In this document: in pieces, positions 1 through 64,000 of the stretch
Layout of the letters: every line of letters begins with the position of its first letter
Position numbering within the stretch: the first letter of the stretch is position 1
Source: a virus
Lineage: Duplodnaviria; Caudoviricetes
DNA: 64,000 bases
Virus record (IMG/VR): IMGVR_UViG_3300027760_000553
Location: 35,583 to 99,582 of that record
Direction: 5' to 3' (one strand)
The notes under the pieces: model-generated
What the model was told of the DNA's origin: nothing
The model's database searches: none
Seen by the model: only the letters and a program-made list of their open reading frames with translations
Position numbers and translations under genes: made by a program

Positions 1-78
1 TGCATCGATGCTATGCATTGATATGGCACCTTGATTTAGCAAATGCTCTATCATGGCTTCTGTTTTAGGATTAATCAC
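1..78 (-). CDS. 5' part of a hypothetical protein running off the window edge (MINPKTEAMIEHLLNQGAI...)
   Basis: GTG at 78 overlaps the TGA of the upstream nuclease gene (GTGA); frame open to base 1. Confidence 0.5.
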   Translation of the reverse strand, partial: MINPKTEAMIEHLLNQGAISMHSIDA

Positions 79-482
79 TTACCAGATTTCTTTCTTGCTT
101 TTGCAAGCGCTCCAAAATCTTTAACCTTGGTATCTCCTAGGTATCCCCATGCATAACCGTCGTTAATCATCATGTCATTAAGAGATACTGTGTTTCCATC
201 TACATATACCCAACCTAAAATGCGACCATACTTTTCAGATGAGTCCATCTTTTCAGTCTTAATCACAACAGACTTGGCATCTTTTAAAGCCTTCTTTAGG
301 TACTCTTTGGCCTCAAGACCAAGAGCCTTTTCAGCAAGGTCTTTTGTACGAGACTCAGGTGTGTCAATACCAGCCAATCTTACACGGGATTGAAATAAAA
401 TATCAAACCCTAAATCAATAAGAACATCAATGGTATCTCCATCTACGACATTCTCTACTTTTCTTACATAGTATTCATACAT
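75..482 (-). CDS. Staphylococcal nuclease (SNase/thermonuclease)-like protein
   Basis: VVDGDT, VRLAGIDTPE, KYGRILG and GYAW motifs typical of the SNase family. Confidence 0.9.
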   Translation of the reverse strand: MYEYYVRKVENVVDGDTIDVLIDLGFDILFQSRVRLAGIDTPESRTKDLAEKALGLEAKEYLKKALKDAKSVVIKTEKMDSSEKYGRILGWVYVDGNTVSLNDMMINDGYAWGYLGDTKVKDFGALAKARKKSGK

Positions 483-484
483 TT

Positions 485-1129
485 TTATTCTCCATTTTTA
501 TTTAGTGTAAAACAAATATTTAATAAAATTCTCAAATCATTTTCTTTTGGTGAAAACCCAGTATGCAACTTTTTTCCATCAAAAACAACGCCCTTGCCAG
601 CAGTTGGAGAAATTGAATTTAAAACCTTCAACTCACCAAAATTGCCAGCAGTTTTTAAAACATCAAGTATTTTTTTATCGTATACTTCTGTTACTCCATC
701 CGAATCATTAAAGTAATAAAGAAAAACCATATGGTCTTCTATTGAATCAACATGGGGATAATTTCTAGAATCTTTTTCTTTATAAGATCTTGTTGCTATG
801 TTAATTTTACTTCTTATAATTTTGTCATATTTTATGTTGTGCTTAAAGCAAAACTTTTCAAAAACATCTTTTACAATATCAAAATCTAATCTGGAAACAA
901 TTTGAAAATATGGTTCAGATTTTTGATCTTGCATATATACTGTTGGTGCATTTTTCCATTGCCAAGATTTATCTTTGGTTTTTTGAAAATCAATTATCTC
1001 TGGAACATATTCAGGAATCCAATTAATTTTTCCATACAAAAAACTTTGATCAGAGAATATTCTTCTTAAAAACTCATCCTGCTCTTCTTTGGTTAAAAAA
1101 GAATCATCTTCAATAAAGAAATCACTCAC
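485..1129 (-). CDS. 2OG-Fe(II) oxygenase superfamily protein
   Basis: PHVD (HxD), VFLYYFNDSDG, FDG..LH, distal R..LN. Confidence 0.8.
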   Translation of the reverse strand: MSDFFIEDDSFLTKEEQDEFLRRIFSDQSFLYGKINWIPEYVPEIIDFQKTKDKSWQWKNAPTVYMQDQKSEPYFQIVSRLDFDIVKDVFEKFCFKHNIKYDKIIRSKINIATRSYKEKDSRNYPHVDSIEDHMVFLYYFNDSDGVTEVYDKKILDVLKTAGNFGELKVLNSISPTAGKGVVFDGKKLHTGFSPKENDLRILLNICFTLNKNGE

Positions 1130-1346
1130 TTAATCTAGATCTTTCATCAACAACTTCTACCATAAAACTCATCATTTTTGCATAACCAACAGCATTATCC
1201 ATGATTTTATTATAATGATGGGAACAAAAGAGTAGTCCTCCAGATTTTCCAATTACCTTTACATACGCCTGTGCAGAACAAGAGTCGCATCTGTCTGTGG
1301 CGTCTAGCATCCACAGTTTTGAGTCTTCTGAAATCATTGTATTCAT
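1122..1346 (-). CDS. Small zinc-binding protein (DUF7455-like)
   Basis: DRCDSCSAQAYV...LLFCSHH: CxxC plus CxHH. Confidence 0.6.
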   Translation of the reverse strand: MNTMISEDSKLWMLDATDRCDSCSAQAYVKVIGKSGGLLFCSHHYNKIMDNAVGYAKMMSFMVEVVDERSRLSE

Positions 1347-1352
1347 AGTATA

Positions 1353-1538
1353 CTACCTCTTTCTATTATCGGTGGAATAAAAACCAGAACCGTTAAAAAC
1401 TGCTCCTACATTAGAGTATACACGAACTAAAGGAGAATTGCAAGTTTCACAATTGTACCCAGGATCACCATCCTTAATAGACCTTTCTTTAATATACCTT
1501 TGTGCACAAGGCATGCAATCATACTCATATACTGCCAC
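1353..1538 (-). CDS. FmdB-family zinc-ribbon protein
   Basis: YEYDCxxC...CxxC...RVYS..G..FNGSGFYSTD. Confidence 0.85.
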   Translation of the reverse strand: MAVYEYDCMPCAQRYIKERSIKDGDPGYNCETCNSPLVRVYSNVGAVFNGSGFYSTDNRKR

Positions 1539-2256
1539 TAGAAACCTCCATGTAAAGTTCTTGTAATTTTGAAAAATCTTCTTCTTCTTCTATTTGCTTA
1601 GTTAAAGTTTCATACATTTTTGTTTTTTGAATATCATGGGGGCCATGATGCTTCATCTTTGCAACTTCTTGATTTGATAGACTACCAAAAGTTTTAGCAT
1701 CTCTATTTTTAATTACATCTTTCACCTCTTCTGATGAAATTTTGTTTTCATAGTGCATATTTATTTTTGATAAAACAAAAGTAATTATACTATCTGGATC
1801 ATTAACTAATTTATCAAACTCAATTACAAAAGCATTTTTATTTTCTATTTGAATAGTTAAATAATCTAAATAGTTTTCAGTTATACTCTTGATAATTCCT
1901 TTAAAATTATGGTGTGCTCCATTTAGCACATCCTCTATTGTTTTATCGTCTTGTGAGTTAGAGAGTGCAATAAAACAATAAGATTTGATAACCTCCATTG
2001 GACTTCTTACATTTGTAAACTGAATAAAACTATCAGACTGCTCCAACTTTAGCATAGATGGTATGTGAAAAAATGGGTGCAAAATAAATGTTTTATTTGT
2101 ATCTAAAACAAGTGTTTTATTTGTTAATTTTTTTAAATTATTTTCATTCTTAATATTTTTGGTCAGTGCACTATCGATACACTCTGCTAAAAAATTATTA
2201 CCAGATCTTGGTACAGAATTAAAAATAATATCAGTGGTGGTGAAATATTTTGACAA
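1525..2256 (-). CDS. Sulfotransferase-family (P-loop) protein
   Basis: SVPRSGNNFL 5'-PSB-like loop, VRSP.E...S 3'-PB-like motif, FDKLVNDP; TTG start. Confidence 0.65.
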   Translation of the reverse strand: MSKYFTTTDIIFNSVPRSGNNFLAECIDSALTKNIKNENNLKKLTNKTLVLDTNKTFILHPFFHIPSMLKLEQSDSFIQFTNVRSPMEVIKSYCFIALSNSQDDKTIEDVLNGAHHNFKGIIKSITENYLDYLTIQIENKNAFVIEFDKLVNDPDSIITFVLSKINMHYENKISSEEVKDVIKNRDAKTFGSLSNQEVAKMKHHGPHDIQKTKMYETLTKQIEEEEDFSKLQELYMEVSSGSI

Positions 2257-2361
2257 TTACTTCTTCTTTGCTTTTACTGTCCAGACTGGGGCTTTAAGTG
2301 CATCTCCACCCCACTCATAACCAAGTGCCTTTACAACAAACTTAATAATTTTAATACGCAT
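2257..2361 (-). CDS. Small hypothetical protein, 34 aa (MRIKIIKFVVKALGYEWGGDALKAPVWTVKAKKK), absent from the ORF track
   Basis: ATG overlaps the upstream stop (TAATG) after AAAGGGG; fills the gap exactly. Confidence 0.6.
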   Translation of the reverse strand: MRIKIIKFVVKALGYEWGGDALKAPVWTVKAKKK

Positions 2362-2561
2362 TATTTAATCCCCTTTCCAAATTTAGCCCAGACTCTTTCA
2401 TGTAAGAAGTATCCAAGGGCTTCCCATCCAATATAAATAAGGGCACCAAGACTTGCGTACTCCCATTCGCCAGTAAATAAATAAATGACTCCAGCGACAC
2501 CAACTAGGTGAAAGGTTTCCCAACTTGCTGTTTTAAGTAAAGTTCTTTTTGTTGATTCCAT
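2361..2561 (-). CDS. DUF2061-like small membrane protein
   Basis: ESxKRTLLKTxSW...YFLHERVW signature; hydrophobic core. Confidence 0.75.
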   Translation of the reverse strand: MESTKRTLLKTASWETFHLVGVAGVIYLFTGEWEYASLGALIYIGWEALGYFLHERVWAKFGKGIK

Positions 2562-3103
2562 TACTTAACCTTGCTTAACAATGGAGCATCTTCTTCTCCA
2601 ACATATACTGGACGACCCCAACCAACTACAGCATTAACTAACTTCTTCTTGTTATTCTTTACATAACCACGAGTCTTCTCTACGCACATTCCTCCGTTGC
2701 GCTGATCTCCCTTTGCAGTCCCTGAAGTGTTTCCTTCAATAACTTGGATTGTTCCATCGCCATTGTTCTTAATGCAAAGACCAACATGCGAAATACGATT
2801 TACGCCATCTTCTGGGAAATCAAAATAGATCCAGTCTCCTGGTGTTGGATCGTCATTACGAGCATCTGCCCATCGACCCTCTTTCTTAAACTGATCTGAT
2901 GCTGCTACGGTTGATGCAGACTTAGGAAATGATTTTACTCCCGCTGTAAATGCACACCATGAAACGAATGATTGGCACCATGGTTGGAAGTTAACCTTCA
3001 TCCATGCACCGTACTTTGTTTCATTATCTTTAGGGCCTTCAATTGTGCCCACTTCTTTCTTTGCAACCTCAACGATTGCTTCTAGACTACCTTTTACTGA
3101 CAT
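2561..3103 (-). CDS. CHAP-domain amidase (putative endolysin), catalytic domain only
   Basis: PWCQSFVSW (catalytic Cys), HVGL (His), IEGNT. Confidence 0.85.
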   Translation of the reverse strand: MSVKGSLEAIVEVAKKEVGTIEGPKDNETKYGAWMKVNFQPWCQSFVSWCAFTAGVKSFPKSASTVAASDQFKKEGRWADARNDDPTPGDWIYFDFPEDGVNRISHVGLCIKNNGDGTIQVIEGNTSGTAKGDQRNGGMCVEKTRGYVKNNKKKLVNAVVGWGRPVYVGEEDAPLLSKVK

Positions 3104-3126
3104 TTTATTCTCCCCTTTCCTATATA

Positions 3127-3135
3127 ATTATATCA
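3127..3135 (-). promoter_or_regulatory. Extended -10 promoter TGATATAAT upstream of the CHAP gene
   Basis: Exact TGnTATAAT followed by an AAGGGGAG RBS. Confidence 0.6.
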
Positions 3136-3792
3136 AACTTTGTTTAAATCTTCAAGGTATCTTGTATTAAAGCGATTGGCCCAGAAAGACTGATAAACAG
3201 TACCTTGGTCTCCATTGTCCTTTTTAATGGTTAGATGTGGGTGCTTATTTATTAAATAATTTATTTGACCTAGTTTTGGCTCTTGAAATCTTGTATCGAC
3301 ATACTGATATAAAGTATTCGGATTTTCAGCAATGTAATTTTTTACTTCTTTATCTAGATTAATAGGCCCATCATACTGCTGATTATCTGAACAAGTCCAA
3401 TAAAACTTTATATCTTTAAACTTATTTTCAAGTTCTACTAAACTATTAATAAAGTCTTCAAAAATAAAATCAGAATTTTGTACTTCTGAAAACAAAATAA
3501 AAATAACATCTGGAGAATATTCAGCAAAATATTCTTTTGCATTTTTTATAACATTTTTATAGTATATATCTTTATCATCTAATGCAAAAAAATCAGAAAC
3601 TAAAGTATGCTTTCTTAGTAGTTTGTCTAGTCTAAATGGCCAAACATTTTTAAAAGTTTCATCGTCATGCATTAGATCTGAAGATCCAAAATATACTACA
3701 TGTAGTTTACTATCATGATCCTTTTTAAATTCTTCACACATATAGCCATGAGTATTTTTTGTTCCATCATATTTGCTTAATACTTCTGTCAT
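3133..3792 (-). CDS. Hypothetical protein, possibly a divergent SGNH-fold protein
   Basis: HVVYFGSS and PDVIFIL segments resemble SGNH strands; catalytic residues not evident. Confidence 0.35.
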   Translation of the reverse strand: MTEVLSKYDGTKNTHGYMCEEFKKDHDSKLHVVYFGSSDLMHDDETFKNVWPFRLDKLLRKHTLVSDFFALDDKDIYYKNVIKNAKEYFAEYSPDVIFILFSEVQNSDFIFEDFINSLVELENKFKDIKFYWTCSDNQQYDGPINLDKEVKNYIAENPNTLYQYVDTRFQEPKLGQINYLINKHPHLTIKKDNGDQGTVYQSFWANRFNTRYLEDLNKV

Positions 3793-5228
3793 TTATTATA
3801 ATCCATTCCTGTTAAAATTTTAAAGTCGTATTCTTTTTCCCAATTTAAAATATCGTTGTTATCGTTTAATAAAGGTTGACCCTTAATATTCAGACTTGTA
3901 TTCAATAATAATGGTACACCTGTTTTAAGATAAAACTTATTAATAGTCCTCCACAAACCTCTATGCTGATGCTTGTTTACGGTTTGCACCCTAGATGTAC
4001 CGTCAGCATGGACTACAGATGGAATCTTTTCTGGTTGTAAACATTTAACTGTGTACTGCATATAAGGGCTTGCAAAGTCCATATCAAACCACTCAGAAGC
4101 ACACTCCTCCATAACTACTGGAGCAAATGGTCTAAACAACTCTCTTTGTTTAATTAAATTAACTTTATCTTTAATGTTTGGATCTCTTGGATCTGCAAGA
4201 ATACTTCTATTTCCTAATGCTCTTGGACCGTATTCTGCTCTACCTGATGCTACTGCCACAATTCCATCTTTTAATATACCGTCCACAATTTGCTGAACAG
4301 GATACTCTCCACCAAGATCGTACCCCAAGTATGGATCTTTCCACTCAATATGTTTTCCATATAGTGCTGCTGCTGCTCCCAAAGAACTTCCAGCATCTCC
4401 AGGGTTAGGCATGATCCAAATCATATCAAATATCTTCCAAAGTAAAGTATTTGCAGAAGAGTTTAACGCACATCCACCCATAAAAACCAAATTCTTTTTA
4501 CCAGTCATTCTTTGTGCCATACGCATAAAATCGTTAAGCCTTTGCTCGTATACCATTTGTACTGACGCTGCTATGTCAAATTTATCTTCTTCTGAAACCC
4601 ATCCCCAGTCAGTAATTCCCTTATGAAGGTTATATTTTTGTTGATCGTAATGTGGAAAATATTCATCTACCTTTTTGTAATACTTTGTCCAGTCTCCGTA
4701 TGCTGCCATACCCATCATAATATATTCTTCTTGGTTTGGCATAAGTCCAATCAACTGCGTGAAGGCTGAATAAAATAATCCAAAACTGACTGGATAGTTT
4801 TGCTTGTATTTTAACTTAATTTTATTTCCTTCACCTGTCCAAATTGTAGAAGTATTGTATTCTCCAATAGCATCTAGGACCACAATCACGGCATCATTAA
4901 AGTCACTGGTGTAGTAACCTGCTGCTGCATGGGAATAGTGATGACTAAAAGATTTTCTTGGAATACCAGGAAGTTCAAACCTTGGCTTCCATTCCCCAGA
5001 TCCACCCCTTAAAGCCAGTCTGGAGGCCTTTAGGAGGGGCTTTTCGTAGTAAGCAATGTGATCTGGTCTGCCGTACTGTAAAGCATCTTTTATTAAACTA
5101 TCATTCACATACCAATCATTTTTTTGCTTACTATATCTTTCAGCATGCCCTGCAAATAATATTTTTTCATCTTTAATTAAGGATACAGAAGCATCATGCG
5201 ATGTTTCATTTATTCCAAGAACTATCAT
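3789..5228 (-). CDS. Carbamoyltransferase (NodU/CmcH family)
   Basis: HDAS, ERYS, HHYSHAAA, DAIGE, MGMAAYG, GGCALN, GDAGSSLGAA, EYGPRALGNRSIL, RPFAP, HADGTSRVQ, LNTSLN. Confidence 0.95.
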   Translation of the reverse strand: MIVLGINETSHDASVSLIKDEKILFAGHAERYSKQKNDWYVNDSLIKDALQYGRPDHIAYYEKPLLKASRLALRGGSGEWKPRFELPGIPRKSFSHHYSHAAAGYYTSDFNDAVIVVLDAIGEYNTSTIWTGEGNKIKLKYKQNYPVSFGLFYSAFTQLIGLMPNQEEYIMMGMAAYGDWTKYYKKVDEYFPHYDQQKYNLHKGITDWGWVSEEDKFDIAASVQMVYEQRLNDFMRMAQRMTGKKNLVFMGGCALNSSANTLLWKIFDMIWIMPNPGDAGSSLGAAAALYGKHIEWKDPYLGYDLGGEYPVQQIVDGILKDGIVAVASGRAEYGPRALGNRSILADPRDPNIKDKVNLIKQRELFRPFAPVVMEECASEWFDMDFASPYMQYTVKCLQPEKIPSVVHADGTSRVQTVNKHQHRGLWRTINKFYLKTGVPLLLNTSLNIKGQPLLNDNNDILNWEKEYDFKILTGMDYNK

Positions 5229-5893
5229 TCTTCACCATTGGATAATCTTTTAGTGTCAAAATCAATATTGTGATACCAGTTTGGCAGAGCATATCTTGGA
5301 CCTTTTGTAACTGGATACACCTCATGAACATATAAAAAATTTGAAGGGAAAAACAAAATACTACCAGCAGCAGGTTTAAACTTAATTCCTGAATGTTTAA
5401 ATTCTATTTCTCCACCTTCATAATCATCATTGAGGTAAAGCAGCACGGATAAAACACGACTGCTGACACCCTGATCTTGATGGGCTGGAAGATGTCCACT
5501 TTCATCATATTTTAATAGATGCATTGTGTGTTCTCTAGACTTAATGTTTTTTTCTGCAAATGGATAAATTGCAGTTGAGTAGTGCTTTAATGTTGAATCT
5601 AACGCCCCAAATAATTCAGAAGATATACTTAACTGTTCATTAAAGTATGGGTCACAACTAGAAATATCTTTTACCTGTGGAATAAGTTTTTGCCAACAAA
5701 ACATAAGTTCATTTGAGCCATTGTTATACGTCCACTTTGTCCAAGGACCCACACACGTATCTTCCAACTGACCATCTTCAACATACATTTTGTCTAGATT
5801 TTCTATTTTTTCTATAATTGATTTAGGATCTTTAATTACATCTTTATAATAAACTAATCCTAAATCTAATATCTCAAAATTAAAGTTTTGCAA
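5225..5893 (-). CDS. 2OG-Fe(II) oxygenase (prolyl 4-hydroxylase-like)
   Basis: HQD, RVLSVLLYLNDDYEGGEIEF, FPS...HEVYPVTKGPRY; TTG start at 5893 follows an AAGGGAG RBS. Confidence 0.9.
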   Translation of the reverse strand: MQNFNFEILDLGLVYYKDVIKDPKSIIEKIENLDKMYVEDGQLEDTCVGPWTKWTYNNGSNELMFCWQKLIPQVKDISSCDPYFNEQLSISSELFGALDSTLKHYSTAIYPFAEKNIKSREHTMHLLKYDESGHLPAHQDQGVSSRVLSVLLYLNDDYEGGEIEFKHSGIKFKPAAGSILFFPSNFLYVHEVYPVTKGPRYALPNWYHNIDFDTKRLSNGEE

Positions 5894-6482
5894 GATGGTA
5901 CTCCCTTGCCATCCATTTAGGATTTTTTTCACCTATCATAAAGTCTGGATCTGCATGTTTTGGCAAACTTGTATGCATGTATAGGCCAGTAAATCTATGA
6001 CCGCTTGTTACTTCTGTAATGCCATGAATATATTCACTTCCAGAACTTGGAAAAAATACTGCAGAATATTGCTTTGGTTGATACTCAAATCCTTGATTTG
6101 GGAAATAAATTTTTCCTCCAGTGTATTCAGATTCATGGTTTAAATACATTATTGTGCTCCACTCAATAAAAGGTTCTGGGCCTTGAGCGTCTAAATGCAA
6201 CTCTCCCTTAGTGCCCTCTGTCCAATGTGAACCAAATGATTTGTATACATATATTGGGTTTAAAAAACCATTGTCTTGTCTGTGTACCTCATTTGAAATG
6301 TTTCCATACCTAACCATTATATCCATAACTATTTTATTATATGGTAATGATGTTCCTCCATATCTTTGTGCATAGTATGCGGGATAAGGATTTCTTTCTG
6401 CAAATGGATCTGTCTGCTGATCGATCAAAGTCTTTGCGTCTTCTGGACTAATAAAGTTTTCTATTATTTTTATTCTGTGCAT
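5880..6482 (-). CDS. 2OG-Fe(II) oxygenase (prolyl 4-hydroxylase-like)
   Basis: HLD, STIMYLN...GGKIYFP, HGITEVTSGHRF. Confidence 0.9.
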   Translation of the reverse strand: MHRIKIIENFISPEDAKTLIDQQTDPFAERNPYPAYYAQRYGGTSLPYNKIVMDIMVRYGNISNEVHRQDNGFLNPIYVYKSFGSHWTEGTKGELHLDAQGPEPFIEWSTIMYLNHESEYTGGKIYFPNQGFEYQPKQYSAVFFPSSGSEYIHGITEVTSGHRFTGLYMHTSLPKHADPDFMIGEKNPKWMAREYHLAKL

Positions 6483-7342
6483 TTTTCCTCCTCAACCATT
6501 ATATCATTTATGTGATATATAGAATTATAGCCGTTATGAAATCTTCCAGTTCCCTTTCGATCTAGATTAAAGTCCTGGGTCCTAAACTTATACTCAACAT
6601 CATTGGTTTCAAATTTCATTATTTTTAAATTTTCAATAATAATATTATGAATACTGTTAAACCTTTTTGCAACATCTGTATTAAAATATTTATATATTTT
6701 TTTATAATTATGGTTTTCAGAATATGGCAAATAATCTATTTTTAATTTTGCCTTATTAATATAAACCTTATCTCCAAGAGAAAATATTTTAGTATTATCT
6801 TTTATTAAAGTTAGGCTTAACAATAGATCCTGTCCATATTTTTTTAAAGATTGGTTGTTAAATTCAAACATACTTGAAATATTTTTTTTATCTATTGCAA
6901 TAAAATCCATATCTATCCAGTTAGTCTCAAAAACAAAATTGCTACAATCTCCTAAATTTTTTACATAAAAGCCATCAGTGATTAACTTTGCTTCTTTGTT
7001 TCCAGAAAAAACAACATTTGGAATATTTGTAAAATTATCAACCAGATAAAGGTCCCAGTCTTTTTTTAATTCTACTGAATCCGAAACCTCAACATAGTAG
7101 TCGTAATCCTTTTTTATTATATCTTTTCTATATTCTGTAATTGGAAAATAAGAGTCCCAATATATATGACTATATTTTACTGAGGGTATATTTTTAAAAT
7201 ATGCCGTCCTGTCTATATTATTTTGGTCATATACATAAAGTCTTATTCTATTTTTATTGCTATATGAGTCTACCATATTTGCAACAATATCAATTAAGTT
7301 ATTATTTTTATAAGAATATAAAAATATTACTATTTCTTTCAT
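6470..7342 (-). CDS. Divergent GT-A glycosyltransferase, GT60 (GlcNAc transferase)-like
   Basis: IVIFLYSYKN...RIRLYVYDQ and DYYVEVSDSVELKKDWD resemble GT60 IFVSIASYRD and YYLQIDSH.RF..DWD; the DxH motif is degenerate. Confidence 0.5.
   Translation of the reverse strand: MKEIVIFLYSYKNNNLIDIVANMVDSYSNKNRIRLYVYDQNNIDRTAYFKNIPSVKYSHIYWDSYFPITEYRKDIIKKDYDYYVEVSDSVELKKDWDLYLVDNFTNIPNVVFSGNKEAKLITDGFYVKNLGDCSNFVFETNWIDMDFIAIDKKNISSMFEFNNQSLKKYGQDLLLSLTLIKDNTKIFSLGDKVYINKAKLKIDYLPYSENHNYKKIYKYFNTDVAKRFNSIHNIIIENLKIMKFETNDVEYKFRTQDFNLDRKGTGRFHNGYNSIYHINDIMVEEEKCTE
6498..6506 (-). promoter_or_regulatory. Extended -10 promoter TGATATAAT inside the 3' end of the glycosyltransferase gene
   Basis: Exact TGnTATAAT, then GAGGAGG RBS for the 6482 start. 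Confidence 0.55.
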
Positions 7343-8001
7343 TATGCCAATGGAATGTAGTGTTGTTCTTCTGCTTTTTCAATAAATCTTAAAGGAATTA
7401 TATCGTAAGCAACGGTAATTCTTGGACCATCCCAGTCCCAATTTCCTTGTGCATGTGGGTGCCCCATCTCAGAAATAATTAATCTGTTGTCAATATTCTT
7501 ATTTTCAAAAATAAGTTCTTCTTTATTTTCTATTTTATAGAATGTTGATGATGGCTCTGCCTTAACACAGTAGTATCCATGAAAGTTTGGTGCCCAAGGT
7601 CCACCGTGATCGTGCCAGTCAAGTTTACCAACCTTTGAGTGATTTATATTAAACCAACCCTGAATCATATATTTTTCTTTTGCGAAGTCTATTCCGTAAT
7701 ATTCACAGGCTTCTTTTACTAAATCCCTAACTCCAACATAAAGGTTGTATATTTCTTCGCTGTGAAACTGAAAAACATTATACTCTCTCCACTTTACTGT
7801 AGAAATACTTCCAGACTCAAGCCAGTATTCTTGTTTCTCTGAATGCAATTTTGATACGCCAAAAACCTCACCCTGCTCAATTTGATCATATTTCTTATGC
7901 AAGAATTTAGACATCTTGTCTAGATCATTATTTAAAAACTTTTCAAAAAACTTATGAGGCTTATTGTATAGTTTTGGTATGTTGTAAAAGTCGTGATTCA
8001 T
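7342..8001 (-). CDS. Putative 2OG-Fe(II) oxygenase (HxH type, TIGR02466-like)
   Basis: QGWFNIN, WHDH, FHGYYCV, HPH, PRITVAYD. Confidence 0.65.
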   Translation of the reverse strand: MNHDFYNIPKLYNKPHKFFEKFLNNDLDKMSKFLHKKYDQIEQGEVFGVSKLHSEKQEYWLESGSISTVKWREYNVFQFHSEEIYNLYVGVRDLVKEACEYYGIDFAKEKYMIQGWFNINHSKVGKLDWHDHGGPWAPNFHGYYCVKAEPSSTFYKIENKEELIFENKNIDNRLIISEMGHPHAQGNWDWDGPRITVAYDIIPLRFIEKAEEQHYIPLA

Positions 8002-8021
8002 TTTTCTCCCTTTAGTTTTTC

Positions 8022-8753
8022 TTAATATCTCTTTTTATTCCATGCAAACTTTTTATAGTGTGCAGTAATATGTGATCTTCTTTGTTCTTCTAAAATCTTA
8101 TGTTTTTCATAAGACTCCTTTGACATATCTATGTCGATTTCCCAATCATCTCTCTTGATTGGTATCATTTGCATTATTGGTGTCCCCTGCTCTATTGTAC
8201 CAAAAAAGTCTCTTTTTAGAAAAAATGGTATAAATACTGGAAGACCCCAAACATCTGCATCTACAATTCCAGATGGTACATAGAATGGCAAGTCAAAACG
8301 GTTGAGTGGGTGAGTGATTAGTATTGAGTATCCTGGTGGTGTTTCATAGTACCAGTTCATTTTAAACCCAAAATGTATGGGGTGGCAATCTTTTGGTATT
8401 GCCATATCAACATTAAATCTTTTATCTATAATTGGAATATCTTTTTTCCATGACACAACTGGCATATTGTCATTATCAAAATCAACATGTACGTCATCCT
8501 CTAATCTGTAAATGTACCCAGCAGTCATTGAGTCTAAGAATGGTACACAAAGTTTTGTTGAAACATCTGAGCCATCAGAGCCACGATCATTAATTGGAAA
8601 GAGGTTTTTCATATCATTGCTAGTTCCATATTTGTAACCAACAAGATCTTTATACCAATCTGGAATCATCCTACTTGCACTTACTGGCTCTACCAACATA
8701 TCTATAAATTTAGGATCATTTGATGCTGGAACAAACTTTACCTTATTAGTCAT
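8022..8753 (-). CDS. DUF6065-like protein
   Basis: KLCVPFLDSMTAGY, TPPGYSILITHPLN, SGIVDAD, GTPIMQMIPIKRDDW. Confidence 0.7.
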   Translation of the reverse strand: MTNKVKFVPASNDPKFIDMLVEPVSASRMIPDWYKDLVGYKYGTSNDMKNLFPINDRGSDGSDVSTKLCVPFLDSMTAGYIYRLEDDVHVDFDNDNMPVVSWKKDIPIIDKRFNVDMAIPKDCHPIHFGFKMNWYYETPPGYSILITHPLNRFDLPFYVPSGIVDADVWGLPVFIPFFLKRDFFGTIEQGTPIMQMIPIKRDDWEIDIDMSKESYEKHKILEEQRRSHITAHYKKFAWNKKRY

Positions 8754-9408
8754 TATATTCTTTCTTTATTTGCTCAATTGTTTCTGAATCTTTTATAATT
8801 ATATCACATATAGGAGTTCCTGTGTCTATAATGCCGTATCTTTCATCTTTCATGTGCTTACCACTTTTATTGATAAAAAAATGTATCCATTTTGTATCTA
8901 GTATGTGTTTTGAAAAATCAACCTTATTGAAATAAACAGTATCTGTTATTAAATTAAATACAGTTTCATCACCAAAATTATTTGATATTTTGCATTCAAT
9001 ATCTTTATTTATTAACCATGGAAGATAAAACTTATACAAGGCATTAAAACTAATATCTTGCTTATCGTAGGCGAGTTCCGATGGGTAGAACTGTCTTTGC
9101 CAACATTTGTCAAGTGCATAGAGTCCATTGTACTTTGGTTCAACCCAAATTTCGGCGTGAGTTTTTTGACGCAAAACAACATGATCATCATTAACAATTA
9201 ACTCTGGTTTATTATGAAATATTTCTGCATACCTATTTACTGGAACTAAAAATTTATTAATGTAACTTTGATCAAACACATGACCAGAGACTCCCCACTC
9301 TGGATAAAGTCTACTACCTATAACCAAATCAGAAAAACTTTTGTTAGCAGAATTAATCCAATACTCAGAACCAACTATGCCATTTTTGGATAAATCATCA
9401 TTTGGCAT
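8746..9408 (-). CDS. Hypothetical protein, possibly a distant paralog of 8022..8753
   Basis: YKFYLPW and GIIDTGTPICDI echo motifs of the neighbouring gene. Confidence 0.45.
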   Translation of the reverse strand: MPNDDLSKNGIVGSEYWINSANKSFSDLVIGSRLYPEWGVSGHVFDQSYINKFLVPVNRYAEIFHNKPELIVNDDHVVLRQKTHAEIWVEPKYNGLYALDKCWQRQFYPSELAYDKQDISFNALYKFYLPWLINKDIECKISNNFGDETVFNLITDTVYFNKVDFSKHILDTKWIHFFINKSGKHMKDERYGIIDTGTPICDIIIKDSETIEQIKKEYND

Positions 9409-10134
9409 TTAATTATCCTTAATAATAAAGTTACTAACAACAAGAACTATCCTTGTGTTATCATTTATTTGTTTTATTTTATCATGGTTTGCTACAAAAT
9501 CTATATCACCAATCACAGAAAACTCTGTAGGCAGTGTCATGTTGCAGCAAATTGCAATCTGCTTTTTTACTTTTTCAAAATTATAATTTTTAATTAAATA
9601 ATCAAGTACTTCCATAAGATTATCCGCATATAGTGGTGTTACAAATGACCCTGCAGTATCCTTATGTTTCTTTAAGTTTTCTATAACTGTATGGATACCA
9701 TGCGATATAGTGATATCTCCACCAACAAAGCCACTAATTACATAGGCATTAAGGAATGCGTTTGGTCCAGGTACAACCACATACTCAAAGTTATTTTTAA
9801 TGCATTCCTGAATAAACTGACTTCCTGGATCTGCAACCCCAATTAGACCTTCTGATGCTACAAGCAATACTGTTTTTCCAGATTCAATATATTCTTTGAA
9901 AAGTTTGATTTGATCTGGATCAGCATATGTTGAATCTTTGCTTTTTAAAACAACTATGTCTTTTTTAATTTTAAGTTGTTTTATTATGTTTATAGCATTA
10001 ATCTCTGAATCATCACTAAAAATAACATCTGAACTAACAAAATAGTCTAGCATTCTTTGAGACATATCGGAAATATTACCAATATGCATTGATCCAACAA
10101 TTAATTTACCACTCTTTGCTGAGGTGGCAGGCAT
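9409..10134 (-). CDS. rsmI: RsmI-like SAM-dependent (tetrapyrrole-methylase fold) methyltransferase; start codon uncertain
   Basis: GKLIVGSMHIGNISDMS, LVASEG...ADPG, VVPGPNA...SG; the nearest upstream in-frame ATG (10134) lies inside the tRNA. Confidence 0.7.
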   Translation of the reverse strand: MPATSAKSGKLIVGSMHIGNISDMSQRMLDYFVSSDVIFSDDSEINAINIIKQLKIKKDIVVLKSKDSTYADPDQIKLFKEYIESGKTVLLVASEGLIGVADPGSQFIQECIKNNFEYVVVPGPNAFLNAYVISGFVGGDITISHGIHTVIENLKKHKDTAGSFVTPLYADNLMEVLDYLIKNYNFEKVKKQIAICCNMTLPTEFSVIGDIDFVANHDKIKQINDNTRIVLVVSNFIIKDN

Positions 10135-10191
10135 CGATCCTGCGACATCCGAATTAACAGTTCGGCACTCTACCATCTGAGTTACACCCCA
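10119..10191 (-). tRNA. tRNA-Asn (anticodon GTT), 73 nt, CCA not encoded
   Basis: Cloverleaf: acceptor TGGGGTG/CACCTCA + G73; D arm ACTC/GAGT; anticodon arm CCGAA-CTGTTAA-TTCGG; T arm GCAGG-ATCGATG-CCTGC. Confidence 0.92.
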
Positions 10192-10198
10192 AAACCTT

Positions 10199-10984
10199 TT
10201 ATGCTGTTACTTTTACTGGCTTGCCAATAATAGATCCCACAGAAACATATTGTGCTGCAACAGATGCTGTAGCAGAAGATGTTGTTAGTGGAATAGTCTT
10301 AAACAGTGTTGATGAAAAGTTGTCACCAATCAAAGGTAGTCTGACAAGATTTGCAGAGTATTTAACTGATGTTGAATCAGCAAAACCTGGTGTAGTTACA
10401 GCATTGACTGATGAAAGACACGCTGGATAGTCAATCTTTGTGCTTCCAAATGTATTTCCTGCTGAGGCAAATACTTGAATTCCCTTAGAGTTAAGAGAAC
10501 TAATTAAGGATTTAATCATTGCATCTGCAGCATCAACTGTGTATGGTGCAGAAGATGATGGCATGCATGGCTTTGATGGACTATTAAAGTATCTTGAAAA
10601 TGATACTGCACCAATATTTTGAGAATTACTATCTACCCATTTTAAAGCCTCAATAAACATTACTGGTGTTACATCTGCAACAGACTTTGAACTTGCTGGT
10701 GCTGATCTAAGAGCAATAATTTTAATACTTGGGTTTTGACGCTTTGCAACTTCAACCATTGCATTGCCATGATTAATGTTATTTCCAATACTTGAATTTG
10801 TAATAGTAACAACATCTGTGCATGAAGATTTTGTTTCTACAACAATGCATGAAACATTTAAACCCGAAACCTTAGAATCAAAATAACTATCAATAATGAC
10901 AAGTGACTTTGAGTCTGCTCCATTTGCTTGAACTGGTACTACAACTGAAAATAATACTACTGCTAGTGCTACGATCTTTTTCAT
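10199..10984 (-). CDS. Secreted subtilisin-like (S8) serine peptidase
   Basis: Signal peptide MKKIVALAVVLFSVVVPVQANG; VIIDS (Asp), NHG (His), ASAGN (oxyanion Asn), TTSSATA (Ser); AAGGA RBS before ATG 10984. Confidence 0.7.
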   Translation of the reverse strand: MKKIVALAVVLFSVVVPVQANGADSKSLVIIDSYFDSKVSGLNVSCIVVETKSSCTDVVTITNSSIGNNINHGNAMVEVAKRQNPSIKIIALRSAPASSKSVADVTPVMFIEALKWVDSNSQNIGAVSFSRYFNSPSKPCMPSSSAPYTVDAADAMIKSLISSLNSKGIQVFASAGNTFGSTKIDYPACLSSVNAVTTPGFADSTSVKYSANLVRLPLIGDNFSSTLFKTIPLTTSSATASVAAQYVSVGSIIGKPVKVTA

Positions 10985-11001
10985 TTTATTCCTTTTCATT
11001 T

Positions 11002-11205
11002 TTACGATATCATCAATCTGACGACATGTTGGCATGGGTCGCCACCTGCTTCCCATTCTTCTGCTTCTTCTTCACCTATGTATTCATATCCACCATCATG
11101 GGTATTGCAATATGGTGGTGTTACCCAACCACGATCAATACCGTTTGACAACCAGATACCAAATTCTTGTTCTTCAGGTGACAAATCATCGTGTGTGTGA
11201 TTCAT
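11002..11205 (-). CDS. Small acidic hypothetical protein with C/H ligands
   Basis: WL..GI.RGW...YCNTHDG...GGDPCQHV; leaderless start (TATACT-N6-ATG). Confidence 0.65.
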   Translation of the reverse strand: MNHTHDDLSPEEQEFGIWLSNGIDRGWVTPPYCNTHDGGYEYIGEEEAEEWEAGGDPCQHVVRLMIS

Positions 11206-11220
11206 ACTTTAAGTATACTC

Positions 11221-11745
11221 CTAGATACTAACTACATCAACTGGCCCCATACATGATGGGTTAAATTTAATTGCAGCATTTACTGCTTGTACTACTCTAT
11301 TTCTTGCATTTTTTTGTTTATCTGTTGCATATAAAACACCGTAAGCATATTCTGCTCCAGAACCCATAGCAAGATATGGAAGTGTGTATTTAGATAAAGA
11401 CATATCTGCAGAACTGTGTTCATATATGTTTCCACGAACTGCAATGATCAAACCAAGGTCTCCATCTTTAGATGTGTCAACCCAGAACTCATTGTAGAAT
11501 TCACGAAGTTCTTTGATAAATTTTGTTTGCATGTGCTTGTCAGTATCTTTTAAGATTGGAGCAGTTGGTTTAAAGTTGTAACGAATTCTTTCTCCGTCCA
11601 TTGCACCAGCATATCCAATTAAGTATGGACCTATCTTCCAAACCTTTGGTGCTTCAAGTGCTAGAATGGTACCATCATCTGATGCTCCACGATCTCCAGC
11701 CATATAAATTTTATCTTCATGTCGTACAACTGCAATACAAGTCAT
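11221..11745 (-). CDS. HslV / proteasome beta-subunit-like Ntn protease
   Basis: N-terminal MTCI (Thr nucleophile), AGD, PK, AMGSG. Confidence 0.8.
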   Translation of the reverse strand: MTCIAVVRHEDKIYMAGDRGASDDGTILALEAPKVWKIGPYLIGYAGAMDGERIRYNFKPTAPILKDTDKHMQTKFIKELREFYNEFWVDTSKDGDLGLIIAVRGNIYEHSSADMSLSKYTLPYLAMGSGAEYAYGVLYATDKQKNARNRVVQAVNAAIKFNPSCMGPVDVVSI

Positions 11746-11750
11746 TACAA

Positions 11751-11801
11751 AGCCCTCTCCAGATAGGTGATACTCAAGTATACCATTTTCCAGAGAGGGC
11801 T
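11751..11801 (-). promoter_or_regulatory. 13-bp inverted repeat (two G-U pairs) enclosing the -10 and covering the HslV RBS; possible terminator or translation-blocking hairpin
   Basis: AGCCCTCTCTGGA ... TCTGGAGAGGGCT followed by TTGT. Confidence 0.6.
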
Positions 11802-11806
11802 GTCAA
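11777..11806 (-). promoter_or_regulatory. Sigma70/SigA promoter TTGACA-N18-TATACT with TG extension, upstream of the HslV-like gene
   Basis: Consensus -35 at 11801-11806; TGGTATACT at 11777-11785. Confidence 0.75.
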
Positions 11807-11822
11807 TTAGGGGTAATAATGA

Positions 11823-12107
11823 CTAATTAGCCTTTTTATCTACCGTTTTAAAGGCATCATTTATTTCTGCTAATGATAGCCTTCCATCGTCCAAAAAAGC
11901 CCTTGCCAGTCTTTCAATAACTGTTGCTACTCCTAAGAGTCCTGCAAGCATAACTGCCTGAACTGTGTCAATTCCTACTACGGCTCCTGCTCCCAAGACT
12001 GATAGTCCTGATGCTGCAAATACCGCAAGAATTCTCATTAGAATATTTGTTATTGCTTTCTGTGGGTGCTCCTGCTTTGGTGGTTCTACTATTTTTTTAG
12101 TTGCCAT
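11823..12107 (-). CDS. Small two-TM membrane protein (holin-like candidate)
   Basis: Two hydrophobic segments and a charged C-terminus (DDGRLSLAEINDAF). Confidence 0.55.
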   Translation of the reverse strand: MATKKIVEPPKQEHPQKAITNILMRILAVFAASGLSVLGAGAVVGIDTVQAVMLAGLLGVATVIERLARAFLDDGRLSLAEINDAFKTVDKKAN

Positions 12108-12319
12108 TATTTATCTCCTTTTCCTGCAAAGTATCCACCAATAATTCCTATTAGTCCTACTAATGCATTTTGTACTAATGCGATTGCATCTTCGTTTGTT
12201 CCATATTTTTCACCTGATGTTGATTGTTGGAGAAGCATTGAAGCATATTCCCCAATAACTACAAGACCAATGAACCCTAATATACCTAGGGTAATTACCC
12301 ACATTAATTTATCTTTCAT
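12107..12319 (-). CDS. Small two-TM membrane protein
   Basis: Two hydrophobic helices, ends GIIGGYFAGK; TAATG coupling. Confidence 0.65.
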   Translation of the reverse strand: MKDKLMWVITLGILGFIGLVVIGEYASMLLQQSTSGEKYGTNEDAIALVQNALVGLIGIIGGYFAGKGDK

Positions 12320-12549
12320 TATTTATCCTCTTTTCTTAGCGGGATTGTAATTAGCCAAATAATTGTTGTTGCCATTACAGCAATACCAACAATGTCTCTT
12401 GCTGATCCCGTCAAAGTTAACCATGCGATAAAGAAGCCAAGGAGGGTAAATGCCTGTGCAATTAATTCCATTCCTGCATCCTTAAACCATTTAACTAATC
12501 CTTTGAGCATTTTGCCTACTAGGTTGATGGCTTTATTGATTATTTTCAT
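12319..12549 (-). CDS. Small two-TM membrane protein
   Basis: AFTLLGFFIAWLTL and IVGIAVMATTIIWLITIPL helices; ATGA overlap with the PA14 gene. Confidence 0.7.
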   Translation of the reverse strand: MKIINKAINLVGKMLKGLVKWFKDAGMELIAQAFTLLGFFIAWLTLTGSARDIVGIAVMATTIIWLITIPLRKEDK

Positions 12550-14678
12550 TTGTTCCTCCTTATCATTGCCCCTGCAATTTGTGATGCAATGACCACTGGG
12601 ACAATTACTTCTTGTGCTTTTTCTCTCTGATCATCTGTCATGTCCATACCCAACTCAGAAAAATTGGATAGGAGTTCTAATGGATCCACAGCAAATACTG
12701 CTCCAAGTGGATCTGATAAAAATGCATCTGTTTGTACTTCTGTTACTGCATCTGCAAGTGTAAATGGCATTGGAGTATCTCCTGCCTCTGCTGCTTTATC
12801 ATTAAAGGAAACAAATGCAGCAGCAAGTGCTGGGTTAGATTTCATTTGATCTGCAACTTTTGCAATTTCTGATGCGGAAATGCCAAGGCTTTCAGCAACT
12901 TGTGTTTTTGCTTCTTGTGTTAAAGCCTTTAGTGTTTGACTAACTGCTGCTGTTTGCTCTGCAGAAAGTTTAACTAACTTATTATCCTTGCTTGTAAGGT
13001 TTGCAATAACACCAGATAAATCTTCTTTGTTTCCTGTGCCATTTTGTGGGATAAGTGCTGCCAACTCTGCATCCTTGATTACTGGATCAATGTTTTCTGA
13101 TGGCTTAAAGTCTGGCCTTGGAAGTGGCTTAGGTTCTGGTTTTGGCTCTACAGAAGGCTCTGGAGCAGGTTCTGGCTTTGGTTCAGGGTTTGGGGCAGGT
13201 GTAGGCTTAGGCTCTTCTGGCTTTGGCTTGTCTGTTGGTTCTGGTTTAGGTCCAGGCTCTTCTGGCTTTGGGCCTGGCTGTGTTGGCTTAGGACCTGGTT
13301 CTTCTGTAACAGTATTATTAGTTGGCTTAGGCTCAGGTTTATCTGTTGGTGGTGGTGAAGGCTTTGGTTTTTCTGGTTCAACTGTTGGCTTTGGTTCTGG
13401 TGTAGGCTGATTTGCTGCAGCATTGGCTGCTGCTTGAGCAATTGCTCTTTGAATTTCTCTTTGCGACTGCTTATCATAGTAACGCCATGCGTCATCAATT
13501 GCACTATTAACATCAAGTATCGCATTATTAAAATTAGATATAGCATTATTCTTTTCAGATAAAGCATCTTCTGTTTCGTTAACAGCGTTGTTATACTCAG
13601 ATGTCTTATTAGTTAAATCTTGATTATATGAGTTTAATGTTGCAACCTCTTGATTATAAATATTTAATTTATTATTATATTCTTGCTGTGCTGCATTCTT
13701 TACACTTAATGCTGCTTGATAATCTGCAGTCTGTGTTGTACTTGCTCCAGATCCAGAAGAAAATGTATCAAGATTACAACTAAAGTTTTGTCCCCACACT
13801 CTTGGATTTCCAGCATAGTCGCAACCTGCACCAGTCCAACCTAAACTGCCAGATGAATCATAGGGTATTCCCCATCCAAGATGATAAGATCCTGGTCCTC
13901 CACCGTTGTACCACCAAATCTCTACATCAAATGTTTTATCTGTGGTTACATCATATATTGGAGAGTATTGACTCCATGTTGTTCCCTGTTCCTTCCAGTT
14001 ATTAATGACAAGGTTTCCATCAATATACATCCTAAAACCATCATCTGTATATCCTGCAAATTTTGTTGATGTAAACCATGACGGTACTGTTATTTTTCCA
14101 GTAAATTTAACTATAAAGTTTTCATATCTATTACCACAAACTGGACGAGTCATGTAGTTTCCATTTAGTGTTCCACTACATAAGAATTGATCTGTGGCTG
14201 CAAGGTCATCAACCCTGATTAAACTATAAACATTGTATGATAAACCAGCACCACCAGCATTATTTAATGCTTGTTGGGCTGTTTGTAGATTAATATTGGC
14301 TACGCCAAGGGCATCATAGGCATTATTCTTATTTGTTAGGGCAGTGGCTACTGTTGCTGTTTGTCCATCTACATTAGACTGGGCAAGATTTTTTGCTTCC
14401 AGTGCTAGGGTTTCTACATCTACTGCATCATCATAATTTTTAATTGCTAGGTCTCTGACATCCCGTAGATTTTTAGCATACATAAACTTATTCTCTGCTA
14501 TATCAATTAGGTTTATTAGACCATCTTTATAGTCTAATTTATCTACTGCGCTATTGAGGTTTTCAATTTGTTTTGCTGCTACTGTTAAGGGATCGTCAGA
14601 GTGAGCATCTTGTGGGGATATTAATAGCCATCCAAAAGCCAATATTGACGCTATTATTATGCGTATTAATCTTTTAAT
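12546..14678 (-). CDS. Exported coiled-coil protein with a PA14 domain, Pro-rich linker and C-terminal membrane anchor; probable ATT start
   Basis: PA14 motifs F.VKFTG.I.VP, TDDGFRMYIDG, WYNGGG; PEPKP repeats; hydrophobic tail then RRNK; signal peptide complete only from ATT at 14678. Confidence 0.75.
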   Translation of the reverse strand: MKRLIRIIIASILAFGWLLISPQDAHSDDPLTVAAKQIENLNSAVDKLDYKDGLINLIDIAENKFMYAKNLRDVRDLAIKNYDDAVDVETLALEAKNLAQSNVDGQTATVATALTNKNNAYDALGVANINLQTAQQALNNAGGAGLSYNVYSLIRVDDLAATDQFLCSGTLNGNYMTRPVCGNRYENFIVKFTGKITVPSWFTSTKFAGYTDDGFRMYIDGNLVINNWKEQGTTWSQYSPIYDVTTDKTFDVEIWWYNGGGPGSYHLGWGIPYDSSGSLGWTGAGCDYAGNPRVWGQNFSCNLDTFSSGSGASTTQTADYQAALSVKNAAQQEYNNKLNIYNQEVATLNSYNQDLTNKTSEYNNAVNETEDALSEKNNAISNFNNAILDVNSAIDDAWRYYDKQSQREIQRAIAQAAANAAANQPTPEPKPTVEPEKPKPSPPPTDKPEPKPTNNTVTEEPGPKPTQPGPKPEEPGPKPEPTDKPKPEEPKPTPAPNPEPKPEPAPEPSVEPKPEPKPLPRPDFKPSENIDPVIKDAELAALIPQNGTGNKEDLSGVIANLTSKDNKLVKLSAEQTAAVSQTLKALTQEAKTQVAESLGISASEIAKVADQMKSNPALAAAFVSFNDKAAEAGDTPMPFTLADAVTEVQTDAFLSDPLGAVFAVDPLELLSNFSELGMDMTDDQREKAQEVIVPVVIASQIAGAMIRRNK
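13090..13410 (-). repeat. Low-complexity Pro/Glu/Lys tandem repeats (PEPKP/PGPKP) within the PA14 protein
   Basis: Repeated ggtt/ctgg/cttt units on the + strand. Confidence 0.85.
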
Positions 14679-14717
14679 TTACCTTTCCCCCTTAGAGACA
14701 AGATGTCTACTAGGATG

Positions 14718-14726
14718 ATTATACCA
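14718..14726 (-). promoter_or_regulatory. Extended -10 promoter TGGTATAAT for the PA14/membrane-protein operon
   Basis: Exact TGnTATAAT immediately after a terminator. Confidence 0.65.
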
Positions 14727-14737
14727 TTTTATTGCAC

Positions 14738-14767
14738 AAAAAAGGGGCTACCGTAATTGGCAACCCC
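14738..14767 (-). terminator. Rho-independent terminator
   Basis: GGGGTTGCC-AATTAC-GGTAGCCCC followed by TTTTTT. Confidence 0.85.
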
Positions 14768-14783
14768 TTTAGTGTTGGACTAA

Positions 14784-15911
14784 TTACTTAACTAAAGTAA
14801 CCTTAGCCTTTGGATTCTTTGCATTCCACTGCTTAGCAAGTGCATTGAATGATGCCTTAAGATTTGCAATTGTAGCAGCATTATCTGCAGTCAACTTAGC
14901 AATCTGTGCATCCTTAGCAACTACAACTGCATCGTGTGCAGTCTTTGCATCAGCAAGTGCCTTTGCAGAAGCAGCCTTCTCTGCTGCAAGAGCAGCATCT
15001 GAAGCAACCTTAGCAGCAGCAGCATCAGCGTTAGCCTTTACAACTGCAGCATCTGCAATAGCCTTAGCAGCAAGTGCTGCATCCTTAGCAGCAACCTGTG
15101 CAGCAAGTTCTGATACTAGATCACGAACTGCAATTTCTGCAAATGGTGCAAGTGCACGAGCAGGAAGACCAACTACATCTGCAGTTGTTGCATCAGATGA
15201 TGTTGTTGGTGCAAATGTGATTAGTGAGCGTGTTCCAGTTGTTGGAAGTGTTGCCTTAAATGTAGCAACTCCAAAGTCTGAAAGTGTAGCGCCAGTTGTT
15301 GCTGTTGCTGTATCTAGTGTTGCTGTAGCAGCAAACACTGTTGCAGTAATTGACTTACCTGATACCTTGTTACCAAATGTATCTGTTGCAGTTACTGTGA
15401 TGTCCTGCTTTGTTCCAGCAGCACCTGATGTAGGTGCAGACACTGTAAGAGAGTTAATCTTACCAGCAGTTCCCTGTACATAGTATGTAAGAGTTGTTCC
15501 TTGATTGTTGATTACAACTGTACCAATTGCTGTTGTTTTTGTGTAGACATAAAATGTTGCTGTTGTTCCTGTACCAGTGGCAATTGTCAAAGATGATGAT
15601 CCTGATGTTGCTCCTACTGGTGCAGCAGTTGTGTGTAGTGCAGACACGATTGTTGCGTTTGTTGCTACGACTGAAACGCTTGTTCCAACATCAACTGTTG
15701 CAATAAACTTTAGTGCGTCAGCAGCATCAACAGAGTTGTCTGCAGGGACTGGCAATGATGCAGGTGTAGCGATTGCTGATGCTGTAGTGTTTGCTACAGA
15801 GTCAAGCGATACAGCGACTGTCATTACAGCAGCACTTGCAGGTGTTGCTACGATTGTGCCCAAAGTCATGGCTGCAACCATGGCTAGTGCGATTTTCTTA
15901 AATGAATTCAT
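14784..15911 (-). CDS. Secreted Ala/Thr-rich surface protein (Ig-like domains plus C-terminal coiled coil)
   Basis: Signal peptide MNSFKKIALAMVAAMTLG...PASA; TATDTFGN Ig-like motif; Ala-rich helix. Confidence 0.7.
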   Translation of the reverse strand: MNSFKKIALAMVAAMTLGTIVATPASAAVMTVAVSLDSVANTTASAIATPASLPVPADNSVDAADALKFIATVDVGTSVSVVATNATIVSALHTTAAPVGATSGSSSLTIATGTGTTATFYVYTKTTAIGTVVINNQGTTLTYYVQGTAGKINSLTVSAPTSGAAGTKQDITVTATDTFGNKVSGKSITATVFAATATLDTATATTGATLSDFGVATFKATLPTTGTRSLITFAPTTSSDATTADVVGLPARALAPFAEIAVRDLVSELAAQVAAKDAALAAKAIADAAVVKANADAAAAKVASDAALAAEKAASAKALADAKTAHDAVVVAKDAQIAKLTADNAATIANLKASFNALAKQWNAKNPKAKVTLVK

Positions 15912-15926
15912 TCATTTCTCTTTTCT

Positions 15927-17708
15927 TTATAGTAGATTAAATCTATCCAAATAATCTTTTACATCATCTGGCATAGGCTTTAATTGTATCACGTTTCCTG
16001 GCTGTAAGTCAAGTCCTGATTTAGGTCTATCCCTAAATGTATGGATCTCAACCTCTTCGTCCATATTTTTTGGGGTATGTGATATTGCCCCAAATATTGC
16101 TCCACACACAGCATCTGCTAAGTCCTTAGAAGATTTTCTTGGGTGGTCAACTCTATTATTTTTCATGATTTTTAATTCTGTTAGTTCTTCGAACAAAAGT
16201 TCGATTGCAGGCATAACAAGTCTTTCCTCATAAACTAGCATGGCCATATCTTCATAATGCTTTTTTGCAACAGAAACAGTCTCAGTTCTCATGCCTACCT
16301 GTTTTAGTTCATTCTGAATATCAAAGGATTGCCAACGGTCAAAAGAAACCATGCCAATATCAAAACCTTGCCTTCTAAGATTTTGAATCCACAACTTAAC
16401 CTCAGACAGGTTTACTGGTCCTTCAGTTTTTGGTTCCCAATAGACTACTGCATCTACAACAACTACTGGTGCTACTTGTTGATAATCTTTAATTACCTGA
16501 ATATTTACCCACTTATCCACATGTGCAATTGCTACTGCACATTTGTCATGCTTTTGTGCAAGGTCAGCATGTACATAATATTTTTTATTTGGATCTGGTT
16601 TAAATGTTTCATCAAATCTTTTGTATGTATCAATTGGGTTTCTTATGGTCATACATGATCTTACTTTTTCTACCTGTTTAAAAAACGCATCAGTTGAATA
16701 TGTTGGAACACATGCAAATCTTTGCATTGCATCTCCAAGGTCTGTATAAAATGCCAACTTGAAGTCATCAATTTTTCTAGTAGGATTAACAACCCAAGTA
16801 GGACGCTTTAATGCAAACACTCCTGGATACTTGTAAGAAACTATGTTGTCTTCATCCCAAGTAATTTTTAATGTATTTCCCTCAGCATCTTCAGGTAAGT
16901 CCTCATTCATAACAAATGTATGATCTTTTGATACAACATCTTTTTCCATAATTACAGCATCATATCTTTGTGAAATAAAGTCGCCTGGATAACGAGGGAA
17001 TGAAAGGAGTGCAACTTTTCCAAGATCTGGAAAACGAGAATCTACAGAGGCACGGAAAGCCTTGTAGATGTTATCTGCGGTCTTTCCTTGATCGTTTCCA
17101 GTACCTACATCATTAGCAAAGCCAGATATCTCATCAAGGACAGCAAGGATAAGGTTCAAGCCCTCATGAGACTCACGCTCTGAGTGACCAGAGTAAACAG
17201 TAATTGCTTTATCAAATTCAATACTTTCTGCTTTAGGGTTATACTTACCAGCAAACCATGGAGACTTTTCGATCTTTGTTTTAAATCCTTTAAAGAAAAC
17301 ATTTTTTGCTTGTTGAGCATTTATAGCAACATTGATTAAGTCAATGGCATCTCCAGAGGGCTTACCGAAGTATCTTGCAGGATCTTTAAGACATAGCAGT
17401 TTGTATACAATATATGCACAGGCTACTGTTGATACAAAGTCTTTCCCAGATCCCTTGCCAAGTTGCAGAATAACTTCGTTCTTTGTATATTTTTTATAAT
17501 AGCGTCTTCCTTCTTCATTACCAAGAAGATCAATCAAGTCCTCCTGTTTATATATTTGGCTCATGGCCTCAACAATGTCATATTGCACTTGAGATAGCGG
17601 AGGCTGACCAAGATAGTCTTCACCCTCAACAAATGTTTTAGCATCTACGGGAGTTTCTTCAAAATTATTATTTTTTAAAGCCTCAAGAAAATCACCAAAA
17701 TCAGCCAT
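15927..17708 (-). CDS. terL: Terminase large subunit
   Basis: Walker A GKGSGKD, Walker B AVLDE, RNase H-like HADLA...FDRWQS...KDLADA. Confidence 0.92.
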   Translation of the reverse strand: MADFGDFLEALKNNNFEETPVDAKTFVEGEDYLGQPPLSQVQYDIVEAMSQIYKQEDLIDLLGNEEGRRYYKKYTKNEVILQLGKGSGKDFVSTVACAYIVYKLLCLKDPARYFGKPSGDAIDLINVAINAQQAKNVFFKGFKTKIEKSPWFAGKYNPKAESIEFDKAITVYSGHSERESHEGLNLILAVLDEISGFANDVGTGNDQGKTADNIYKAFRASVDSRFPDLGKVALLSFPRYPGDFISQRYDAVIMEKDVVSKDHTFVMNEDLPEDAEGNTLKITWDEDNIVSYKYPGVFALKRPTWVVNPTRKIDDFKLAFYTDLGDAMQRFACVPTYSTDAFFKQVEKVRSCMTIRNPIDTYKRFDETFKPDPNKKYYVHADLAQKHDKCAVAIAHVDKWVNIQVIKDYQQVAPVVVVDAVVYWEPKTEGPVNLSEVKLWIQNLRRQGFDIGMVSFDRWQSFDIQNELKQVGMRTETVSVAKKHYEDMAMLVYEERLVMPAIELLFEELTELKIMKNNRVDHPRKSSKDLADAVCGAIFGAISHTPKNMDEEVEIHTFRDRPKSGLDLQPGNVIQLKPMPDDVKDYLDRFNLL

Positions 17709-18234
17709 TATGTATTACCGTAATAACCTCATCTTGCTTGGCGATAGAGGAGAGTCGTCTCATAATTTCATCACGAATTTCTGGATACTCAGAGGCAATA
17801 TCTTTTAGTATTGACATTAAGACCTCTTGTCGTTTTTCAATCTCAACCATCTCTTCTGCAAGTTCTTTGTTCTCAAGCAATCCAGCCTTTTGTAGCATGT
17901 CAATTCTCTTAGACTCAATATCCATAACAAGTTTAATCGCTGTTGTTTTTGCAGTAAGATTATTTGTCATTGACGCTTCATCAATAACTTCATAAGATTT
18001 TGATATAAGTTTGCTATAGTGTGTGTCTGCTGCTACAAGTGCTTCTTTTGCACGAGCACGAATTGCAGCATTATCGGAAGCCATAGTCTTCCATTCATCA
18101 ATATAAGCAACCACTCTTTGTCTTGGAATATCTAATTGTTTTGAAATGACAGTTGGGTCATTACCTTTTAGGTATTCTTCAACTACATTATTTACCTGAT
18201 CTAAATGCTTTACTAGGTCTTCTTCAGTTGACAT
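17701..18234 (-). CDS. Putative terminase small subunit (HTH plus helical)
   Basis: N-terminal HTH (PTVISKQLDIPRQRV); directly upstream of and overlapping terL. Confidence 0.55.
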   Translation of the reverse strand: MSTEEDLVKHLDQVNNVVEEYLKGNDPTVISKQLDIPRQRVVAYIDEWKTMASDNAAIRARAKEALVAADTHYSKLISKSYEVIDEASMTNNLTAKTTAIKLVMDIESKRIDMLQKAGLLENKELAEEMVEIEKRQEVLMSILKDIASEYPEIRDEIMRRLSSIAKQDEVITVIHNG

Positions 18235-18496
18235 CTAATAGCACCTTTGAAACCTTAAACAAGATTAGATATCCAATTAGATCGTCTATGTCATTGTCCC
18301 CATAAAACTCAGAGCCTCTAGATATTCTAGAAAGTTTATCATCTATTCTAATCTTAATCTGCTCATCTGTGTTTGCCTTTGAAAAAATTCTAATTGGATC
18401 AATGGCAGAATCACCGTATGATTGATTCTTCTTAATAAGCATATCTTTTATTTCATCACAAATATTTGAAATAACATATTGTGTTTGAACGCTCAT
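18224..18496 (-). CDS. Nucleotide-modification-associated domain 1 (DUF1599)-like protein
   Basis: KKNQSYGDS, IRIDDKLSRI, DDLIGYLIL. Confidence 0.7.
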   Translation of the reverse strand: MSVQTQYVISNICDEIKDMLIKKNQSYGDSAIDPIRIFSKANTDEQIKIRIDDKLSRISRGSEFYGDNDIDDLIGYLILFKVSKVLLDVN

Positions 18497-18612
18497 TCGT
18501 CATCCTCCCAATCAAATGTTTCTGGCAAACCCTTTAATGTATAGAGTGCATAACTAATTCCAACTGCACCAGCAATAGTTAAAACTGCAACAACCTTTTG
18601 TAATTTATTCAT
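18493..18612 (-). CDS. Small single-TM protein, 39 aa (MNKLQKVVAVLTIAGAVGISYALYTLKGLPETFDWEDDE), absent from the ORF track
   Basis: ATGA overlaps at both ends; AAGGA RBS. Confidence 0.7.
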   Translation of the reverse strand: MNKLQKVVAVLTIAGAVGISYALYTLKGLPETFDWEDDE

Positions 18613-18764
18613 CGTTTAGATTTCCTTAATCCGTATTTTGCCAAATAAACATATATTGTCTCTACGCTTGTCCCACACTCTGAAGCAATTTCTTTTGGTG
18701 TTTTTTTATCCACAAGAAATCTTTTCTTAAGCCAAGTCTCACTAGTATATAGTTTAGCAGCCAT
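18609..18764 (-). CDS. Small helix-turn-helix protein, 51 aa (MAAKLYTSETWLKKRFLVDKKTPKEIASECGTSVETIYVYLAKYGLRKSKR), absent from the ORF track
   Basis: TPKEIASECGTSVETIY..L.KYGL HTH pattern; fills the intergenic gap. Confidence 0.8.
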   Translation of the reverse strand: MAAKLYTSETWLKKRFLVDKKTPKEIASECGTSVETIYVYLAKYGLRKSKR

Positions 18765-18779
18765 AGTGTTATTTGTCAA
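18751..18779 (-). promoter_or_regulatory. Sigma70-like promoter TTGACA-N17-TAAACT with TG extension, overlapping the HTH gene start
   Basis: TTGACA at 18774-18779; TGCTAAACT at 18751-18759. Confidence 0.55.
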
Positions 18780-19359
18780 CTCCTATTGCTTTAATCCAGT
18801 TTTTTATAGCCCAATGCCCAATACCGCAGGCATCTGCCACATCATTATCAGTAATAGTCTTATCATACTGAATATTGATAAAATTAATAGTTCTTTGTTT
18901 ACGCAGATCTCTTTCAAAAGTTTTATACCATGACTCAGATTTTCCTGGACTTTGAGACCTAATGTATAATTTTTCATCTTTAGAAATCTTTTTATTTCCA
19001 ATAAAGTTTTGCCATGTGATTGGTGACACCTTGCCAATAGTTCTAATGCCAGATTGACCTGCTGCACCTAATAAAGCACCTTGGACTAACGCAAGATCAG
19101 CAGCAGTCTTAGGGCTGTTCATAAATACTGTATGTTCAATTACAATCGCATCTACATTTATAACATGTTCAAACAAGCCCTTAGACTTTCTGCCAGCGTC
19201 AATTACTTTTTCATATATATCTTTGCCTTCAAAATTAATCTTTCCAACTTCTTTTAAGTATTCACCATGAAATGTTGCATAGGCAAAACTGTTAGTACTA
19301 GCATCAATAGCACAAATTCGTTCTGGTTTTATTTCTACACCCCACTTATTTTGTACCAT
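18769..19359 (-). CDS. ruvC: RuvC-like Holliday junction resolvase
   Basis: CAIDAST, VIE, SPITWQ, DNDVADACGIG. Confidence 0.8.
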   Translation of the reverse strand: MVQNKWGVEIKPERICAIDASTNSFAYATFHGEYLKEVGKINFEGKDIYEKVIDAGRKSKGLFEHVINVDAIVIEHTVFMNSPKTAADLALVQGALLGAAGQSGIRTIGKVSPITWQNFIGNKKISKDEKLYIRSQSPGKSESWYKTFERDLRKQRTINFINIQYDKTITDNDVADACGIGHWAIKNWIKAIGVDK

Positions 19360-19630
19360 TTATTTTTCCTTTTATTTCTTTTAAAGCCTTTACAACATCT
19401 GATGGATTAACTAAACACAAATTACATAAATTATCATCATTGTATATTGATAATTGTTTTAAACAAGATTTGCATAAACGGTCTTTACCTTTTCGTTTTT
19501 GTCTTCTTGAAACTACATATCTTTGTGCAATTTTTTCCTTAGTTGCTTTTTCTCTACAAATAACAGAGCAATAAATTTGATAACTTATATCAGTTTTAAA
19601 TTCTGTGTCACACCAACTACAATGTTTCAT
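19346..19630 (-). CDS. Zinc-finger protein
   Basis: CxxC...YCSxxC and CxxC...CxxC clusters. Confidence 0.7.
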   Translation of the reverse strand: MKHCSWCDTEFKTDISYQIYCSVICREKATKEKIAQRYVVSRRQKRKGKDRLCKSCLKQLSIYNDDNLCNLCLVNPSDVVKALKEIKGKINGTK

Positions 19631-20468
19631 CTTCCAGCAACTCCAGAGGTTTAATTTTAATTACCCCTGTCTCTGCTTCGGCACAAGTTTTTTGTAATGG
19701 ACAAACCTTACAGATCTTTGAATTTGATCTATATGTTTTTTGAGGCAAAGTTTTATCTTCCCATGCCTTGCGAACTGTTCGCATCCAATCAAATGCCTGG
19801 TCTACCCACCGACGGTAATGATCGTTTACTTCTACAGGAATAATAAGTAGGTCATGGTTATTTTTATTTTCATAAATCAATGCACCCTTATCTTTCTTGA
19901 GAATCTTCATATACATAATTAATTGCATTAGGTGGCCAACCTTTGGCTTCCTGCTTGCTTTTCTATACTCAAAGCCTTCATTCATCATGGTTTTAATTTC
20001 ACCAAGAATAGTTTGACCATTATAATTAAGCATTACATCGCCATACCCTGAAATTGGTGGGTCATCATGCTTGATTCTAAACTCTAATGCTGGATGAATT
20101 TGCTTCTTGTACTTGCTTGGTTCTGGATCAAACTCCATATCTTCTGCCAAAAGCCCAGCATTCATAACAGCATCTTGGATTCTATCATGGCTCAGTGTTC
20201 CGCTGGTTCTGTTTGCTACACCAAAAGCATCTGCATCATCATGGAAAATTGCACCATCAAATGCAAGGTACCAATATCTAGCACACTCACCTGCTCCGTA
20301 TGTCAAAGATGAAGGAGCAAAGGTTGTCTTCTTTTGAAAGCGTGGTTTTAGGTTAACTGTATAGCCATTCCTAATTGCCTCAATAAGTCCATCAGCAAAA
20401 GTTGGCTCTTCCGATTTATTGCTTGTTTCTGGTCTGATCATAACTTGCTTTAGTAAATTTTTTGTCAT
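19617..20468 (-). CDS. Cas4-like PD-(D/E)XK exonuclease with Fe-S cysteines
   Basis: ECAR, GT..H, G.GD, GEIKT, QL.MYM, C-terminal CKVCP...C. Confidence 0.85.
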   Translation of the reverse strand: MTKNLLKQVMIRPETSNKSEEPTFADGLIEAIRNGYTVNLKPRFQKKTTFAPSSLTYGAGECARYWYLAFDGAIFHDDADAFGVANRTSGTLSHDRIQDAVMNAGLLAEDMEFDPEPSKYKKQIHPALEFRIKHDDPPISGYGDVMLNYNGQTILGEIKTMMNEGFEYRKASRKPKVGHLMQLIMYMKILKKDKGALIYENKNNHDLLIIPVEVNDHYRRWVDQAFDWMRTVRKAWEDKTLPQKTYRSNSKICKVCPLQKTCAEAETGVIKIKPLELLEDETL

Positions 20469-20496
20469 TATCTTAAAACTCTTTTCTATTCTTATA

Positions 20497-20505
20497 AGTA
20501 TAGCA
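20497..20505 (-). promoter_or_regulatory. Extended -10 promoter TGCTATACT
   Basis: Intergenic, upstream of the Cas4-like gene. Confidence 0.55.
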
Positions 20506-20509
20506 GATA

Positions 20510-20812
20510 TCAGCGTGTGATGTATTTTAGTGCAGACACTAAATTGTTAATTGATTCAGCAGCAGTGTAGTAAAGATTTTTTTTGCCTCTATCAGATTTA
20601 TCTACATTTGCCATCCATGTTGCTTTAAATGCCATCTTTGCTGCGATTGCCTGAAGCCTTACAATCTCTACATGAGCCACATTGATTGGAATATCTGGCT
20701 TTATAATTAGTTTAGCAATCATTGTTAATGCAGTTGTCAGTTCTTCATCTTCCATATAGTCTGCAATTTCTACAAGACCATTTACCATATCAATAGTTGT
20801 TTTTTCTTCCAT
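20510..20812 (-). CDS. Conserved-looking helical hypothetical protein
   Basis: Clean ORF in the recombination module; TAATG coupling. Confidence 0.65.
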   Translation of the reverse strand: MEEKTTIDMVNGLVEIADYMEDEELTTALTMIAKLIIKPDIPINVAHVEIVRLQAIAAKMAFKATWMANVDKSDRGKKNLYYTAAESINNLVSALKYITR

Positions 20813-21588
20813 TAAAAATCATCTCCAATTACTCCGTCTTTCATACCATCCTGATGATAAAGATTCCACGCTGCTTTAAATTCTGGCAAATAGTTTAAAG
20901 AATTTGTGTAAGCACTTCTTTTTTCTGGATATGTGTATGCATCTAGTGGATTCATTTCTCCAGTAAACCTATAGTTAGTTATTGGACAATAGTCCATGCT
21001 AACAATCTCAAGAAACTCGCCATCTTTAAATTTGCGCTTTGGTCTCCAGTGAACCTGATTGACTGCACTGAAAACTATTGTTTGCCCAGGCTCTAGTGTA
21101 TATCTTGTAAAGGTGGTCCCGTCTTCTTGGTTTCCAATATAAAGATCCCACTCAATGTTTCCATCAACACAGTGATTAATAGTTATTAGATTTTCATCTG
21201 CGTCTATATGTGGAGGCAACTTTGGACTATTATTTCCATTGCCATACTTTTTATTATATTCAATATAGTTATAATGACATAGAGCAACATCTCCATCATA
21301 AATTGGTTTTGCAATATTGTCTAGTTTTTCTTCTAAGTTTTTGGGCATCTGAAACTCAACAAGCACTCTTGACATATACTCAATTGTTTTTGGTCTAAAC
21401 CTATCCCAATTTTTTTCACTAGTCTGCTCATTTGGTTTATGCACAACTGGATCTAGCATATTTTTATTTTGATAAATAATATCCATTAACTGTTTTGATT
21501 CAGCATCAGTAAATAAATTATCTACATAAAATGGAACTTTTGTTTTATATTTATTAAAATCAGTTAGGTACTTGTGAATTTCAGCCAT
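20812..21588 (-). CDS. 2OG-Fe(II) oxygenase-like protein (paralog A)
   Basis: LPPHID, W.LYI, QVHWRP. Confidence 0.75.
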   Translation of the reverse strand: MAEIHKYLTDFNKYKTKVPFYVDNLFTDAESKQLMDIIYQNKNMLDPVVHKPNEQTSEKNWDRFRPKTIEYMSRVLVEFQMPKNLEEKLDNIAKPIYDGDVALCHYNYIEYNKKYGNGNNSPKLPPHIDADENLITINHCVDGNIEWDLYIGNQEDGTTFTRYTLEPGQTIVFSAVNQVHWRPKRKFKDGEFLEIVSMDYCPITNYRFTGEMNPLDAYTYPEKRSAYTNSLNYLPEFKAAWNLYHQDGMKDGVIGDDF

Positions 21589-21590
21589 AA

Positions 21591-22250
21591 TTAATTTGAC
21601 TCTTTCGGATTGTACTTTAGCAAGCCGTCTTCTGACTTGTTAGATGAAGCACCCGTTTCATCATTCCAAACTATATATTTTTCTTTTGCTCTTTTTCTCA
21701 TAATGTTTACATGATCAGCAGTGAGAGTTTCTGATGTAGTTGGTGAGAAGTGCAAAAATATTGCTTCTAAAAATTCACCATCTACAAATTCTCTTTTTGG
21801 TCTCCAGTGAACCTGATGAGAACCAGAAAAAGAAAGTAGTTGATTGTCTTTGAGTGTATATGTTGCTTCAGACTCCCAGTTATCTACTGTAATTCCCCAA
21901 GATACATTTGAACCTATCTGATAGTCTAAAGTGAGTCTTGACTCATTAAATACCTCGTCAGTATGTGGAAAGAGCAATGGATAAAAAGTATACTTTCCAC
22001 AATTTGAAACTGTTTTTTGATATCTAGAAAAATTATATTCCTTTAGAACTAATGATTCTCCAGCAATACCCTCAGCATATTTTGTAAACTTATCAATAAT
22101 ATGTTGTGGTAATTGAATATGCCAACTGTTATATCCAAGATCTTCAACAAAGGTTTGGCTGGTAGTTGAAGAAACAATCTTATATATTTCTGCTACATCT
22201 TCTTGTGTTAAAGCATTGTCGATTAATACGTTTGGTAAATCTTTTTTCAT
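21591..22250 (-). CDS. 2OG-Fe(II) oxygenase-like protein (paralog B)
   Basis: LFPHTD, TLDYQI, QVHWRP; AAAGGAG RBS before ATG 22250. Confidence 0.75.
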   Translation of the reverse strand: MKKDLPNVLIDNALTQEDVAEIYKIVSSTTSQTFVEDLGYNSWHIQLPQHIIDKFTKYAEGIAGESLVLKEYNFSRYQKTVSNCGKYTFYPLLFPHTDEVFNESRLTLDYQIGSNVSWGITVDNWESEATYTLKDNQLLSFSGSHQVHWRPKREFVDGEFLEAIFLHFSPTTSETLTADHVNIMRKRAKEKYIVWNDETGASSNKSEDGLLKYNPKESN

Positions 22251-22269
22251 AGTATCTCCTTTTATTATA

Positions 22270-22554
22270 TTATACACCATCTAGAATTTGATCTAATAAA
22301 TCAAATTCCAGTATAGCAAGTCTAACTTTTGTATTTCCAGAGCCAAGAACAACTATTATTAACGGATCGCTATTATTTTTAATTGCATCTGTTGTGGCCT
22401 TTGCCCATACATCTTTATTTAATGTGAAAGACTTTGAAGCCTCTTTAAAATCTACAGTAAAGTTTTGCCATGTTGCATCACCTTTATGTGTGTTTCTGCC
22501 AGAATTCTTGTGCTGTTTTGCACCAATTCTTTTTGACTCACTCTTTTCTGTCAT
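22270..22554 (-). CDS. PD-(D/E)XK nuclease, Holliday-junction-resolvase-like
   Basis: E...SG....GD.....VDFKE motif. Confidence 0.6.
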   Translation of the reverse strand: MTEKSESKRIGAKQHKNSGRNTHKGDATWQNFTVDFKEASKSFTLNKDVWAKATTDAIKNNSDPLIIVVLGSGNTKVRLAILEFDLLDQILDGV

Positions 22555-23185
22555 TTGTTTCTATCTGACTGTCAATACCAGTGTCCATCATTAAAGCACG
22601 AGTTCTTTTTTCTAATATCGCTACATGATTTTCTTGAAGAGGTCTATCATTTTTATATGCAAGATGACAAAACATCATATCAATTTTTGTATCTTGTCCT
22701 ATACGTTTATCTTCTCTCCAGTGCATCTGTTGGCTTCCCGCAAAGATCAAAGCATCATTGTAGTTTAGATTGTATTGATTACCCTCTACTATAATTCCCC
22801 AATTTTCATTTGACTCTAGTTGAATATCACAAGTTATTCTTTGTGATTTTTTTGTATCATAATGTGGAAACAATTTGCACTTATAGCCATATTCTTCTGA
22901 GTATCTAGCAAAAGAGTATTCCGCCATAATCATTTCTTCACCAACTATTTGCGATACTCTTTTTTCTATTTGCGAAATAACATCCTTTGAAAATTTGGTA
23001 TGATAGGCTTTATGCCCAGCCCAAGGCTGAGTTATTGTTTGGGAGTCATCTGTTTGAGCAACCTTATAGTATATTTCTGCAATATGCTCATCAGATAAAA
23101 TGTTTTCAATTTGTACAACAGGAAAATCTTGATTGTCAATAAAGTCTTCTGCTTTTGTTTTTGTATACATAGGAAAATTATTCAT
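22538..23185 (-). CDS. 2OG-Fe(II) oxygenase-like protein (paralog C)
   Basis: LFPHYD, TCDIQL, QMHWRE; leaderless start (TATAAT-N6-ATG at 23185). Confidence 0.75.
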   Translation of the reverse strand: MNNFPMYTKTKAEDFIDNQDFPVVQIENILSDEHIAEIYYKVAQTDDSQTITQPWAGHKAYHTKFSKDVISQIEKRVSQIVGEEMIMAEYSFARYSEEYGYKCKLFPHYDTKKSQRITCDIQLESNENWGIIVEGNQYNLNYNDALIFAGSQQMHWREDKRIGQDTKIDMMFCHLAYKNDRPLQENHVAILEKRTRALMMDTGIDSQIETNDRKE

Positions 23186-23192
23186 AGTACTA

Positions 23193-23363
23193 TTATACCT
23201 CAAAATCTTTTTTAGTTTTTTTGCCTAAATATACAGTAGTTAGGTGCTTATCCTTACACATCCAAGTCAATGTTTTTGTTTCAGCATAACATCTTAATGT
23301 TGGCACTGTAGTTTTACATGTGTGACAAATCCATTGACCGTGATAAACAGTATAACTAGCCAT
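23193..23363 (-). CDS. Small zinc-ribbon protein, 56 aa (MASYTVYHGQWICHTC...WMCKDKH...), absent from the ORF track
   Basis: CxxC plus CxxxH; start overlaps the recA stop; fills the gap. Confidence 0.7.
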   Translation of the reverse strand: MASYTVYHGQWICHTCKTTVPTLRCYAETKTLTWMCKDKHLTTVYLGKKTKKDFEV

Positions 23364-24366
23364 TTAGTTTTGACTTAATTGATTCTTGCAAGTCAAGGTC
23401 CTCTCTAACACGATTAACAAATGCTTCCTTACCTTGAACTTTTGTACCATCAGGAAGTATATACCAAGCACCTGTGCGTTCTACAATACCATTTAGTTCA
23501 GCAGTAGTAACAAGATCACCGATGGTGTCAAGACCAATATCATCACCTCTAAAATAAAAATCATACTCACCAGATTGAAACCCTGGAGAGGTTTTAGAGA
23601 ATTGTAATTCCCAACGAATAGTTCTGCCAACTTTTTCTTCAATTAATTTATCTCCTACCTTGATCTTGCCTTTAATTGCTTGATTGTCTGACTCTGAAGA
23701 AAAGAGTTTAACAATACATGAGGAATAAAACTTAGTAGCCTGACCACCAGAAGGCTGCTGACTAGTATACATAGCATTAATATTATTACGAGACTGGCTA
23801 ATAAGCACAAGCAGAGTAGGCTTAACTTTATTATTAGCATAGTTAAGCATTTTCCATGCATTGCTAAAGTCACGGGATTCTGCTCCAATTTGTTTTGTAT
23901 TTTCCAAAGCCTTCATTTCATCAGTATCTTTTTCAAAATAGATTGCAGGAAGCATTGATGTAATAGAGTCTACCACTATTATATCAACTCCTGCATTCAT
24001 TAACCCAACACCAACATCTACCATATCACTGATAGTTCTTGCTTGTGAGTAAATAAGTTTTTCTGGATCTACCCCTAAAGACCTAGCCCAATCTTCAGAG
24101 TATGACATCTCTGAATCAATCCAGGCACACAACTTTCCTTCTGCTTGTGCTAGGGCAATCATTTGAAGGCACATAGAGGACTTTGCAGATGACTTTGAAC
24201 CCCAGATAAGAACTTGTCTACCATAAGGAAGTCCACCTCCTAGAGCACGGTTTAAACCATAACTTGGGGTAGGCTGGTATTCATAGTTTACTCCTACTCC
24301 TGTTCCTAGTTTTTTTCTTAACTTTGGATCAAGTTGAGCCATTGCCTCTTCAACACTAACTGACAT
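23356..24366 (-). CDS. recA: RecA recombinase
   Basis: GGGLPYGR, Walker A GSKSSAKS, IDSE, VVDS, SQ.R, GG...KFYSS, GAWY. Confidence 0.95.
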   Translation of the reverse strand: MSVSVEEAMAQLDPKLRKKLGTGVGVNYEYQPTPSYGLNRALGGGLPYGRQVLIWGSKSSAKSSMCLQMIALAQAEGKLCAWIDSEMSYSEDWARSLGVDPEKLIYSQARTISDMVDVGVGLMNAGVDIIVVDSITSMLPAIYFEKDTDEMKALENTKQIGAESRDFSNAWKMLNYANNKVKPTLLVLISQSRNNINAMYTSQQPSGGQATKFYSSCIVKLFSSESDNQAIKGKIKVGDKLIEEKVGRTIRWELQFSKTSPGFQSGEYDFYFRGDDIGLDTIGDLVTTAELNGIVERTGAWYILPDGTKVQGKEAFVNRVREDLDLQESIKSKLNG

Positions 24367-27300
24367 TTATATCCTCCAATATAACGGTTCCATCTTTTGT
24401 TTTTCCTAGTTCAAATCTATAAGCATTTCCTTCTTCAATTTTCATATATGCCTTTGCAAAAGATGTTGGGAATACAGTTATTGAGTGAAGATCTCTTGCT
24501 GTATCTGCAACTGTTAAAGATGCCATCTTTTTTCCAGCCTTTGTAACTCTTGGTTTAAATGATAAAACAAACATTTCGTTATCTTTGTACGGCAATTGCT
24601 TGTAATTTAAAAATTTAACAAGACCAGATGTTGAACCTTTTATTTGATCGATAGGGATAGCAGAAAGAATCCGATTATCATTAACAAGAATGAGATACGA
24701 TACGCCTGCTTCAATAGTTGTTTGCTCTTCATCAAAAATTCCTACACTTCCTGTTTTATCTAATAGTTCTACTCTTGACCAACCTTTTGCTCTTTTAATA
24801 GATTTTACCATACCCATTACAATCAAAGAACCCTTTTCTTCATAATCCTGAGCCTCTGTTATAAAGCCGTAATAATGAGATGGAACCGTAATATTAAATT
24901 CTGGTAGGTTTAAATATTCGTAGAGATTTTGTTTAATCTCTTCGTCATTTCTTGGATTATCACTAAATGTCGCTGCGCCAATAACTCGTAATGCTTGAAG
25001 AGCACGAGAGTTAACTCCATTTCCTTTAGTAAAAGTAAACTCTTCAAGTTGAGCATACGAAGAGAAAGGTCTTGCAGAAATGTAACGTTCTGCAATTTTA
25101 TCGGAAATATACTTAATAGCAGTAAGACCAAATCTAATACCCTTGCCTTCAATTTTAAAATCAATATCTGAGTCATTGATGTGAGGTAGTTTAATGCTAA
25201 TGCCCATTCTTTTTGCCTCAATAAGGTATTCAGTTCTTGCATCTTTGTCCTTTTCATTCTTTAGTAGTGAGTACATAAACTCTAATGGGTAGTGATACTT
25301 AAGCCATGCTGTCCAATAAGATAATGTTGAGTATGCCACTGCATGTGACTTGTTGAATGAGTACCCTGCGTGAGCCTCAAAGTCATGCCAAAGATCACGA
25401 GCAGTATTAGGAGCAACAAAGCGGGAAGCACCCTCAACGAACCTATCTTTAAATACATCAAACTCTTTAGCATCTTTTTTCTTTCCAATGATCTTTCTAA
25501 CTTTATCTGCTTCCGACATGGACATACCGCCAAGCGATACGCATGCTTGCATAACCTGTTCCTGATAAAGAATGCAACCATATGTGTCCTCCGTAAACTC
25601 TTTTAGTACTTGGTGAGTATACCCAATATTTTGACGACCATGCTTACGCTCAATATAATCTTTTCCAATTGTGTTCATTGCACCTGGACGAACTAGGGCG
25701 TTTGAGGCAGCAAGTTCTGAAAGATTTTTGACACCCATCTTTATTAGAAGATTTGTATATGGTGCTGCTTCACACTGAAACACACCTTTGGTATATCCAT
25801 CTGAAAGCATTTGATAAACATTCTTATCATCCATATCAATCTTAAGTAGGTCAATTTTCTTATTGTCTCGCTCCTCAATAATATCAAGCGTGTCCTTAAG
25901 AACTGAAAGAGTCTTTAGTCCAAGTGCATCAATCTTGATAAGGCCAATCTTTTCAGCCTCTTCCATGTCAACTGCAACAACAGGAATACGCTCATCGCTA
26001 CCAGTAGAAGAGCGTGTCTCCATTGGTGCGTACCTAAAAATAGGATCTTTACTAGTGACAACACCAGCAGCGTGAATGCCAGTGCCCCTAATACGACCAC
26101 GAAGTTGTTCTCCATAAATTTCTACCTCTGGATATTTCTCACGGAATTCCCGTGTTGTCTTTGAACCACAATATTCATCCCAAGTATCAACCATCTTTAA
26201 AACCTTGTTGACATCTGTAAGAGGAATATTTAATACTCGTGCAATATCTCTTACAACACCCTTGTCTTTAAAAGAAAGAAAAGTAGCAATAGATGCAACA
26301 TGTCGATACTGTCTAACTAAATAGTCTTTTACTTCTTCACGGCGAGAGTCTTGAATATCAGTATCAATATCAGGAAAGTCATTTCTGTCTGGATTAATAA
26401 AACGGAAAAACAGAAGTCCATGTTTGATTGGATCAATGTCCGTAATTCTTAATGCATAGCAGAGCAATGAACCTGCTGCAGATCCACGACCTGGACCAAC
26501 CATGATTCCTTCTTTTTTTGCCCATGCAATCATATTTCGTACAACCAAAAAGTATGGTGCAAACTTTTTATCTTTAATTACTTGTAACTCTTCATCAAGT
26601 CTATCCAAATACTCTTGACCATCTACACCACGCTCAGTTAATCCAGCAAGTGCAAGTTCTTTTAATTCTTTATCTGGATTCTTATATTGTACTGGAAGCA
26701 GGTCTAATCCTTCTTGAATTCCATAGTCACCAACTTTTTCAGCAACCTCTAAAGTATTTTTATAAATGTCTGGACGGTCAATACCCTGTGCCTCCATAGC
26801 AGACTTCATTTCTTCATAAGAAAGCAAATGAATATCAAACTTGTTAAATGTTATCTGACGATCCTCACCATAAAGATAGTCAAGTCTTTTCATCATGTCT
26901 GAGTGCTTCTTGGATTTTTCAAAAGTATGCTCTTTGTCAATCTTAACATGTGTATTAAGTAGCAACTTAAACTCTTGAATTTCTTTTTGATCTGTTGAAC
27001 TATGATGACAGTCTGGAGTTACAACAACCTTTACACCAAACTCATCGGCTAATTGAATTAATTGTTTATTTATCTCTGCCTCATTATGGGGCATGACTTC
27101 AATATAGTAGTCATCATTGAAGACACGCTTAAACCATTGAATATAATCTTTTGCTATAGCAAATTCATTATTCTCAAGTGCTTTTACCAATACACTGCTT
27201 GGACATGCAGATGTTACTATAATTCCTTCAGAATATTTTTCAAGAATTTCAAAGTCAAACCTTGGTTTCTTAAAGTATCCTTCTGTCCAAGATATCTCAC

Positions 27301-27628
27301 TAATCTTATTTAAATTCTCTAAACCAATTTGATTCTTGGCGAGAAGAACTATATGGTTGTAGACTAGATCTAGATCTCCATCTCTTTCAGACTTATCTCT
27401 AGTATCAAATCTATCTTTACACATATAGCCTTCTACGCCAAGTATAGGCTTAATACCCTTTGCTTTTGCAATACGGTGCAGTTCCCTATGCCCAGATAAA
27501 GTACCGTGATCAGTGATGGCTATTGCTGGCATCCCTAACTCAACTGCACGGTCAATGTATTCTTCTGGAGTAGCAATCCCGTCAAATAACGAGTAGTGGG
27601 TATGTACGTGTAAGCCTACGTAAGACAT
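24356..27628 (-). CDS. dnaE: DNA polymerase III alpha subunit
   Basis: PHP motif HVHTHYSLFDG/TDHG, GPGRGSAAGS, PDIDTD, GIHAAG, KIDALGL, YSFNKSH; no intein visible. Confidence 0.97.
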   Translation of the reverse strand: MSYVGLHVHTHYSLFDGIATPEEYIDRAVELGMPAIAITDHGTLSGHRELHRIAKAKGIKPILGVEGYMCKDRFDTRDKSERDGDLDLVYNHIVLLAKNQIGLENLNKISEISWTEGYFKKPRFDFEILEKYSEGIIVTSACPSSVLVKALENNEFAIAKDYIQWFKRVFNDDYYIEVMPHNEAEINKQLIQLADEFGVKVVVTPDCHHSSTDQKEIQEFKLLLNTHVKIDKEHTFEKSKKHSDMMKRLDYLYGEDRQITFNKFDIHLLSYEEMKSAMEAQGIDRPDIYKNTLEVAEKVGDYGIQEGLDLLPVQYKNPDKELKELALAGLTERGVDGQEYLDRLDEELQVIKDKKFAPYFLVVRNMIAWAKKEGIMVGPGRGSAAGSLLCYALRITDIDPIKHGLLFFRFINPDRNDFPDIDTDIQDSRREEVKDYLVRQYRHVASIATFLSFKDKGVVRDIARVLNIPLTDVNKVLKMVDTWDEYCGSKTTREFREKYPEVEIYGEQLRGRIRGTGIHAAGVVTSKDPIFRYAPMETRSSTGSDERIPVVAVDMEEAEKIGLIKIDALGLKTLSVLKDTLDIIEERDNKKIDLLKIDMDDKNVYQMLSDGYTKGVFQCEAAPYTNLLIKMGVKNLSELAASNALVRPGAMNTIGKDYIERKHGRQNIGYTHQVLKEFTEDTYGCILYQEQVMQACVSLGGMSMSEADKVRKIIGKKKDAKEFDVFKDRFVEGASRFVAPNTARDLWHDFEAHAGYSFNKSHAVAYSTLSYWTAWLKYHYPLEFMYSLLKNEKDKDARTEYLIEAKRMGISIKLPHINDSDIDFKIEGKGIRFGLTAIKYISDKIAERYISARPFSSYAQLEEFTFTKGNGVNSRALQALRVIGAATFSDNPRNDEEIKQNLYEYLNLPEFNITVPSHYYGFITEAQDYEEKGSLIVMGMVKSIKRAKGWSRVELLDKTGSVGIFDEEQTTIEAGVSYLILVNDNRILSAIPIDQIKGSTSGLVKFLNYKQLPYKDNEMFVLSFKPRVTKAGKKMASLTVADTARDLHSITVFPTSFAKAYMKIEEGNAYRFELGKTKDGTVILEDINVS

Positions 27629-27631
27629 CTA

Positions 27632-28285
27632 TTACCAGTCGATGTTGGTGCTGGTAACAGAAGGTGTGTCAAATCCAAAGTAGAACGCTTCTTGCTCTGG
27701 ATATGGAACCTCACGAACAACCTTTTCTAGGTTGAAGAATTCAAAGCCATCCCAATTGAATGGCTCTGCATCTGGCTTTGATGGTAGAAGTGTGTAATTA
27801 GTTTCAGTTCCCTGACCATTACGCTTTAACTTCCACTCAAGATTAGAGATGCTACCTGTATCAAGAGCATACTCACGAATGTTATTAAATGCTGATTGCT
27901 TTGAAATTCCTTGTGACCAAACAGCAATATATGGATCTTCAAGTCCATCGTTGATTAGTACATTGCAGTAAAAACGAAGTCGTGCTCTCCAGCCTGACTT
28001 TGGTTCTTTACGTGCCATCTCACAACCGAAACAACGACCTTCTGATTCTTGTGTACAAGCAGCCTTACGCTTGTAGTCCTTTGGATTTGTGTGTTCTGAA
28101 ACTACTACAGAAAGGCCACGGGCTTCTGAATAGTTTGCTGAGTCCTGGTCTAGTTCTTCAACAAAACGAACTTTTCCTGATTGTCCGTCAGCCAACTTAA
28201 CCCAACGAACCTTTTGTCCTGTTCCTTCATACTTTGGTTTTTCGAGCAGGGCGTTGATATCTTTTAATCCCTTAATTACGCTCAT
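27632..28285 (-). CDS. Single-stranded DNA-binding protein (gp32-like)
   Basis: Zn ligands H...C...CxxC, KRNGQGTETNY, acidic/aromatic C-terminus; lies between primase and DnaE. Confidence 0.7.
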   Translation of the reverse strand: MSVIKGLKDINALLEKPKYEGTGQKVRWVKLADGQSGKVRFVEELDQDSANYSEARGLSVVVSEHTNPKDYKRKAACTQESEGRCFGCEMARKEPKSGWRARLRFYCNVLINDGLEDPYIAVWSQGISKQSAFNNIREYALDTGSISNLEWKLKRNGQGTETNYTLLPSKPDAEPFNWDGFEFFNLEKVVREVPYPEQEAFYFGFDTPSVTSTNIDW

Positions 28286-28308
28286 ATATTTCTCCTTTGT
28301 TTGTTATA

Positions 28309-29253
28309 TTAGTTTAGCATAGAGATAATGTCTTTGTCAAATGAAACTTCCAATTTCTTGATATCTTCATCTGACATATCACCAATATCTTTATATTCTT
28401 TATTTAATTGTATAACGGAAACACGAGAACCAAGTTTTTCAATTATCTTAGTTTTCATATTTCCTCCCGCTTCATCATTATCTGCAATAACAATAATGTT
28501 ATTAAAATATTTTTGAAGCAATTCTATTTGTAGATTTGATACATTGGATCCAAGTGTAGCAACTGCTGGAAGTCCTACCTGGTCTAAACGAATAGCATCA
28601 AATGACGACTCAACTACATACACCCTATCTGCAGTCTTTACACGATTTAAATTAAACAATGTTTTTGCTTTTGGCAATCCTGGAGTATTCTTAAACTCTT
28701 TACCCTCAATTGATCTTCCAACAAACCCAACTGACATTCCATCTGGACTATGCACAGGAACTGTAACCATGTCTTGTTTTTCAGAATATCCAAGAGAAAA
28801 CTTAGACCATGAGGATGTAGATATTTTTCTATACTTAAAATAATCTTTGGGTCTATCTGATGCAAGTAATCCATTATGTAAACGCTTAATGATTAATTCA
28901 TCAAACGGAACAAAGTCTGGCTTTGTCACAAGTTTTTGATTGATGTCACGCTCTAGATCTTGCTGAGTTTCTTTTGTTTTAATAAATCTAATAGACTCAA
29001 AATAAGATCTTCCAGAGGTATGCATTACAAATTCTACAAGGTCTGCAACATGATGACAGGAAAAACAAAAGAAGGTACCATTATTCTTATCAATTTCTCC
29101 AGCAGGGGTCCTATTGTTATTATGGTAAGGACAAAAAATAATATAGTCTGAATCAACCTCAGACTCTACAGTTATGCCTGTTCCTGCGAGAACTCTTTTA
29201 ATTTGTTCTTTTGTATATGTATTGGCTTGTTTACGTCTATCCCTGCTATCCAT
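28309..29253 (-). CDS. dnaG: DNA primase (CHC2 zinc finger plus TOPRIM)
   Basis: CPYH...CFSC, GFVGR, VVESSFDA, ATLG, ADNDEAG. Confidence 0.92.
   Translation of the reverse strand: MDSRDRRKQANTYTKEQIKRVLAGTGITVESEVDSDYIIFCPYHNNNRTPAGEIDKNNGTFFCFSCHHVADLVEFVMHTSGRSYFESIRFIKTKETQQDLERDINQKLVTKPDFVPFDELIIKRLHNGLLASDRPKDYFKYRKISTSSWSKFSLGYSEKQDMVTVPVHSPDGMSVGFVGRSIEGKEFKNTPGLPKAKTLFNLNRVKTADRVYVVESSFDAIRLDQVGLPAVATLGSNVSNLQIELLQKYFNNIIVIADNDEAGGNMKTKIIEKLGSRVSVIQLNKEYKDIGDMSDEDIKKLEVSFDKDIISMLN
28311..28319 (-). promoter_or_regulatory. Extended -10 promoter TGCTAAACT upstream of ssb
   Basis: TGnTAnnnT followed by an AAAGGAG RBS. Confidence 0.5.
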
Positions 29254-29498
29254 TCGCTTTTCCTTTTCCCTGCGTATATTCCGTGTACTGATATTTTAAA
29301 TTCAAAATATTGCTTTTTTTCATTATAGTCTATAGTAAAATCTGGATCAATGTCAATTCTTGGTACATATCCACAGAGACGCATCTCTGAAACAAGTAAC
29401 CTTGTGTATTCACCCTTTAACCTACCAAGGGCAGATTCATCATGGATGATGCCATCCAAACTAAATCTTTTAATTGTCTTGTGGTGAAAATTTGACAT
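29172..29498 (-). CDS. Hypothetical protein
   Basis: ORF between helicase and primase; TATAAT-N5-ATG start. Confidence 0.6.
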   Translation of the reverse strand: MSNFHHKTIKRFSLDGIIHDESALGRLKGEYTRLLVSEMRLCGYVPRIDIDPDFTIDYNEKKQYFEFKISVHGIYAGKRKSEWIAGIDVNKPIHIQKNKLKEFSQEQA

Positions 29499-29510
29499 AC
29501 CATATTATAA

Positions 29511-30731
29511 CTACTTATCTTCATAATCTTTATATCTGTAGTATCCCTTGTCAAAATCAACCTGTACAAGGAAATCTCCCATAAACCCGTTACGGTTCTT
29601 TCTAAAAGCGCATTCAATAATATCACTATTTGATGCTCTACCAAGAGCAATAACCCAGTCTGCATCGTATGCAATCTGTCTAGACCATGCTGTTTGACCT
29701 AGTGTAGGGACCGTAGAAAGGTCATTGACATCATCTGGTGTAGCAGATGAGATAGCAATAATAGGAACCTCTTCACCAATAGCCATTAGTTTTAGTTCTC
29801 GTGAAAGATTCTTCATTCGTACTGTTTCATTGTCTGACTTCTGATTAGGAGCCATCAACTGAAGGTAGTCAACGATTACAAAGTCTGGTTTGTACTGATC
29901 AATCTTTCCACGAAGCACTGAGGGGTTAATCTCGCCACCTTGATCATTAGAAATAATATGAAACTCAGGCTTGCCCTGAAGGTTCTTTGCATGCCACGAT
30001 TTCAGCATGTCTAACTCAATCTCACCATTTGATATCTTTCTATGTGACCAAAGACCTTCACCCATGATTGTGAATACACGGTTACGCACTTCTGTTTCTG
30101 ACATCTCAAGTGAGATTACAAGGGGTGTCTTACCCTGTTTCCAGGCCTGTACAGCAAAGTATAGAGCCATCCACGACTTTCCTATACCTGGGTATGCTAA
30201 AAAGACTCCTAGTTGACCTGGCATAATTCCTGCTGGAAGATAGTTGTCAAATCCTGGAAGATTAGTTTTAATTCCAACCTTGCCAAGTGCCTGCTGCTCT
30301 TTCATATTTTCAAAGTATGCGATTGCGGATTCAAGATCTGTTACATCAATATCACGAATTGCGGAAGTATTCTTTTTTAATTCTGATGTTTGTGTAATGA
30401 GTAAATCTAAAGCCTTTACTCCCTCACCTTGCTGAACATCTGTAGCAGCAGAACGAAGAATATCCTTTAGGCTATCGTTTAGGTATTCTGTTTGAAGTTC
30501 TTCTAAGTGGTGCTTAGTTGCTCCTACACCTTGGATGGGTTCAAAGTCTCTAAATTTTTCAACAACCAAAGATACTGGAGGTACTGCAGAATTATGCTCA
30601 AAATAATTTCTTACAAAATTCCAAACATCATTATGGGTTCTAAGAAGGTTGTCTATATTTGCTTGAAGCAAAACATGAACTTGCTTATCTTCAAGAACTG
30701 CAGTGATCAATTTTGCTTCTGTATTATTCAC
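29511..30731 (-). CDS. dnaB: DnaB-like replicative helicase
   Basis: AYPGIGKS, SLEMS, VDYLQLM, SRELK, YDAD, KNRNG. Confidence 0.95.
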   Translation of the reverse strand: MNNTEAKLITAVLEDKQVHVLLQANIDNLLRTHNDVWNFVRNYFEHNSAVPPVSLVVEKFRDFEPIQGVGATKHHLEELQTEYLNDSLKDILRSAATDVQQGEGVKALDLLITQTSELKKNTSAIRDIDVTDLESAIAYFENMKEQQALGKVGIKTNLPGFDNYLPAGIMPGQLGVFLAYPGIGKSWMALYFAVQAWKQGKTPLVISLEMSETEVRNRVFTIMGEGLWSHRKISNGEIELDMLKSWHAKNLQGKPEFHIISNDQGGEINPSVLRGKIDQYKPDFVIVDYLQLMAPNQKSDNETVRMKNLSRELKLMAIGEEVPIIAISSATPDDVNDLSTVPTLGQTAWSRQIAYDADWVIALGRASNSDIIECAFRKNRNGFMGDFLVQVDFDKGYYRYKDYEDK

Positions 30732-31032
30732 TTAACCACTCCTTAGCCATTCTTCTTCTTTCCGCTCTTTCTTTATCATCCTGTTGCTTATCTAGTCTTG
30801 CTTGTAATATTTTTTCTGCATTGTACGCAAAGTAATTCCAAGAAGGAGACTGAGCGACACCAAAGTAGTACTCAAGAAGATCGTAGCACTGTCCTATTCC
30901 GTATGACTCAATAAGGGCATCTGAAGCCCATTGCTCTACATTTAAATTTAACGATGGCTTTTGCTCATATTTTGCAGTATGGAACTTGCTGTAGCGTGAA
31001 AGCAAAGCCATTCGGTCTTTGCGTTCTGCCAT
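30724..31032 (-). CDS. Hypothetical protein
   Basis: Clean ORF coupled to dnaB. Confidence 0.65.
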   Translation of the reverse strand: MAERKDRMALLSRYSKFHTAKYEQKPSLNLNVEQWASDALIESYGIGQCYDLLEYYFGVAQSPSWNYFAYNAEKILQARLDKQQDDKERAERRRMAKEWLSE

Positions 31033-31238
31033 TATTCTGCGATTTCAGACTTTGCTTCGTTAATCTTTTCAGTTAACTTATCTTCTACAAACTTGTAAAC
31101 ACGCTCAAAAGCATCGTTTGTATTTTCACCTTCACGCTTAGAATCAATCACATTAAGATCAATCCTTAGTGACTGAAAGTTACCAAGGTTAAGTGTATAC
31201 CCCAAAGTAACTCCAACTTTAGTGTCTTCGTTTTGCAT
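31032..31238 (-). CDS. Hypothetical protein
   Basis: TLGYTLNLGNFQSLRID motif; ATG 31238 after AAGGGG. Confidence 0.7.
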   Translation of the reverse strand: MQNEDTKVGVTLGYTLNLGNFQSLRIDLNVIDSKREGENTNDAFERVYKFVEDKLTEKINEAKSEIAE

Positions 31239-31255
31239 TTCATACCCCTTTATTA

Positions 31256-31798
31256 TTAAATAGATTCTCCCCAAATAGGGATAAACCTTCCATCTTCAGT
31301 TCTTGTATATGTAATTATACCGTCCCCCATCCGTCTTGTCAACTCTTGTGTGGATGGTGTAATATCATTTGTTATTAAATTGTCTTTTCTTGGTCTACCA
31401 ATATGGTACGTAGCAAGTATATCACGTATCTCCCGTACTTGCGATTCTGAGTAATATGATCTAACCTGAAACCCCCTTGCTCCGCCTTTTTGTGATCCAG
31501 TAGGGAAAGGAATGATTCCTCGTTTCATTAGTGATGGCATATATTTTTTATGACGATTAACTAAATCAGCAGTCTGACCTACAGTATATGCTCGTTCACG
31601 ATTTTTTTTAAAATCATTAATTAAACAACTTTCAATTTGGTCTTTTGTAATATTATAAACAGACATAATGCCATTAGACCTGTTGAGGTGATGGACTCTA
31701 ACTAGATCACCATTCAAAAACCAAACCTTTTTGTTACCAGGAATTACAGGGGAGAGATTGTAGTTTTCGCTCTCAATTTTTCCTTTTCTAGTAGCCAT
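31256..31798 (-). CDS. MerR-like HTH DNA-binding protein
   Basis: AYTVGQTADLVNRH...GIIP...RSYYSE winged-HTH pattern. Confidence 0.65.
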   Translation of the reverse strand: MATRKGKIESENYNLSPVIPGNKKVWFLNGDLVRVHHLNRSNGIMSVYNITKDQIESCLINDFKKNRERAYTVGQTADLVNRHKKYMPSLMKRGIIPFPTGSQKGGARGFQVRSYYSESQVREIRDILATYHIGRPRKDNLITNDITPSTQELTRRMGDGIITYTRTEDGRFIPIWGESI

Positions 31799-31935
31799 CG
31801 CCCCTCTTTTGATTGCTCAGGTGGATTAAAAAATTTTCTAGATCCACAGTACATACAGTATGTTTCTAAATGAGAAACTGAAGTATACTGTCTATCAACA
31901 AACATTCTTTTATTACATCTATCACACTTAATCAT
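31744..31935 (-). CDS. Small zinc-ribbon protein
   Basis: CxxC...CxxCG. Confidence 0.65.
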   Translation of the reverse strand: MIKCDRCNKRMFVDRQYTSVSHLETYCMYCGSRKFFNPPEQSKEGRWLLEKEKLRAKTTISPL

Positions 31936-31938
31936 TAT

Positions 31939-32382
31939 TTAGTTAGGTATTCCAATAATTATAATATTTACATCAACCGACATATCACCAGTTGTACCAA
32001 ATCTTACAATTCCATCAACCTTAGAGGTTGTTATATTTTTTAAAACTACGGATACATTTTTACCAGCATCTGTTCCACCAGTGTTAACTGGGGTTGCTGT
32101 TGCAATAGGTGCATACTTAAAGTCTGTTGGGAAATCATATGAGAATGATACTTCTGTTCCTGCTTGTCTTGTTGAACTGTTTACTACATTTACATACCCG
32201 CCAATAATTCTAGCCTCAGAAGCCTTGACGCTTTGCTTTCCAACACCAGGGGTGTCCACTGTAACATATTTATATGTTGCTGGAGATATCTGTGATGATA
32301 GATCGTTTATGGTGTTTGCTAATTGATAAATGTAAGCAACATCTAATGGTTGCCCTCTTTCTGGTAAAGGTAATTTTGCCAT
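31939..32382 (-). CDS. Putative tail fibre / minor tail protein (H-type-lectin-like C-terminus)
   Basis: FSYDF...F...P...T...V.....IIIGIP; last gene of the tail module. Confidence 0.55.
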   Translation of the reverse strand: MAKLPLPERGQPLDVAYIYQLANTINDLSSQISPATYKYVTVDTPGVGKQSVKASEARIIGGYVNVVNSSTRQAGTEVSFSYDFPTDFKYAPIATATPVNTGGTDAGKNVSVVLKNITTSKVDGIVRFGTTGDMSVDVNIIIIGIPN

Positions 32383-32391
32383 GGTTATATA

Positions 32392-32400
32392 ATTATACCA
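32392..32400 (-). promoter_or_regulatory. Extended -10 promoter TGGTATAAT
   Basis: Exact consensus 9 nt upstream of ATG 32382. Confidence 0.6.
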
Positions 32401-32833
32401 CTAAGTCAATCTCGTTGGATTCAAAAAGTGTGGCAGAATTGAATCTTTCTTTTGGAAAGGTTGGTATCTGTGCTGCAATTTTCACCTTTGTGGCACCATT
32501 TTTAATTACACTAGCATAGATTGTTGAATATACAGTTGTTATATATTTCCATTCTTCATTATCCCATTTAACATAAATATCAAACTCTGACCTTATAGTA
32601 TTATCTGGTGTCCAAACTGCTGTTATAGTTGAACCAGATTTAGTCACAGAAAAAGGTACAGTGGTTGTATTTGGTATGGCGACTCTATATTTTTGTGACC
32701 AATAAGAATATCTATTTTTATCATCACTGACAATTCTGTATCTAACCACATAGTCTTGTCCAACACCAGATATTTCTGGCAATGAGGATTTTGGAATAAT
32801 AACCTTTTTTATTATAGAATTTTCTTGTGCCAT
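32393..32833 (-). CDS. Putative minor tail protein (FN3-like)
   Basis: YVVRYRIVSDD.NR.S.WS; beta-rich; position in the tail module. Confidence 0.55.
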   Translation of the reverse strand: MAQENSIIKKVIIPKSSLPEISGVGQDYVVRYRIVSDDKNRYSYWSQKYRVAIPNTTTVPFSVTKSGSTITAVWTPDNTIRSEFDIYVKWDNEEWKYITTVYSTIYASVIKNGATKVKIAAQIPTFPKERFNSATLFESNEIDLVV

Positions 32834-33990
32834 TATTGAACATCCAAGGCAAACCTAAATTCAATATAGTTTGTTGTGTTTGCAGATTTTACAATAGTTG
32901 CTGCATCTTTATTTTTAATAACAGAATATCCAGTCATTCCATAAAGTGGGTTTGACGAACTTGTATTTTCAAGTTTTAAAGCATCTAAAGCAATATAAAA
33001 GTTATCTGTTGGGCTGCCATTGTCTGTGACACATGCATAAATCTTAACAACATCAACCTGACTCCATGTAAAGCCAGAACTCTTATATAATTCTTGTAGT
33101 TGTTTTGTTGCTACAACATATCTATTTGTAGAAAAATCGTGTTGACCTACTCCAGTTCCATTATTAATATTTACTTGAAATCTTGCAAATTGACCGACAA
33201 GCGAATCAGATGAAGAAAACTCTACCATTAGTCTAACATTATCTGGAACAATCGTTGACTCTCCGTCTTTGTTAACTACCGAAAAAGACAGTTTGATTTC
33301 ATCAGTTGGCGAGTTTCTGTTAAAGTCTAGTATTGCACCAGTTAAATGTATGTGCTCTGAGTTGTTTCCTATTACAAGATTGCCAGATCCATCAGCAGTT
33401 AGCGTAGAAGAATTTCCTTTAAGCATAATTGTATTATTTAAAAATCTGCATCTTTCATACCTTAAAACTCTTCCTTGATCTGTAAAAATTCTGTTATCTG
33501 CGTTTGTTTGAAAAACTTTTGCAACAACCTGAGATCCTTCTCTTGTAGCCATAACATCACTAATTATATTGTTTGAATCATTGTCTAGTGGTGTATACTT
33601 TACTGGAATTTGGTATGCACCCTGGGCATTGTGGTGTTCCCAATTTTCATCTTGTGTAAAAGCATAAATAGATTTACTATCATAGGCACCTGCAGCAGTA
33701 TTAGATCCCGCAGAAAAAATACCAACTTCGCTAATCTCATATCTTTCTTCACTTGGCAATTCTGCAGTTAAAACAATTTTTGTAATTCCATCTTCGCTTA
33801 CATAACCCCTTGAAGTAATTGGTACACGAAACATCTCAAAATCAAGTCTTTCTTTATCTGAGTAATCCCCAAGAACTCCATCAGAGTTCAAAGGCTTTGA
33901 ACCGCAGCCAATAGCAATATACGAAGCATAGGCAGAAGCCTGACCAAGTAGATATTTGGCTAAAATATTTTTTCCAGTATTAGTAATCAT
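32833..33990 (-). CDS. Minor tail / baseplate protein
   Basis: MITNTGK.IL..YL, IAIG.G, EISEVGIFS resemble tail-collar-fibre N-termini. Confidence 0.65.
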   Translation of the reverse strand: MITNTGKNILAKYLLGQASAYASYIAIGCGSKPLNSDGVLGDYSDKERLDFEMFRVPITSRGYVSEDGITKIVLTAELPSEERYEISEVGIFSAGSNTAAGAYDSKSIYAFTQDENWEHHNAQGAYQIPVKYTPLDNDSNNIISDVMATREGSQVVAKVFQTNADNRIFTDQGRVLRYERCRFLNNTIMLKGNSSTLTADGSGNLVIGNNSEHIHLTGAILDFNRNSPTDEIKLSFSVVNKDGESTIVPDNVRLMVEFSSSDSLVGQFARFQVNINNGTGVGQHDFSTNRYVVATKQLQELYKSSGFTWSQVDVVKIYACVTDNGSPTDNFYIALDALKLENTSSSNPLYGMTGYSVIKNKDAATIVKSANTTNYIEFRFALDVQ

Positions 33991-34478
33991 TGTTGCACCT
34001 CATATATTGTATCATTAAAAAATTTTCCATTTCTTAGTATTTGAACTTCTACTTGCTCATCATCCTCTACATTTACTAGTTCAATAACTAGATTTCCCGT
34101 AGCCTCATCGATGTAAACTGTTGATCCATTTTGTCCTGTTCCAGTAGTTGGAACTTTGTTTGCTGCATTAATTGGAAATTTTTTAAAATAGTTCTCAGAT
34201 GTATCTTGTAGGGCCAAAATATTTTGCGGATTATACTGATAGTTAATGCTTGCCAAATTTTTAATTGGTTGATAAATAATATCCTGACCATTAACAATGT
34301 CAGTTCTGGATATATTAATAATTTCTTGACCACCTATATCTTCAAAGATAAGGTCAGTCATTACCTCTAAAGGTGTTTCATCATAACTTGTAATTATAAG
34401 GTTGGTGGTTGCAGCAAGTACCCCTGCATCTGCGTTAGATGCAGTAGTATCTGGTGTAAGTGGTATTGCACTTGCCAT
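33987..34478 (-). CDS. Minor tail protein
   Basis: Position within the tail-tip operon. Confidence 0.55.
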   Translation of the reverse strand: MASAIPLTPDTTASNADAGVLAATTNLIITSYDETPLEVMTDLIFEDIGGQEIINISRTDIVNGQDIIYQPIKNLASINYQYNPQNILALQDTSENYFKKFPINAANKVPTTGTGQNGSTVYIDEATGNLVIELVNVEDDEQVEVQILRNGKFFNDTIYEVQQ

Positions 34479-34479
34479 A

Positions 34480-37400
34480 TTAAATTTCGCTCAGATAAAC
34501 AGTCATATCTGGCCCTCCAGAACTTTTAGCATACTCTATATTATATACTACAAACCTAGAGTTAGATGATGATATTTGATTTACTGAGTCTTTATCCTTA
34601 TAGTCAATAGTGACAACATCTCCTAGTTGAACGGTTGGTGTTGCAAAAACCTTAAGACTAACAGATTTTCTTGGCTTAACAACTTTATTGACAATCCACT
34701 CCATTAGCCTGTTTGCGTCATCTTGTGTTTGTATGTATGGTGTTTCTAATGAAAAATCTTTTTTACCATAGGTAATTCTGCTTACTTTAATGTCTTGATA
34801 ATCATTATCATATTTTATAGGAGATTTTAATAGTGTTGATCCGCTTAGTTGAGGATTTGAAAAATCACTATTTTTATTAAAATACTCATCCATTGTCAAT
34901 TGGTGTTGTGACTCTTGTGTAAAAGTTATACCTTGAATTCTTAAGTAATTGCCAGTTGTCTCATCTAGGCTTAGTGCGGTATCTGTTGCATTGAATATTA
35001 AAAATTCTGCTCCATAAGATCCTGCTCTAAATCCAGATACTGTATACCCCTTAACCTTATTAAATGTTGGAGACAGTTTTGCATATAATGCTGGATAGGC
35101 CTTGTCATAACGAATATTAAAGTATGCTGCTTCTCTCATAATGGTACCAAATTCTTCAAAGTACATATTATATTGTGGTGGCTGAGACGGATTAATACCA
35201 GATAAATAGGTTGATTGAACAATACCACTCATTGCATATTTTCTGAATGATTCATTTGCATCTATCTCAGAATCATTAATCGCTGACATAACTGGTGTAT
35301 CAAGAGCAAAGGTTGTATTTTGACTATAATTATTTGTTAATGCGTAGATATTTTCAAACATACATCTTGCAGATCCTCTTACAAACATAGCCATATTGTT
35401 ATATACTGGCAAAGGAGAAGTATCGTCAACAGTTGCAACAAGTTTGTTGTTTATATATAAGTAGAACCTTCTACTGTTTCCAATATTTCTATACTCAACT
35501 GCTAAATCATATACCGTTGGATTTTGCTCGCCAACCATTCTGTATTGACCAGTAAACTTTCCATCGTCAACTGTTATGCTTGCAAGACCACCCCAAAGTT
35601 TAACTGGTATAGCATCGGATGTGGCAGAGTCACGCTTTATCTTATAAAAGATTACATTGTGAAGATTTTCAGCAGATTTATTATAACTACTGACGTTATT
35701 TTCTGTTAGTGCTAAAATTTCAAAATAGTATCCAACATTTGTTGTTGGATTTAGCATAACGGCTAATCCGCCCGAACCAGCACTAATATTAATATTTTGA
35801 TCTGGAGAATTACCAGTTACCACAAAGTATGTATCACTACCAATTGGAGTCTGACCACGGTTCTGGTTATTTTCAATTTTACCAACAATTCTCATTCTTG
35901 TACCAAAATGTTTAAATGAGTCTGTCAATGGTTTATGTACATACGAAATAAAGTCAATGCCCTTTTGAGTAGTTGTAAAAGATGGACCATTTAAAATAAA
36001 TGCAGACGACTGGATTGTTCCAGTTTGAGTTGTTTTAAGTTTATTAAAATCTTTTTCTGTGCCATAATATTGAGACAAGAAATTTTTCATAATTCCTGAT
36101 CTATTGGATTGAGTTGCCAAATCATTGCTAACTCCTGCTGCAAGATTGTCTAATGTTAAAAGTGAAATCTTTGCATCTGCTTCAGTTTTACTTGCAAGAC
36201 TAAACAAATAATCAGACTTCATTGAGCAGCCACGAACATTTGCATTATCGGACCAGTATGAATTTAAACCAGCATTGTGCTTTAGAACACTTGTGCCAAA
36301 CTGACCTCTACCGTGCTTTGCTACTTCTCCATTTTTTAATTTAGTGATTCCATTTATAGTTTGATAATTTGGATATGAATAAATTCTCACCAATCCTGTT
36401 GGATAGATCTTTCCATTATGACTTAGTTTGGAAAAATAGTTTTGATAATCAGTTACACTTGTAATCCATACATTGCCAATACCGCTGACACTATACTGAA
36501 CTGCATCATATTTTATGATTTCTCCATTTGCATAAAAATATCCATTGTATCTTGAAAGCCAATAAATGCCCTCTCCTAAATCCATTGTATTATTAATCAT
36601 TATATTATTAGAAACGCTTGGAAGTGTATCGGATAAATCAGAGTTAAGCGGTATAGCACCCAAAACATAACTAGACTGCTTATTTGCTTGATCATTGATA
36701 GACTTTGTGTTATCGTCCCCAGCAACTTCCCATAATAATACTGGTTTGTATATCCATGTTTTTTCCTGATCAACAATACTTGCTTGCCTAATTGATCCAT
36801 ATGTCTTTTGAATGTATCTTGTTTTATAGTTAATGCTTCCATCATTAAAAATTTCATTATTTTGAGAGTTGATAGAAATTATGTTTGCAAGTTTTTCATT
36901 GGTAGTTTTGTTATTAATTGCACCTTCTTCAATAAAATCTTTGGTACCATAAAATTCAAAATCAGTTTCTCTTTCTGACTCTTTTGGAAGAATGTAATTT
37001 TTACTCATCATTACAAAATTATTATATTCATCAAAGAACATTGCTGTCTGTGTTGATATCGCTAATTGATTTAATAGTTCAGCAACGCTAGTGTCTGGCG
37101 GAATAAAGAAGTATGGAATAATCTGATCAACTTCATCATCTACTCTTTTAAATGAATAGTTGGTAAAACCAATTGAATCTAAAAGTGTTGAGACTGCATA
37201 ACTAAGAGACACATTTGTAACTAGCAGTTGTGGGGCATTGATTGATTCTAGGTAAAAGAATAGATCTCTTAATTTTAAAGAAACTTGTCTTGTTTCATTG
37301 TTTGACTCTGGAAAACCTTCTGTATACATTGTCTTAATTGGAACAAAATAATCATACCCATTTACATTCATAATTATTTCATAAAACTTAACTTGTATAT

Positions 37401-38799
37401 TTTTAGTTATATAGTTTTTAATAATACTGTTGTTATTATTTGGATTAAATGCTTGATCGTAGTCAAATAGTTTTAGGGTTCCATTTGATGCAAGCAATTG
37501 ACCAACTGGAAGGCCAGAAGATCCTAAATCAGATGCTGTTTTTGTTATTGAAAAATCAACTGTCTTTCCTGATAAATCTACAACTAATCTTGGTGATAGT
37601 TCAATTAGATCAAAAGTTGAGTCAGCCCTTGTCATTGTATCAACAACAATTCTTAAGCCATTAATATAATCAAACTCTCTATACATTGGCAAACCATCAG
37701 ATGCATTTGAGTACTGAATTGGAGATGTTGTATCTGTAACAAAGTTAGTTAATCTATCTACTGTTTCTTCACTTACATACCAGCCATATGTTGGAACAAA
37801 GGTCTCATACTTATCTGATACCCAAATATGATACGTGCCTAAAGAATCTTCATTTTCTTTAACTAAATATGCATAACCATTTATTGATGTTTCTGGTAAA
37901 GTTGATGTTGTAGCATGTTCTTCTGCTCTAATAAAGGTATCTTGATATTTATCTGGAACAATTAATCCATATGCTAGTTCTACGTATCCATCTGAACCAA
38001 TTATTGGTGTACCATTTTTTCTTCTTGTGCTTGCATCAAATTTCTTTATGTCAACCCAGTTATTATTTTTAAGTGCTTGAATCTTCCATTTAACTGGTGT
38101 CTTTTTATTTGCATCACCATAGAATGGGTCTGAGAATGATTTAGAAGATGTTGAAAATGGCCCAAGGTCAACAGAGCCAATATGTGTTTGCATTTTTACT
38201 ACAACTCTATTTACTGGAATTTTATTTTTATAAACAACAAATGGTGCTGTATCCTCAATGAAGTATTGGCCATTTAAGGTTTTATTTGCAACACCGTACT
38301 CAGAACCATTTTCAGTTCTATAAGATGTCCAATATTTAAAATAATCGCCTTTATCTGGCATATAATATCTTGGTCTTTTTGCCATATCTGAATTAGCATT
38401 GTGAATATATGAGTTTGAAAAATAAGAAGCCTTATTAATACCTGATCTTGGTCTAAACTTATAAAAACAGTTTTCTAGTGAATAGAGAAGTTTAATATAT
38501 TCTTTTCTAGAAGTTAGTAATGTTGGCTGATTGATATCGTCCATTCCACCATCAATTGTTACATCAGCATCTGTTGCTCCATAATAAAACGGGACCTGTG
38601 TATTTTTGTCTTCTCCATCATTAAAACTAGATATAATATTTTTGTATACAGAACTATCTTGTGTTGGTCTATATCTATAGTTGCCAATCTTTTGAATATT
38701 TTCTGGTATGTTCATATTCCACTCAGCAATTACAGCAGAGTTAGTTCTAATAACTGAAGATGTTTGAAGATGATTTTTTAATTCATCATTTTGAAACAT
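34480..38799 (-). CDS. Large minor tail protein (baseplate hub / central fibre-like)
   Basis: 1439 aa, two genes after the tape measure; C-terminal YG...ETPYIQ...A....QLGDVVTI hub-like motifs; ConA-like insert. Confidence 0.7.
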   Translation of the reverse strand: MFQNDELKNHLQTSSVIRTNSAVIAEWNMNIPENIQKIGNYRYRPTQDSSVYKNIISSFNDGEDKNTQVPFYYGATDADVTIDGGMDDINQPTLLTSRKEYIKLLYSLENCFYKFRPRSGINKASYFSNSYIHNANSDMAKRPRYYMPDKGDYFKYWTSYRTENGSEYGVANKTLNGQYFIEDTAPFVVYKNKIPVNRVVVKMQTHIGSVDLGPFSTSSKSFSDPFYGDANKKTPVKWKIQALKNNNWVDIKKFDASTRRKNGTPIIGSDGYVELAYGLIVPDKYQDTFIRAEEHATTSTLPETSINGYAYLVKENEDSLGTYHIWVSDKYETFVPTYGWYVSEETVDRLTNFVTDTTSPIQYSNASDGLPMYREFDYINGLRIVVDTMTRADSTFDLIELSPRLVVDLSGKTVDFSITKTASDLGSSGLPVGQLLASNGTLKLFDYDQAFNPNNNNSIIKNYITKNIQVKFYEIIMNVNGYDYFVPIKTMYTEGFPESNNETRQVSLKLRDLFFYLESINAPQLLVTNVSLSYAVSTLLDSIGFTNYSFKRVDDEVDQIIPYFFIPPDTSVAELLNQLAISTQTAMFFDEYNNFVMMSKNYILPKESERETDFEFYGTKDFIEEGAINNKTTNEKLANIISINSQNNEIFNDGSINYKTRYIQKTYGSIRQASIVDQEKTWIYKPVLLWEVAGDDNTKSINDQANKQSSYVLGAIPLNSDLSDTLPSVSNNIMINNTMDLGEGIYWLSRYNGYFYANGEIIKYDAVQYSVSGIGNVWITSVTDYQNYFSKLSHNGKIYPTGLVRIYSYPNYQTINGITKLKNGEVAKHGRGQFGTSVLKHNAGLNSYWSDNANVRGCSMKSDYLFSLASKTEADAKISLLTLDNLAAGVSNDLATQSNRSGIMKNFLSQYYGTEKDFNKLKTTQTGTIQSSAFILNGPSFTTTQKGIDFISYVHKPLTDSFKHFGTRMRIVGKIENNQNRGQTPIGSDTYFVVTGNSPDQNINISAGSGGLAVMLNPTTNVGYYFEILALTENNVSSYNKSAENLHNVIFYKIKRDSATSDAIPVKLWGGLASITVDDGKFTGQYRMVGEQNPTVYDLAVEYRNIGNSRRFYLYINNKLVATVDDTSPLPVYNNMAMFVRGSARCMFENIYALTNNYSQNTTFALDTPVMSAINDSEIDANESFRKYAMSGIVQSTYLSGINPSQPPQYNMYFEEFGTIMREAAYFNIRYDKAYPALYAKLSPTFNKVKGYTVSGFRAGSYGAEFLIFNATDTALSLDETTGNYLRIQGITFTQESQHQLTMDEYFNKNSDFSNPQLSGSTLLKSPIKYDNDYQDIKVSRITYGKKDFSLETPYIQTQDDANRLMEWIVNKVVKPRKSVSLKVFATPTVQLGDVVTIDYKDKDSVNQISSSNSRFVVYNIEYAKSSGGPDMTVYLSEI

Positions 38800-38800
38800 T

Positions 38801-39454
38801 CTATGCCTCTTCCAGGGTTACTGAGATATCCCAAAAATCATAATTACTTCCGCCACGCTTTTGTACGCTATAAGAAAAATCACTAAAAAACATTTCAACT
38901 AATTGATTATATTGTCCAAGATGTCCATAGTCTGTATCATCTTTTCCAAAATTTGAATATTTATCATATGCTAGATATACCCAAAAAGATCCCTGATGGT
39001 TTTCATACCAATCAAGTAGTTCAACTCCACCAGCACCACCATCAGAAGTATATTCTAAAGAGTTCTTTTCTTTTACTAATGCCTTTCCATTTGATGGATT
39101 AAATTCTGGAGCAAGTGCAAAAGATCTAGAAGGAAGCATACTCCAACTAGTAGAAATTGTCAACTTGTCTGCAACATGATAAGAACGCATTCTGCCATTA
39201 ATCATTCTTTCACGCTTTTCAATTCTGGTTGGTTTAAAATCAATCGGCTGTCTATTATCATCTGAAAGAATTAAAAATTGATTAAATGTGGATTCGTCTG
39301 TTTCTGATCCAGTTGTTGATCCAACCTCATAGCCATTTGGAACATAAACACCATTAACTAGTGTGCCAGAGTTTTCTGACCATAACATTGCTTGTGGTCT
39401 TTGATATTTTCTTCTACCAGACATATAGGCAGCAGCAGTTGGGTTAGTAGCCAT
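38801..39454 (-). CDS. Distal tail (Dit-like) minor tail protein
   Basis: Immediately after the tape measure; RMINGRMRS...K...SW; ends VTLEEA. Confidence 0.65.
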   Translation of the reverse strand: MATNPTAAAYMSGRRKYQRPQAMLWSENSGTLVNGVYVPNGYEVGSTTGSETDESTFNQFLILSDDNRQPIDFKPTRIEKRERMINGRMRSYHVADKLTISTSWSMLPSRSFALAPEFNPSNGKALVKEKNSLEYTSDGGAGGVELLDWYENHQGSFWVYLAYDKYSNFGKDDTDYGHLGQYNQLVEMFFSDFSYSVQKRGGSNYDFWDISVTLEEA

Positions 39455-42400
39455 TATAGTTTATTACCTCTTATCCTCATAGAATCAACCTGCTTAATCT
39501 TAGTCATTACTGTATTTGCAATATCGCTTGGACTTGCATCTGATCTAACATTAACTGTTAACTCATAATTATACACTGAAGAAGATGCATCTGATCCAGA
39601 ATTAATAGCCTTCATTTTATCAATGCCGTGTGTATCTACAGCATATTTACTCATTACAAATTCTCCTGGAGTAAGCATTGCTGGAATAATGTCTGTACCT
39701 ATTACTGGTCCACCTATAGCAAATCGTCTTGGCTTAATTAATCCACCAGAAGAGTCTCTTTCCCAAAACCAATTATTTAGTCTTGCTGAGGCTGCATCTG
39801 CTTTGGCTTGTGCATCTGCTGCTGCGTTTTCTGCTGCAGTACTTCCCTTTTCTCCATCTGAGCCTAAAGAATTATAAAAACCAAGAGAAGATCCGTTTCC
39901 GTCATCTTTACCTTGACCAACCTTTGAACTACTTGAACTACTTGATGAACTTGAACTTGAGCCACCACCAGTTGTAATAGTTGTTATATATCTTGTAATA
40001 TTTTCGGTTATGTTTCTCACTTCATCAATAATGCTTTTAATAGTAATCGAATCGGGAAGGGCATTAATTTTATCTACAATATTTGTCCAAGAACCAGAAG
40101 CACTTGCAGAGTCTTCCTCGATTGCCATCATTGCTTTAACGATATCTTCTTCTAGTGCAGTAGCCATTGCTTCTGCCTTAAGAACCATATCTTCAAAATC
40201 TTGTAGTGTTTTACCAGCAAGATCATCCATACTTGTTAGACTATCAAGAATAAGAAGTAATTCTGCTTCTTGGGAAGCAAGTTCTGCATCTTCTTTTTCT
40301 AATTTATCTAAAATACTTGTTTGCGATGTTAGTGCTGTATTAAGATCTGCAAGTTCTTTTTCATACTTAAGATTTATTGCATCAATTGCAGTTGATCTAT
40401 CTTTTTCATACTGCGTAATTTTTTCTTGTGATGTCTCAATTGCTTTAACAAGTTCAAGTCTCTTAGGGTCTGTTTCAATCTTATAAATTTCTTGGGATAT
40501 TTTATATTGTCTTTCAGCAATTTGATCCTTAGTCATTCCTGACTCTGAACCCTTAAGACCCTTTATCTGATTATCTCTTGCCTGTGTTAAAGCATTTGTA
40601 GTGTCTTCTGCATATGCTGCAGCATTTTGTGATCGCATTTCTTGAGCAGCCTTTGCTGCTGCTGAAATATCTCCCTGTGTAAGAGCATCTGCAAGACCCA
40701 ACTGTGTTTGTTGTTGAGCAATAAGTCTTTGATTTATTTGCTGGGTCTCATTTAAAGCCTTAATTCTTTCATCATAGACTTTGTTTATTTCTTCTTCTTG
40801 ATGATTGATTATAGCAAGATCATTGCTTAACTTGTTTGATTCTGTTTGTTTTTTATCAATTAAATCTGTAAACTCTTTTTTAAGTTTTGATTCATTTGCT
40901 TCAATAGAATCCTTTTCGGTATCAATTAATTTATTATAATATTTATTCTTATCTTCAATTGCCTTGTTCAATTCATCTTCTTTTGCAGAAATGTCTTTTT
41001 GTATTTGATTTGCTCTTGCTTGAACTAGGTTCATTTGGGATCCAAGGCCTTGACGAGCAACTTGAATTTGACTTAAACTCTTTCCGCCACCAGTTATTGC
41101 TGTGCCACCTGTTGCTTTTACAGCAGCCTGATATGCATTTTCTCCCATATTAGGATTTGCTTTTGTGCCATATTTTCTTAATTCAGAAATATTCATTTTT
41201 TCTCTTAGTCTTGCTTTAACACTAAGAACATTCTGTGCTGCAGCAGCACCTTGAGAAATTTTTTCTGGGACTGTTTGAGATGCAAAATTTATATATCCTT
41301 GAATCTTTGCATTCTTTTGAACATTATTAAGTCCATCTACAACATTCTGCAAACTTGCAGGTACCTTTTCAATTCCACTCTTATACATATCCATGGCAGC
41401 GATTGCAGCAGATAATTGATTTGGATCTTTAATCATATCAAGCAAAGCACCAGAAGATAACTTAGGAAGATCTGTTGTCTCCGTCATAAACTTAAGAAGT
41501 TCTCCAACTCTGCCCTTATCTGCCAATTCTTGTTTTGCAGACAACCCTTCTGAGACAATACCATTAATTCTTTCTCTAAGTTCTGCTTGTTTTGCAAGGA
41601 GAGTGTTTGTTTCAAATTCAGCATCGGTAATTCTGCCTGCAGCAAGTTCGGTTACATAGTATTCATCATTAAGAATATTCTGAAGTGTGTGGTTATCAAT
41701 AACAAACTTGTTGTTTGTTTTTGCAAGAGTTGCAATTCTTTCCATAACCTTAGCACGGTCTTTATCATTTGTTATTGATTTAAGTTGTGCTAAATTATAG
41801 TCACCGCCTACGGCTTTAGTTATTCCTGCTTGGGCTGCCTTGCCTGATTCAGATAAAACAACATCCCCAACCTTACCACCCTTAAGAACATTTTTAGGAT
41901 TAAATGGATCAACCACCTTGCCCTTATATGGACCGCTAGTTGCCTTTGTAGCAGTCCTCATATACTTGGCTAATTCTGCAGGATCACCAATCATAGAAGT
42001 TAGGAAATCAATAAACTGTTGGTTTGAACCCTTCTTAAGAAGTTGTTGCTGCATGCCATTAAATACATCACCAATTACACCCTTTACCTTTTTACCGTCT
42101 CCAACTGCTTTAAATAATTCTGCAATCCCCTTTGTGGCATCTAAAGATGCAAGCCTTACCTGCTTAAGTCTTGCAAGAATATCATTTATTGGGTCAGCCT
42201 TCTTTGAACCATTTTTTTGTTCCTGTTCAAGATTACTAGCAGCCTTAGACGCAATATCTTGTTTAACAACCTGCATTGTTCTTTCTGCTGCCATTCTTCC
42301 TTTTTCAGCATCAATCTGTGCTTTTGTAATTCTTCTTGCTCTTGGATTTTTGGTTTTTATACTTGTAATTGCTGCCTGATCATCAATCGTTGAATATATT

Positions 42401-45400
42401 GCAACGTATTCTTGAATTACAGTCTTCTTTGTTTCGTCTGGCAAGTTACCCCATTGATCCCAGATAGCAAGCAGGGCGGTCATATCTTTAGTTTTTGAAT
42501 TTCCATCAGTATTAACAAGAGCAATTGCCTCTTTAGTAATTGGGGTTGGCATTTTTTCAATTTTTTCAAGTTTTTCCTGAAGGTCTATTAGTTTTGTTTC
42601 AGCGTCTTCCGATTCAAAAAATGCCTCTAGGTTAATTTCCTTAGTATCCATCTTTTGCATAAGTGCAATTGTTGATGCAAGTTTGTCAAACTGTGCTGGA
42701 TCCTTTTTCATTAATGCAACAAAAATTTTTCTACTTGTTTTTGGACTTTTAAATGTTCCAAGTTGTAGAAGTAATTGTTGAACTTTTCCTGGGTCCTGCT
42801 TTGTGATTGCCAAATCTAGGTTTCTTTGGATTGCTGCTTGTCCCTTTGCATCTGTTCCAAACATATCAACCATTTGACTTAATGCGTCTGGACCGACAAT
42901 TCCACTTCCTGCTACAGCATTAATCTTTATCTCTAGATCTGTGTTTAACTTTTTGGTTTTTTCTGCAAGAACAACCGATGCCAACTCTTCTGGCCCACCC
43001 TTGTACTTGTCTAATAATTGTGTTCGTGATGCTGTTTTAAGTGCGCTTAGTCCTGGTGTGCTATTTTGTAGTGCACCAACAGCCTTACCTGCGTTATCTA
43101 ATATTGTTTGATTGTTTTTCTTAAAATCTTGTAAACCAGCATCTCTTTTTTCTTCTAATTTACGAATTTTACCTGTTATAACCTCTTGCTTTGAAAGTTC
43201 AGATGTTTGTAACTTTTGTTTTTGTAATATTGCTATCTGATCATCATAGTACTTAGCAAATGAATCTGCCTGAGATTGATTAAACTCAAAAGATTGAGCA
43301 AACGATGAACCTAATGCTGCTCCAATTTTTTCTGGTCCAGTTTCTGTAAACAGAGCAATGTAGTCATCAAAATAATTAGATATAGCCTCTTGAATATCAT
43401 CCTGAGACCCTACATCAAATATTGGAACTCCAGCAGAGGCATAATCTTCTGTGCTCATTGATGTGTTAGAAATTTGTTCTTGCACTAAATTCATTCTTAC
43501 AGTTAGTGGATCTTTAAGTAGATCTACACCACTTGGACCAATAAGTGAAATAATCTCACCACTTATCTGAGAGGTTACAGTTTGATTGTTTAAATTAATT
43601 CCAATTTGACTTGCAACTGAATGGGCTTGTTCTGCACTCATTATTCCATCTGAAACATAAGCAGCAAGTTGCAAAGATATTTTCTTAACAGCATTATTTC
43701 CACCAGTCACCATGTCTTTTGTAAATGACTCTACAATTGATTTACCAGTTTCTGACTCTACAAAGGTTGCACCAAACTGTTGCTTTCCTCTTTCAAATCC
43801 AGTTGTATATCTATCAGATACCGATGTAGATCTCTTTCGTGCATATAGTTCTGAAGCACCGACTTTTCCAGTAAGTTCTCCAATAGACTTCATTTTTTCA
43901 GTTGTTGCAGATGTTGCATCTGTAAATCTTGATATTTTTTCTGCTGCTGATCTATTGGCCTTTTCTGCAAGCAATACAGACCCAGCAAGAGCCAGTACAG
44001 CCGTTCCAGCAGCAACATATGGGTTAGTTAGCATTGGAGCCATACCAGCCAGTGCAGAGGCCCCAAATAGGCCTCCAGTGACCTTAGCGTCGGCCCCCAT
44101 CATCATTGCACCCATTGCAACTCCGCCTAGGGCTGCAGATGTTCCTCCAGAGTATCTTCCTACCTTTTCTTGACGAGCCATTTGCCTTTGTGCTCGCTCT
44201 TGCTTTGCTAGAGCCTTAGAATTTACAACTCTTTCAGAATCAATCTTTGACTGCTCACGCATTCGTAGCGCTTGTGCATTAGCATGTGCCTTTTCTCTTT
44301 CTGCAAGTATAAGCCTTCTTCTATATTGAGATAGTGCTTGATCTATTTCTTTTGCTGACAAGTTATTTCTTAACTTTAACAAACGTGCCTGCTCTTGCAT
44401 AGCATTTGTAATTCTTCCTTGTGCGTTCTTGCTTAATGGAGAATCTGTTCCAAGTCCTTTGAATCTTGGGTCACCTGCGTCACGTCTTACAGCAAATGCT
44501 CTTGCCTGAGATCTTGTTGCAGTTGGCTGCCCACCAGTTTTACTAGCGTTTGGAGTTCTTGTTTCTGTTCCTTTTCCAGTCACTCTGCCAGTTGCAACAG
44601 CAGAAGTGTTTTGTCCTGTGTAAGGTATAAATCTACCAGTCTTTGAATCAAAGTAATACTCAGACTTTCTAACTGTTTCTAGTGCGCCTCGTACTGGTCT
44701 ACCTTTATCATCAAGAACAGATGTATTCATAAACATCTTATTTTCATTCATTCTCTTAAACCAATTAGAGTCTGAAATTCTATCAGACATAATGTTGTCT
44801 GTAAGTCTTGCATTTATGTATGCACTAGAAGATTTACTTAAAAACGATAAGCCTTTTGCTTTAGATGGATCAACTGTCATTAAATCTCTTGCTTTTATTT
44901 CAAGTTCTGCAAGAGCCTTTACATGTTTTTGATTTTGTGGATCAAACGGATGGTTTTCTTCTCTAATAATTGACTGAATTGCAGACTGAAGATTTCTGTT
45001 TTGTGTGCCATCAATTGCAAGAGGGTTTCCATTTTTATTATTCCACTCTAATATTTTTTCAAATCTAGATTTATTTCCTGGGTCGTTTGTTTTAACAAAT
45101 TCATTTATAACTCTATAGTCTGGACCCATTTGACCAAGAGAATATTTTTCTGATTTTGATGCTGGTCTAGACTTTCCTGCTTGTGCATCCTCTAAACTAT
45201 CATACACTCTTACTGCTTGAGCGTGTGAAGCATCAAGTCTAAACATTTTATCAACTGATTCCATTGCAGATTTTCTTACTAATGGAGAGTTAGACTTTAG
45301 GTCTTTTGCTAATTGCGTTTCATTTCCTGCTCCGTCTTTCATATTAGCAAGGAAGTCTGTATACTTTCTAATTGTTTTATCTGACTTAACTCCGCCTGGA

Positions 45401-48400
45401 TTTGCTGCTGCTACTTTTATTTCATCCCAAACTTTTTTTGCTTTTGGATTATTTGCTCCAATATCTCCACCACGCTTTGACTGTCCACCAGAGGTTACAT
45501 TACTTAAAAACTTACTAATATTAAATAGGTTTGATTTTACATACTTTCCAGTTTGTGCATCAGGTGCAATACCGAATCTGTAGTTAAATCTTTCTTGCAT
45601 TCTTTCAAGATTAACTCCATTTGTTCCACCCATGTTTGTCCAAAATGTTTTACTGTTTGGATCATAAATCATTTTTTCCATTAGGCTTTGTCTAAACGCT
45701 GGACCAGTAGACTTCTTCCATCTATCTTTAAATGTTCCATCTAGGTTTGAAGACTCTACTTGCTTATCTGCCCAATCAAAAAACTTTTGCATTTCAACTT
45801 GTGACTGTGATCTTTGTGATACTGAAAGTTCTGGAATAAATCCTGCCATTAATTTTTTAACTGGTGAGCCAGCAGCAGCATGTATTTTTTGGAATGAAGA
45901 CCAATCTGTTTTTTGACCAGCCTCTAGTCGTGCAATCATTGCACTGTAAGGAGCAGCATCTGCAGGAGATAGGTTCATTCCAGCAACAGTTTTTTTAAGT
46001 TTTGGTAGCACCTTTGCAATCTCTGCGCTAATTGCAGAGTTGTACTCTTGTGGTGTCATCTTTTTTGCTATGTCTGCAGTAGATAAAGCAAAATCTTTTC
46101 TTGCTCCACCCTTAACTCCAAGAAGATTAATCATTGCCTGATCTTTCATTGAAGGCATTGCGGATTGAATATCTCTAAATCCAGATGCTCTACTAAATAC
46201 TCCTGCTGGGCCAACGTCTGCTAACGTATTTCCAAAAACATTAGACTTAGACAAATCTTTATCTCCACGAAGAAGAGATGCAACAAGTTGAGTAACCATC
46301 TGCTTCTTTGTAAACTTACCACTTGCTTCTGCTAACTTAGGATCGTATGGTGATTCAAGTACAATTAACTTTCTCTTACCAGTTGCATCTGTTGGGTCTA
46401 ACATTGTCTTGATTGTTTGATTTGGTGCTTTTAATCCGTGTACATCTCTTGCAATTATTGTTGCACGTTGCTCTGCTAATGCTGAGGTTGCATCTACTGC
46501 AGGCTTAACAAATACTACTTCTCCATTTGGTTTTCTATAAATTCCACCAACGTTTGGAATAGGAAAACTTCTTCCAGAGGTTCCTTGAAGCAGTGTTCCA
46601 AAATCTGTTGGGGGAACTTTTCCAAATTGGCTCTTTGTAACTGATTCTGCAATGCGGTCTGCTATTTGTCTTGACTGTGTTACTTGGCCAATAGATTTTG
46701 GCATTCCGACAAACTTTGCTCCTGATTGTAATTCATCAGGCTTTGCATGAAATGATGGTCTTGCTGGTATCTTTCCTGCCATATATCCAGGAGTTTTCCC
46801 TTCCATCATTGCATGTAGGAATCCAATATTTTTTGCAGTTACATCTGCTGGTATAACTGCTTCTCCTGGAGCAAGGAATGCTGGCTGTATATCCCCTGCA
46901 CCTTTTGGACCAGGTACTTGCAAAACTCCTTCTGCATATCGTCTAACTGGTCTACCTTGTCCGCCAGGTAATTTTGCAACTGCTGCACCAGCACCTGGTG
47001 ATGCAAATAGTCCAGGGGAAGATGTTGCAAGGGCTCTGGCTTGTGAGGCTGCATTTGCATATGAGTTTGCTAATTTTTGAAGTGCAACATTTTCAACATT
47101 AAATACTTGAATAAGTCTTTCATGAGATCCGTGTAGAGCATTTGATGATGCAACATTCTCAATTTCTTGCTGTGTTAGATAGTCAAATCCGCCACCAAGC
47201 ATTTTATTTTGTCCATTAAGTTTTGCAATTCCACCTCTGATGGTTGCAAACAATTTAATTAGGTTTGCAAGACCATTAGCAAGCAAACCAAATGTCATTA
47301 AAAATATTGGACCAATTCCAGCAACCACTGCTGTAAGTATTGTTACAAACTTTTTAGTTCCATCAGATAGATCATTAAACTTTTCAAACAGTTTACCAAT
47401 AAACTTAACAACTGGTGTTAATGCTTCTAGAAATTGTTTTCCTATTGGCATAATAGTTTGCTTGAATTGTTCTACTGCTGCTTGAAACTTAACTCCAACG
47501 GCATCTTCAATCTTGCCCATTTCTCGCTCAGAGATAATTGCTAACTCTTCAAGTGAAGCACCCGATAGTTGCAGTGCTCTTGAGGCTTGGCTTCCTTCTT
47601 TTACTACGTTTTGAAATAATGTTGATATTCTTGAAAACTGAAACTTACCAAATAATTGCTCAATTGCTCTTGCACGGTTTAGTGGATCTAACTCATCCAG
47701 TGCTCTTGCAAATCCAACAACAGTGCCCTTTAGATCCCCTTTATTTGCTTCAACAACACCCTTGATATTAATTCCCATTTCAGCAAGCATCTCTGAAGTT
47801 TTCTTTGTTGGGTTAATCATAGAAGCAAGACCAGACTTTAGAGCATTTGCACCTTCTGATGCATTAATTCCACCTTCTTTCATTGCAGTCATGAAAAAGG
47901 CTAGGTCTTCTACATTTCCACCAAGTTGCTTTACAACTGGTGCTGCTTTAGGAATTGCAATTGTTAAATCTTCAATAGAAAGGACTGTTTGGTTTTCAAC
48001 TGCGTTAAGGAAATCAATTTTCTTTGCAAGGTCTTCTGAAGAAATTCCAAAAGCATTTTGTAAAGATATAGTTGTTTCAAGCGCTTGCTGCTGTTCAACT
48101 TGACCAAGGACTGCAAGTTTGTTGGCTTGTTTTACCTGTGCATCTAATGCTGTGCCTGAAAAACCTGCTGCTGCAGCGGTTGCTGCCATATCCATTGTAT
48201 CTTTGACAGCAATACCAAACTTGGTATATTCCATACCAATTCGTTTAATATTTTCAACTGCGATGTCTGTTGTTCTACTATCAGTAAAAGCATCTCCATA
48301 TACACGTTTGAACTTTACGGTTGCTGCTTCCATCTCTTTAAATGCCCGTGCAGCATATGAACCAAGCATTCCAAGTGGAATAGTAAGTCCAACCATCAAC

Positions 48401-49002
48401 TGACGACCAGCCCATTGAGTATTCTTACCAAAGTTTAGAAGTTGTGTTGATCCTTGCCTTAGTAATTGATTTAAGAATTGCTGTCTTTGTGCAGCATATT
48501 GAATCCTTGTTCCGAGTTCAGTAAATTGTCCATTTGCCATAGTTAAAGATTTTGGCATTATTTTTATTGCATCTACAAAGCCACCGTTGGCTTTTTGCAA
48601 TTGAATGTATTGAGACTGTAAAGCCTTTACTCTATCTCTACGTGCACGATTAAGTATTTCTCTTTCCTGTGCAAACATACTCGTAAGAGTCTTTGTGTTT
48701 GCAGTTGCAGCAGCAGCCGTGTATCTAAAATACTGACCAAGGCTTAACTGATTTTTTTCAAGTGCTGTTGTGAAGGCTTGTGTACTAGTTGCTACTTTTA
48801 CCTGAGATGCAGAAAATTTTCCAGTCGCATTAATTGACTGAATTAGTTGTGCATTTAATCCCTTTTGTGCATTAGAGGCAGCAAGGTTTCCTTCTGCAAG
48901 GCTTTGATGAAACCTACTTAGTCCAGACTGTAAAGTTCTAAGTTGTGCTAAGGCGTCAGCCGTATTAAAATTTATGCCTATATTAGCATTTACGTCTGAC
49001 AA
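39454..49002 (-). CDS. Tape measure protein (3182 aa) with inserted enzyme-like domains
   Basis: TP901-type core (AM.EGGI.ASEGANALKS, IEQLFG), hydrophobic segments, coiled coils; follows the tail chaperones; TTG start. Confidence 0.92.
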   Translation of the reverse strand: MSDVNANIGINFNTADALAQLRTLQSGLSRFHQSLAEGNLAASNAQKGLNAQLIQSINATGKFSASQVKVATSTQAFTTALEKNQLSLGQYFRYTAAAATANTKTLTSMFAQEREILNRARRDRVKALQSQYIQLQKANGGFVDAIKIMPKSLTMANGQFTELGTRIQYAAQRQQFLNQLLRQGSTQLLNFGKNTQWAGRQLMVGLTIPLGMLGSYAARAFKEMEAATVKFKRVYGDAFTDSRTTDIAVENIKRIGMEYTKFGIAVKDTMDMAATAAAAGFSGTALDAQVKQANKLAVLGQVEQQQALETTISLQNAFGISSEDLAKKIDFLNAVENQTVLSIEDLTIAIPKAAPVVKQLGGNVEDLAFFMTAMKEGGINASEGANALKSGLASMINPTKKTSEMLAEMGINIKGVVEANKGDLKGTVVGFARALDELDPLNRARAIEQLFGKFQFSRISTLFQNVVKEGSQASRALQLSGASLEELAIISEREMGKIEDAVGVKFQAAVEQFKQTIMPIGKQFLEALTPVVKFIGKLFEKFNDLSDGTKKFVTILTAVVAGIGPIFLMTFGLLANGLANLIKLFATIRGGIAKLNGQNKMLGGGFDYLTQQEIENVASSNALHGSHERLIQVFNVENVALQKLANSYANAASQARALATSSPGLFASPGAGAAVAKLPGGQGRPVRRYAEGVLQVPGPKGAGDIQPAFLAPGEAVIPADVTAKNIGFLHAMMEGKTPGYMAGKIPARPSFHAKPDELQSGAKFVGMPKSIGQVTQSRQIADRIAESVTKSQFGKVPPTDFGTLLQGTSGRSFPIPNVGGIYRKPNGEVVFVKPAVDATSALAEQRATIIARDVHGLKAPNQTIKTMLDPTDATGKRKLIVLESPYDPKLAEASGKFTKKQMVTQLVASLLRGDKDLSKSNVFGNTLADVGPAGVFSRASGFRDIQSAMPSMKDQAMINLLGVKGGARKDFALSTADIAKKMTPQEYNSAISAEIAKVLPKLKKTVAGMNLSPADAAPYSAMIARLEAGQKTDWSSFQKIHAAAGSPVKKLMAGFIPELSVSQRSQSQVEMQKFFDWADKQVESSNLDGTFKDRWKKSTGPAFRQSLMEKMIYDPNSKTFWTNMGGTNGVNLERMQERFNYRFGIAPDAQTGKYVKSNLFNISKFLSNVTSGGQSKRGGDIGANNPKAKKVWDEIKVAAANPGGVKSDKTIRKYTDFLANMKDGAGNETQLAKDLKSNSPLVRKSAMESVDKMFRLDASHAQAVRVYDSLEDAQAGKSRPASKSEKYSLGQMGPDYRVINEFVKTNDPGNKSRFEKILEWNNKNGNPLAIDGTQNRNLQSAIQSIIREENHPFDPQNQKHVKALAELEIKARDLMTVDPSKAKGLSFLSKSSSAYINARLTDNIMSDRISDSNWFKRMNENKMFMNTSVLDDKGRPVRGALETVRKSEYYFDSKTGRFIPYTGQNTSAVATGRVTGKGTETRTPNASKTGGQPTATRSQARAFAVRRDAGDPRFKGLGTDSPLSKNAQGRITNAMQEQARLLKLRNNLSAKEIDQALSQYRRRLILAEREKAHANAQALRMREQSKIDSERVVNSKALAKQERAQRQMARQEKVGRYSGGTSAALGGVAMGAMMMGADAKVTGGLFGASALAGMAPMLTNPYVAAGTAVLALAGSVLLAEKANRSAAEKISRFTDATSATTEKMKSIGELTGKVGASELYARKRSTSVSDRYTTGFERGKQQFGATFVESETGKSIVESFTKDMVTGGNNAVKKISLQLAAYVSDGIMSAEQAHSVASQIGINLNNQTVTSQISGEIISLIGPSGVDLLKDPLTVRMNLVQEQISNTSMSTEDYASAGVPIFDVGSQDDIQEAISNYFDDYIALFTETGPEKIGAALGSSFAQSFEFNQSQADSFAKYYDDQIAILQKQKLQTSELSKQEVITGKIRKLEEKRDAGLQDFKKNNQTILDNAGKAVGALQNSTPGLSALKTASRTQLLDKYKGGPEELASVVLAEKTKKLNTDLEIKINAVAGSGIVGPDALSQMVDMFGTDAKGQAAIQRNLDLAITKQDPGKVQQLLLQLGTFKSPKTSRKIFVALMKKDPAQFDKLASTIALMQKMDTKEINLEAFFESEDAETKLIDLQEKLEKIEKMPTPITKEAIALVNTDGNSKTKDMTALLAIWDQWGNLPDETKKTVIQEYVAIYSTIDDQAAITSIKTKNPRARRITKAQIDAEKGRMAAERTMQVVKQDIASKAASNLEQEQKNGSKKADPINDILARLKQVRLASLDATKGIAELFKAVGDGKKVKGVIGDVFNGMQQQLLKKGSNQQFIDFLTSMIGDPAELAKYMRTATKATSGPYKGKVVDPFNPKNVLKGGKVGDVVLSESGKAAQAGITKAVGGDYNLAQLKSITNDKDRAKVMERIATLAKTNNKFVIDNHTLQNILNDEYYVTELAAGRITDAEFETNTLLAKQAELRERINGIVSEGLSAKQELADKGRVGELLKFMTETTDLPKLSSGALLDMIKDPNQLSAAIAAMDMYKSGIEKVPASLQNVVDGLNNVQKNAKIQGYINFASQTVPEKISQGAAAAQNVLSVKARLREKMNISELRKYGTKANPNMGENAYQAAVKATGGTAITGGGKSLSQIQVARQGLGSQMNLVQARANQIQKDISAKEDELNKAIEDKNKYYNKLIDTEKDSIEANESKLKKEFTDLIDKKQTESNKLSNDLAIINHQEEEINKVYDERIKALNETQQINQRLIAQQQTQLGLADALTQGDISAAAKAAQEMRSQNAAAYAEDTTNALTQARDNQIKGLKGSESGMTKDQIAERQYKISQEIYKIETDPKRLELVKAIETSQEKITQYEKDRSTAIDAINLKYEKELADLNTALTSQTSILDKLEKEDAELASQEAELLLILDSLTSMDDLAGKTLQDFEDMVLKAEAMATALEEDIVKAMMAIEEDSASASGSWTNIVDKINALPDSITIKSIIDEVRNITENITRYITTITTGGGSSSSSSSSSSSSKVGQGKDDGNGSSLGFYNSLGSDGEKGSTAAENAAADAQAKADAASARLNNWFWERDSSGGLIKPRRFAIGGPVIGTDIIPAMLTPGEFVMSKYAVDTHGIDKMKAINSGSDASSSVYNYELTVNVRSDASPSDIANTVMTKIKQVDSMRIRGNKL

Positions 49003-49025
49003 TTTTCATAACACCCCTTTACCAA

Positions 49026-49349
49026 TTACTTGCTGATTGATGCCATCAAGTTGTTACTTGTAGCAGAATCGCTTCCTGATGCAGCCTCGATGATTTCGTA
49101 GACTGTTGGAAGATCCAAAAGATCCTCTAGTGCTTCTTTGCTTTCTGAAAGTTCTGGTTTATACTGCTTCATTGCAATTAAGACGCAATCAAGTAGAACG
49201 TCCATAGATTTATCATTGTCATCTGCAACAAGTGCTAGATCCCCAAATCTTTTTACAAACGGACGTAGTAGTGAAATTTTTAGTGGTCGAACATTTAGTG
49301 TTGTGCCATCTATCAGTGTAACTGTTTTGCTATTTGCTTTTTCAGCCAT
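49026..49349 (-). CDS. Tail assembly chaperone, short (G-like)
   Basis: Just upstream of the tape measure; TLIDG....PLKI..LR.F; AGGAGG RBS. Confidence 0.75.
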   Translation of the reverse strand: MAEKANSKTVTLIDGTTLNVRPLKISLLRPFVKRFGDLALVADDNDKSMDVLLDCVLIAMKQYKPELSESKEALEDLLDLPTVYEIIEAASGSDSATSNNLMASISK

Positions 49350-49373
49350 TATTCCTCCTGTGTTAGTTAGTTA

Positions 49374-49382
49374 ATTATATCA
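49374..49382 (-). promoter_or_regulatory. Extended -10 promoter TGATATAAT
   Basis: Intergenic, between the two chaperone genes. Confidence 0.6.
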
Positions 49383-49398
49383 TAGACAAGCCTATGAA

Positions 49399-50082
49399 TT
49401 AGTCAATTTTTTCGTAAGTTAGGCCCATTCCAATTCCAAATCCAGCCTTTTGTGCATTGACTCCTTGCAGTGCCAAAATATCACTTGAGTTTCTTGCTTC
49501 CCCATTGCTATAAACTCTAGCCTTTAGTTCTTCCCATTCATTTTTTTTCCCAGACTGTTTGTCTAGGTCAACACCCTGCATTGCTGCAAGGAATTTTTTT
49601 TCTGCATAGTCTAATTCTCTTTTGATTGAAAGAGTTGACATTATTTCTGGCATAGACATAGAGCATTCAAGTTCTTCGTAGTCTTTCCAAATGCCAAGCA
49701 GAAACGCCTCTGCTTCAAGTTTTGCCAAGTCTAGTGTTTCCCAAGTTGATCCACTATCTGTTGCTTGTTTTTTTACTGGCTCTTCGGATTTTTCATTTAC
49801 TTTAATTCCCGCTGCAATATCTAAAAGATGATAGATGTCTTTTAATGTAAAACTATCCTCGACTAGTTCTTTTGATAACGAAATTTTTGGGTAATACTGT
49901 TTCATACATATTCGAGCACACTCAACTAAAGCATCGATTGCACCATCATCATCTTTTGCTGATTTGACATACTCAAAAGCAACCATAAACTGTCTTAGAT
50001 ATTTTATTTTTAATGGTGTAATAAACAACTCTGTGCCATCTATAAGAGTTAGGTAGTCGCTTTCATATACTTCTGTAGCCAT
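49399..50082 (-). CDS. Tail assembly chaperone, long (G-T fusion-like)
   Basis: N-terminal half is clearly paralogous to 49026..49349; extra C-terminal domain WKDYEELE..MS.PE. Confidence 0.75.
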   Translation of the reverse strand: MATEVYESDYLTLIDGTELFITPLKIKYLRQFMVAFEYVKSAKDDDGAIDALVECARICMKQYYPKISLSKELVEDSFTLKDIYHLLDIAAGIKVNEKSEEPVKKQATDSGSTWETLDLAKLEAEAFLLGIWKDYEELECSMSMPEIMSTLSIKRELDYAEKKFLAAMQGVDLDKQSGKKNEWEELKARVYSNGEARNSSDILALQGVNAQKAGFGIGMGLTYEKID

Positions 50083-50088
50083 TCATAT

Positions 50089-50097
50089 AGTATACCA
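50089..50097 (-). promoter_or_regulatory. Extended -10 promoter TGGTATACT, leaderless geometry
   Basis: TATACT-N6-ATG(50082), no RBS. Confidence 0.65.
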
Positions 50098-50138
50098 AAA
50101 ACAAAATTGCCCCGCTCAAGTTAATGAGCAAGGGCAAC
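50098..50138 (-). terminator. Rho-independent terminator after the major tail gene
   Basis: TTGCCCTTGCTCA-TTAACT-TGAGCGGGGCAA followed by TTTTGTTTT. Confidence 0.8.
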
Positions 50139-50169
50139 CCTGTATTATTAAGTTTTTATTTAATGATTA

Positions 50170-50784
50170 TTATGCGCTAACAGTACGATCTACGATCTTA
50201 CCGTATGATGCATTATCATTTGGAAGAAGACGGAATGATACTTCGAACATTGTCGCTTCGTCTCTCTTTGCTGCTACTGTAACATTTTCAATTGAAAGTG
50301 CACGGTATGCAACGTAAACACGCTCTACGTTTAGTGCGGCGTTTCCAGTTCCTGGACCAACTGCAATTAAACCACGCTCAACTGGGACATCTCCGATGTC
50401 GCCTGCTGAAAGTCTAAGGGTTGGGTTTGATGAAACTGTTGCTAGATCCTCATTCTTTCCTGCTAATGAAAACAGGAGATTCTCTAGTGTTGATTCTGCG
50501 AATGTAGTATTTAGGTTTACCTGCATGCCTTGCTTAAATAACTTAGCAACGTCAAGTACCTGGTCTACTGCTACTTCACCGAAATCTGGCTGGAATTGAA
50601 TTTCCAAACCATTCATTGTGTATCCAACATTACGGAAGTCTGCGTCATCTGCAAGGGTATCCTTGTATGAGTCGCCTGCTACGTATGCTGGCATGTCTGC
50701 GTCTGCAAGTGCGCCATCTTCGTATGTGAAGAGTGCTGCTGCTCCAACGATAATATCGTTTGAACTACCACGTGTATATGCCAT
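50170..50784 (-). CDS. Major tail (tube) protein
   Basis: IIVGAA.LF, VGYT..G, VDQ.LD, FAESTLENL, FRLLP; GAGGTG RBS; no sheath gene nearby. Confidence 0.85.
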   Translation of the reverse strand: MAYTRGSSNDIIVGAAALFTYEDGALADADMPAYVAGDSYKDTLADDADFRNVGYTMNGLEIQFQPDFGEVAVDQVLDVAKLFKQGMQVNLNTTFAESTLENLLFSLAGKNEDLATVSSNPTLRLSAGDIGDVPVERGLIAVGPGTGNAALNVERVYVAYRALSIENVTVAAKRDEATMFEVSFRLLPNDNASYGKIVDRTVSA

Positions 50785-50837
50785 ATATTTCACCTCTTTT
50801 TTCTTATTAGATTAAAGGGCTTGTTTCCTCAAGTACA

Positions 50838-50846
50838 AGTATAACA
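50838..50846 (-). promoter_or_regulatory. Extended -10 promoter TGTTATACT
   Basis: Intergenic, upstream of the major tail gene. Confidence 0.6.
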
Positions 50847-50859
50847 GCCTTTTTTATTT

Positions 50860-51492
50860 TTAAATTATGTCTTTGACTGCCTTTTTAGGCTCTGGTGACC
50901 AAGAAGCGTTTGTAAGCCCACTCATTTGGTGATAGTCATAGTCTATAATTATCTTGTTACCGCCGAAGGTTCTGGCTGTTCCAAAATCAATAATGTCACG
51001 GGTTTCTTGTAGTTGGTAGACCTTGAAGTTGTGAAAATAAAACTGGTTATCTAGAAGAATTGGAACAGACTGAGTTCCAACATTTATTTGTTTATTCATC
51101 GCCCAATTATTTATTTCTTCTGCTGTCTCATCAAAACGATCCATCAATCTTAAAACAGACTCTTGTATTGTTATCATTTTTTCTACTGGGCTAGAGCCTG
51201 AAGCATAAAAATAATACATAAGTTGTTCACACTTTATATGAGGAAATCCAGTTCTATTCATTTTAACAAGCCTATCCCAGGTAGCAGCAACACCTTGTGT
51301 GCTTTCTCCAAAGTATTCCGTTAGGTCATCTATCGTAGATGGGGTTGATGGGAAAAAGGGGAATGTTGCTTTTGAGTTCCCATCGTTTGCTTGAAATATT
51401 TCAGAAACCTTTTCTTGTAGATATTTGTTAATCCACAATACTGGTGTATTTAATACGCTAGAACTTTCTTTCCATATTTCTCCGTAAGTCAT
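50860..51492 (-). CDS. Putative tail terminator / completion protein
   Basis: Position directly upstream of the major tail gene. Confidence 0.55.
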   Translation of the reverse strand: MTYGEIWKESSSVLNTPVLWINKYLQEKVSEIFQANDGNSKATFPFFPSTPSTIDDLTEYFGESTQGVAATWDRLVKMNRTGFPHIKCEQLMYYFYASGSSPVEKMITIQESVLRLMDRFDETAEEINNWAMNKQINVGTQSVPILLDNQFYFHNFKVYQLQETRDIIDFGTARTFGGNKIIIDYDYHQMSGLTNASWSPEPKKAVKDII

Positions 51493-52163
51493 GCTATCTT
51501 AACCCCCGCACTTGCTACCCATTTAATTCCAGTAGACTTGCCAACATTTCTACCGCCTCTTTTACCTGCCTTAATGTTTTTCTTATAGACTAATGGATTA
51601 CTAAAGTATTTATCTAATCCGCTTACTCTTAAAAATGATTGCTTAAAGTAAATACTAAAAAATTCATCAATTACCTTTTCAAACTGTCCTTGTGTTTGTC
51701 CACCAGGGTTTTCTACAAAAACTTCATTTTTTGTGTATATGACTTCTCCATCAATTTCAAATCGCAAAGCAGATGCTTTCTTAGGGGTAATTGTTACGCC
51801 AATTCCGTTTTCCATTATTCTTGCTTTGTCATAAAATGGGACTCTTGATCCATCTTTAATAGAAGAAGACTGCTTTAATTTAGTGTTAAATGTTAATCCT
51901 AAATTACTAATAGTGTAATCAATATCAAACAACCTTGCCTTTGGGCTTCCTGTTTGACTCCATTCATAAACATGGTGAAGCAGTTGTGGGGTAATGTTTG
52001 CGTTTGTATCTACATACTTTGATGCAAGGGCTACAATTTCTGGACCAAGATTTGAATATAGTTCTTTCTTTCCCAATTGCAAGCCTTCTAGAAATCCATA
52101 GGAGTATTCAATTACATTATTTAAATCTTTCATAAACATCTTGTCGTTAAAGGTTACTCTCAT
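51489..52163 (-). CDS. Neck / tail-completion protein (HK97 gp10-like position)
   Basis: Synteny; HHVYEW, A.IME.G..VTI.PK...LRF. Confidence 0.55.
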   Translation of the reverse strand: MRVTFNDKMFMKDLNNVIEYSYGFLEGLQLGKKELYSNLGPEIVALASKYVDTNANITPQLLHHVYEWSQTGSPKARLFDIDYTISNLGLTFNTKLKQSSSIKDGSRVPFYDKARIMENGIGVTITPKKASALRFEIDGEVIYTKNEVFVENPGGQTQGQFEKVIDEFFSIYFKQSFLRVSGLDKYFSNPLVYKKNIKAGKRGGRNVGKSTGIKWVASAGVKIA

Positions 52164-52606
52164 ACATCTACCGCCTGATTTTCTGAGCGACGGATTACTA
52201 ACTTGTAGTACTCTACGTTACCAAAAGGACCAGAAAAAGGATCCTGAGTTGCTATTTCAAAAATAGTAGACTTTCCTGCTCGGGGCCCAGAAGTTTCTGT
52301 ATAAATCTCATTGCAATTTTTATCTTTAATGTTAGTTATAATTACATTTGTTATAGAGTTGCTTCCTTCTAGGCTAGAAATTCTTATGTCTGTCTTTGTT
52401 CTTCCTAAAAGAATCTTGTCTTGTGTAATGTTTATATTTGGAGACATCTCTTCTTTAAATGCCGTCCCTGCTGATGCAAAAGAACAAGCAATTGTTCTAT
52501 CCAGTATCCATGTTTTTTTAACATCTCCATATGCCCCTTGTTCAACAAGTGGATGATATACGTCTGCTTGCATAGGAAAAATAAAATCTGGCTCTTCGCA
52601 TATCAT
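52160..52606 (-). CDS. Head-to-tail stopper (head closure)
   Basis: Beta-rich; follows the adaptor; G...KTW motif. Confidence 0.6.
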   Translation of the reverse strand: MICEEPDFIFPMQADVYHPLVEQGAYGDVKKTWILDRTIACSFASAGTAFKEEMSPNINITQDKILLGRTKTDIRISSLEGSNSITNVIITNIKDKNCNEIYTETSGPRAGKSTIFEIATQDPFSGPFGNVEYYKLVIRRSENQAVDV

Positions 52607-53511
52607 TAAATTATCCCTGGTTTAAGAATATTATTTGAATACTTATCTAATATCTTATCTACTAGCATATTGCCAGTTCCATCAAAAACTGATTTGTCAA
52701 ACTGAATTCTAAACTGATCTGTATTGTATGCTGTAATATATCTCTTGTAATAATCTAACTTTCCACATTTAATATCCTCTATTAAAAGTTTTGTTGCATA
52801 TTCTACATCCGATGGAATTGTTAAATATCCAGTTGATACAACAAATGTATAATCATATCCTTGTGGAAAAGCAATTGACTTGTATCCATAGTATCCAAGA
52901 TCTCCTCTACCTACTGGTAGGTTTGGTGCTGCTGCCTCATATCTATTAAATGAACCAGCCTCAACTCTTTGTATTGCAGAGTTATCTAAAGTTATTACAA
53001 AATCATATATATTATTTTCTTGATCTTCAATGTCATAAACTAAAACATTATTTTCATAAACTTTTAGTATTTTATTTGCATCATGCCATAGCGGGAAATA
53101 GTCTGTTCCTTGACCTACTGCCTGTATAATTTGCTTATGATTATAAAATCCATTTGGAATTATTGTATCAATTATTGCTCTTGAAACTAGTTCAAACATC
53201 CTGTACTCTGCAATTTCAGAAGCAGTTGTTCCAAGTTTGTTTGCATTAATATATGGTCTAATAATATCTAGGTTATCATTTAAAACAGTAGTTCCTGATA
53301 AATTTATGACCTTAAATAAAAATTTTCTATCAAACTCTAATTGCGACTGAGGAACTACATATAGAAGTTGTGAGTCTGCATTAGATGTTGTTGGCAAAGT
53401 TTGGATTGAGTGATCCACCAAATCCTCAATATAAATAACATAGTCTGTGTTCGCTAATGGAACATCCCATGTAGTTAAAATTGGATAAGGTGGAACTCTC
53501 AAAACCTCCAT
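52606..53511 (-). CDS. Head-to-tail adaptor
   Basis: GY..IPSDVEYATKLLIED, TGNMLVDKILDKY. Confidence 0.7.
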   Translation of the reverse strand: MEVLRVPPYPILTTWDVPLANTDYVIYIEDLVDHSIQTLPTTSNADSQLLYVVPQSQLEFDRKFLFKVINLSGTTVLNDNLDIIRPYINANKLGTTASEIAEYRMFELVSRAIIDTIIPNGFYNHKQIIQAVGQGTDYFPLWHDANKILKVYENNVLVYDIEDQENNIYDFVITLDNSAIQRVEAGSFNRYEAAAPNLPVGRGDLGYYGYKSIAFPQGYDYTFVVSTGYLTIPSDVEYATKLLIEDIKCGKLDYYKRYITAYNTDQFRIQFDKSVFDGTGNMLVDKILDKYSNNILKPGII

Positions 53512-53514
53512 GAA

Positions 53515-53952
53515 TTACTTACCGAATTCCTTAGCAACTTCTTCTGGTGTGGCAACTCTAATATGTGAGCGTGTAAGCCACTTGTCTGCTGCATCCTTTT
53601 CAACAATGTTGTAGCCACGGTATACCTTACCTACCTCTGACCAGGTAACATTCTTAGTTGAATAAAGAGCAACTGTTTCCTTCTTTTCAGTAGGTAACTT
53701 CTTGCTAGGCTTTCTTGATTCTTTTGGCGCTGTTGTTGCTCCAATGATACCATCTGCAACTGATCCAAGAGCCTGAACTTCTTCAGGTGCCTCGTATGCA
53801 GGGGCTTCAAGGGCATCTACAACTGGTACTTCTTCTACAACTGGAGTTTCCTCAATAGGTTCTGCAACTGGCTCTGTAACAACTGGTGCTTCAAAAACTG
53901 GTGCTTCAAACACTGACTCTTCTTCAATTGGATTATTATTCATGTATTCCAT
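53515..53952 (-). CDS. Hypothetical virion-module protein with an acidic Pro/Glu-rich N-terminus
   Basis: VFEAPVFEAPV repeats; C-terminal RGYNIV...ADKW...IRVATPEEVA. Confidence 0.65.
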   Translation of the reverse strand: MEYMNNNPIEEESVFEAPVFEAPVVTEPVAEPIEETPVVEEVPVVDALEAPAYEAPEEVQALGSVADGIIGATTAPKESRKPSKKLPTEKKETVALYSTKNVTWSEVGKVYRGYNIVEKDAADKWLTRSHIRVATPEEVAKEFGK

Positions 53953-53969
53953 AATTCCTCCTTGTTAGT

Positions 53970-53978
53970 ATTATATCA
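53970..53978 (-). promoter_or_regulatory. Extended -10 promoter TGATATAAT
   Basis: Directly after the capsid terminator; AGGAGG RBS downstream. Confidence 0.6.
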
Positions 53979-53986
53979 TTATAAGT

Positions 53987-54022
53987 AATAAAGGGGAGTA
54001 GGAGAATTAACTCCTACTCCCC
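53987..54022 (-). terminator. Rho-independent terminator after the major capsid gene
   Basis: GGGGAGTAGGAG-TTAATT-CTCCTACTCCCC followed by TTTATT. Confidence 0.85.
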
Positions 54023-54043
54023 CTAATTTTTACTGTTTACAGA

Positions 54044-55195
54044 TTATGCATCTGCTGCAGCGTCAGCCCATGCGATAGCATCTTGTTCTTCCCATTGAAT
54101 ACCGAAGCGAACGAAGACTGTATATTCTACAGTGTCCTTCTTTGGCTTGTATTCACGGTTTACAGTGATGTCACGCTGGAATCCCCATACACGGTTCTGT
54201 GGGAATGTCAAATCGACATATCCTGCAGGGTAGTATGGAACTTCTTGTACGTCAATTCCTAGAACACGTGTTGTACGTGCTCCACCGAATGTCTGATCAT
54301 TACCGTCTAGGTATGATTGGCGCATTGCTGGAGTTCCAGCAGCACCTGCGTGTGAACCAAATGCTTCTGCAATTGCATCAGCAAGTGTACCGTTATTCTT
54401 AACGATACCTTGGAAAACATCTGTACCAGCGTAGAACTTTAGATTGTTCTTGAGTGCACGATACTTACGTGGCATTGCAAGAATAATCTTTTGCATAACT
54501 TCTGGAGTCCATCCTCCGTTAGCAACTGTAACAACTGCTTCGTGAGAATCTCCTTCAGTCTTGACACGATTTACGAAACCGTTCATGATTGACAAGAAGT
54601 TACCTGTTGCAGCGTCACCGTTGATTGCAAGGTCTTCGATATCATTACCGAAAGCATTTGTCATCAAACGTACGATGTGGTCTTCTAGTGCTGCACCTTC
54701 GATGTTATCTTCTAGTGCTTCTGCAGATACTTCCCAGTCAAGACGAATCTTCTTTGTAGTCAATTCAACCTTTGAGAATGTTGCACCTGCGTTTGTGTAG
54801 TCGCCAACTGCTTGCGCTGCTGCACGAATAACACGCTCTCCGACGTTTACCTTTTCGAGTTCCATTGTATTGGCTCTCATAGTAACACGACGGCCATCTT
54901 TAGCGAGAATGGTTGCATCCCACACGTAATCAATAAAACGACGTGCTTGCTCTGGGCGTAGGATACCTGATCCAGCCTCACCTGAAGGATTTACTGCATT
55001 TGGTCCAGAGTTAACTCCTGATAGTGCTGTTGGGATATTACCCAAGACACCACCATCGGTGTAATTACCTGGTGTGTTTGAACCTGCATCTGATCCAGAT
55101 GCGAACGCTCCCTGACCCTGATAGAGTCCTGGTGCTGTTCCGCCTAGGTTACCTGAAGTACCTGGCTGGTTCTTTTCTATATTTTGTTCCGACAT
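54044..55195 (-). CDS. Major capsid protein (HK97 fold)
   Basis: GILRPEQARRFID, VELTTKK, E.LEDNIEG, FGNDIEDLAINGD; follows the protease; GGAGGTG RBS. Confidence 0.9.
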   Translation of the reverse strand: MSEQNIEKNQPGTSGNLGGTAPGLYQGQGAFASGSDAGSNTPGNYTDGGVLGNIPTALSGVNSGPNAVNPSGEAGSGILRPEQARRFIDYVWDATILAKDGRRVTMRANTMELEKVNVGERVIRAAAQAVGDYTNAGATFSKVELTTKKIRLDWEVSAEALEDNIEGAALEDHIVRLMTNAFGNDIEDLAINGDAATGNFLSIMNGFVNRVKTEGDSHEAVVTVANGGWTPEVMQKIILAMPRKYRALKNNLKFYAGTDVFQGIVKNNGTLADAIAEAFGSHAGAAGTPAMRQSYLDGNDQTFGGARTTRVLGIDVQEVPYYPAGYVDLTFPQNRVWGFQRDITVNREYKPKKDTVEYTVFVRFGIQWEEQDAIAWADAAADA

Positions 55196-55218
55196 ATTGT
55201 CACCTCCTGTGATTTTTT

Positions 55219-56628
55219 CTAAATGAATAGATCGGCTGTTTTGAGGAAACTACCGCCCCATAGGGATTTTTCAACCGTTTCAGGTTGATTCTGTACTATC
55301 TCGCCGAGATCGCCAGACTTTCGGAAAGCAGTGTCTTGCTCTACAAGTTCCACACGCTTACCAAATTCATTAAATACATTTGTTGCTGATGCAATATCTT
55401 TTGCAACTGCTTCAAATGACTGTTTTGCTGTTTCAATATCTACCTTTGAAGACTTAAGCATTTCTACTTCTGCCTGCAAAGATTGAACTGTTAATACTAG
55501 ATCGCTAAAGGCTTTTTCAAGACCGTCATTTGTTTCATTGACTGATCCTTCAATTACTTCATCTGACTTAGGAGCCATAGGCTTTTTCTTAGCCTCTGCT
55601 TCTTCATCTGCTGGAGTTTCAGCAGCAGCCATAGCAGCAGATTCTTCTTCATCAGTCTTTGGCTTTGCAGCCTTTTCTGTTGAATCTTCATCTTTTGCAT
55701 CAGCCTTTGAATCACATTCACATGCGTCCATAGCCTTTCCGCAATCTGGACATGTTGAAGCCTTTGTAACTTCTTCCATATTTGCGTCTGCCTTGAGAGC
55801 GACCTCTGTTGTTTCAACTACAATATCAGATTTCTCAACGATCTCTTCAACTGTATTTTTTGTTGATTTTGCCATAAGGTTTTCCTCCTTGTTAATCTTA
55901 GAAGTATTAATGCCTTTAGCACTATCTACTAAGAATTTCATCATGTTTATTTTTTCGCTATCTGTTTTTTCAACGAAACCTATGTTCTTCATTTCTGTTC
56001 CAGTGACTGGACTCATAACGGTTTCTTCTTCTGACAACAAAACAATGCCAGACTCTTTATCATAAAAAACATTTTCTAAAACTGTTTCATCACCTTTAAC
56101 AACATCTATTCCATCAACTTTTTCAACTGACATTATGTTTGCAAACTGATTTGCTGGGGAATCTACAAGACTCAACTCTACCAAATCATATTGCTTAATA
56201 ACTCTAATAGTTTTATCTGATTTTTCATCATATGCATCATCCCATTTATTCATTTTTCCACCAATTGAAAAACCAGTTAGAGTTCCATCTAGAACTTTTT
56301 CCCAAGTGTCTTGTGCACCCTTTGAAACATATGCGGATACAAAAACTCCACTGTAAAACTTTTTTGATTCTGGATCAAAATACTTATCTTCTTTAAATGA
56401 AACCATTTTGCCTACTGCTAGTGGCTGGTGCATTTCTCTAATGTTCCCTCGGAATTTTGCAAATGCATCCATTGATGCTTCGGCTGTTACGATGTCATCT
56501 TGCTTATCAAGGTTATCCAAAGATGCAAATCCTGAGACAATTCTTCTTTCCTTGTCTACTTTTGCAAATGGTAGGGATAGGCGAACACTGTCGCCCTTAG
56601 TATCCCAATGGGCTTTAGATATATTCAT
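55219..56628 (-). CDS. Prohead protease fused to an acidic scaffold region
   Basis: RIVSGFAS...D.Q.D, REMH, GFSIGG, ELSLVD.PAN; long acidic coiled C-terminal half. Confidence 0.88.
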   Translation of the reverse strand: MNISKAHWDTKGDSVRLSLPFAKVDKERRIVSGFASLDNLDKQDDIVTAEASMDAFAKFRGNIREMHQPLAVGKMVSFKEDKYFDPESKKFYSGVFVSAYVSKGAQDTWEKVLDGTLTGFSIGGKMNKWDDAYDEKSDKTIRVIKQYDLVELSLVDSPANQFANIMSVEKVDGIDVVKGDETVLENVFYDKESGIVLLSEEETVMSPVTGTEMKNIGFVEKTDSEKINMMKFLVDSAKGINTSKINKEENLMAKSTKNTVEEIVEKSDIVVETTEVALKADANMEEVTKASTCPDCGKAMDACECDSKADAKDEDSTEKAAKPKTDEEESAAMAAAETPADEEAEAKKKPMAPKSDEVIEGSVNETNDGLEKAFSDLVLTVQSLQAEVEMLKSSKVDIETAKQSFEAVAKDIASATNVFNEFGKRVELVEQDTAFRKSGDLGEIVQNQPETVEKSLWGGSFLKTADLFI

Positions 56629-56678
56629 GGTTATTATATTATATACCCTTTTTTATTAAAGTATCACTATTTGGACAT

Positions 56679-58274
56679 TTAAATAATGTCATCAAATTTT
56701 CTGCCTTCGCCCTTTGGATTACGACCACTTACTGTGGCTGGGCTATCGGACTGGTTGTTAGTTCTTTCTGTGTCCCTTGCTCTGTTTGAATTATCGGTTG
56801 AGACTTGTTCTGGCTTAAGTTGAAGTGGTTCGTTGCCACCCTCAATCTGTGGAAGACCAAGAAGTTCTCTGCCTTCGTTTGGAAGCATTACCTGAGTCTT
56901 GACAAGTCGTTCAATAATCTGTGATTGTGCAATCTCATCTGTTAGAGTAAGTTCATTAAACTTAAACTCTAAAATATCTGTTTTTTCTTTAATAATTTTA
57001 TTGATCATTTTTTCAAGGTTTCTTTGTGCTGGTCTTGCAACCTGCTCTTTAAATGTGCGATCTTGTGATAATGCTGCTGCTATTGCAGCAGAGTCAGATC
57101 CACCAATTTTAGAAAGAGGAACTTGATGAGCAACAAGAATATCATCCCTATTCTGTTTTCTATATTCTTTAAATGATGCTTCCTGAATTCCGTTTTCTAC
57201 TGGATCCATTTTAAACTCTACCTTATTAGTATCAGAGTCTCCTGGTAATGGAATATAAAGAGTTCTATGATTCTGCCCCTTTAAACCTGTTTGTAAGAAT
57301 CTAAACATCTTGTCTTCTGCTTCAGCAGATAACTTTGCACCCTTAAGAGTTACAACATATCTTGGAGTTGCTTTGTTCTGGAAGTAGTCAATGTTGTACT
57401 GTGATGCAAGTTGATCTCCGTGCAGTGATCCGATTGCAGACATAATGTCTGGTACCCCGTAAAAAGTGTTTAGTGGTGAATATTCTTTGAAATGAATAAT
57501 TTCATTTGGTCTTAGATCTGTTCCAAGTGGGTTTGCATTAGTTGCTCCAAAGTTACGAAAGTAAACAACTTTATTTGCAATAACTTGAACGAATCCATCA
57601 CGAAGTCTGCGAACACGCATTGTTGTAGAAGGGATATGCCCAACATATCCAATTTCTCCACGAGTAGTTCTACCAACTTCAAGGTAGGCATTACCAGTTG
57701 ACTGAAGATCAGTAAAAACTTTTTCCATAGTTGTTGTAAAAGAATCTTCATCGTTTAAAGACTCAAGCCAGTCAGTTAGTTCAATCTTTGCTCTTTCAAT
57801 TCTTTTTCTTGCATTCTCAGAAGTCTTTGGCTCTGATGCTTCTAATTTAAGCATAGTTCTTTTTGAAACCTTAAACTCGTATCCAAGACCAACAATGTTT
57901 TCTACCTTAGCATCAATTGCTGCGTGGTTAGCAAATGATGTGTCATAGAAACTTGCAAGTTCATATAAATTCCAAGGTGGAGTAATTACATCAAATAAAC
58001 CATAAGCGTTATGAAAAATTACCCCTGGATTAATTTCTTTTGATCTTGCTCCATTAATTCCAGTGCTTTCTGCTCTTGAACTATCAATATAGGATTGTGA
58101 TGCTTCTGTTTTTAAAATACGAGAAGTTCTTCTTTTAAAATTAGCATCAAGTCCTTTGAGGTCTTTGATTGTATCCCAAGATTGGTTAAAAGGATCTTGC
58201 TTTAAAAAAGTATCATCTTCTGGAAGAGGAGTATCTGTTTTTGCTCTAATAAAAAATTCTTTGTCTTCACTCAT
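56679..58274 (-). CDS. Portal protein
   Basis: TGNAYLEV, NEIIHFK, YGVP, YFQNKATP, RDDILVAHQVP, PNEGRELLGLP. Confidence 0.92.
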   Translation of the reverse strand: MSEDKEFFIRAKTDTPLPEDDTFLKQDPFNQSWDTIKDLKGLDANFKRRTSRILKTEASQSYIDSSRAESTGINGARSKEINPGVIFHNAYGLFDVITPPWNLYELASFYDTSFANHAAIDAKVENIVGLGYEFKVSKRTMLKLEASEPKTSENARKRIERAKIELTDWLESLNDEDSFTTTMEKVFTDLQSTGNAYLEVGRTTRGEIGYVGHIPSTTMRVRRLRDGFVQVIANKVVYFRNFGATNANPLGTDLRPNEIIHFKEYSPLNTFYGVPDIMSAIGSLHGDQLASQYNIDYFQNKATPRYVVTLKGAKLSAEAEDKMFRFLQTGLKGQNHRTLYIPLPGDSDTNKVEFKMDPVENGIQEASFKEYRKQNRDDILVAHQVPLSKIGGSDSAAIAAALSQDRTFKEQVARPAQRNLEKMINKIIKEKTDILEFKFNELTLTDEIAQSQIIERLVKTQVMLPNEGRELLGLPQIEGGNEPLQLKPEQVSTDNSNRARDTERTNNQSDSPATVSGRNPKGEGRKFDDII

Positions 58275-58678
58275 TAATCATCACTTCCATACTTTGCAAT
58301 AGTATCTTTTGCTGCTTGAACTGCGCCAAGATCATTCATAGAAGGAATTAATCCTTCTGCCATTCTTTGTTTTTGTTCTGAATATTCTTCTTCTGAAATT
58401 CTGGTTAATCCTGGCACAAAAATACATTCTCCATCGCCTTCATCCCCGTAATATTTTGCTGCATCACGGAGTTTTGCAATCTGTGTTATGTCACCCTTCA
58501 TTGACTCAATATTGAGTACGGAGCCAGTTCCATCAGTAAACCACTTTCCGTTGGCCCTTTTGTAAACATATAGGCCCCAATCATAATGCTTTTCAATAAT
58601 CTTTGCACGAGATTCGCCTACTTGCCCCTTCATCTTGGGCAGTGCTTTACGCTTTTTCTTTGGATTTTCAAGATTCAT
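58274..58678 (-). CDS. Hypothetical protein upstream of the portal
   Basis: Clean ORF; TATACT-N7-ATG favours the second ATG (58678). Confidence 0.65.
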   Translation of the reverse strand: MNLENPKKKRKALPKMKGQVGESRAKIIEKHYDWGLYVYKRANGKWFTDGTGSVLNIESMKGDITQIAKLRDAAKYYGDEGDGECIFVPGLTRISEEEYSEQKQRMAEGLIPSMNDLGAVQAAKDTIAKYGSDD

Positions 58679-58685
58679 AACCATA

Positions 58686-58694
58686 AGTATACCA
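58686..58694 (-). promoter_or_regulatory. Extended -10 promoter TGGTATACT
   Basis: Intergenic; leaderless geometry. Confidence 0.6.
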
Positions 58695-58696
58695 TA

Positions 58697-61600
58697 TTAT
58701 ACTGGGTTTGATGTTTGAGACTGCCACACAATATCTGTATAAAGTTCATATTGATATGAGTTTAACCTAAATGTTCTTGTATCGTCTACAATTATTTTAT
58801 TTGTACCAACATAACTCTTATAGACATCAGAAGGATCTACTCCATAGTAGGACTTTGTTGATAAAACAAGTACTCCATTCCAAACATATGCTGAATTCCA
58901 GTAGTCCCACTCTAACTCTAAAGGACCCAGATACTTGACCTTAAACCAAGGTCTTTCTGTAATATTTTGAACTTCCTGCAAGTTTGTAGACTTATAATGA
59001 GAAACAAGATTAACAAGAAGTGGACCATTAATCTTAATTGATCCAGCGTAGTTATCAAAGTTAACAATACTGGAAAATGATACCCCCAGCATTCCCCATT
59101 CTCTTATAGTTATGTTTGGCTCTTTTACAAGATTGCCATTCCAATAAAACCCAATACCGTTTTCAATTTGTCCAGTTCTTGCATTAACAGCATATATTTT
59201 TGCTCTTTTACCATCTGGATGATTTGCCACCATATAAAACTTTATAAGATCATTTTTGCCCTCAACCTCAAAAATTTGTGTTGGAGCATATGGGAAAAAG
59301 TCTTGATCATATCTAATTGCTGCCTGCATAGCCATAACTTTATAATTAGAAGACTTATTTGGATTTATTTGAATTGATAGTCCACGATTTATTAATGGGT
59401 CATACGAACCTTTTACCTGTATTCCAGAATTTTTTGTAAGGTATAAATATGGAGAACTACCCTTATAAATTGTGTATGGATTTGGCTTTTTATAATCATA
59501 GTAAATACCAGTTTTTGTATATGGATAAATCTGAACACCAAACCTGCTTCCAATTGGATTTGGAGCCACATCATTATAAGCCTGTGATGCTAGTTGCAAA
59601 CTTTTAACTCTAACTGGATTATTAAGAATTCCACGCACTTTAAAATTTAAATGAACAACTACCGCAAGATCATTAAAATTAGTTCCTCTTGGTGGATATA
59701 ATAACATTCCATCAACTACTTCATATTTAGTGTTTATAAAATTATCATATATTGGATTGTTGTTATCATCATAACCTAAAAGATATGTTCCTGGCTCAAC
59801 AATTCCATTTTGCAATGGTGACTCTATATTTGTAAAATAAGAGTCTTTAGCATTTGCACCTGTTGAGACATACTGAAAACTGACATAAGATTTTACTAAT
59901 GAGTTTGAGGTATCATACTTATATGTTTTTGAAGATCTATTTTTTAAATCTGAATAATCTATATAACCAGTGAAAAGATGATTGTCAAGAGATTCGTAAG
60001 TTCTCTGAATTGGATTCTGATATTCAGAATTAAGTTCATCATATGTCCAAGAACCAACCTGAGACTCTTCTACAAACTTTGATGGTGCTGGATAATTTAT
60101 ATTAAACTGCATAAAATCTAGATCATAGTAAGATTCATTTTTTGCATCTGTAACATATTTTGCAAAATATGACAATGGTATGTGATCTTCCCAATAACCA
60201 TCTATATCTATATCTAATGCAAAAGTATCAAAGTAGTTATTTGGGCTTAAAGTATAACTTGCTATATGATTTATTAATTTTTGAGTTGGATATGAGTTAA
60301 TATTTCCACCATCTAAAATATAATCCCAGAAATATGAACTTGCACCAACATACTGACCAGCATCATAGTCAATGTATTGATTATAAGTATTAAACACATT
60401 TTCAAAATTAGTTGGTGTTCCAAAATCATTGAAGCACTCAGAAATAAAAGAATAATTTCTTTCGGTTGCAAAACCGATCTTATATATGTTTCCTAAAAAC
60501 ATTTTAGAAAGTGTTGTATCTCCACCTACATATAATTTAAGACCTGATCTATTTCCGAAGAAACTAGCAACATCTTGTCCATAATGTGAACAAAATGTAT
60601 TAATATCCATACCCGAAATAAACTCTTCACCAATATTTACTGAAACAGTTTCATATATAAACTTTTCTCCAGAAGATTTAACAATCTTGTATTCTAACTC
60701 CAAAGTAGTTTGTAGTTCAATAACAAAAGAGTTTCCAGTAATCTGGTCATCAACCTTAAACAATAATTGTGGGGATGACGGTGTAGCCAAAACTTTAAAC
60801 ACTCCATAAAAAGATCTAATTGGAGTATTTGTAACATCTAAACTATCAAATAAAATATATCCGCTTGTAGAGTTCCAGTCAGCATTTGGCCTTAATTTAA
60901 ATAACATGCTTGATTCATTTTGTATATTTTTGCATGCTGCATACCACTGTTCAGTTGTTTTATTATTAAAAAATATCGTTGGCAAATTGTATTCTGGAAG
61001 AGATAGCACATTATTTGATGTAACTAGATTATCTATAGATGCTTGAGACCAACGACCAATATCTGGATAAGAGTAATTATTTGAATAATTTGAAAATGGA
61101 TAGTCAATAAAAAGAGAAGTTCCACTATACGATGCATTAATATTTTCTGGTACCTCAACGCCCTGACCGTAAACAAACCTTCGTTTTGCAACAATTGATG
61201 GAACCTGATAAGGATAAATTGCAACACAGTCTACTTCAATTGGAGATACATCTTCGTATGCATAAAATCCAATCCAGTCTTGATTTTTACCTTCAGAATT
61301 ATATTTATCTGGTAAAGCAAGTTCTGAAGTTATCATGTTTAATGAAATTACCTGCTCTCCATTAATAAGAAGGTTTGCCGAGTTATTTGTTAATCTAACA
61401 TGAACAATCATTGGCCTTACCCATTCACCAATATAGTGAGATCCATAATAATTATCAATCTTTAAAATTATGAAAGGGCCATCTACATAAATTCCATCCA
61501 AAGATGAGATTGGTCCACAGATTCTTTTCTTAACACTTGTATCTGAATTAATTCTGAGCCACATCTCTAGCGTTTGTTCTTTAAATTTACCACCCTCATT

Positions 61601-62431
61601 TAAAAAACCATTTCCAGGAATTATTAAAGATGGAAGATCTCCATTTTCTTTTAATATTGTTGTACTTGTAGATCCATAAACTAAAGGAATCCCAGAATTT
61701 TTTGCAACAAGTGCATTGTCAGAGACCATATAGTATCCAGGGGAATCTGACAAACCATAAGACCTTGCCTCAATTGCATATGATGAATCAATTGCTATAT
61801 CCGAAGGAACTAAAACTTTTTGAGCACCTAAAGATGTTGAATTAAACTCTTCTGACCATTGACCAAGAGTTATTCCATTAACAAGAAATTCATAATCATT
61901 TTGTGAAATAGAACCACTAATATACTTTATCTTCAACACAATTCTAAAAGTTGTATTTTTATTTGGAATCTCAAAAGTTTCTGAGACAAACATCCATTTT
62001 CCATAAATAGATGTATTATAATTTTTTAAATTTTGAATTATTTCACCACTTAGTGGATCGTAGTACTCATACCCTATTTCGATTCCAGCAATATAAGAAC
62101 TTAATGAATTTATATAACCACCAATAGAAAATGTAGACATGTATGGATTTAGTGTTGTAAAATTACTTAAGTTGTCACTTATGCAAACTATTTCACCAAA
62201 ATCTTGAGTGCTTAACTCTCCAGTAAGTTTAGTAATTGAACTATCTGTAAAAGGCTCATCGTATACGGAGTCAAACTCTTGCGAAGACCCACCAGTTACT
62301 GACCAATTGAAAACAGATCTTTCTTCTTCATTAATCAAAGAAATATAGTCTGCTTTATCATCCAATGCCCACAAAACCGTTGGGTGTTCGGCAAACACTT
62401 TTTCTGCATATAGATTTGATGGAATAGACAT
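58697..62431 (-). CDS. Large LamG/concanavalin-A-like domain virion protein
   Basis: P..LWALDD, TLEMWLRIN, H......ANLLINGEQV, DCVAIY; beta-rich, 1244 aa. Confidence 0.7.
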   Translation of the reverse strand: MSIPSNLYAEKVFAEHPTVLWALDDKADYISLINEEERSVFNWSVTGGSSQEFDSVYDEPFTDSSITKLTGELSTQDFGEIVCISDNLSNFTTLNPYMSTFSIGGYINSLSSYIAGIEIGYEYYDPLSGEIIQNLKNYNTSIYGKWMFVSETFEIPNKNTTFRIVLKIKYISGSISQNDYEFLVNGITLGQWSEEFNSTSLGAQKVLVPSDIAIDSSYAIEARSYGLSDSPGYYMVSDNALVAKNSGIPLVYGSTSTTILKENGDLPSLIIPGNGFLNEGGKFKEQTLEMWLRINSDTSVKKRICGPISSLDGIYVDGPFIILKIDNYYGSHYIGEWVRPMIVHVRLTNNSANLLINGEQVISLNMITSELALPDKYNSEGKNQDWIGFYAYEDVSPIEVDCVAIYPYQVPSIVAKRRFVYGQGVEVPENINASYSGTSLFIDYPFSNYSNNYSYPDIGRWSQASIDNLVTSNNVLSLPEYNLPTIFFNNKTTEQWYAACKNIQNESSMLFKLRPNADWNSTSGYILFDSLDVTNTPIRSFYGVFKVLATPSSPQLLFKVDDQITGNSFVIELQTTLELEYKIVKSSGEKFIYETVSVNIGEEFISGMDINTFCSHYGQDVASFFGNRSGLKLYVGGDTTLSKMFLGNIYKIGFATERNYSFISECFNDFGTPTNFENVFNTYNQYIDYDAGQYVGASSYFWDYILDGGNINSYPTQKLINHIASYTLSPNNYFDTFALDIDIDGYWEDHIPLSYFAKYVTDAKNESYYDLDFMQFNINYPAPSKFVEESQVGSWTYDELNSEYQNPIQRTYESLDNHLFTGYIDYSDLKNRSSKTYKYDTSNSLVKSYVSFQYVSTGANAKDSYFTNIESPLQNGIVEPGTYLLGYDDNNNPIYDNFINTKYEVVDGMLLYPPRGTNFNDLAVVVHLNFKVRGILNNPVRVKSLQLASQAYNDVAPNPIGSRFGVQIYPYTKTGIYYDYKKPNPYTIYKGSSPYLYLTKNSGIQVKGSYDPLINRGLSIQINPNKSSNYKVMAMQAAIRYDQDFFPYAPTQIFEVEGKNDLIKFYMVANHPDGKRAKIYAVNARTGQIENGIGFYWNGNLVKEPNITIREWGMLGVSFSSIVNFDNYAGSIKINGPLLVNLVSHYKSTNLQEVQNITERPWFKVKYLGPLELEWDYWNSAYVWNGVLVLSTKSYYGVDPSDVYKSYVGTNKIIVDDTRTFRLNSYQYELYTDIVWQSQTSNPV

Positions 62432-62440
62432 TATAGGTCT

Positions 62441-62449
62441 ATTTTATCA
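62441..62449 (-). promoter_or_regulatory. Extended -10 promoter TGATAAAAT
   Basis: 9 nt upstream of ATG 62431. Confidence 0.5.
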
Positions 62450-62968
62450 TACTATGCGGGTAAACCATCTTGGAAGTGCATATCTATTTAAGCCAGTAAT
62501 TTTTTTTACACCGTGCATAAAAGAGGGGTTATCTGGAAAAGCAATCATATCTCCAGTCTTGGGTTTAATCTCTATATCATGGTCTGGGAAATAAATTTCT
62601 CCACCACCATAATTATCATTTAAATATATTAGTGTTGCAATATCATTTGGTCTAGATGTATCAAAATGTGCTGGCATATCTGCACCTATATCAAATTTTG
62701 AAATATGTGTCTTTCTTTCTAAAAAATCTTGAAATGGTCCTTCATAGTCTTCAACTATTTGACTGTATGTTTTTTTTGCAACATTTTGCAATAAACTTAT
62801 TACATTTACATCATTTTTTGAAATTTCCTGAAACGTTTGTATTTTAAAATAATCTATATGCTCATATTTAAAAAAAGAACTATCTGTTTTTTTTGAATAA
62901 TCATATATGATTTCTGCAAGTTCTGAACTAATAAAGTTTGGATAAATTTTTATTAAATCTGAACTCAT
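62447..62968 (-). CDS. 2OG-Fe(II) oxygenase (prolyl 4-hydroxylase-like)
   Basis: HFD, ATLIYLNDNYGGGEIYFP, HGV.....RY. Confidence 0.88.
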   Translation of the reverse strand: MSSDLIKIYPNFISSELAEIIYDYSKKTDSSFFKYEHIDYFKIQTFQEISKNDVNVISLLQNVAKKTYSQIVEDYEGPFQDFLERKTHISKFDIGADMPAHFDTSRPNDIATLIYLNDNYGGGEIYFPDHDIEIKPKTGDMIAFPDNPSFMHGVKKITGLNRYALPRWFTRIV

Positions 62969-63999
62969 TGTATCTTTACCTCACAATAATCTGTTGTACA
63001 GTATGCTTCACCTTGAGCCTCTAGATTATCTACTCCGTCGTAAATTGCACTAAAGTCAATATGCTTTAACTTACCTATATAACTATTATACTCCTCTTCT
63101 GTGATCTGAGTATAAGGCTGTTGTGGGTAAACTGTGTTTCCCATTGGAAGAAATGAAACTGCCTTTAGTTGTCCCTCGTACATATTAAGTGCTGGAACAA
63201 TGTGCTTTGACTCTGTTTCCTTATCAAATGATAATGTTACAGAAACTCCATTGTCAGACCAGTACTTTTGGGCTGTTGCAGCAAGTGCAATCTTTTCAAA
63301 TAAGGTTACATCCTTTTCAGATCTTGGATGACCTGATTTGATTGGAAAATAAACTACTGATGTATTTGCTGATACTACATCGTTTTCAATTGTGTACCCT
63401 GCTGCTTTGAATAAGTGCATCATTGGATCTGTGTTTCCAAATCTAACTGCACGAAGGAAGAAGTTTCCTCCAGGTCCCCAGTGAACTCCAGGAGTTGCAC
63501 CAGAAAGAATTGAAACTGATCCTGATGGCTTAACTGTTGTTACACGAATTGATTCACGAACACATAGCCATTCTGAATACTGATGATCATAGTGACGAAT
63601 CTTGTTGTATCCTTCATCCATCCACTCACGAACAATTGGCAAACCCTTTTGATCTGCAAATGATGCAATACCTGTTAATGATGTACCAATACGACGGTTG
63701 CGTTGCATGATACCGTTTGTTTGTGGCCAGTGTGTTGGAACAAGTGTTACAGTCTTTCCATATAAGTATGCAAACTTAAGGGTACGCAGGAAGTCCTCCT
63801 TAGATTCATGACGATTTAAGTGCACTTCTACAAGTGTACATAGTTCGTATGATTCCAATGGCTGCTCCGCACATGGGTTAAATCCCATCACACGATAATC
63901 CTTACCGTCTGGCGCATCCTTTAGTCGTCCATAATTACGAGCAACATCAAGCCAGATAAAACCTGGTTCTCCGTTTTCTGTAATTAAATCTACATAGTC
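62965..63999 (-). CDS. nrdJ: Class II (adenosylcobalamin-dependent) ribonucleotide reductase, 5'-partial
   Basis: NGEPGFIWL, GFNPCAE, RNRRIG, TTVKPSG.VS, DNGVSVT, C-terminal CTTDYC; frame open to the window edge. Confidence 0.92.
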   Translation of the reverse strand, partial: DYVDLITENGEPGFIWLDVARNYGRLKDAPDGKDYRVMGFNPCAEQPLESYELCTLVEVHLNRHESKEDFLRTLKFAYLYGKTVTLVPTHWPQTNGIMQRNRRIGTSLTGIASFADQKGLPIVREWMDEGYNKIRHYDHQYSEWLCVRESIRVTTVKPSGSVSILSGATPGVHWGPGGNFFLRAVRFGNTDPMMHLFKAAGYTIENDVVSANTSVVYFPIKSGHPRSEKDVTLFEKIALAATAQKYWSDNGVSVTLSFDKETESKHIVPALNMYEGQLKAVSFLPMGNTVYPQQPYTQITEEEYNSYIGKLKHIDFSAIYDGVDNLEAQGEAYCTTDYCEVKIQ

Positions 64000-64000
64000 T

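Follow-up and report, generated by a model that had tools for sequence, protein, structure and literature searches.

Our analysis of a tRNA-Asn(GUU) gene carried by a phage indicates that the G3·U70 wobble in its acceptor stem is probably a recurrent, tolerated and nearly neutral intermediate in the compensatory evolution of the stem of a working tRNA-Asn, as judged by comparing the sequences of its relatives. Across this tRNA family, G-C is the commonest form of pair 3:70, A-U and C-G also occur, and G·U is rare but recurs on four different acceptor-stem backgrounds, which is why we read G3·U70 as a tolerated intermediate. We infer that the tRNA is made and matured in the infected cell and receives chiefly asparagine, and that any charging by the alanyl-tRNA synthetase (AlaRS) of the host would be too weak or too harmless for the allele to be purged.

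The window, i.e. the whole stretch of 64,000 nucleotides analysed here, comprises bases 35583-99582 of a 99,582-base IMG/VR record that is rated about 90% complete. The one tRNA that ARAGORN calls in it is a minus-strand tRNA-Asn(gtt) at 10118-10191, and the Rfam model RF00005 matches from 10191 to 10119 with 60.6 bits (E 1.2e-10; gathering score 29), covering model positions 1-71 of 71 without truncation. The gene itself (10119..10191, minus strand) is thus 73 nt long and does not encode the CCA end. Its acceptor stem consists of U1-A72, G2-C71, G3·U70, G4-C69, G5-C68, U6-A67 and G7-C66, with G3 located at 10189 and U70 at 10122 (an A on the plus strand; C in the closest relative), followed by the discriminator base G73 at 10119. 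The anticodon G34-U35-U36 (10156..10158), on which ARAGORN, the sequence and RF00005 agree, sits in a loop reading C-U-G34-U35-U36-A-A (CUGUUAA), and the T-loop, AUCGAUG, has A54 where U54 is usual. The molecule forms a canonical 7/5 cloverleaf (acceptor/T), which is the minimum-free-energy fold for both the U70 and the C70 alleles, at -23.9 kcal/mol for U70 (relative L081, whose tRNA sequence is identical to that in the window) versus -26.9 kcal/mol for C70 (L042), so that U70 costs the fold about 3 kcal/mol. The sequence-only reading, which had proposed a mixed asparagine and alanine identity for this tRNA, had every base right on which it relied (U1-A72, G2-C71, G3·U70, G4-C69, G73 and GUU), according to the sequence, ARAGORN and Rfam. 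It left out the strand of the gene, which is the minus strand.

In having the anticodon GUU, the discriminator G73 and the pair U1-A72, the tRNA shows the features of a bacterial tRNA-Asn; it differs from one in its G·U at 3:70, its A54, its location in a phage genome and the absence of an encoded CCA. With tRNA-Ala it shares G3·U70 together with the neighbouring pairs G2-C71 and G4-C69, which we take to be the same as those of E. coli tRNA-Ala, but it has U1-A72 instead of G1-C72, G73 instead of A73 and GUU in place of the alanine anticodon NGC. The latter defines the alanine isoacceptor and is not read by AlaRS. PMC9976931 describes G3·U70 as the major AlaRS determinant and as enough to make other tRNAs accept alanine, an effect also described in PMC7954030 and PMC11415595; it attributes asparagine identity to the anticodon and G73, and names U1-A72 as the determinant recognised by GatCAB, an amidotransferase turning Asp-tRNA-Asn into Asn-tRNA-Asn. 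This indirect route to asparagine is used by most bacteria, mycobacteria included, according to PMC7541841. The identity rules invoked in the sequence-only reading (G3·U70 for AlaRS, U1-A72 for GatCAB) agree with PMC9976931. Because G73 in place of A73 reportedly modulates E. coli AlaRS without blocking it (PMC6451123), partial charging of the phage tRNA by the host AlaRS is plausible, and some alanylation would likely be seen in vitro.

U70 could in principle be a sequencing or assembly error, given that it constitutes a single-base difference from the tRNA of the closest relative. To examine this, Logan contigs from four public runs were compared over positions 9700-10700, with the proviso that contigs mask minority variants. 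In run X1, which possibly represents the source sample, a 5.1 kb contig spans 9700-10186 with 0 differences. In run X10, which belongs to a separate study, a 1.8 kb contig spans 9701-10163 with 18 differences, none of them listed at 10122, a position 42 nt from the contig end, where differences as close as 36 nt to an end do get listed. Runs X4 and X5 were counted neither for nor against U70, as their contig over this base extends just 22 nt beyond it and one of its 11 differences is not itemised. The tRNA with U70 is also present in six further IMG/VR contigs with six metagenome ids and in one more JGI contig (L172). The occurrence of the same base in X1, X10 and seven other contigs excludes an assembly error at 10122, leaving an error of any kind with a practically negligible probability.

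Relatives of the locus were collected by exact matching to a 39-nt core of the tRNA, which identified 34 IMG/VR stretches, and by means of the 285-aa protein encoded next to it, which identified 80 syntenic loci, giving a total of 114. In these loci, ARAGORN found 247 tRNAs, among them 92 tRNA-Asn(GTT), of which 85 have a Watson-Crick pair at 3:70, mostly G-C, and seven have G·U; these seven loci come from five contigs, all with the window's own acceptor sequence. The closest relative (L042/L015), with 97.7% identity in the 1 kb upstream and 94.1% in the 1 kb downstream, has a tRNA that differs from that of the window only at position 70, which is a C. The other U70 contigs are 67-83% identical to the window in the upstream flank and have no detectable similarity downstream, and the presence of U70 in genomes diverged to this degree indicates that the allele is not quickly purged. 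In a tree of 1.24 kb of upstream flank (53 rows), U70 requires at least 3 changes. Within the window's acceptor type, all four combinations of G60 or A60 in the T-loop with C70 or U70 occur, and each U70 allele is one step away from some C70 allele. Because phage genomes are mosaic, the flank tree does not equal the history of the tRNA itself, and within the tggggtg background recurrent mutation is indistinguishable from recombination of one allele. A single origin of U70 was considered and rejected, since the flank tree needs 3 changes and three further stem backgrounds show recurrence. Among 55 metagenome stretches, U70 was found in two and C70 in 53, and no wobble at 2:71, 4:69 or 5:68 was seen.

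The history of the pair becomes clearer in a wider sample of the family. A scan with a pattern comprising the T-loop signature and a fixed U70-C71-A72-G73 yielded 69 stretches, six of them known and 63 new; in 44 of the new ones the pattern lies inside a called tRNA, in each case a tRNA-Asn(GTT). Together, the 69 stretches contain 17 tRNA-Asn with G·U and 33 with A3-U70, with 19 lacking a tRNA call. The 11 new G·U tRNAs have the acceptor strands tggtctg/cagatca (4), tggtcca/tggatca (4) and tggcgtg/cacgtca (3), so that the wobble occurs on four backgrounds, tggggtg, tggtctg, tggtcca and tggcgtg, each of which has G-C counterparts and one of which, tggtctg, has an A-U counterpart as well. The corresponding C70-pattern scan of IMG/VR returned at least 120 stretches, and 102 of the 103 tRNA-Asn called in new loci have G3-C70, among the matches listed. 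After pooling of the loci, with each distinct ±100-nt context counted once, 175 tRNA-Asn remained among the matches listed, all of which have U1-A72 and G73, with G2-C71 present in 173. Pair 3:70 is G-C in 134 of these unique-context sequences, A-U in 25, G·U in eight, C-G in seven and a mismatch in one, numbers that should not be taken as frequencies, since the sample was shaped by the search patterns. Alternatively, selection could favour the pair, given that G·U recurs at 3:70 with at least three changes on the flank tree and on four backgrounds, and that no wobble was seen at the other three pairs named above in the 55 metagenome stretches.

Two allele pairs, tggccca/tgaccca and tggtctg/tgatctg, differ at positions 3 and 70 alone, one member having G-C and the other A-U, which implies that the family has passed from G-C to A-U through a half-changed pair more than once. 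A·C was not seen at 3:70 in the family, and G·U is the expected half-way state. When 35 distinct family sequences are compared, each stem position pair (21 in all) is seen to change between GC, CG, AU and UA, and the resulting 735 stem cells include only seven wobbles, three of which are at 3:70, and two non-pairs. By this comparison, wobbles represent infrequent, transitional states in this tRNA-Asn family. In the other tRNAs of these phages, by contrast, acceptor-stem wobbles are common, at 50 of 707 cells, and in the genome under study acceptor wobbles are found in four of the five other tRNAs (Asp G2·U71, Met G1·U72, Glu G1·U72 and Arg U4·G69). G3·U70 probably arose by a single C70-to-U transition from G3-C70, the usual state of the family, and would represent a slightly destabilising step on a compensatory path from G-C via G·U to A-U that appears to have been taken repeatedly. 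The sequence-only reading had allowed for such a tolerated variant as a fallback, and this alternative is favoured by the prevalence of C70 among the relatives and by the position of G·U between otherwise identical G-C and A-U alleles. It had also held that C70 in relatives would speak against a mixed identity; C70 is indeed found in most relatives and in the closest one, but U70 is real and present on four stem backgrounds in several independent assemblies.

A wobble in an acceptor stem could also reflect relaxed constraint on a decaying or non-functional tRNA gene that the phage no longer needs. The absence of an encoded CCA, the replacement of the usual U54 by A54 and the destabilisation of the stem by U70 would all suit such a gene, but A54 is a conserved trait of the family (41 of the 58 tRNA-Asn in the loci fetched via the neighbouring protein) and the gene matches RF00005 over its full length with a score well above the gathering score. 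Moreover, tRNA-Asn is retained more widely in the group than any other tRNA, making up 92 of the 247 in the 114 loci, and its stems change by compensatory double substitutions; together with the small numbers of wobbles and non-pairs, these substitutions point to selection on the structure of the tRNA. We therefore consider decay very unlikely.

The pair G3·U70 is unusual outside tRNA-Ala but not unique. Among the non-Asn, non-Ala tRNAs with unique context in the viral loci, G3·U70 was found in three of 433 (two tRNA-Leu(UAG) and one tRNA-Trp), whereas all five tRNA-Ala in the pooled loci have it, both counts applying to the matches listed. In the cultured Streptomyces phage Gilson, which served as a control, one of 31 tRNAs has G3·U70, namely its tRNA-Ala, and the tRNA-Asn has U1-A72, C3-G70 and G73. 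With Gilson and the viral loci (among the matches listed) taken together, G3·U70 is present in six of six tRNA-Ala and A73 in five of six.

Given the role of G3·U70 in alanine identity, it is tempting to speculate that a substantial fraction of the phage tRNA is aminoacylated with alanine by the host AlaRS, such that AAU and AAC are read partly as alanine during infection. This dual identity might either be merely tolerated by a phage that needs its cell only briefly or be useful to it, by creating a statistical proteome or by damaging host proteins. Apart from the wobble itself and its G2-C71 and G4-C69 neighbours, the idea draws on the recurrence of G·U on four backgrounds, on its persistence across diverged genomes and on the fact that the tRNA is the only tRNA-Asn of the phage, whose record contains no tRNA-Ala. 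It also has precedents. A C70U variant of yeast tRNA-Pro UGG, a spontaneous suppressor described in PMC7954030 and PMC5389508, likewise arose by a single C70-to-U step with its own anticodon kept, and inserts alanine at about 3% (PMC7954030); human tRNA-Pro, tRNA-Cys, tRNA-Thr and tRNA-Gly variants with G3:U70, which derive from G3-C70 by the same change and also keep their anticodons, insert alanine as well (PMC11415595). These variants are eukaryotic and were shown to mistranslate, whereas the tRNA described here is phage-borne, has a bacterial host and is known from sequence; furthermore, its allele is one state of a G-C, G·U and A-U series. Closer in origin are the natural bacterial allo-tRNAs, which, according to Mukai et al. 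(PMC5389517), combine G3:U70 with non-alanine anticodons in prokaryotes and act as efficient amber suppressors in E. coli, although they have 8/4 or 9/3 acceptor/T arrangements as opposed to 7/5 in the phage tRNA.

Another point of reference is the dual-identity tRNA-ProX of Streptomyces and Kitasatospora (PMC11415595), one version of which has an asparagine anticodon. It shares with the phage tRNA the actinobacterial setting and an acceptor identity that points to a different amino acid than the anticodon. However, it has proline identity, A34 (AUU for Asn), A33 and other oddities, whereas the phage tRNA has G34, U33 and asparagine identity, and the record of the phage lacks the dedicated synthetase gene expected next to a tRNA of the ProX type. 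The phage tRNA is therefore best described as a tRNA-Asn with an uncommon but explicable allele, G3:U70 in non-alanine tRNAs being already known elsewhere. A literature search on U70 and phage tRNAs returned no phage non-alanine tRNA with G3:U70 among the matches listed, and such a tRNA may not have been published before.

Several observations speak against a substantial dual identity. G·U is a minority state beside G-C and A-U alleles, which is the signature of transit rather than of a selected end state. The asparagine determinants are all intact, so that the cognate enzymes would compete for the tRNA, and U1-A72 may additionally weaken charging by AlaRS, in analogy to a mitochondrial tRNA-Ala on which G1·U72 reportedly blocks the E. 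coli enzyme (PMC9976931). Finally, the tRNA is accompanied by no accessory gene of the kinds searched for: the 99.6 kb record contains no AlaRS, no Asp/Asn/Lys-type (class-IIb) synthetase core and no AlaX-type editing domain in searches whose controls each matched in 14 of 14 genomes, and a Pfam scan of 51 window ORFs revealed no synthetase. This lack of an AlaRS, Asp/Asn-type synthetase or AlaX-type domain gene likewise favours a tolerated variant. On balance, we regard a sizeable dual identity as unlikely, albeit a possibility to be taken seriously; that the wobble was gained repeatedly because the phage profits from a partial charging of its tRNA with alanine by the host AlaRS, which forms part of this idea, is distinctly improbable. 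The pair could conceivably also serve a purpose outside translation, with the tRNA acting as a decoy or sink for the host AlaRS or for editing factors that recognise G3·U70, or supplying alanine to a tRNA-dependent transferase. Such a role would be suggested by the presence of the pair alone, AlaX and DTD proteins being further readers of G3·U70 (PMC11415595 and PMC9976931), but searches of the record and of the genes adjoining the tRNA revealed no gene for a transferase, a synthetase or an editing factor, and most relatives have G-C or A-U at this locus, which makes a non-translational use exceedingly improbable.

Non-alanine tRNAs have been stated to relatively avoid G3-C70 and A3-U70, from which one mutation would give alanine identity (PMC7954030, a review). 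The phage tRNA-Asn family, with G3-C70 as its main state, A3-U70 in addition and G3·U70 repeatedly, provides a counter-example to this avoidance. Either U1-A72, G73 and competition by the asparagine enzymes keep the host AlaRS off these tRNAs, or the phages bear some Asn-to-Ala error. The natural U70 and C70 alleles, which are one base apart, form a clean pair for gauging how much alanine identity G3·U70 confers in bacteria. If there were no alanylation, the wobble would be an ordinary tRNA polymorphism; if, by contrast, a selected dual identity were true, infected actinobacterial cells would read a fraction of AAU and AAC as alanine, which might be the first case of a virus-imposed sense-codon ambiguity via the alanine operational code.

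The carrier is probably a freshwater tailed phage of actinobacteria. Its record is ~100 kb in size, with 35.6% G+C, and the genes in the window, all on the minus strand, include those for a terminase, a portal protein, a prohead protease and a 3,182-aa tape-measure protein as well as a DnaE-type polymerase, a primase, DnaB and RecA. Its terminase and portal are 54-55% and 48-49% identical, respectively, to those of large Streptomyces siphoviruses such as Gilson, and a WhiB-family protein is encoded in the record (44.5 bits; a control search matched Corynebacterium only among 14 reference genomes). The listed public runs that hold the phage are all labelled freshwater, lake, aquatic or plain metagenome. 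Comparison with GenBank phages by blastn, using the tRNA and the 5 kb around it, gave distant tRNA matches of up to about 84% identity and no close relative. A WhiB-based scan of species genomes matched four MAG contigs, two in one Acidimicrobiaceae MAG, one labelled Saccharibacteria and one labelled Chitinophaga. Because these labels conflict and binning of phage fragments probably accounts for the contigs, we name the host no further than probably actinobacterial.

The tRNA-Asn gene is located between two genes of the long minus-strand array. The upstream gene (10199..11056, minus strand) encodes the 285-aa protein that was used as the query for syntenic relatives and has no family match, whereas the downstream gene (9409..10089, minus strand) encodes a protein with a tetrapyrrole-methylase-superfamily fold (PF00590; Pfam 4.1e-10, residues 32-225 of the long ORF). 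The longest ORF of the latter would start at 10176 and overlap the tRNA, but its likely start is the ATG at 10089, which corresponds to the methionine at residue 30 of the translation and lies 30 nt past the tRNA. A dedicated transcription unit for the tRNA was also considered and found no support: a scan of 9300-11300 gave nine promoter-like sites, against 9.0 expected, none positioned to serve the tRNA, and revealed no promoter or terminator of its own. The tRNA would instead be excised from the transcript of the array by host enzymes, which would also supply the CCA end, given that it is not encoded. As the phage has none of the synthetase or AlaX domains searched for, charging would likewise rest on host enzymes, with asparagine being attached either directly by AsnRS or through a non-discriminating AspRS followed by GatCAB.

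Once charged, the tRNA would read AAU and AAC, both of which are abundant in the phage. Asparagine accounts for 6.3% of 26,087 codons in 88 ORFs, with AAT (1154) used 2.4x as often as AAC (489). The record contains six tRNAs, Asp GTC, Met CAT, Gly TCC, Glu TTC, Arg TCT and the single-copy Asn GTT, and, apart from that for methionine with its one codon, they all decode families in which phage usage is biased towards codons ending in A or U. These codon preferences fit the usual view that phage tRNAs contribute to codon supply.

The T-loop of the tRNA-Asn(GUU) gene (window 10132-10138, minus strand) reads A54-U55-C56-G57-A58 and carries an A at position 54 instead of the near-universal U/T54 of tRNAs. 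Among loci L041-L120, a set of related loci fetched through the 285-residue protein encoded next to the tRNA, the motif GGATCGA, which contains this stretch, was present in 41 of 58 tRNA-Asn genes, compared to none of the 91 other tRNAs. Judged from these sequences, the A54 T-loop is a conserved trait of this phage tRNA-Asn family.

Outside the window, four of the five remaining tRNAs of the phage (positions 15791-15865 and 26720-27084 of the 99,582-base record) also contain a wobble pair in their acceptor stem, namely G2.U71 in tRNA-Asp, G1.U72 in both tRNA-Met(CAT) and tRNA-Glu, and U4.G69 in tRNA-Arg. Across the other tRNAs of related loci, wobble pairs accounted for 50 of 707 acceptor cells.

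The G3.U70 pair was additionally found in tRNA-Asn genes of three viral loci (L211, L214 and L223) whose acceptor stem has the 5' strand tggcgtg instead of tggggtg. Their anticodon loop, CCGUUAA, features C33 in place of U33, a residue that is near-universal in tRNAs. Other non-alanine tRNAs with G3.U70 are encoded on viral contigs L221, L298 and L292; the discriminator is A73 in two of these genes, both tRNA-Leu(UAG)-like, and G73 in the third, a tRNA-Trp(CCA) gene. A further viral contig, L225, contains a tRNA with the amber-reading anticodon CUA, labeled 'Pyl' by ARAGORN, which may act as a suppressor tRNA.

Directly downstream of the tRNA-Asn gene lies a gene for a protein with a tetrapyrrole-methylase-superfamily domain (window 9409-10176, minus strand; PF00590, 4.1e-10). 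Since its longest open reading frame shares 58 nt with the tRNA, translation more likely begins at the ATG codon at position 10089. Also close to the tRNA is a gene for an HslV/proteasome-like peptidase (window 11221-11745, minus strand; PHROG 1040, 1.9e-22; Pfam Proteasome, 4e-05), whose product shows 91-94% identity over its full 174 residues to its counterparts in several otherwise diverged relatives.

The phage has a G+C content of 35.6%. The presence of a WhiB-family gene outside the window (record positions 33583-33867, minus strand; 44.5 bits), together with the 48-55% identity of the terminase and portal proteins to those of large Streptomyces phages, suggests that this freshwater phage has an actinobacterial host. 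The window further contains genes for a NodU/CmcH-type carbamoyltransferase (3789-5228; PHROG 1601, 2.7e-104) and three 2OG-Fe(II) oxygenases (5225-5932, 5880-6482 and 62447-62968), all on the minus strand, which may represent auxiliary or modification genes.

Follow-up and report, generated by a model that had tools for sequence, protein, structure and literature searches.

Tape measure proteins (TMPs) are known to carry cell-wall hydrolases. The locus described here raises the question of whether such a protein can also carry a kinase. The first-pass annotation of the window, by which we mean the whole 64,000-nucleotide stretch of viral DNA that was analysed, had placed a kinase domain of the HipA/PI4K type inside a TMP at 45860-46790, which corresponds to TMP residues ~738-1048. 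We asked whether this stretch has a kinase fold, to which family it belongs, and what a kinase could do in a tail protein.

The carrier is a TMP of 3,182 aa, encoded at 39454..49002 on the minus strand by a reading frame that is open over all 3,182 codons. PhageMin_Tail of Pfam matched residues 261-452 with an E-value of 1.8e-27, and in a PHROG search all ten matching families were 'tail length tape measure protein' (best E 5.1e-85). The gene is flanked by the tail chaperone genes on one side and the minor tail genes on the other; with its PhageMin_Tail core, this gene position, its great length and a hydrophobic segment, the protein is of the TP901 type. Table 1 lists the features of the gene.

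Table 1. Features of the tape measure gene and of its embedded domain (window coordinates).
Feature	Position	Strand	Basis or remark
TMP gene	39454..49002	-	3,182 codons, TTG start; homologues P0004 and P0095 align from residue 1
TP901-type TMP core (PhageMin_Tail), aa 261-452	47647..48222	-	Pfam
Hydrophobic segment 1, aa 550-585, upstream of kinase	47248..47355	-	Kyte-Doolittle, window 19, peak 2.12
PGE-x-V motif, first copy, aa ~697-745 (regex match at aa 712)	46768..46914	-	resembles motif near TMP C-ends
Kinase cassette, 311 codons in frame, aa 741-1051	45850..46782	-	short direct repeat ATGGCAGGA...CCAG at bounds, encodes MAG[K/F]IP
Protein-kinase-like domain proper, aa 763-1050	45853..46716	-	homology limits, AF2 pLDDT, fold matches
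Gly-rich loop G810-x-S812...G820-x-Y822 (GRSF...GGIY, aa 810-822)	46537..46575	-	between strands 1 and 2, flanked by E44-48 and E61-64
VFVKP, aa 830-834	46501..46515	-	beta3 Lys motif
K833, beta3 lysine	46504..46506	-	130/130; end of strand E70-76
E844, alphaC glutamate (in ALAEQRA, aa 841-847)	46471..46473	-	130/130; within helix H79-94
GDKDLSKSN, aa 913-921	46240..46266	-	catalytic-loop motif
Catalytic loop D914-K-D916-L-S-K-S-N921	46240..46263	-	after helix H140-153
Metal-binding D929-V-G931, DFG equivalent (in LADVG, aa 927-931)	46210..46218	-	D929 130/130, G931 127/130
Lineage-specific variable region, aa 1051-1500, immediately after cassette	44503..45852	-	poor homologue coverage
Hydrophobic segment 2, aa 1661-1681, downstream of kinase	43960..44022	-	Kyte-Doolittle scan
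PGE-x-V motif, second C-terminal copy, aa ~3097-3150 (regex match at aa 3112)	39553..39714	-	

The layout around the domain recurs in other proteins. A hydrophobic segment lies upstream of the kinase in 95 of 100 long homologues and downstream of it in 92, and 87 have segments on both sides. PGE-x-V is found ≤120 aa upstream of the kinase in 63/122 homologues and within the last 150 aa in 75/109. The region that follows the cassette is covered by just 4-12 of 150 homologues; when it was queried alone, P0093 was the only match (E 3e-21), and a Pfam search of it gave no match. Its AF2 model, built from a 6-row alignment, was poor (mean pLDDT 55.5).

All the catalytic motifs that had been named for the domain were found in their places when the coordinates were recomputed. 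We then measured their conservation in an alignment of 130 homologous domains with a mean pairwise identity of 0.44 and a minimum of 0.20. G810, S812, G820, K833, E844, Q905, N921 and D929 were invariant, and D916 (129/130), G931 (127/130) and D914 (123/130) were nearly so. The earlier assignment of the Lys/Glu/Asp/Asn/Asp residues held when conservation was checked; the pentad K833/E844/D916/N921/D929 was intact in 129/130 domains, the sole exception being homologue P0087, which carries D916V. The separation of N921 from D929 was exactly 7 residues in every domain. Judged from these alignments, motif conservation at such divergence is far beyond chance. The domain is under purifying selection, with dN/dS of 0.064-0.129 in 8 pairs of close relatives (TMP core, 0.057-0.087). 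The catalytic loop is unusual because it has D-K-D where classical kinases show H-R-D, and because the gap between the Asn and the metal-binding Asp is so short. As had been remarked, the histidine of a DRH motif is replaced: the loop D-L-S-K-S-N is without histidine, and it is equally close to (H)xDLxxxN loops.

The AlphaFold2 (AF2) model of the domain, obtained with a 41-sequence alignment, had a mean pLDDT of 95.1 and a pTM of 0.91, with pLDDT >90 from model residue ~11 to ~285. The model is bilobal, and the interruption of the helical TMP pattern that had been noticed in the sequence appears in it as an N-lobe with a five-stranded sheet and, after it, a helical C-lobe. The elements run strand-loop-strand, a strand with K833, a helix with E844, two strands, a helix and the loop D916..N921; after this loop come a short hairpin, D929-x-G and five helices (H193-200, 211-221, 225-249, 254-271 and 276-284). 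The motif residues are thus placed by the model on the expected kinase elements.

We compared the model with 48,161 chains by VIA-align in a first run, followed by a second; the best Z for unmatched models is typically 7-8. In the first run CotH (5jda_A) was at the top with Z 11.5 (rmsd 4.0, 215 aligned), followed by MavQ (10.0), CtkA (9.8), PI4KIIalpha (9.8), Fam20C (9.2) and HipA (8.8). The second run gave CotH 11.7, CtkA 10.9, PI4KIIalpha 10.0, LepB 9.4 and HipA 9.1. Over both runs, Z was 8.1-9.1 for HipA, 9.2-9.4 for Fam20C, 9.8-10.0 for PI4KIIalpha, 8.7 for PI4KIIIbeta and 8.4-8.6 for Vps34, and lower matches included the sugar kinase WaaP (6.2) and the small-molecule phosphotransferases MPH-E (6.9) and APH(2'') (5.8). 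All 50 matches listed in each run were kinase-fold proteins when classed by their entry titles, and the matches cover model residues 14-289. Foldseek against the PDB gave 6 matches at E ≤ 1e-3, the best of them CtkA (E 2.5e-4), and 44 of the 45 matches listed were kinase or pseudokinase entries. In the BFVD viral structure library there were 13 matches at E ≤ 1e-3; the best were large virion-associated multidomain phage proteins (annotated as ADP-ribosyltransferase, portal or head-morphogenesis fusions) and phage PI3K/PI4K-like proteins. The BFVD matches include A0A6J5PWC9, A0A6B9L6W7 and A0A4D6E245. For a predicted model, Z values of 9-12 are evidence for a kinase fold and not for a function. 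The claim of a kinase fold was therefore borne out, and the nearest solved structures are the atypical kinases that had been proposed, together with CotH, CtkA, Fam20C and LepB.

The family placement was less straightforward. Bilobal fold and the Lys/Glu/Asp..Asn/DxG set place the domain in the protein-kinase-like (PKL) superfamily. It is alike in fold, element order and the Lys/Glu/D..N/D-x-G residues to CotH (5jd9/5jda), CtkA (3akk), HipA/HipT, the type II and III PI 4-kinases, LepB and MavQ of Legionella, and Fam20C, and it shares with these atypical kinases a helical C-lobe and the lack of a classical activation segment or APE region (Z 8-11.7 over 190-218 residues). However, identity to them is just 6-16%, with no Pfam, NCBIfam or PDB-profile match, and unlike them the domain lies within a structural protein of 3,182 aa, with no antitoxin to accompany it.

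The single window domain had no Pfam or NCBIfam match at E ≤ 10, and a PDB sequence search returned nothing relevant, its rows being ethanol dehydrogenases only (E 0.13). A PDB profile search with alignment A1 brought up a leucine-rich-repeat protein (E 0.0026), which we rejected, as we regard its short repeated matches to the catalytic-loop region as noise. When each of 41 members was run against Pfam, there were scattered matches only (E > 0.01), among them HipA_2 in 1/41, which at E 0.017 is not significant. PF20613 had no match in the virus record at E ≤ 10, and hhalign against E. coli HipA gave no match (probability 0.28). In the structure searches HipA (Z 8.1-9.1) scored no higher than CotH, CtkA or PI4KII. 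The domain is internal to a TMP in a tail gene module, with no HipB/HipS toxin-antitoxin pairing. DRHxxN is the catalytic loop of PI3K/PI4K. The domain differs from it in its loop DKDLSKSN, which lacks Arg-His, and in the 7 residues from Asn to metal Asp, and PI3_PI4_kinase of Pfam did not match it. CotH is the best structural neighbour, although its family too had no Pfam profile match at E ≤ 10. The nearest named clusters in the ESM Atlas were LepB_N, HipA_2 and PI3_PI4_kinase at 0.91, which we treat as a lead only; a second query, with homologue P0097, gave nothing useful. HipA, PI4KIIalpha, PI4KIIIbeta and Vps34 are among the structural neighbours; by its sequence the domain is not a member of the HipA or PI3K/PI4K families.

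The domain is borne on a cassette that can be missing. Four closely related viral contigs (L011-L014, three distinct sequences) are without exactly the cassette stretch, and their sequences on its two sides are 90-91% and ~70% identical. This clean absence indicates that tail assembly can do without the cassette, and so can infection in those lineages. It is a new fact that counts against an essential role.

We searched 1.84 billion cluster representatives (50% identity clusters) for the domain and obtained 167 matches at E ≤ 1e-3. It was near-complete in 129 representatives, 109 of which are longer than 2,000 aa, and it starts at residue 700-799 in 59 of these 109. The source annotation was TP901-family TMP for 4 of the 10 clusters looked up. 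In one homologue of 4,468 aa (P0140), PhageMin_Tail, Peptidase_M23 (E 9.9e-23) and the kinase are in one chain. No stand-alone form was found among the matches: all 16 of 151-557 aa are on contigs ≤6.6 kb and are therefore fragments. The domain is restricted, in nearly all cases, to proteins of TMP size. A tblastn search of 50,697 GenBank phage records with the window domain and a divergent member gave no match. In the genome collection, a scan with close-relative patterns did not find the domain, and a second scan found it in only 2 MAG contigs, binned as Actinomycetota. A family with 167 cluster representatives that is absent from GenBank phage isolates, Pfam and NCBIfam points to a blind spot of cultured-phage biology.

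On balance we lean slightly towards one joint explanation: the domain would be a previously unclassified PKL family of the atypical CotH/CtkA/HipA/PI4K/LepB/Fam20 structural type, carried as an accessory in-frame TMP cargo cassette in the sense of the muralytic domains of other TMPs, and phosphorylating a host target at DNA entry before phage gene expression. A conserved, removable domain with a kinase fold and catalytic residues suggests that the tail probably delivers an enzyme cargo undescribed for TMPs. The predicted kinase is probably active, and its probable place of work is the cytoplasmic side of the host membrane as the DNA enters. Several points weigh against this reading. Outside the cytoplasm there is no ATP, and a kinase, which depends on it, would have to gain access to the cytoplasm, unlike muralytic TMP domains. 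The lumen of a siphophage tail tube is ~4 nm wide. Several copies of a folded domain of ~33 kDa should not fit such a tube, and so they would have to be stored unfolded and refold after ejection. The clean absence of the cassette from relatives, the unusual catalytic loop, D916V in P0087 and the lack of a match in any sequence library count against the reading as well.

The first-pass annotation had suggested a virion-delivered kinase that would act ahead of phage gene expression on host proteins or on lipids such as phosphatidylinositol. The following sequence of events may be proposed. At infection the TMP would be expelled from the tail, and its hydrophobic segments at aa 550-585 and 1661-1681 would insert into the cytoplasmic membrane. 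Then the stretch of ~1,000 residues that they enclose, kinase and variable region included, would come to the cytoplasmic side and refold in the presence of ATP. Ahead of all phage gene expression, the kinase could phosphorylate something in the host close to or at the point of DNA entry, most likely a protein; the head group of a lipid or a sugar would be a less likely target. As to topology, we infer the cytoplasmic exposure of the stretch that holds the kinase only from the two hydrophobic segments that flank it. For phage lambda, TurboID fused to ManZ is reported to label the TMP during injection (PMC13190303), which indicates that the inner membrane's cytoplasmic face is within reach of a TMP. 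A bolder version, which we put forward tentatively and consider doubtful, is that the TMP works as a syringe: the new kinase family would refold in the cytoplasm and within seconds phosphorylate a host protein at the injection site, for example a membrane-bound defence against incoming DNA, and the variable region would be a swappable targeting or second effector module.

The substrate could instead be a small molecule of the membrane or envelope, such as a phosphatidylinositol-type head group, a polyprenol-linked precursor or a cell-wall or LPS sugar, with the active kinase remodelling the entry site to help channel formation or DNA passage. Lipid kinases are indeed among the best neighbours (MavQ 10.0, PI4KIIalpha 9.8-10.0, LepB 9.4, PI4KIIIbeta 8.7, Vps34 8.4-8.6), WaaP, MPH-E and APH(2'') also match, and the domain adjoins hydrophobic, presumably membrane-inserting segments. 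Moreover, Actinomycetota make phosphatidylinositol, and the nearest cultured relatives infect Streptomyces. However, protein kinases score equally or higher (CotH 11.5-11.7, CtkA up to 10.9, Fam20C 9.2-9.4, HipA 8.1-9.1), membership in PI3K/PI4K is not seen by sequence, and a G+C content of ~35% is unlike that of cultured Actinomycetota; we give this explanation a small chance. Another proposal concerns timing. The kinase may work late in the producing cell, on free folded TMP, and act on host or phage proteins, the TMP itself or tail assembly factors, its passage in the virion being incidental. The cytoplasm of the producing cell is certain to offer ATP and conditions for folding, a folded domain is in general hard to fit in the tail tube, and the cassette is dispensable for making the TMP. 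We nevertheless hold late action to be unlikely, because the short matches are fragments and not a stand-alone kinase, because it gives no obvious reason why 167 cluster representatives have the kinase fused into the TMP, mostly at one position, and because a true entry enzyme, Peptidase_M23, shares a chain with the kinase in P0140.

Two further explanations change the chemistry. The domain may bind nucleotide without transferring phosphate to a host target: as an ATP sensor or switch it might signal that the cytoplasm has been reached and control the opening of the channel or the release of DNA. It might also phosphorylate the TMP itself. HipA and HipT autophosphorylate a serine in the Gly-rich loop; S812 in the Gly-rich loop here is invariant, and the domain lies between two hydrophobic segments of a channel-forming protein. 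However, the catalytic Asp and Asn and the metal-binding Asp are kept in 129/130 domains, which are the needs of a working transferase and not of a mere binder, and the existence of kinase-less relatives implies that ejection does not depend on a kinase switch. We consider this quite improbable. SelO and SidJ are cases of other chemistry within the kinase-like superfamily. The fold alone leaves the reaction open, and the catalytic loop with its D-K-D and short hairpin is unusual, so AMPylation or glutamylation, for example, might be considered; yet the motif set is the canonical one for phosphotransfer, and no such enzyme was among the best 50 neighbours in either VIA-align list, although this last point is weak evidence. 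Other chemistry seems very improbable.

Our literature search found no paper linking a TMP to a kinase domain, and comparison has to be made with other phage enzymes. The kinase gp0.7 of phage T7 is the product of an early gene, synthesised once the DNA has entered, and is not known to be part of the virion. It phosphorylates host proteins early in infection, according to the available text of PMC5512222, and early action of a phage kinase on host proteins is also the role proposed for the TMP domain. The available part of the TM4 report describes a peptidoglycan hydrolase motif in the TMP of this mycobacteriophage (PMC1796659). Such TM4-type or Peptidase_M23 enzymes, as far as these sources go, are like the present domain in being catalytic modules in frame inside a TMP and non-essential for tail formation; they differ in that their target, the cell wall, lies outside the cytoplasm, and in needing no nucleotide. 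Iyer et al. (2017) described polyvalent proteins, giant multidomain proteins in which, in the text available, a predicted kinase enters with the invading DNA and host proteins are the proposed targets (PMC5512222). The best BFVD structural matches of the TMP domain are large virion-associated phage proteins of such a kind. However, in the same part of that article the polyvalent-protein kinases are defined by the loss of a whole C-terminal subdomain, whereas the TMP domain keeps a five-helix C-lobe, and their carrier is a MuF or other polyvalent protein and not a TMP; the words 'tape measure' do not occur in the paper. Residues specific to that kinase family are a Glu before strand 2 and a Gln in the last N-lobe strand, together with an insert between His and Asp.

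A kinase that is conserved and looks catalytically competent would differ in kind from the hydrolases that TMPs are known to carry. If the proposal is correct, part of a TMP reaches the cytoplasm able to refold and work, which would give a direct handle on the fate of the TMP after ejection and enlarge an overlooked set of phage effectors, those at work before transcription. Should the syringe version also hold, the kinase would be the first to be delivered by a tail and would represent a new class of counter-defence that precedes phage gene expression. The kinase-less sister lineages provide a natural direct comparison.

The nearest cultured relatives of the virus are Streptomyces phages of the Stanwilliamsviridae, with portal 48%, capsid 45% and TMP N-part 30% identical to those of the window. 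In Muntaha (NC_070786.1, TMP 2,088 aa), for example, the gene order from protease to minor tail proteins is like that found here. The Stanwilliamsviridae TMPs differ in being without the kinase domain, and hhalign found no match between the domain profile and the Muntaha TMP (probability 0.37). The Streptomyces relatives and the binning of the two genome-collection contigs hint only weakly at the actinobacterial host that had been proposed. The G+C content of the window is ~35%, and the two domain-bearing contigs of the genome collection have 38-43% G+C, so that they may be mis-binned phage contigs.

The virus record is a viral metagenome sequence of 99,582 bases, estimated to be 90% complete, and the window is its final 64 kb. 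The G+C content of the window is ~35%, and its long ORFs are all located on the minus strand. The product of the ORF in the first row of the table is a tape measure protein (TMP), because its aa 261-452 match Pfam PhageMin_Tail (E 1.8e-27), all 10 of its PHROG matches are TMP families (best E 5.1e-85), and the surrounding genes follow the siphophage structural-module order (portal, protease, capsid protein, Ig-domain major tail protein, two chaperone-like genes, TMP, minor tail proteins). The closest cultured relatives are Streptomyces phages of Stanwilliamsviridae (~130 kb), which have the same structural gene order; identity to them is 48% for the portal, 45% for the capsid protein, and 30% for the N-part of the TMP.

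The first-pass annotation had placed a HipA/PI4K-like kinase at 45860-46790, which corresponds to TMP aa ~738-1048, and all of the motifs that it listed are found where it put them. We searched TMP aa 720-1080 with phmmer against 1.84 billion cluster representatives and obtained 167 proteins at E<=1e-3, 140 of them at E<=1e-30. A near-complete domain was present in 129 of the best 150 of these 167 matches; the 21 left out, mostly fragments, have matches that start after query position 80 or end before 305. Most of the 129 proteins (109) exceed 2,000 aa in length, and 59 of these 109 have a domain beginning at aa 700-799. Residues G810, S812, G820, K833, E844, Q905, N921, and D929 are invariant across the 130-row alignment, and D916 is kept in 129 of the 130 aligned domains (it is Val in one homologue, P0087), while pairwise identity has a mean of 0.44 and a minimum of 0.20. 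In eight pairs of close relatives, dN/dS was 0.064-0.129 for the domain, compared with 0.057-0.087 for the TMP core and 0.087-0.182 for the variable region after the domain. This conservation and the low dN/dS show that the domain is a genuine feature, conserved and maintained by purifying selection. Stand-alone forms were not seen among the hits: all 16 of those of 151-557 aa come from contigs no longer than 6.6 kb. No copy was found among 50,697 GenBank phage records, and the TMP of Muntaha, a cultured relative, has no such domain.

Features of the tape measure gene and elements of the AlphaFold2 model of the kinase-like domain (model residue i is TMP aa 759+i)
Feature	Window position	Strand	Residues	Remark
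TMP gene	39454..49002	-		open for 3,182 codons
Kinase cassette	45850..46782	-	aa 741-1051	311 codons
Variable region	44503..45852	-	aa 1051-1500	450 aa, directly 3' of cassette
PGE-x-V motif, first copy	46768..46914	-	aa ~697-745
PGE-x-V motif, second copy	39553..39714	-	aa ~3097-3150
N-terminal helix, then strand			model 44-48	AlphaFold2
Loop with G51 and S53, then strand			model 61-64	AlphaFold2
Strand with K74 (K833) at end			model 70-76	AlphaFold2
Helix with E85 (E844)			model 79-94	AlphaFold2
Two strands, then helix			model 104-109, 119-126; helix 140-153	AlphaFold2
Loop			D155, D157, N162 (D914, D916, N921)	AlphaFold2; after helix 140-153
Short hairpin, then D-x-G, then five helices			D170-x-G172 (D929-x-G931)	AlphaFold2

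The AlphaFold2 model of the domain, built on a 41-row alignment, has a mean pLDDT of 95.1 and a pTM of 0.91. In this prediction, the elements follow one another as in the canonical protein-kinase-like layout, and the kinase motifs assigned earlier from the sequence fit the elements one for one. Among 48,161 representative chains, VIA-align found 15 matches at Z>=8, and all of the best 50 have a kinase fold, judged from titles. The best was CotH (Z 11.5, rmsd 4.0, 215 aligned), followed by MavQ (10.0), CtkA (9.8), PI4KIIalpha (9.8), Fam20C (9.2), and HipA (8.8), and further by PI4KIIIbeta (8.7), Vps34 (8.4), actin-fragmin kinase (8.4), and HipT (8.3); Z values of this size are moderate, and the tool cautions that Z 7-8 is common for unmatched models. 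The Foldseek top 1,000, re-scored, gave CotH 11.7, CtkA 10.9, PI4KIIalpha 10.0, LepB 9.4, Fam20C 9.4, and HipA 9.1. Foldseek itself returned six matches at E<=1e-3, the best being CtkA (2.5e-4), and 44 of the 45 matches listed are kinase or pseudokinase entries, the exception being 9a68_A with probability 0.25. We accepted the fold on three grounds taken together: kinase folds throughout the lists, matches spanning most of the domain, and invariant residues at the catalytic positions; on the model, the domain almost certainly has a kinase-like fold. The claim of a kinase fold inside the TMP is thus borne out, with HipA and PI4K both among the neighbours.

At the sequence level the result is different. 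The domain matched no Pfam or NCBIfam family at E<=10, sequence and profile searches against PDB gave only noise, and Pfam searches of 41 members gave a single, non-significant HipA_2 match (E 0.017). hhalign of the domain with E. coli HipA gave a probability of 0.28. By sequence, the domain thus belongs neither to HipA or PI4K nor to any other of the neighbour families, and in fold it is no closer to HipA than to CotH or CtkA. The Asp and Asn of the loop D-L-S-K-S-N are five residues apart, a spacing that classical, RIO/Bud32, and aminoglycoside kinases have as much as HipA or PI3K. We file the domain as a new family in the atypical branch of the protein-kinase-like superfamily.

A pattern scan found 13 related viral loci, nine of which carry the domain with 52-98% identity; the other four (L011-L014) gave a match of only 49 residues. 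The TMPs of L011, L013, and L014, the three loci examined throughout, have 90-91% identity to window aa 1-746 and ~70% to aa 1040-2097, and the intervening stretch is absent in frame. In the window, a direct repeat (ATGGCAGGA, followed by ...CCAG) borders this stretch on both sides, coding for MAGKIP (aa 741-746) and MAGFIP (aa 1052-1057), and the kinase-less genes have one MAGSIP in place of the pair (locus positions ~3001-3150 in L011-L014). The cassette so defined nearly coincides with the span marked in the first-pass annotation. A tree built from the TMP N-part places the loci without the kinase together with L002, L007, and the window, at a support of 87/99 that is under the tool's star threshold; L004, L005, and L008-L010, which carry the kinase, lie outside this group. 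Secondary loss is the reading that this placement favours, although recombination among TMP genes is a caveat. In P0140, a metagenomic TMP of 4,468 aa, PhageMin_Tail (aa 237-436), Peptidase_M23 (aa 2198-2291), and the kinase (aa 2829-3122) are on one chain. Given the clean absence of the cassette and the Peptidase_M23 on the same chain as the kinase in P0140, the kinase resembles an accessory module that the TMP carries as cargo, and the natural kinase-less relatives show, from their genes, that it is not essential. The kinase of P0140 is far from its usual place near aa 720.

The variable region is common to only 4-12 of the best 150 homologues. Besides close relatives, one distant TMP shares it: searched alone, the region matched only P0093 (E 3e-21). 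It has no Pfam match, and its fold could not be predicted (AlphaFold2 mean pLDDT 55.5). This region may serve as another swappable module, for cargo or for targeting. The two PGE-x-V motifs, at aa 712 and 3112, are exactly 2,400 residues apart; the motif occurs just before the kinase in 63 of 122 homologues and near the C-end in 75 of 109. By sequence, the first ~745 residues resemble an entire short TMP, extended by the kinase and a further ~2,400 residues. Hydrophobic segments flank the kinase (aa 550-585 and 1661-1681), as they do in 87 of 100 long homologues.

The domain has a kinase fold, its catalytic residues are intact, it is modular and under selection, and it was found within TMPs only. 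It is probably a catalytically active transferase. TMPs exit the tail at infection and help to cross the cytoplasmic membrane. A TurboID-ManZ fusion labels the lambda TMP during injection, according to the available text of PMC13190303. Based on this labelling, on TMP ejection, and on the flanking segments, we propose that both hydrophobic segments would insert in the membrane and that the intervening loop, which holds the kinase and the variable region, would face the cytoplasm. The kinase could refold there, draw on host ATP, and phosphorylate a target close to the entry site before phage gene expression. We lean slightly towards a kinase that is delivered to and acts in the newly infected cell; against delivery, the domain must sit unfolded in the narrow tail tube and refold later. 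We would favour a protein substrate, since the best structural neighbours include CotH, CtkA, Fam20C, and HipA, but a lipid or sugar is a serious rival, with MavQ, PI4K, and LepB scoring just as high. The earlier suggestion of a virion-delivered kinase acting on host proteins or lipids is a plausible hypothesis.

TMP enzyme domains in the literature within reach are cell-wall hydrolases, such as that of TM4 (PMC1796659, available text), whereas the window TMP has kinase-like cargo. Polyvalent proteins include kinases predicted to travel with invading DNA (PMC5512222), but the available text defines that family by loss of a C-terminal subdomain, which the window domain keeps, and contains no occurrence of tape measures. 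The viral structure library BFVD gave 13 matches at E<=1e-3. The best are phage proteins that are large, have several domains, and carry annotations as ADP-ribosyltransferase, portal, or head-morphogenesis fusions (Mycobacterium phage Onyinye, Gordonia phages GodonK and Sixama among them), as well as phage PI3K/PI4K-like proteins. These matches suggest that a related fold is virion cargo elsewhere, a likeness by fold match, homology aside. No report of a kinase within a tape measure protein was found in the full-text literature searched, whose coverage leaves most subscription journals outside. We rate kinase-fold enzymatic cargo of virion proteins as already known, and the family and its carrier, the TMP, as new.

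The phage is related to Streptomyces phages but has a G+C content of ~35%. In genome collections, two contigs carry the kinase (L016 and L017; 43% and 38% G+C), and these were assigned to MAGs of Bifidobacterium and Acidimicrobiaceae, respectively. The host may belong to a low-G+C lineage of Actinomycetota; alternatively, the contigs may be misbinned. The only tRNA gene of the window is tRNA-Asn (GTT), at 10118..10191 (-). Near its C-end, the TMP has a run of 12 serines (aa 3015-3026, 39925..39960 (-)); a 2026 paper ties TMP homorepeats to tail length (PMC13585406, available text). The genes preceding the TMP, 49026..49349 and 49399..50082 (-), both match phrog_10504 in their N-parts and look from sequence like paralogous chaperone-like genes, instead of or besides the usual frameshifted pair. 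Directly upstream of the portal gene, an ORF of 1,244 aa (58697..62431 (-)), with no match in Pfam or PHROG, may encode a large head-associated or ejected protein. A 698-aa protein at 12546..14642 (-) has a PA14 domain (E 1.4e-6) and may be a carbohydrate-binding receptor-recognition protein.
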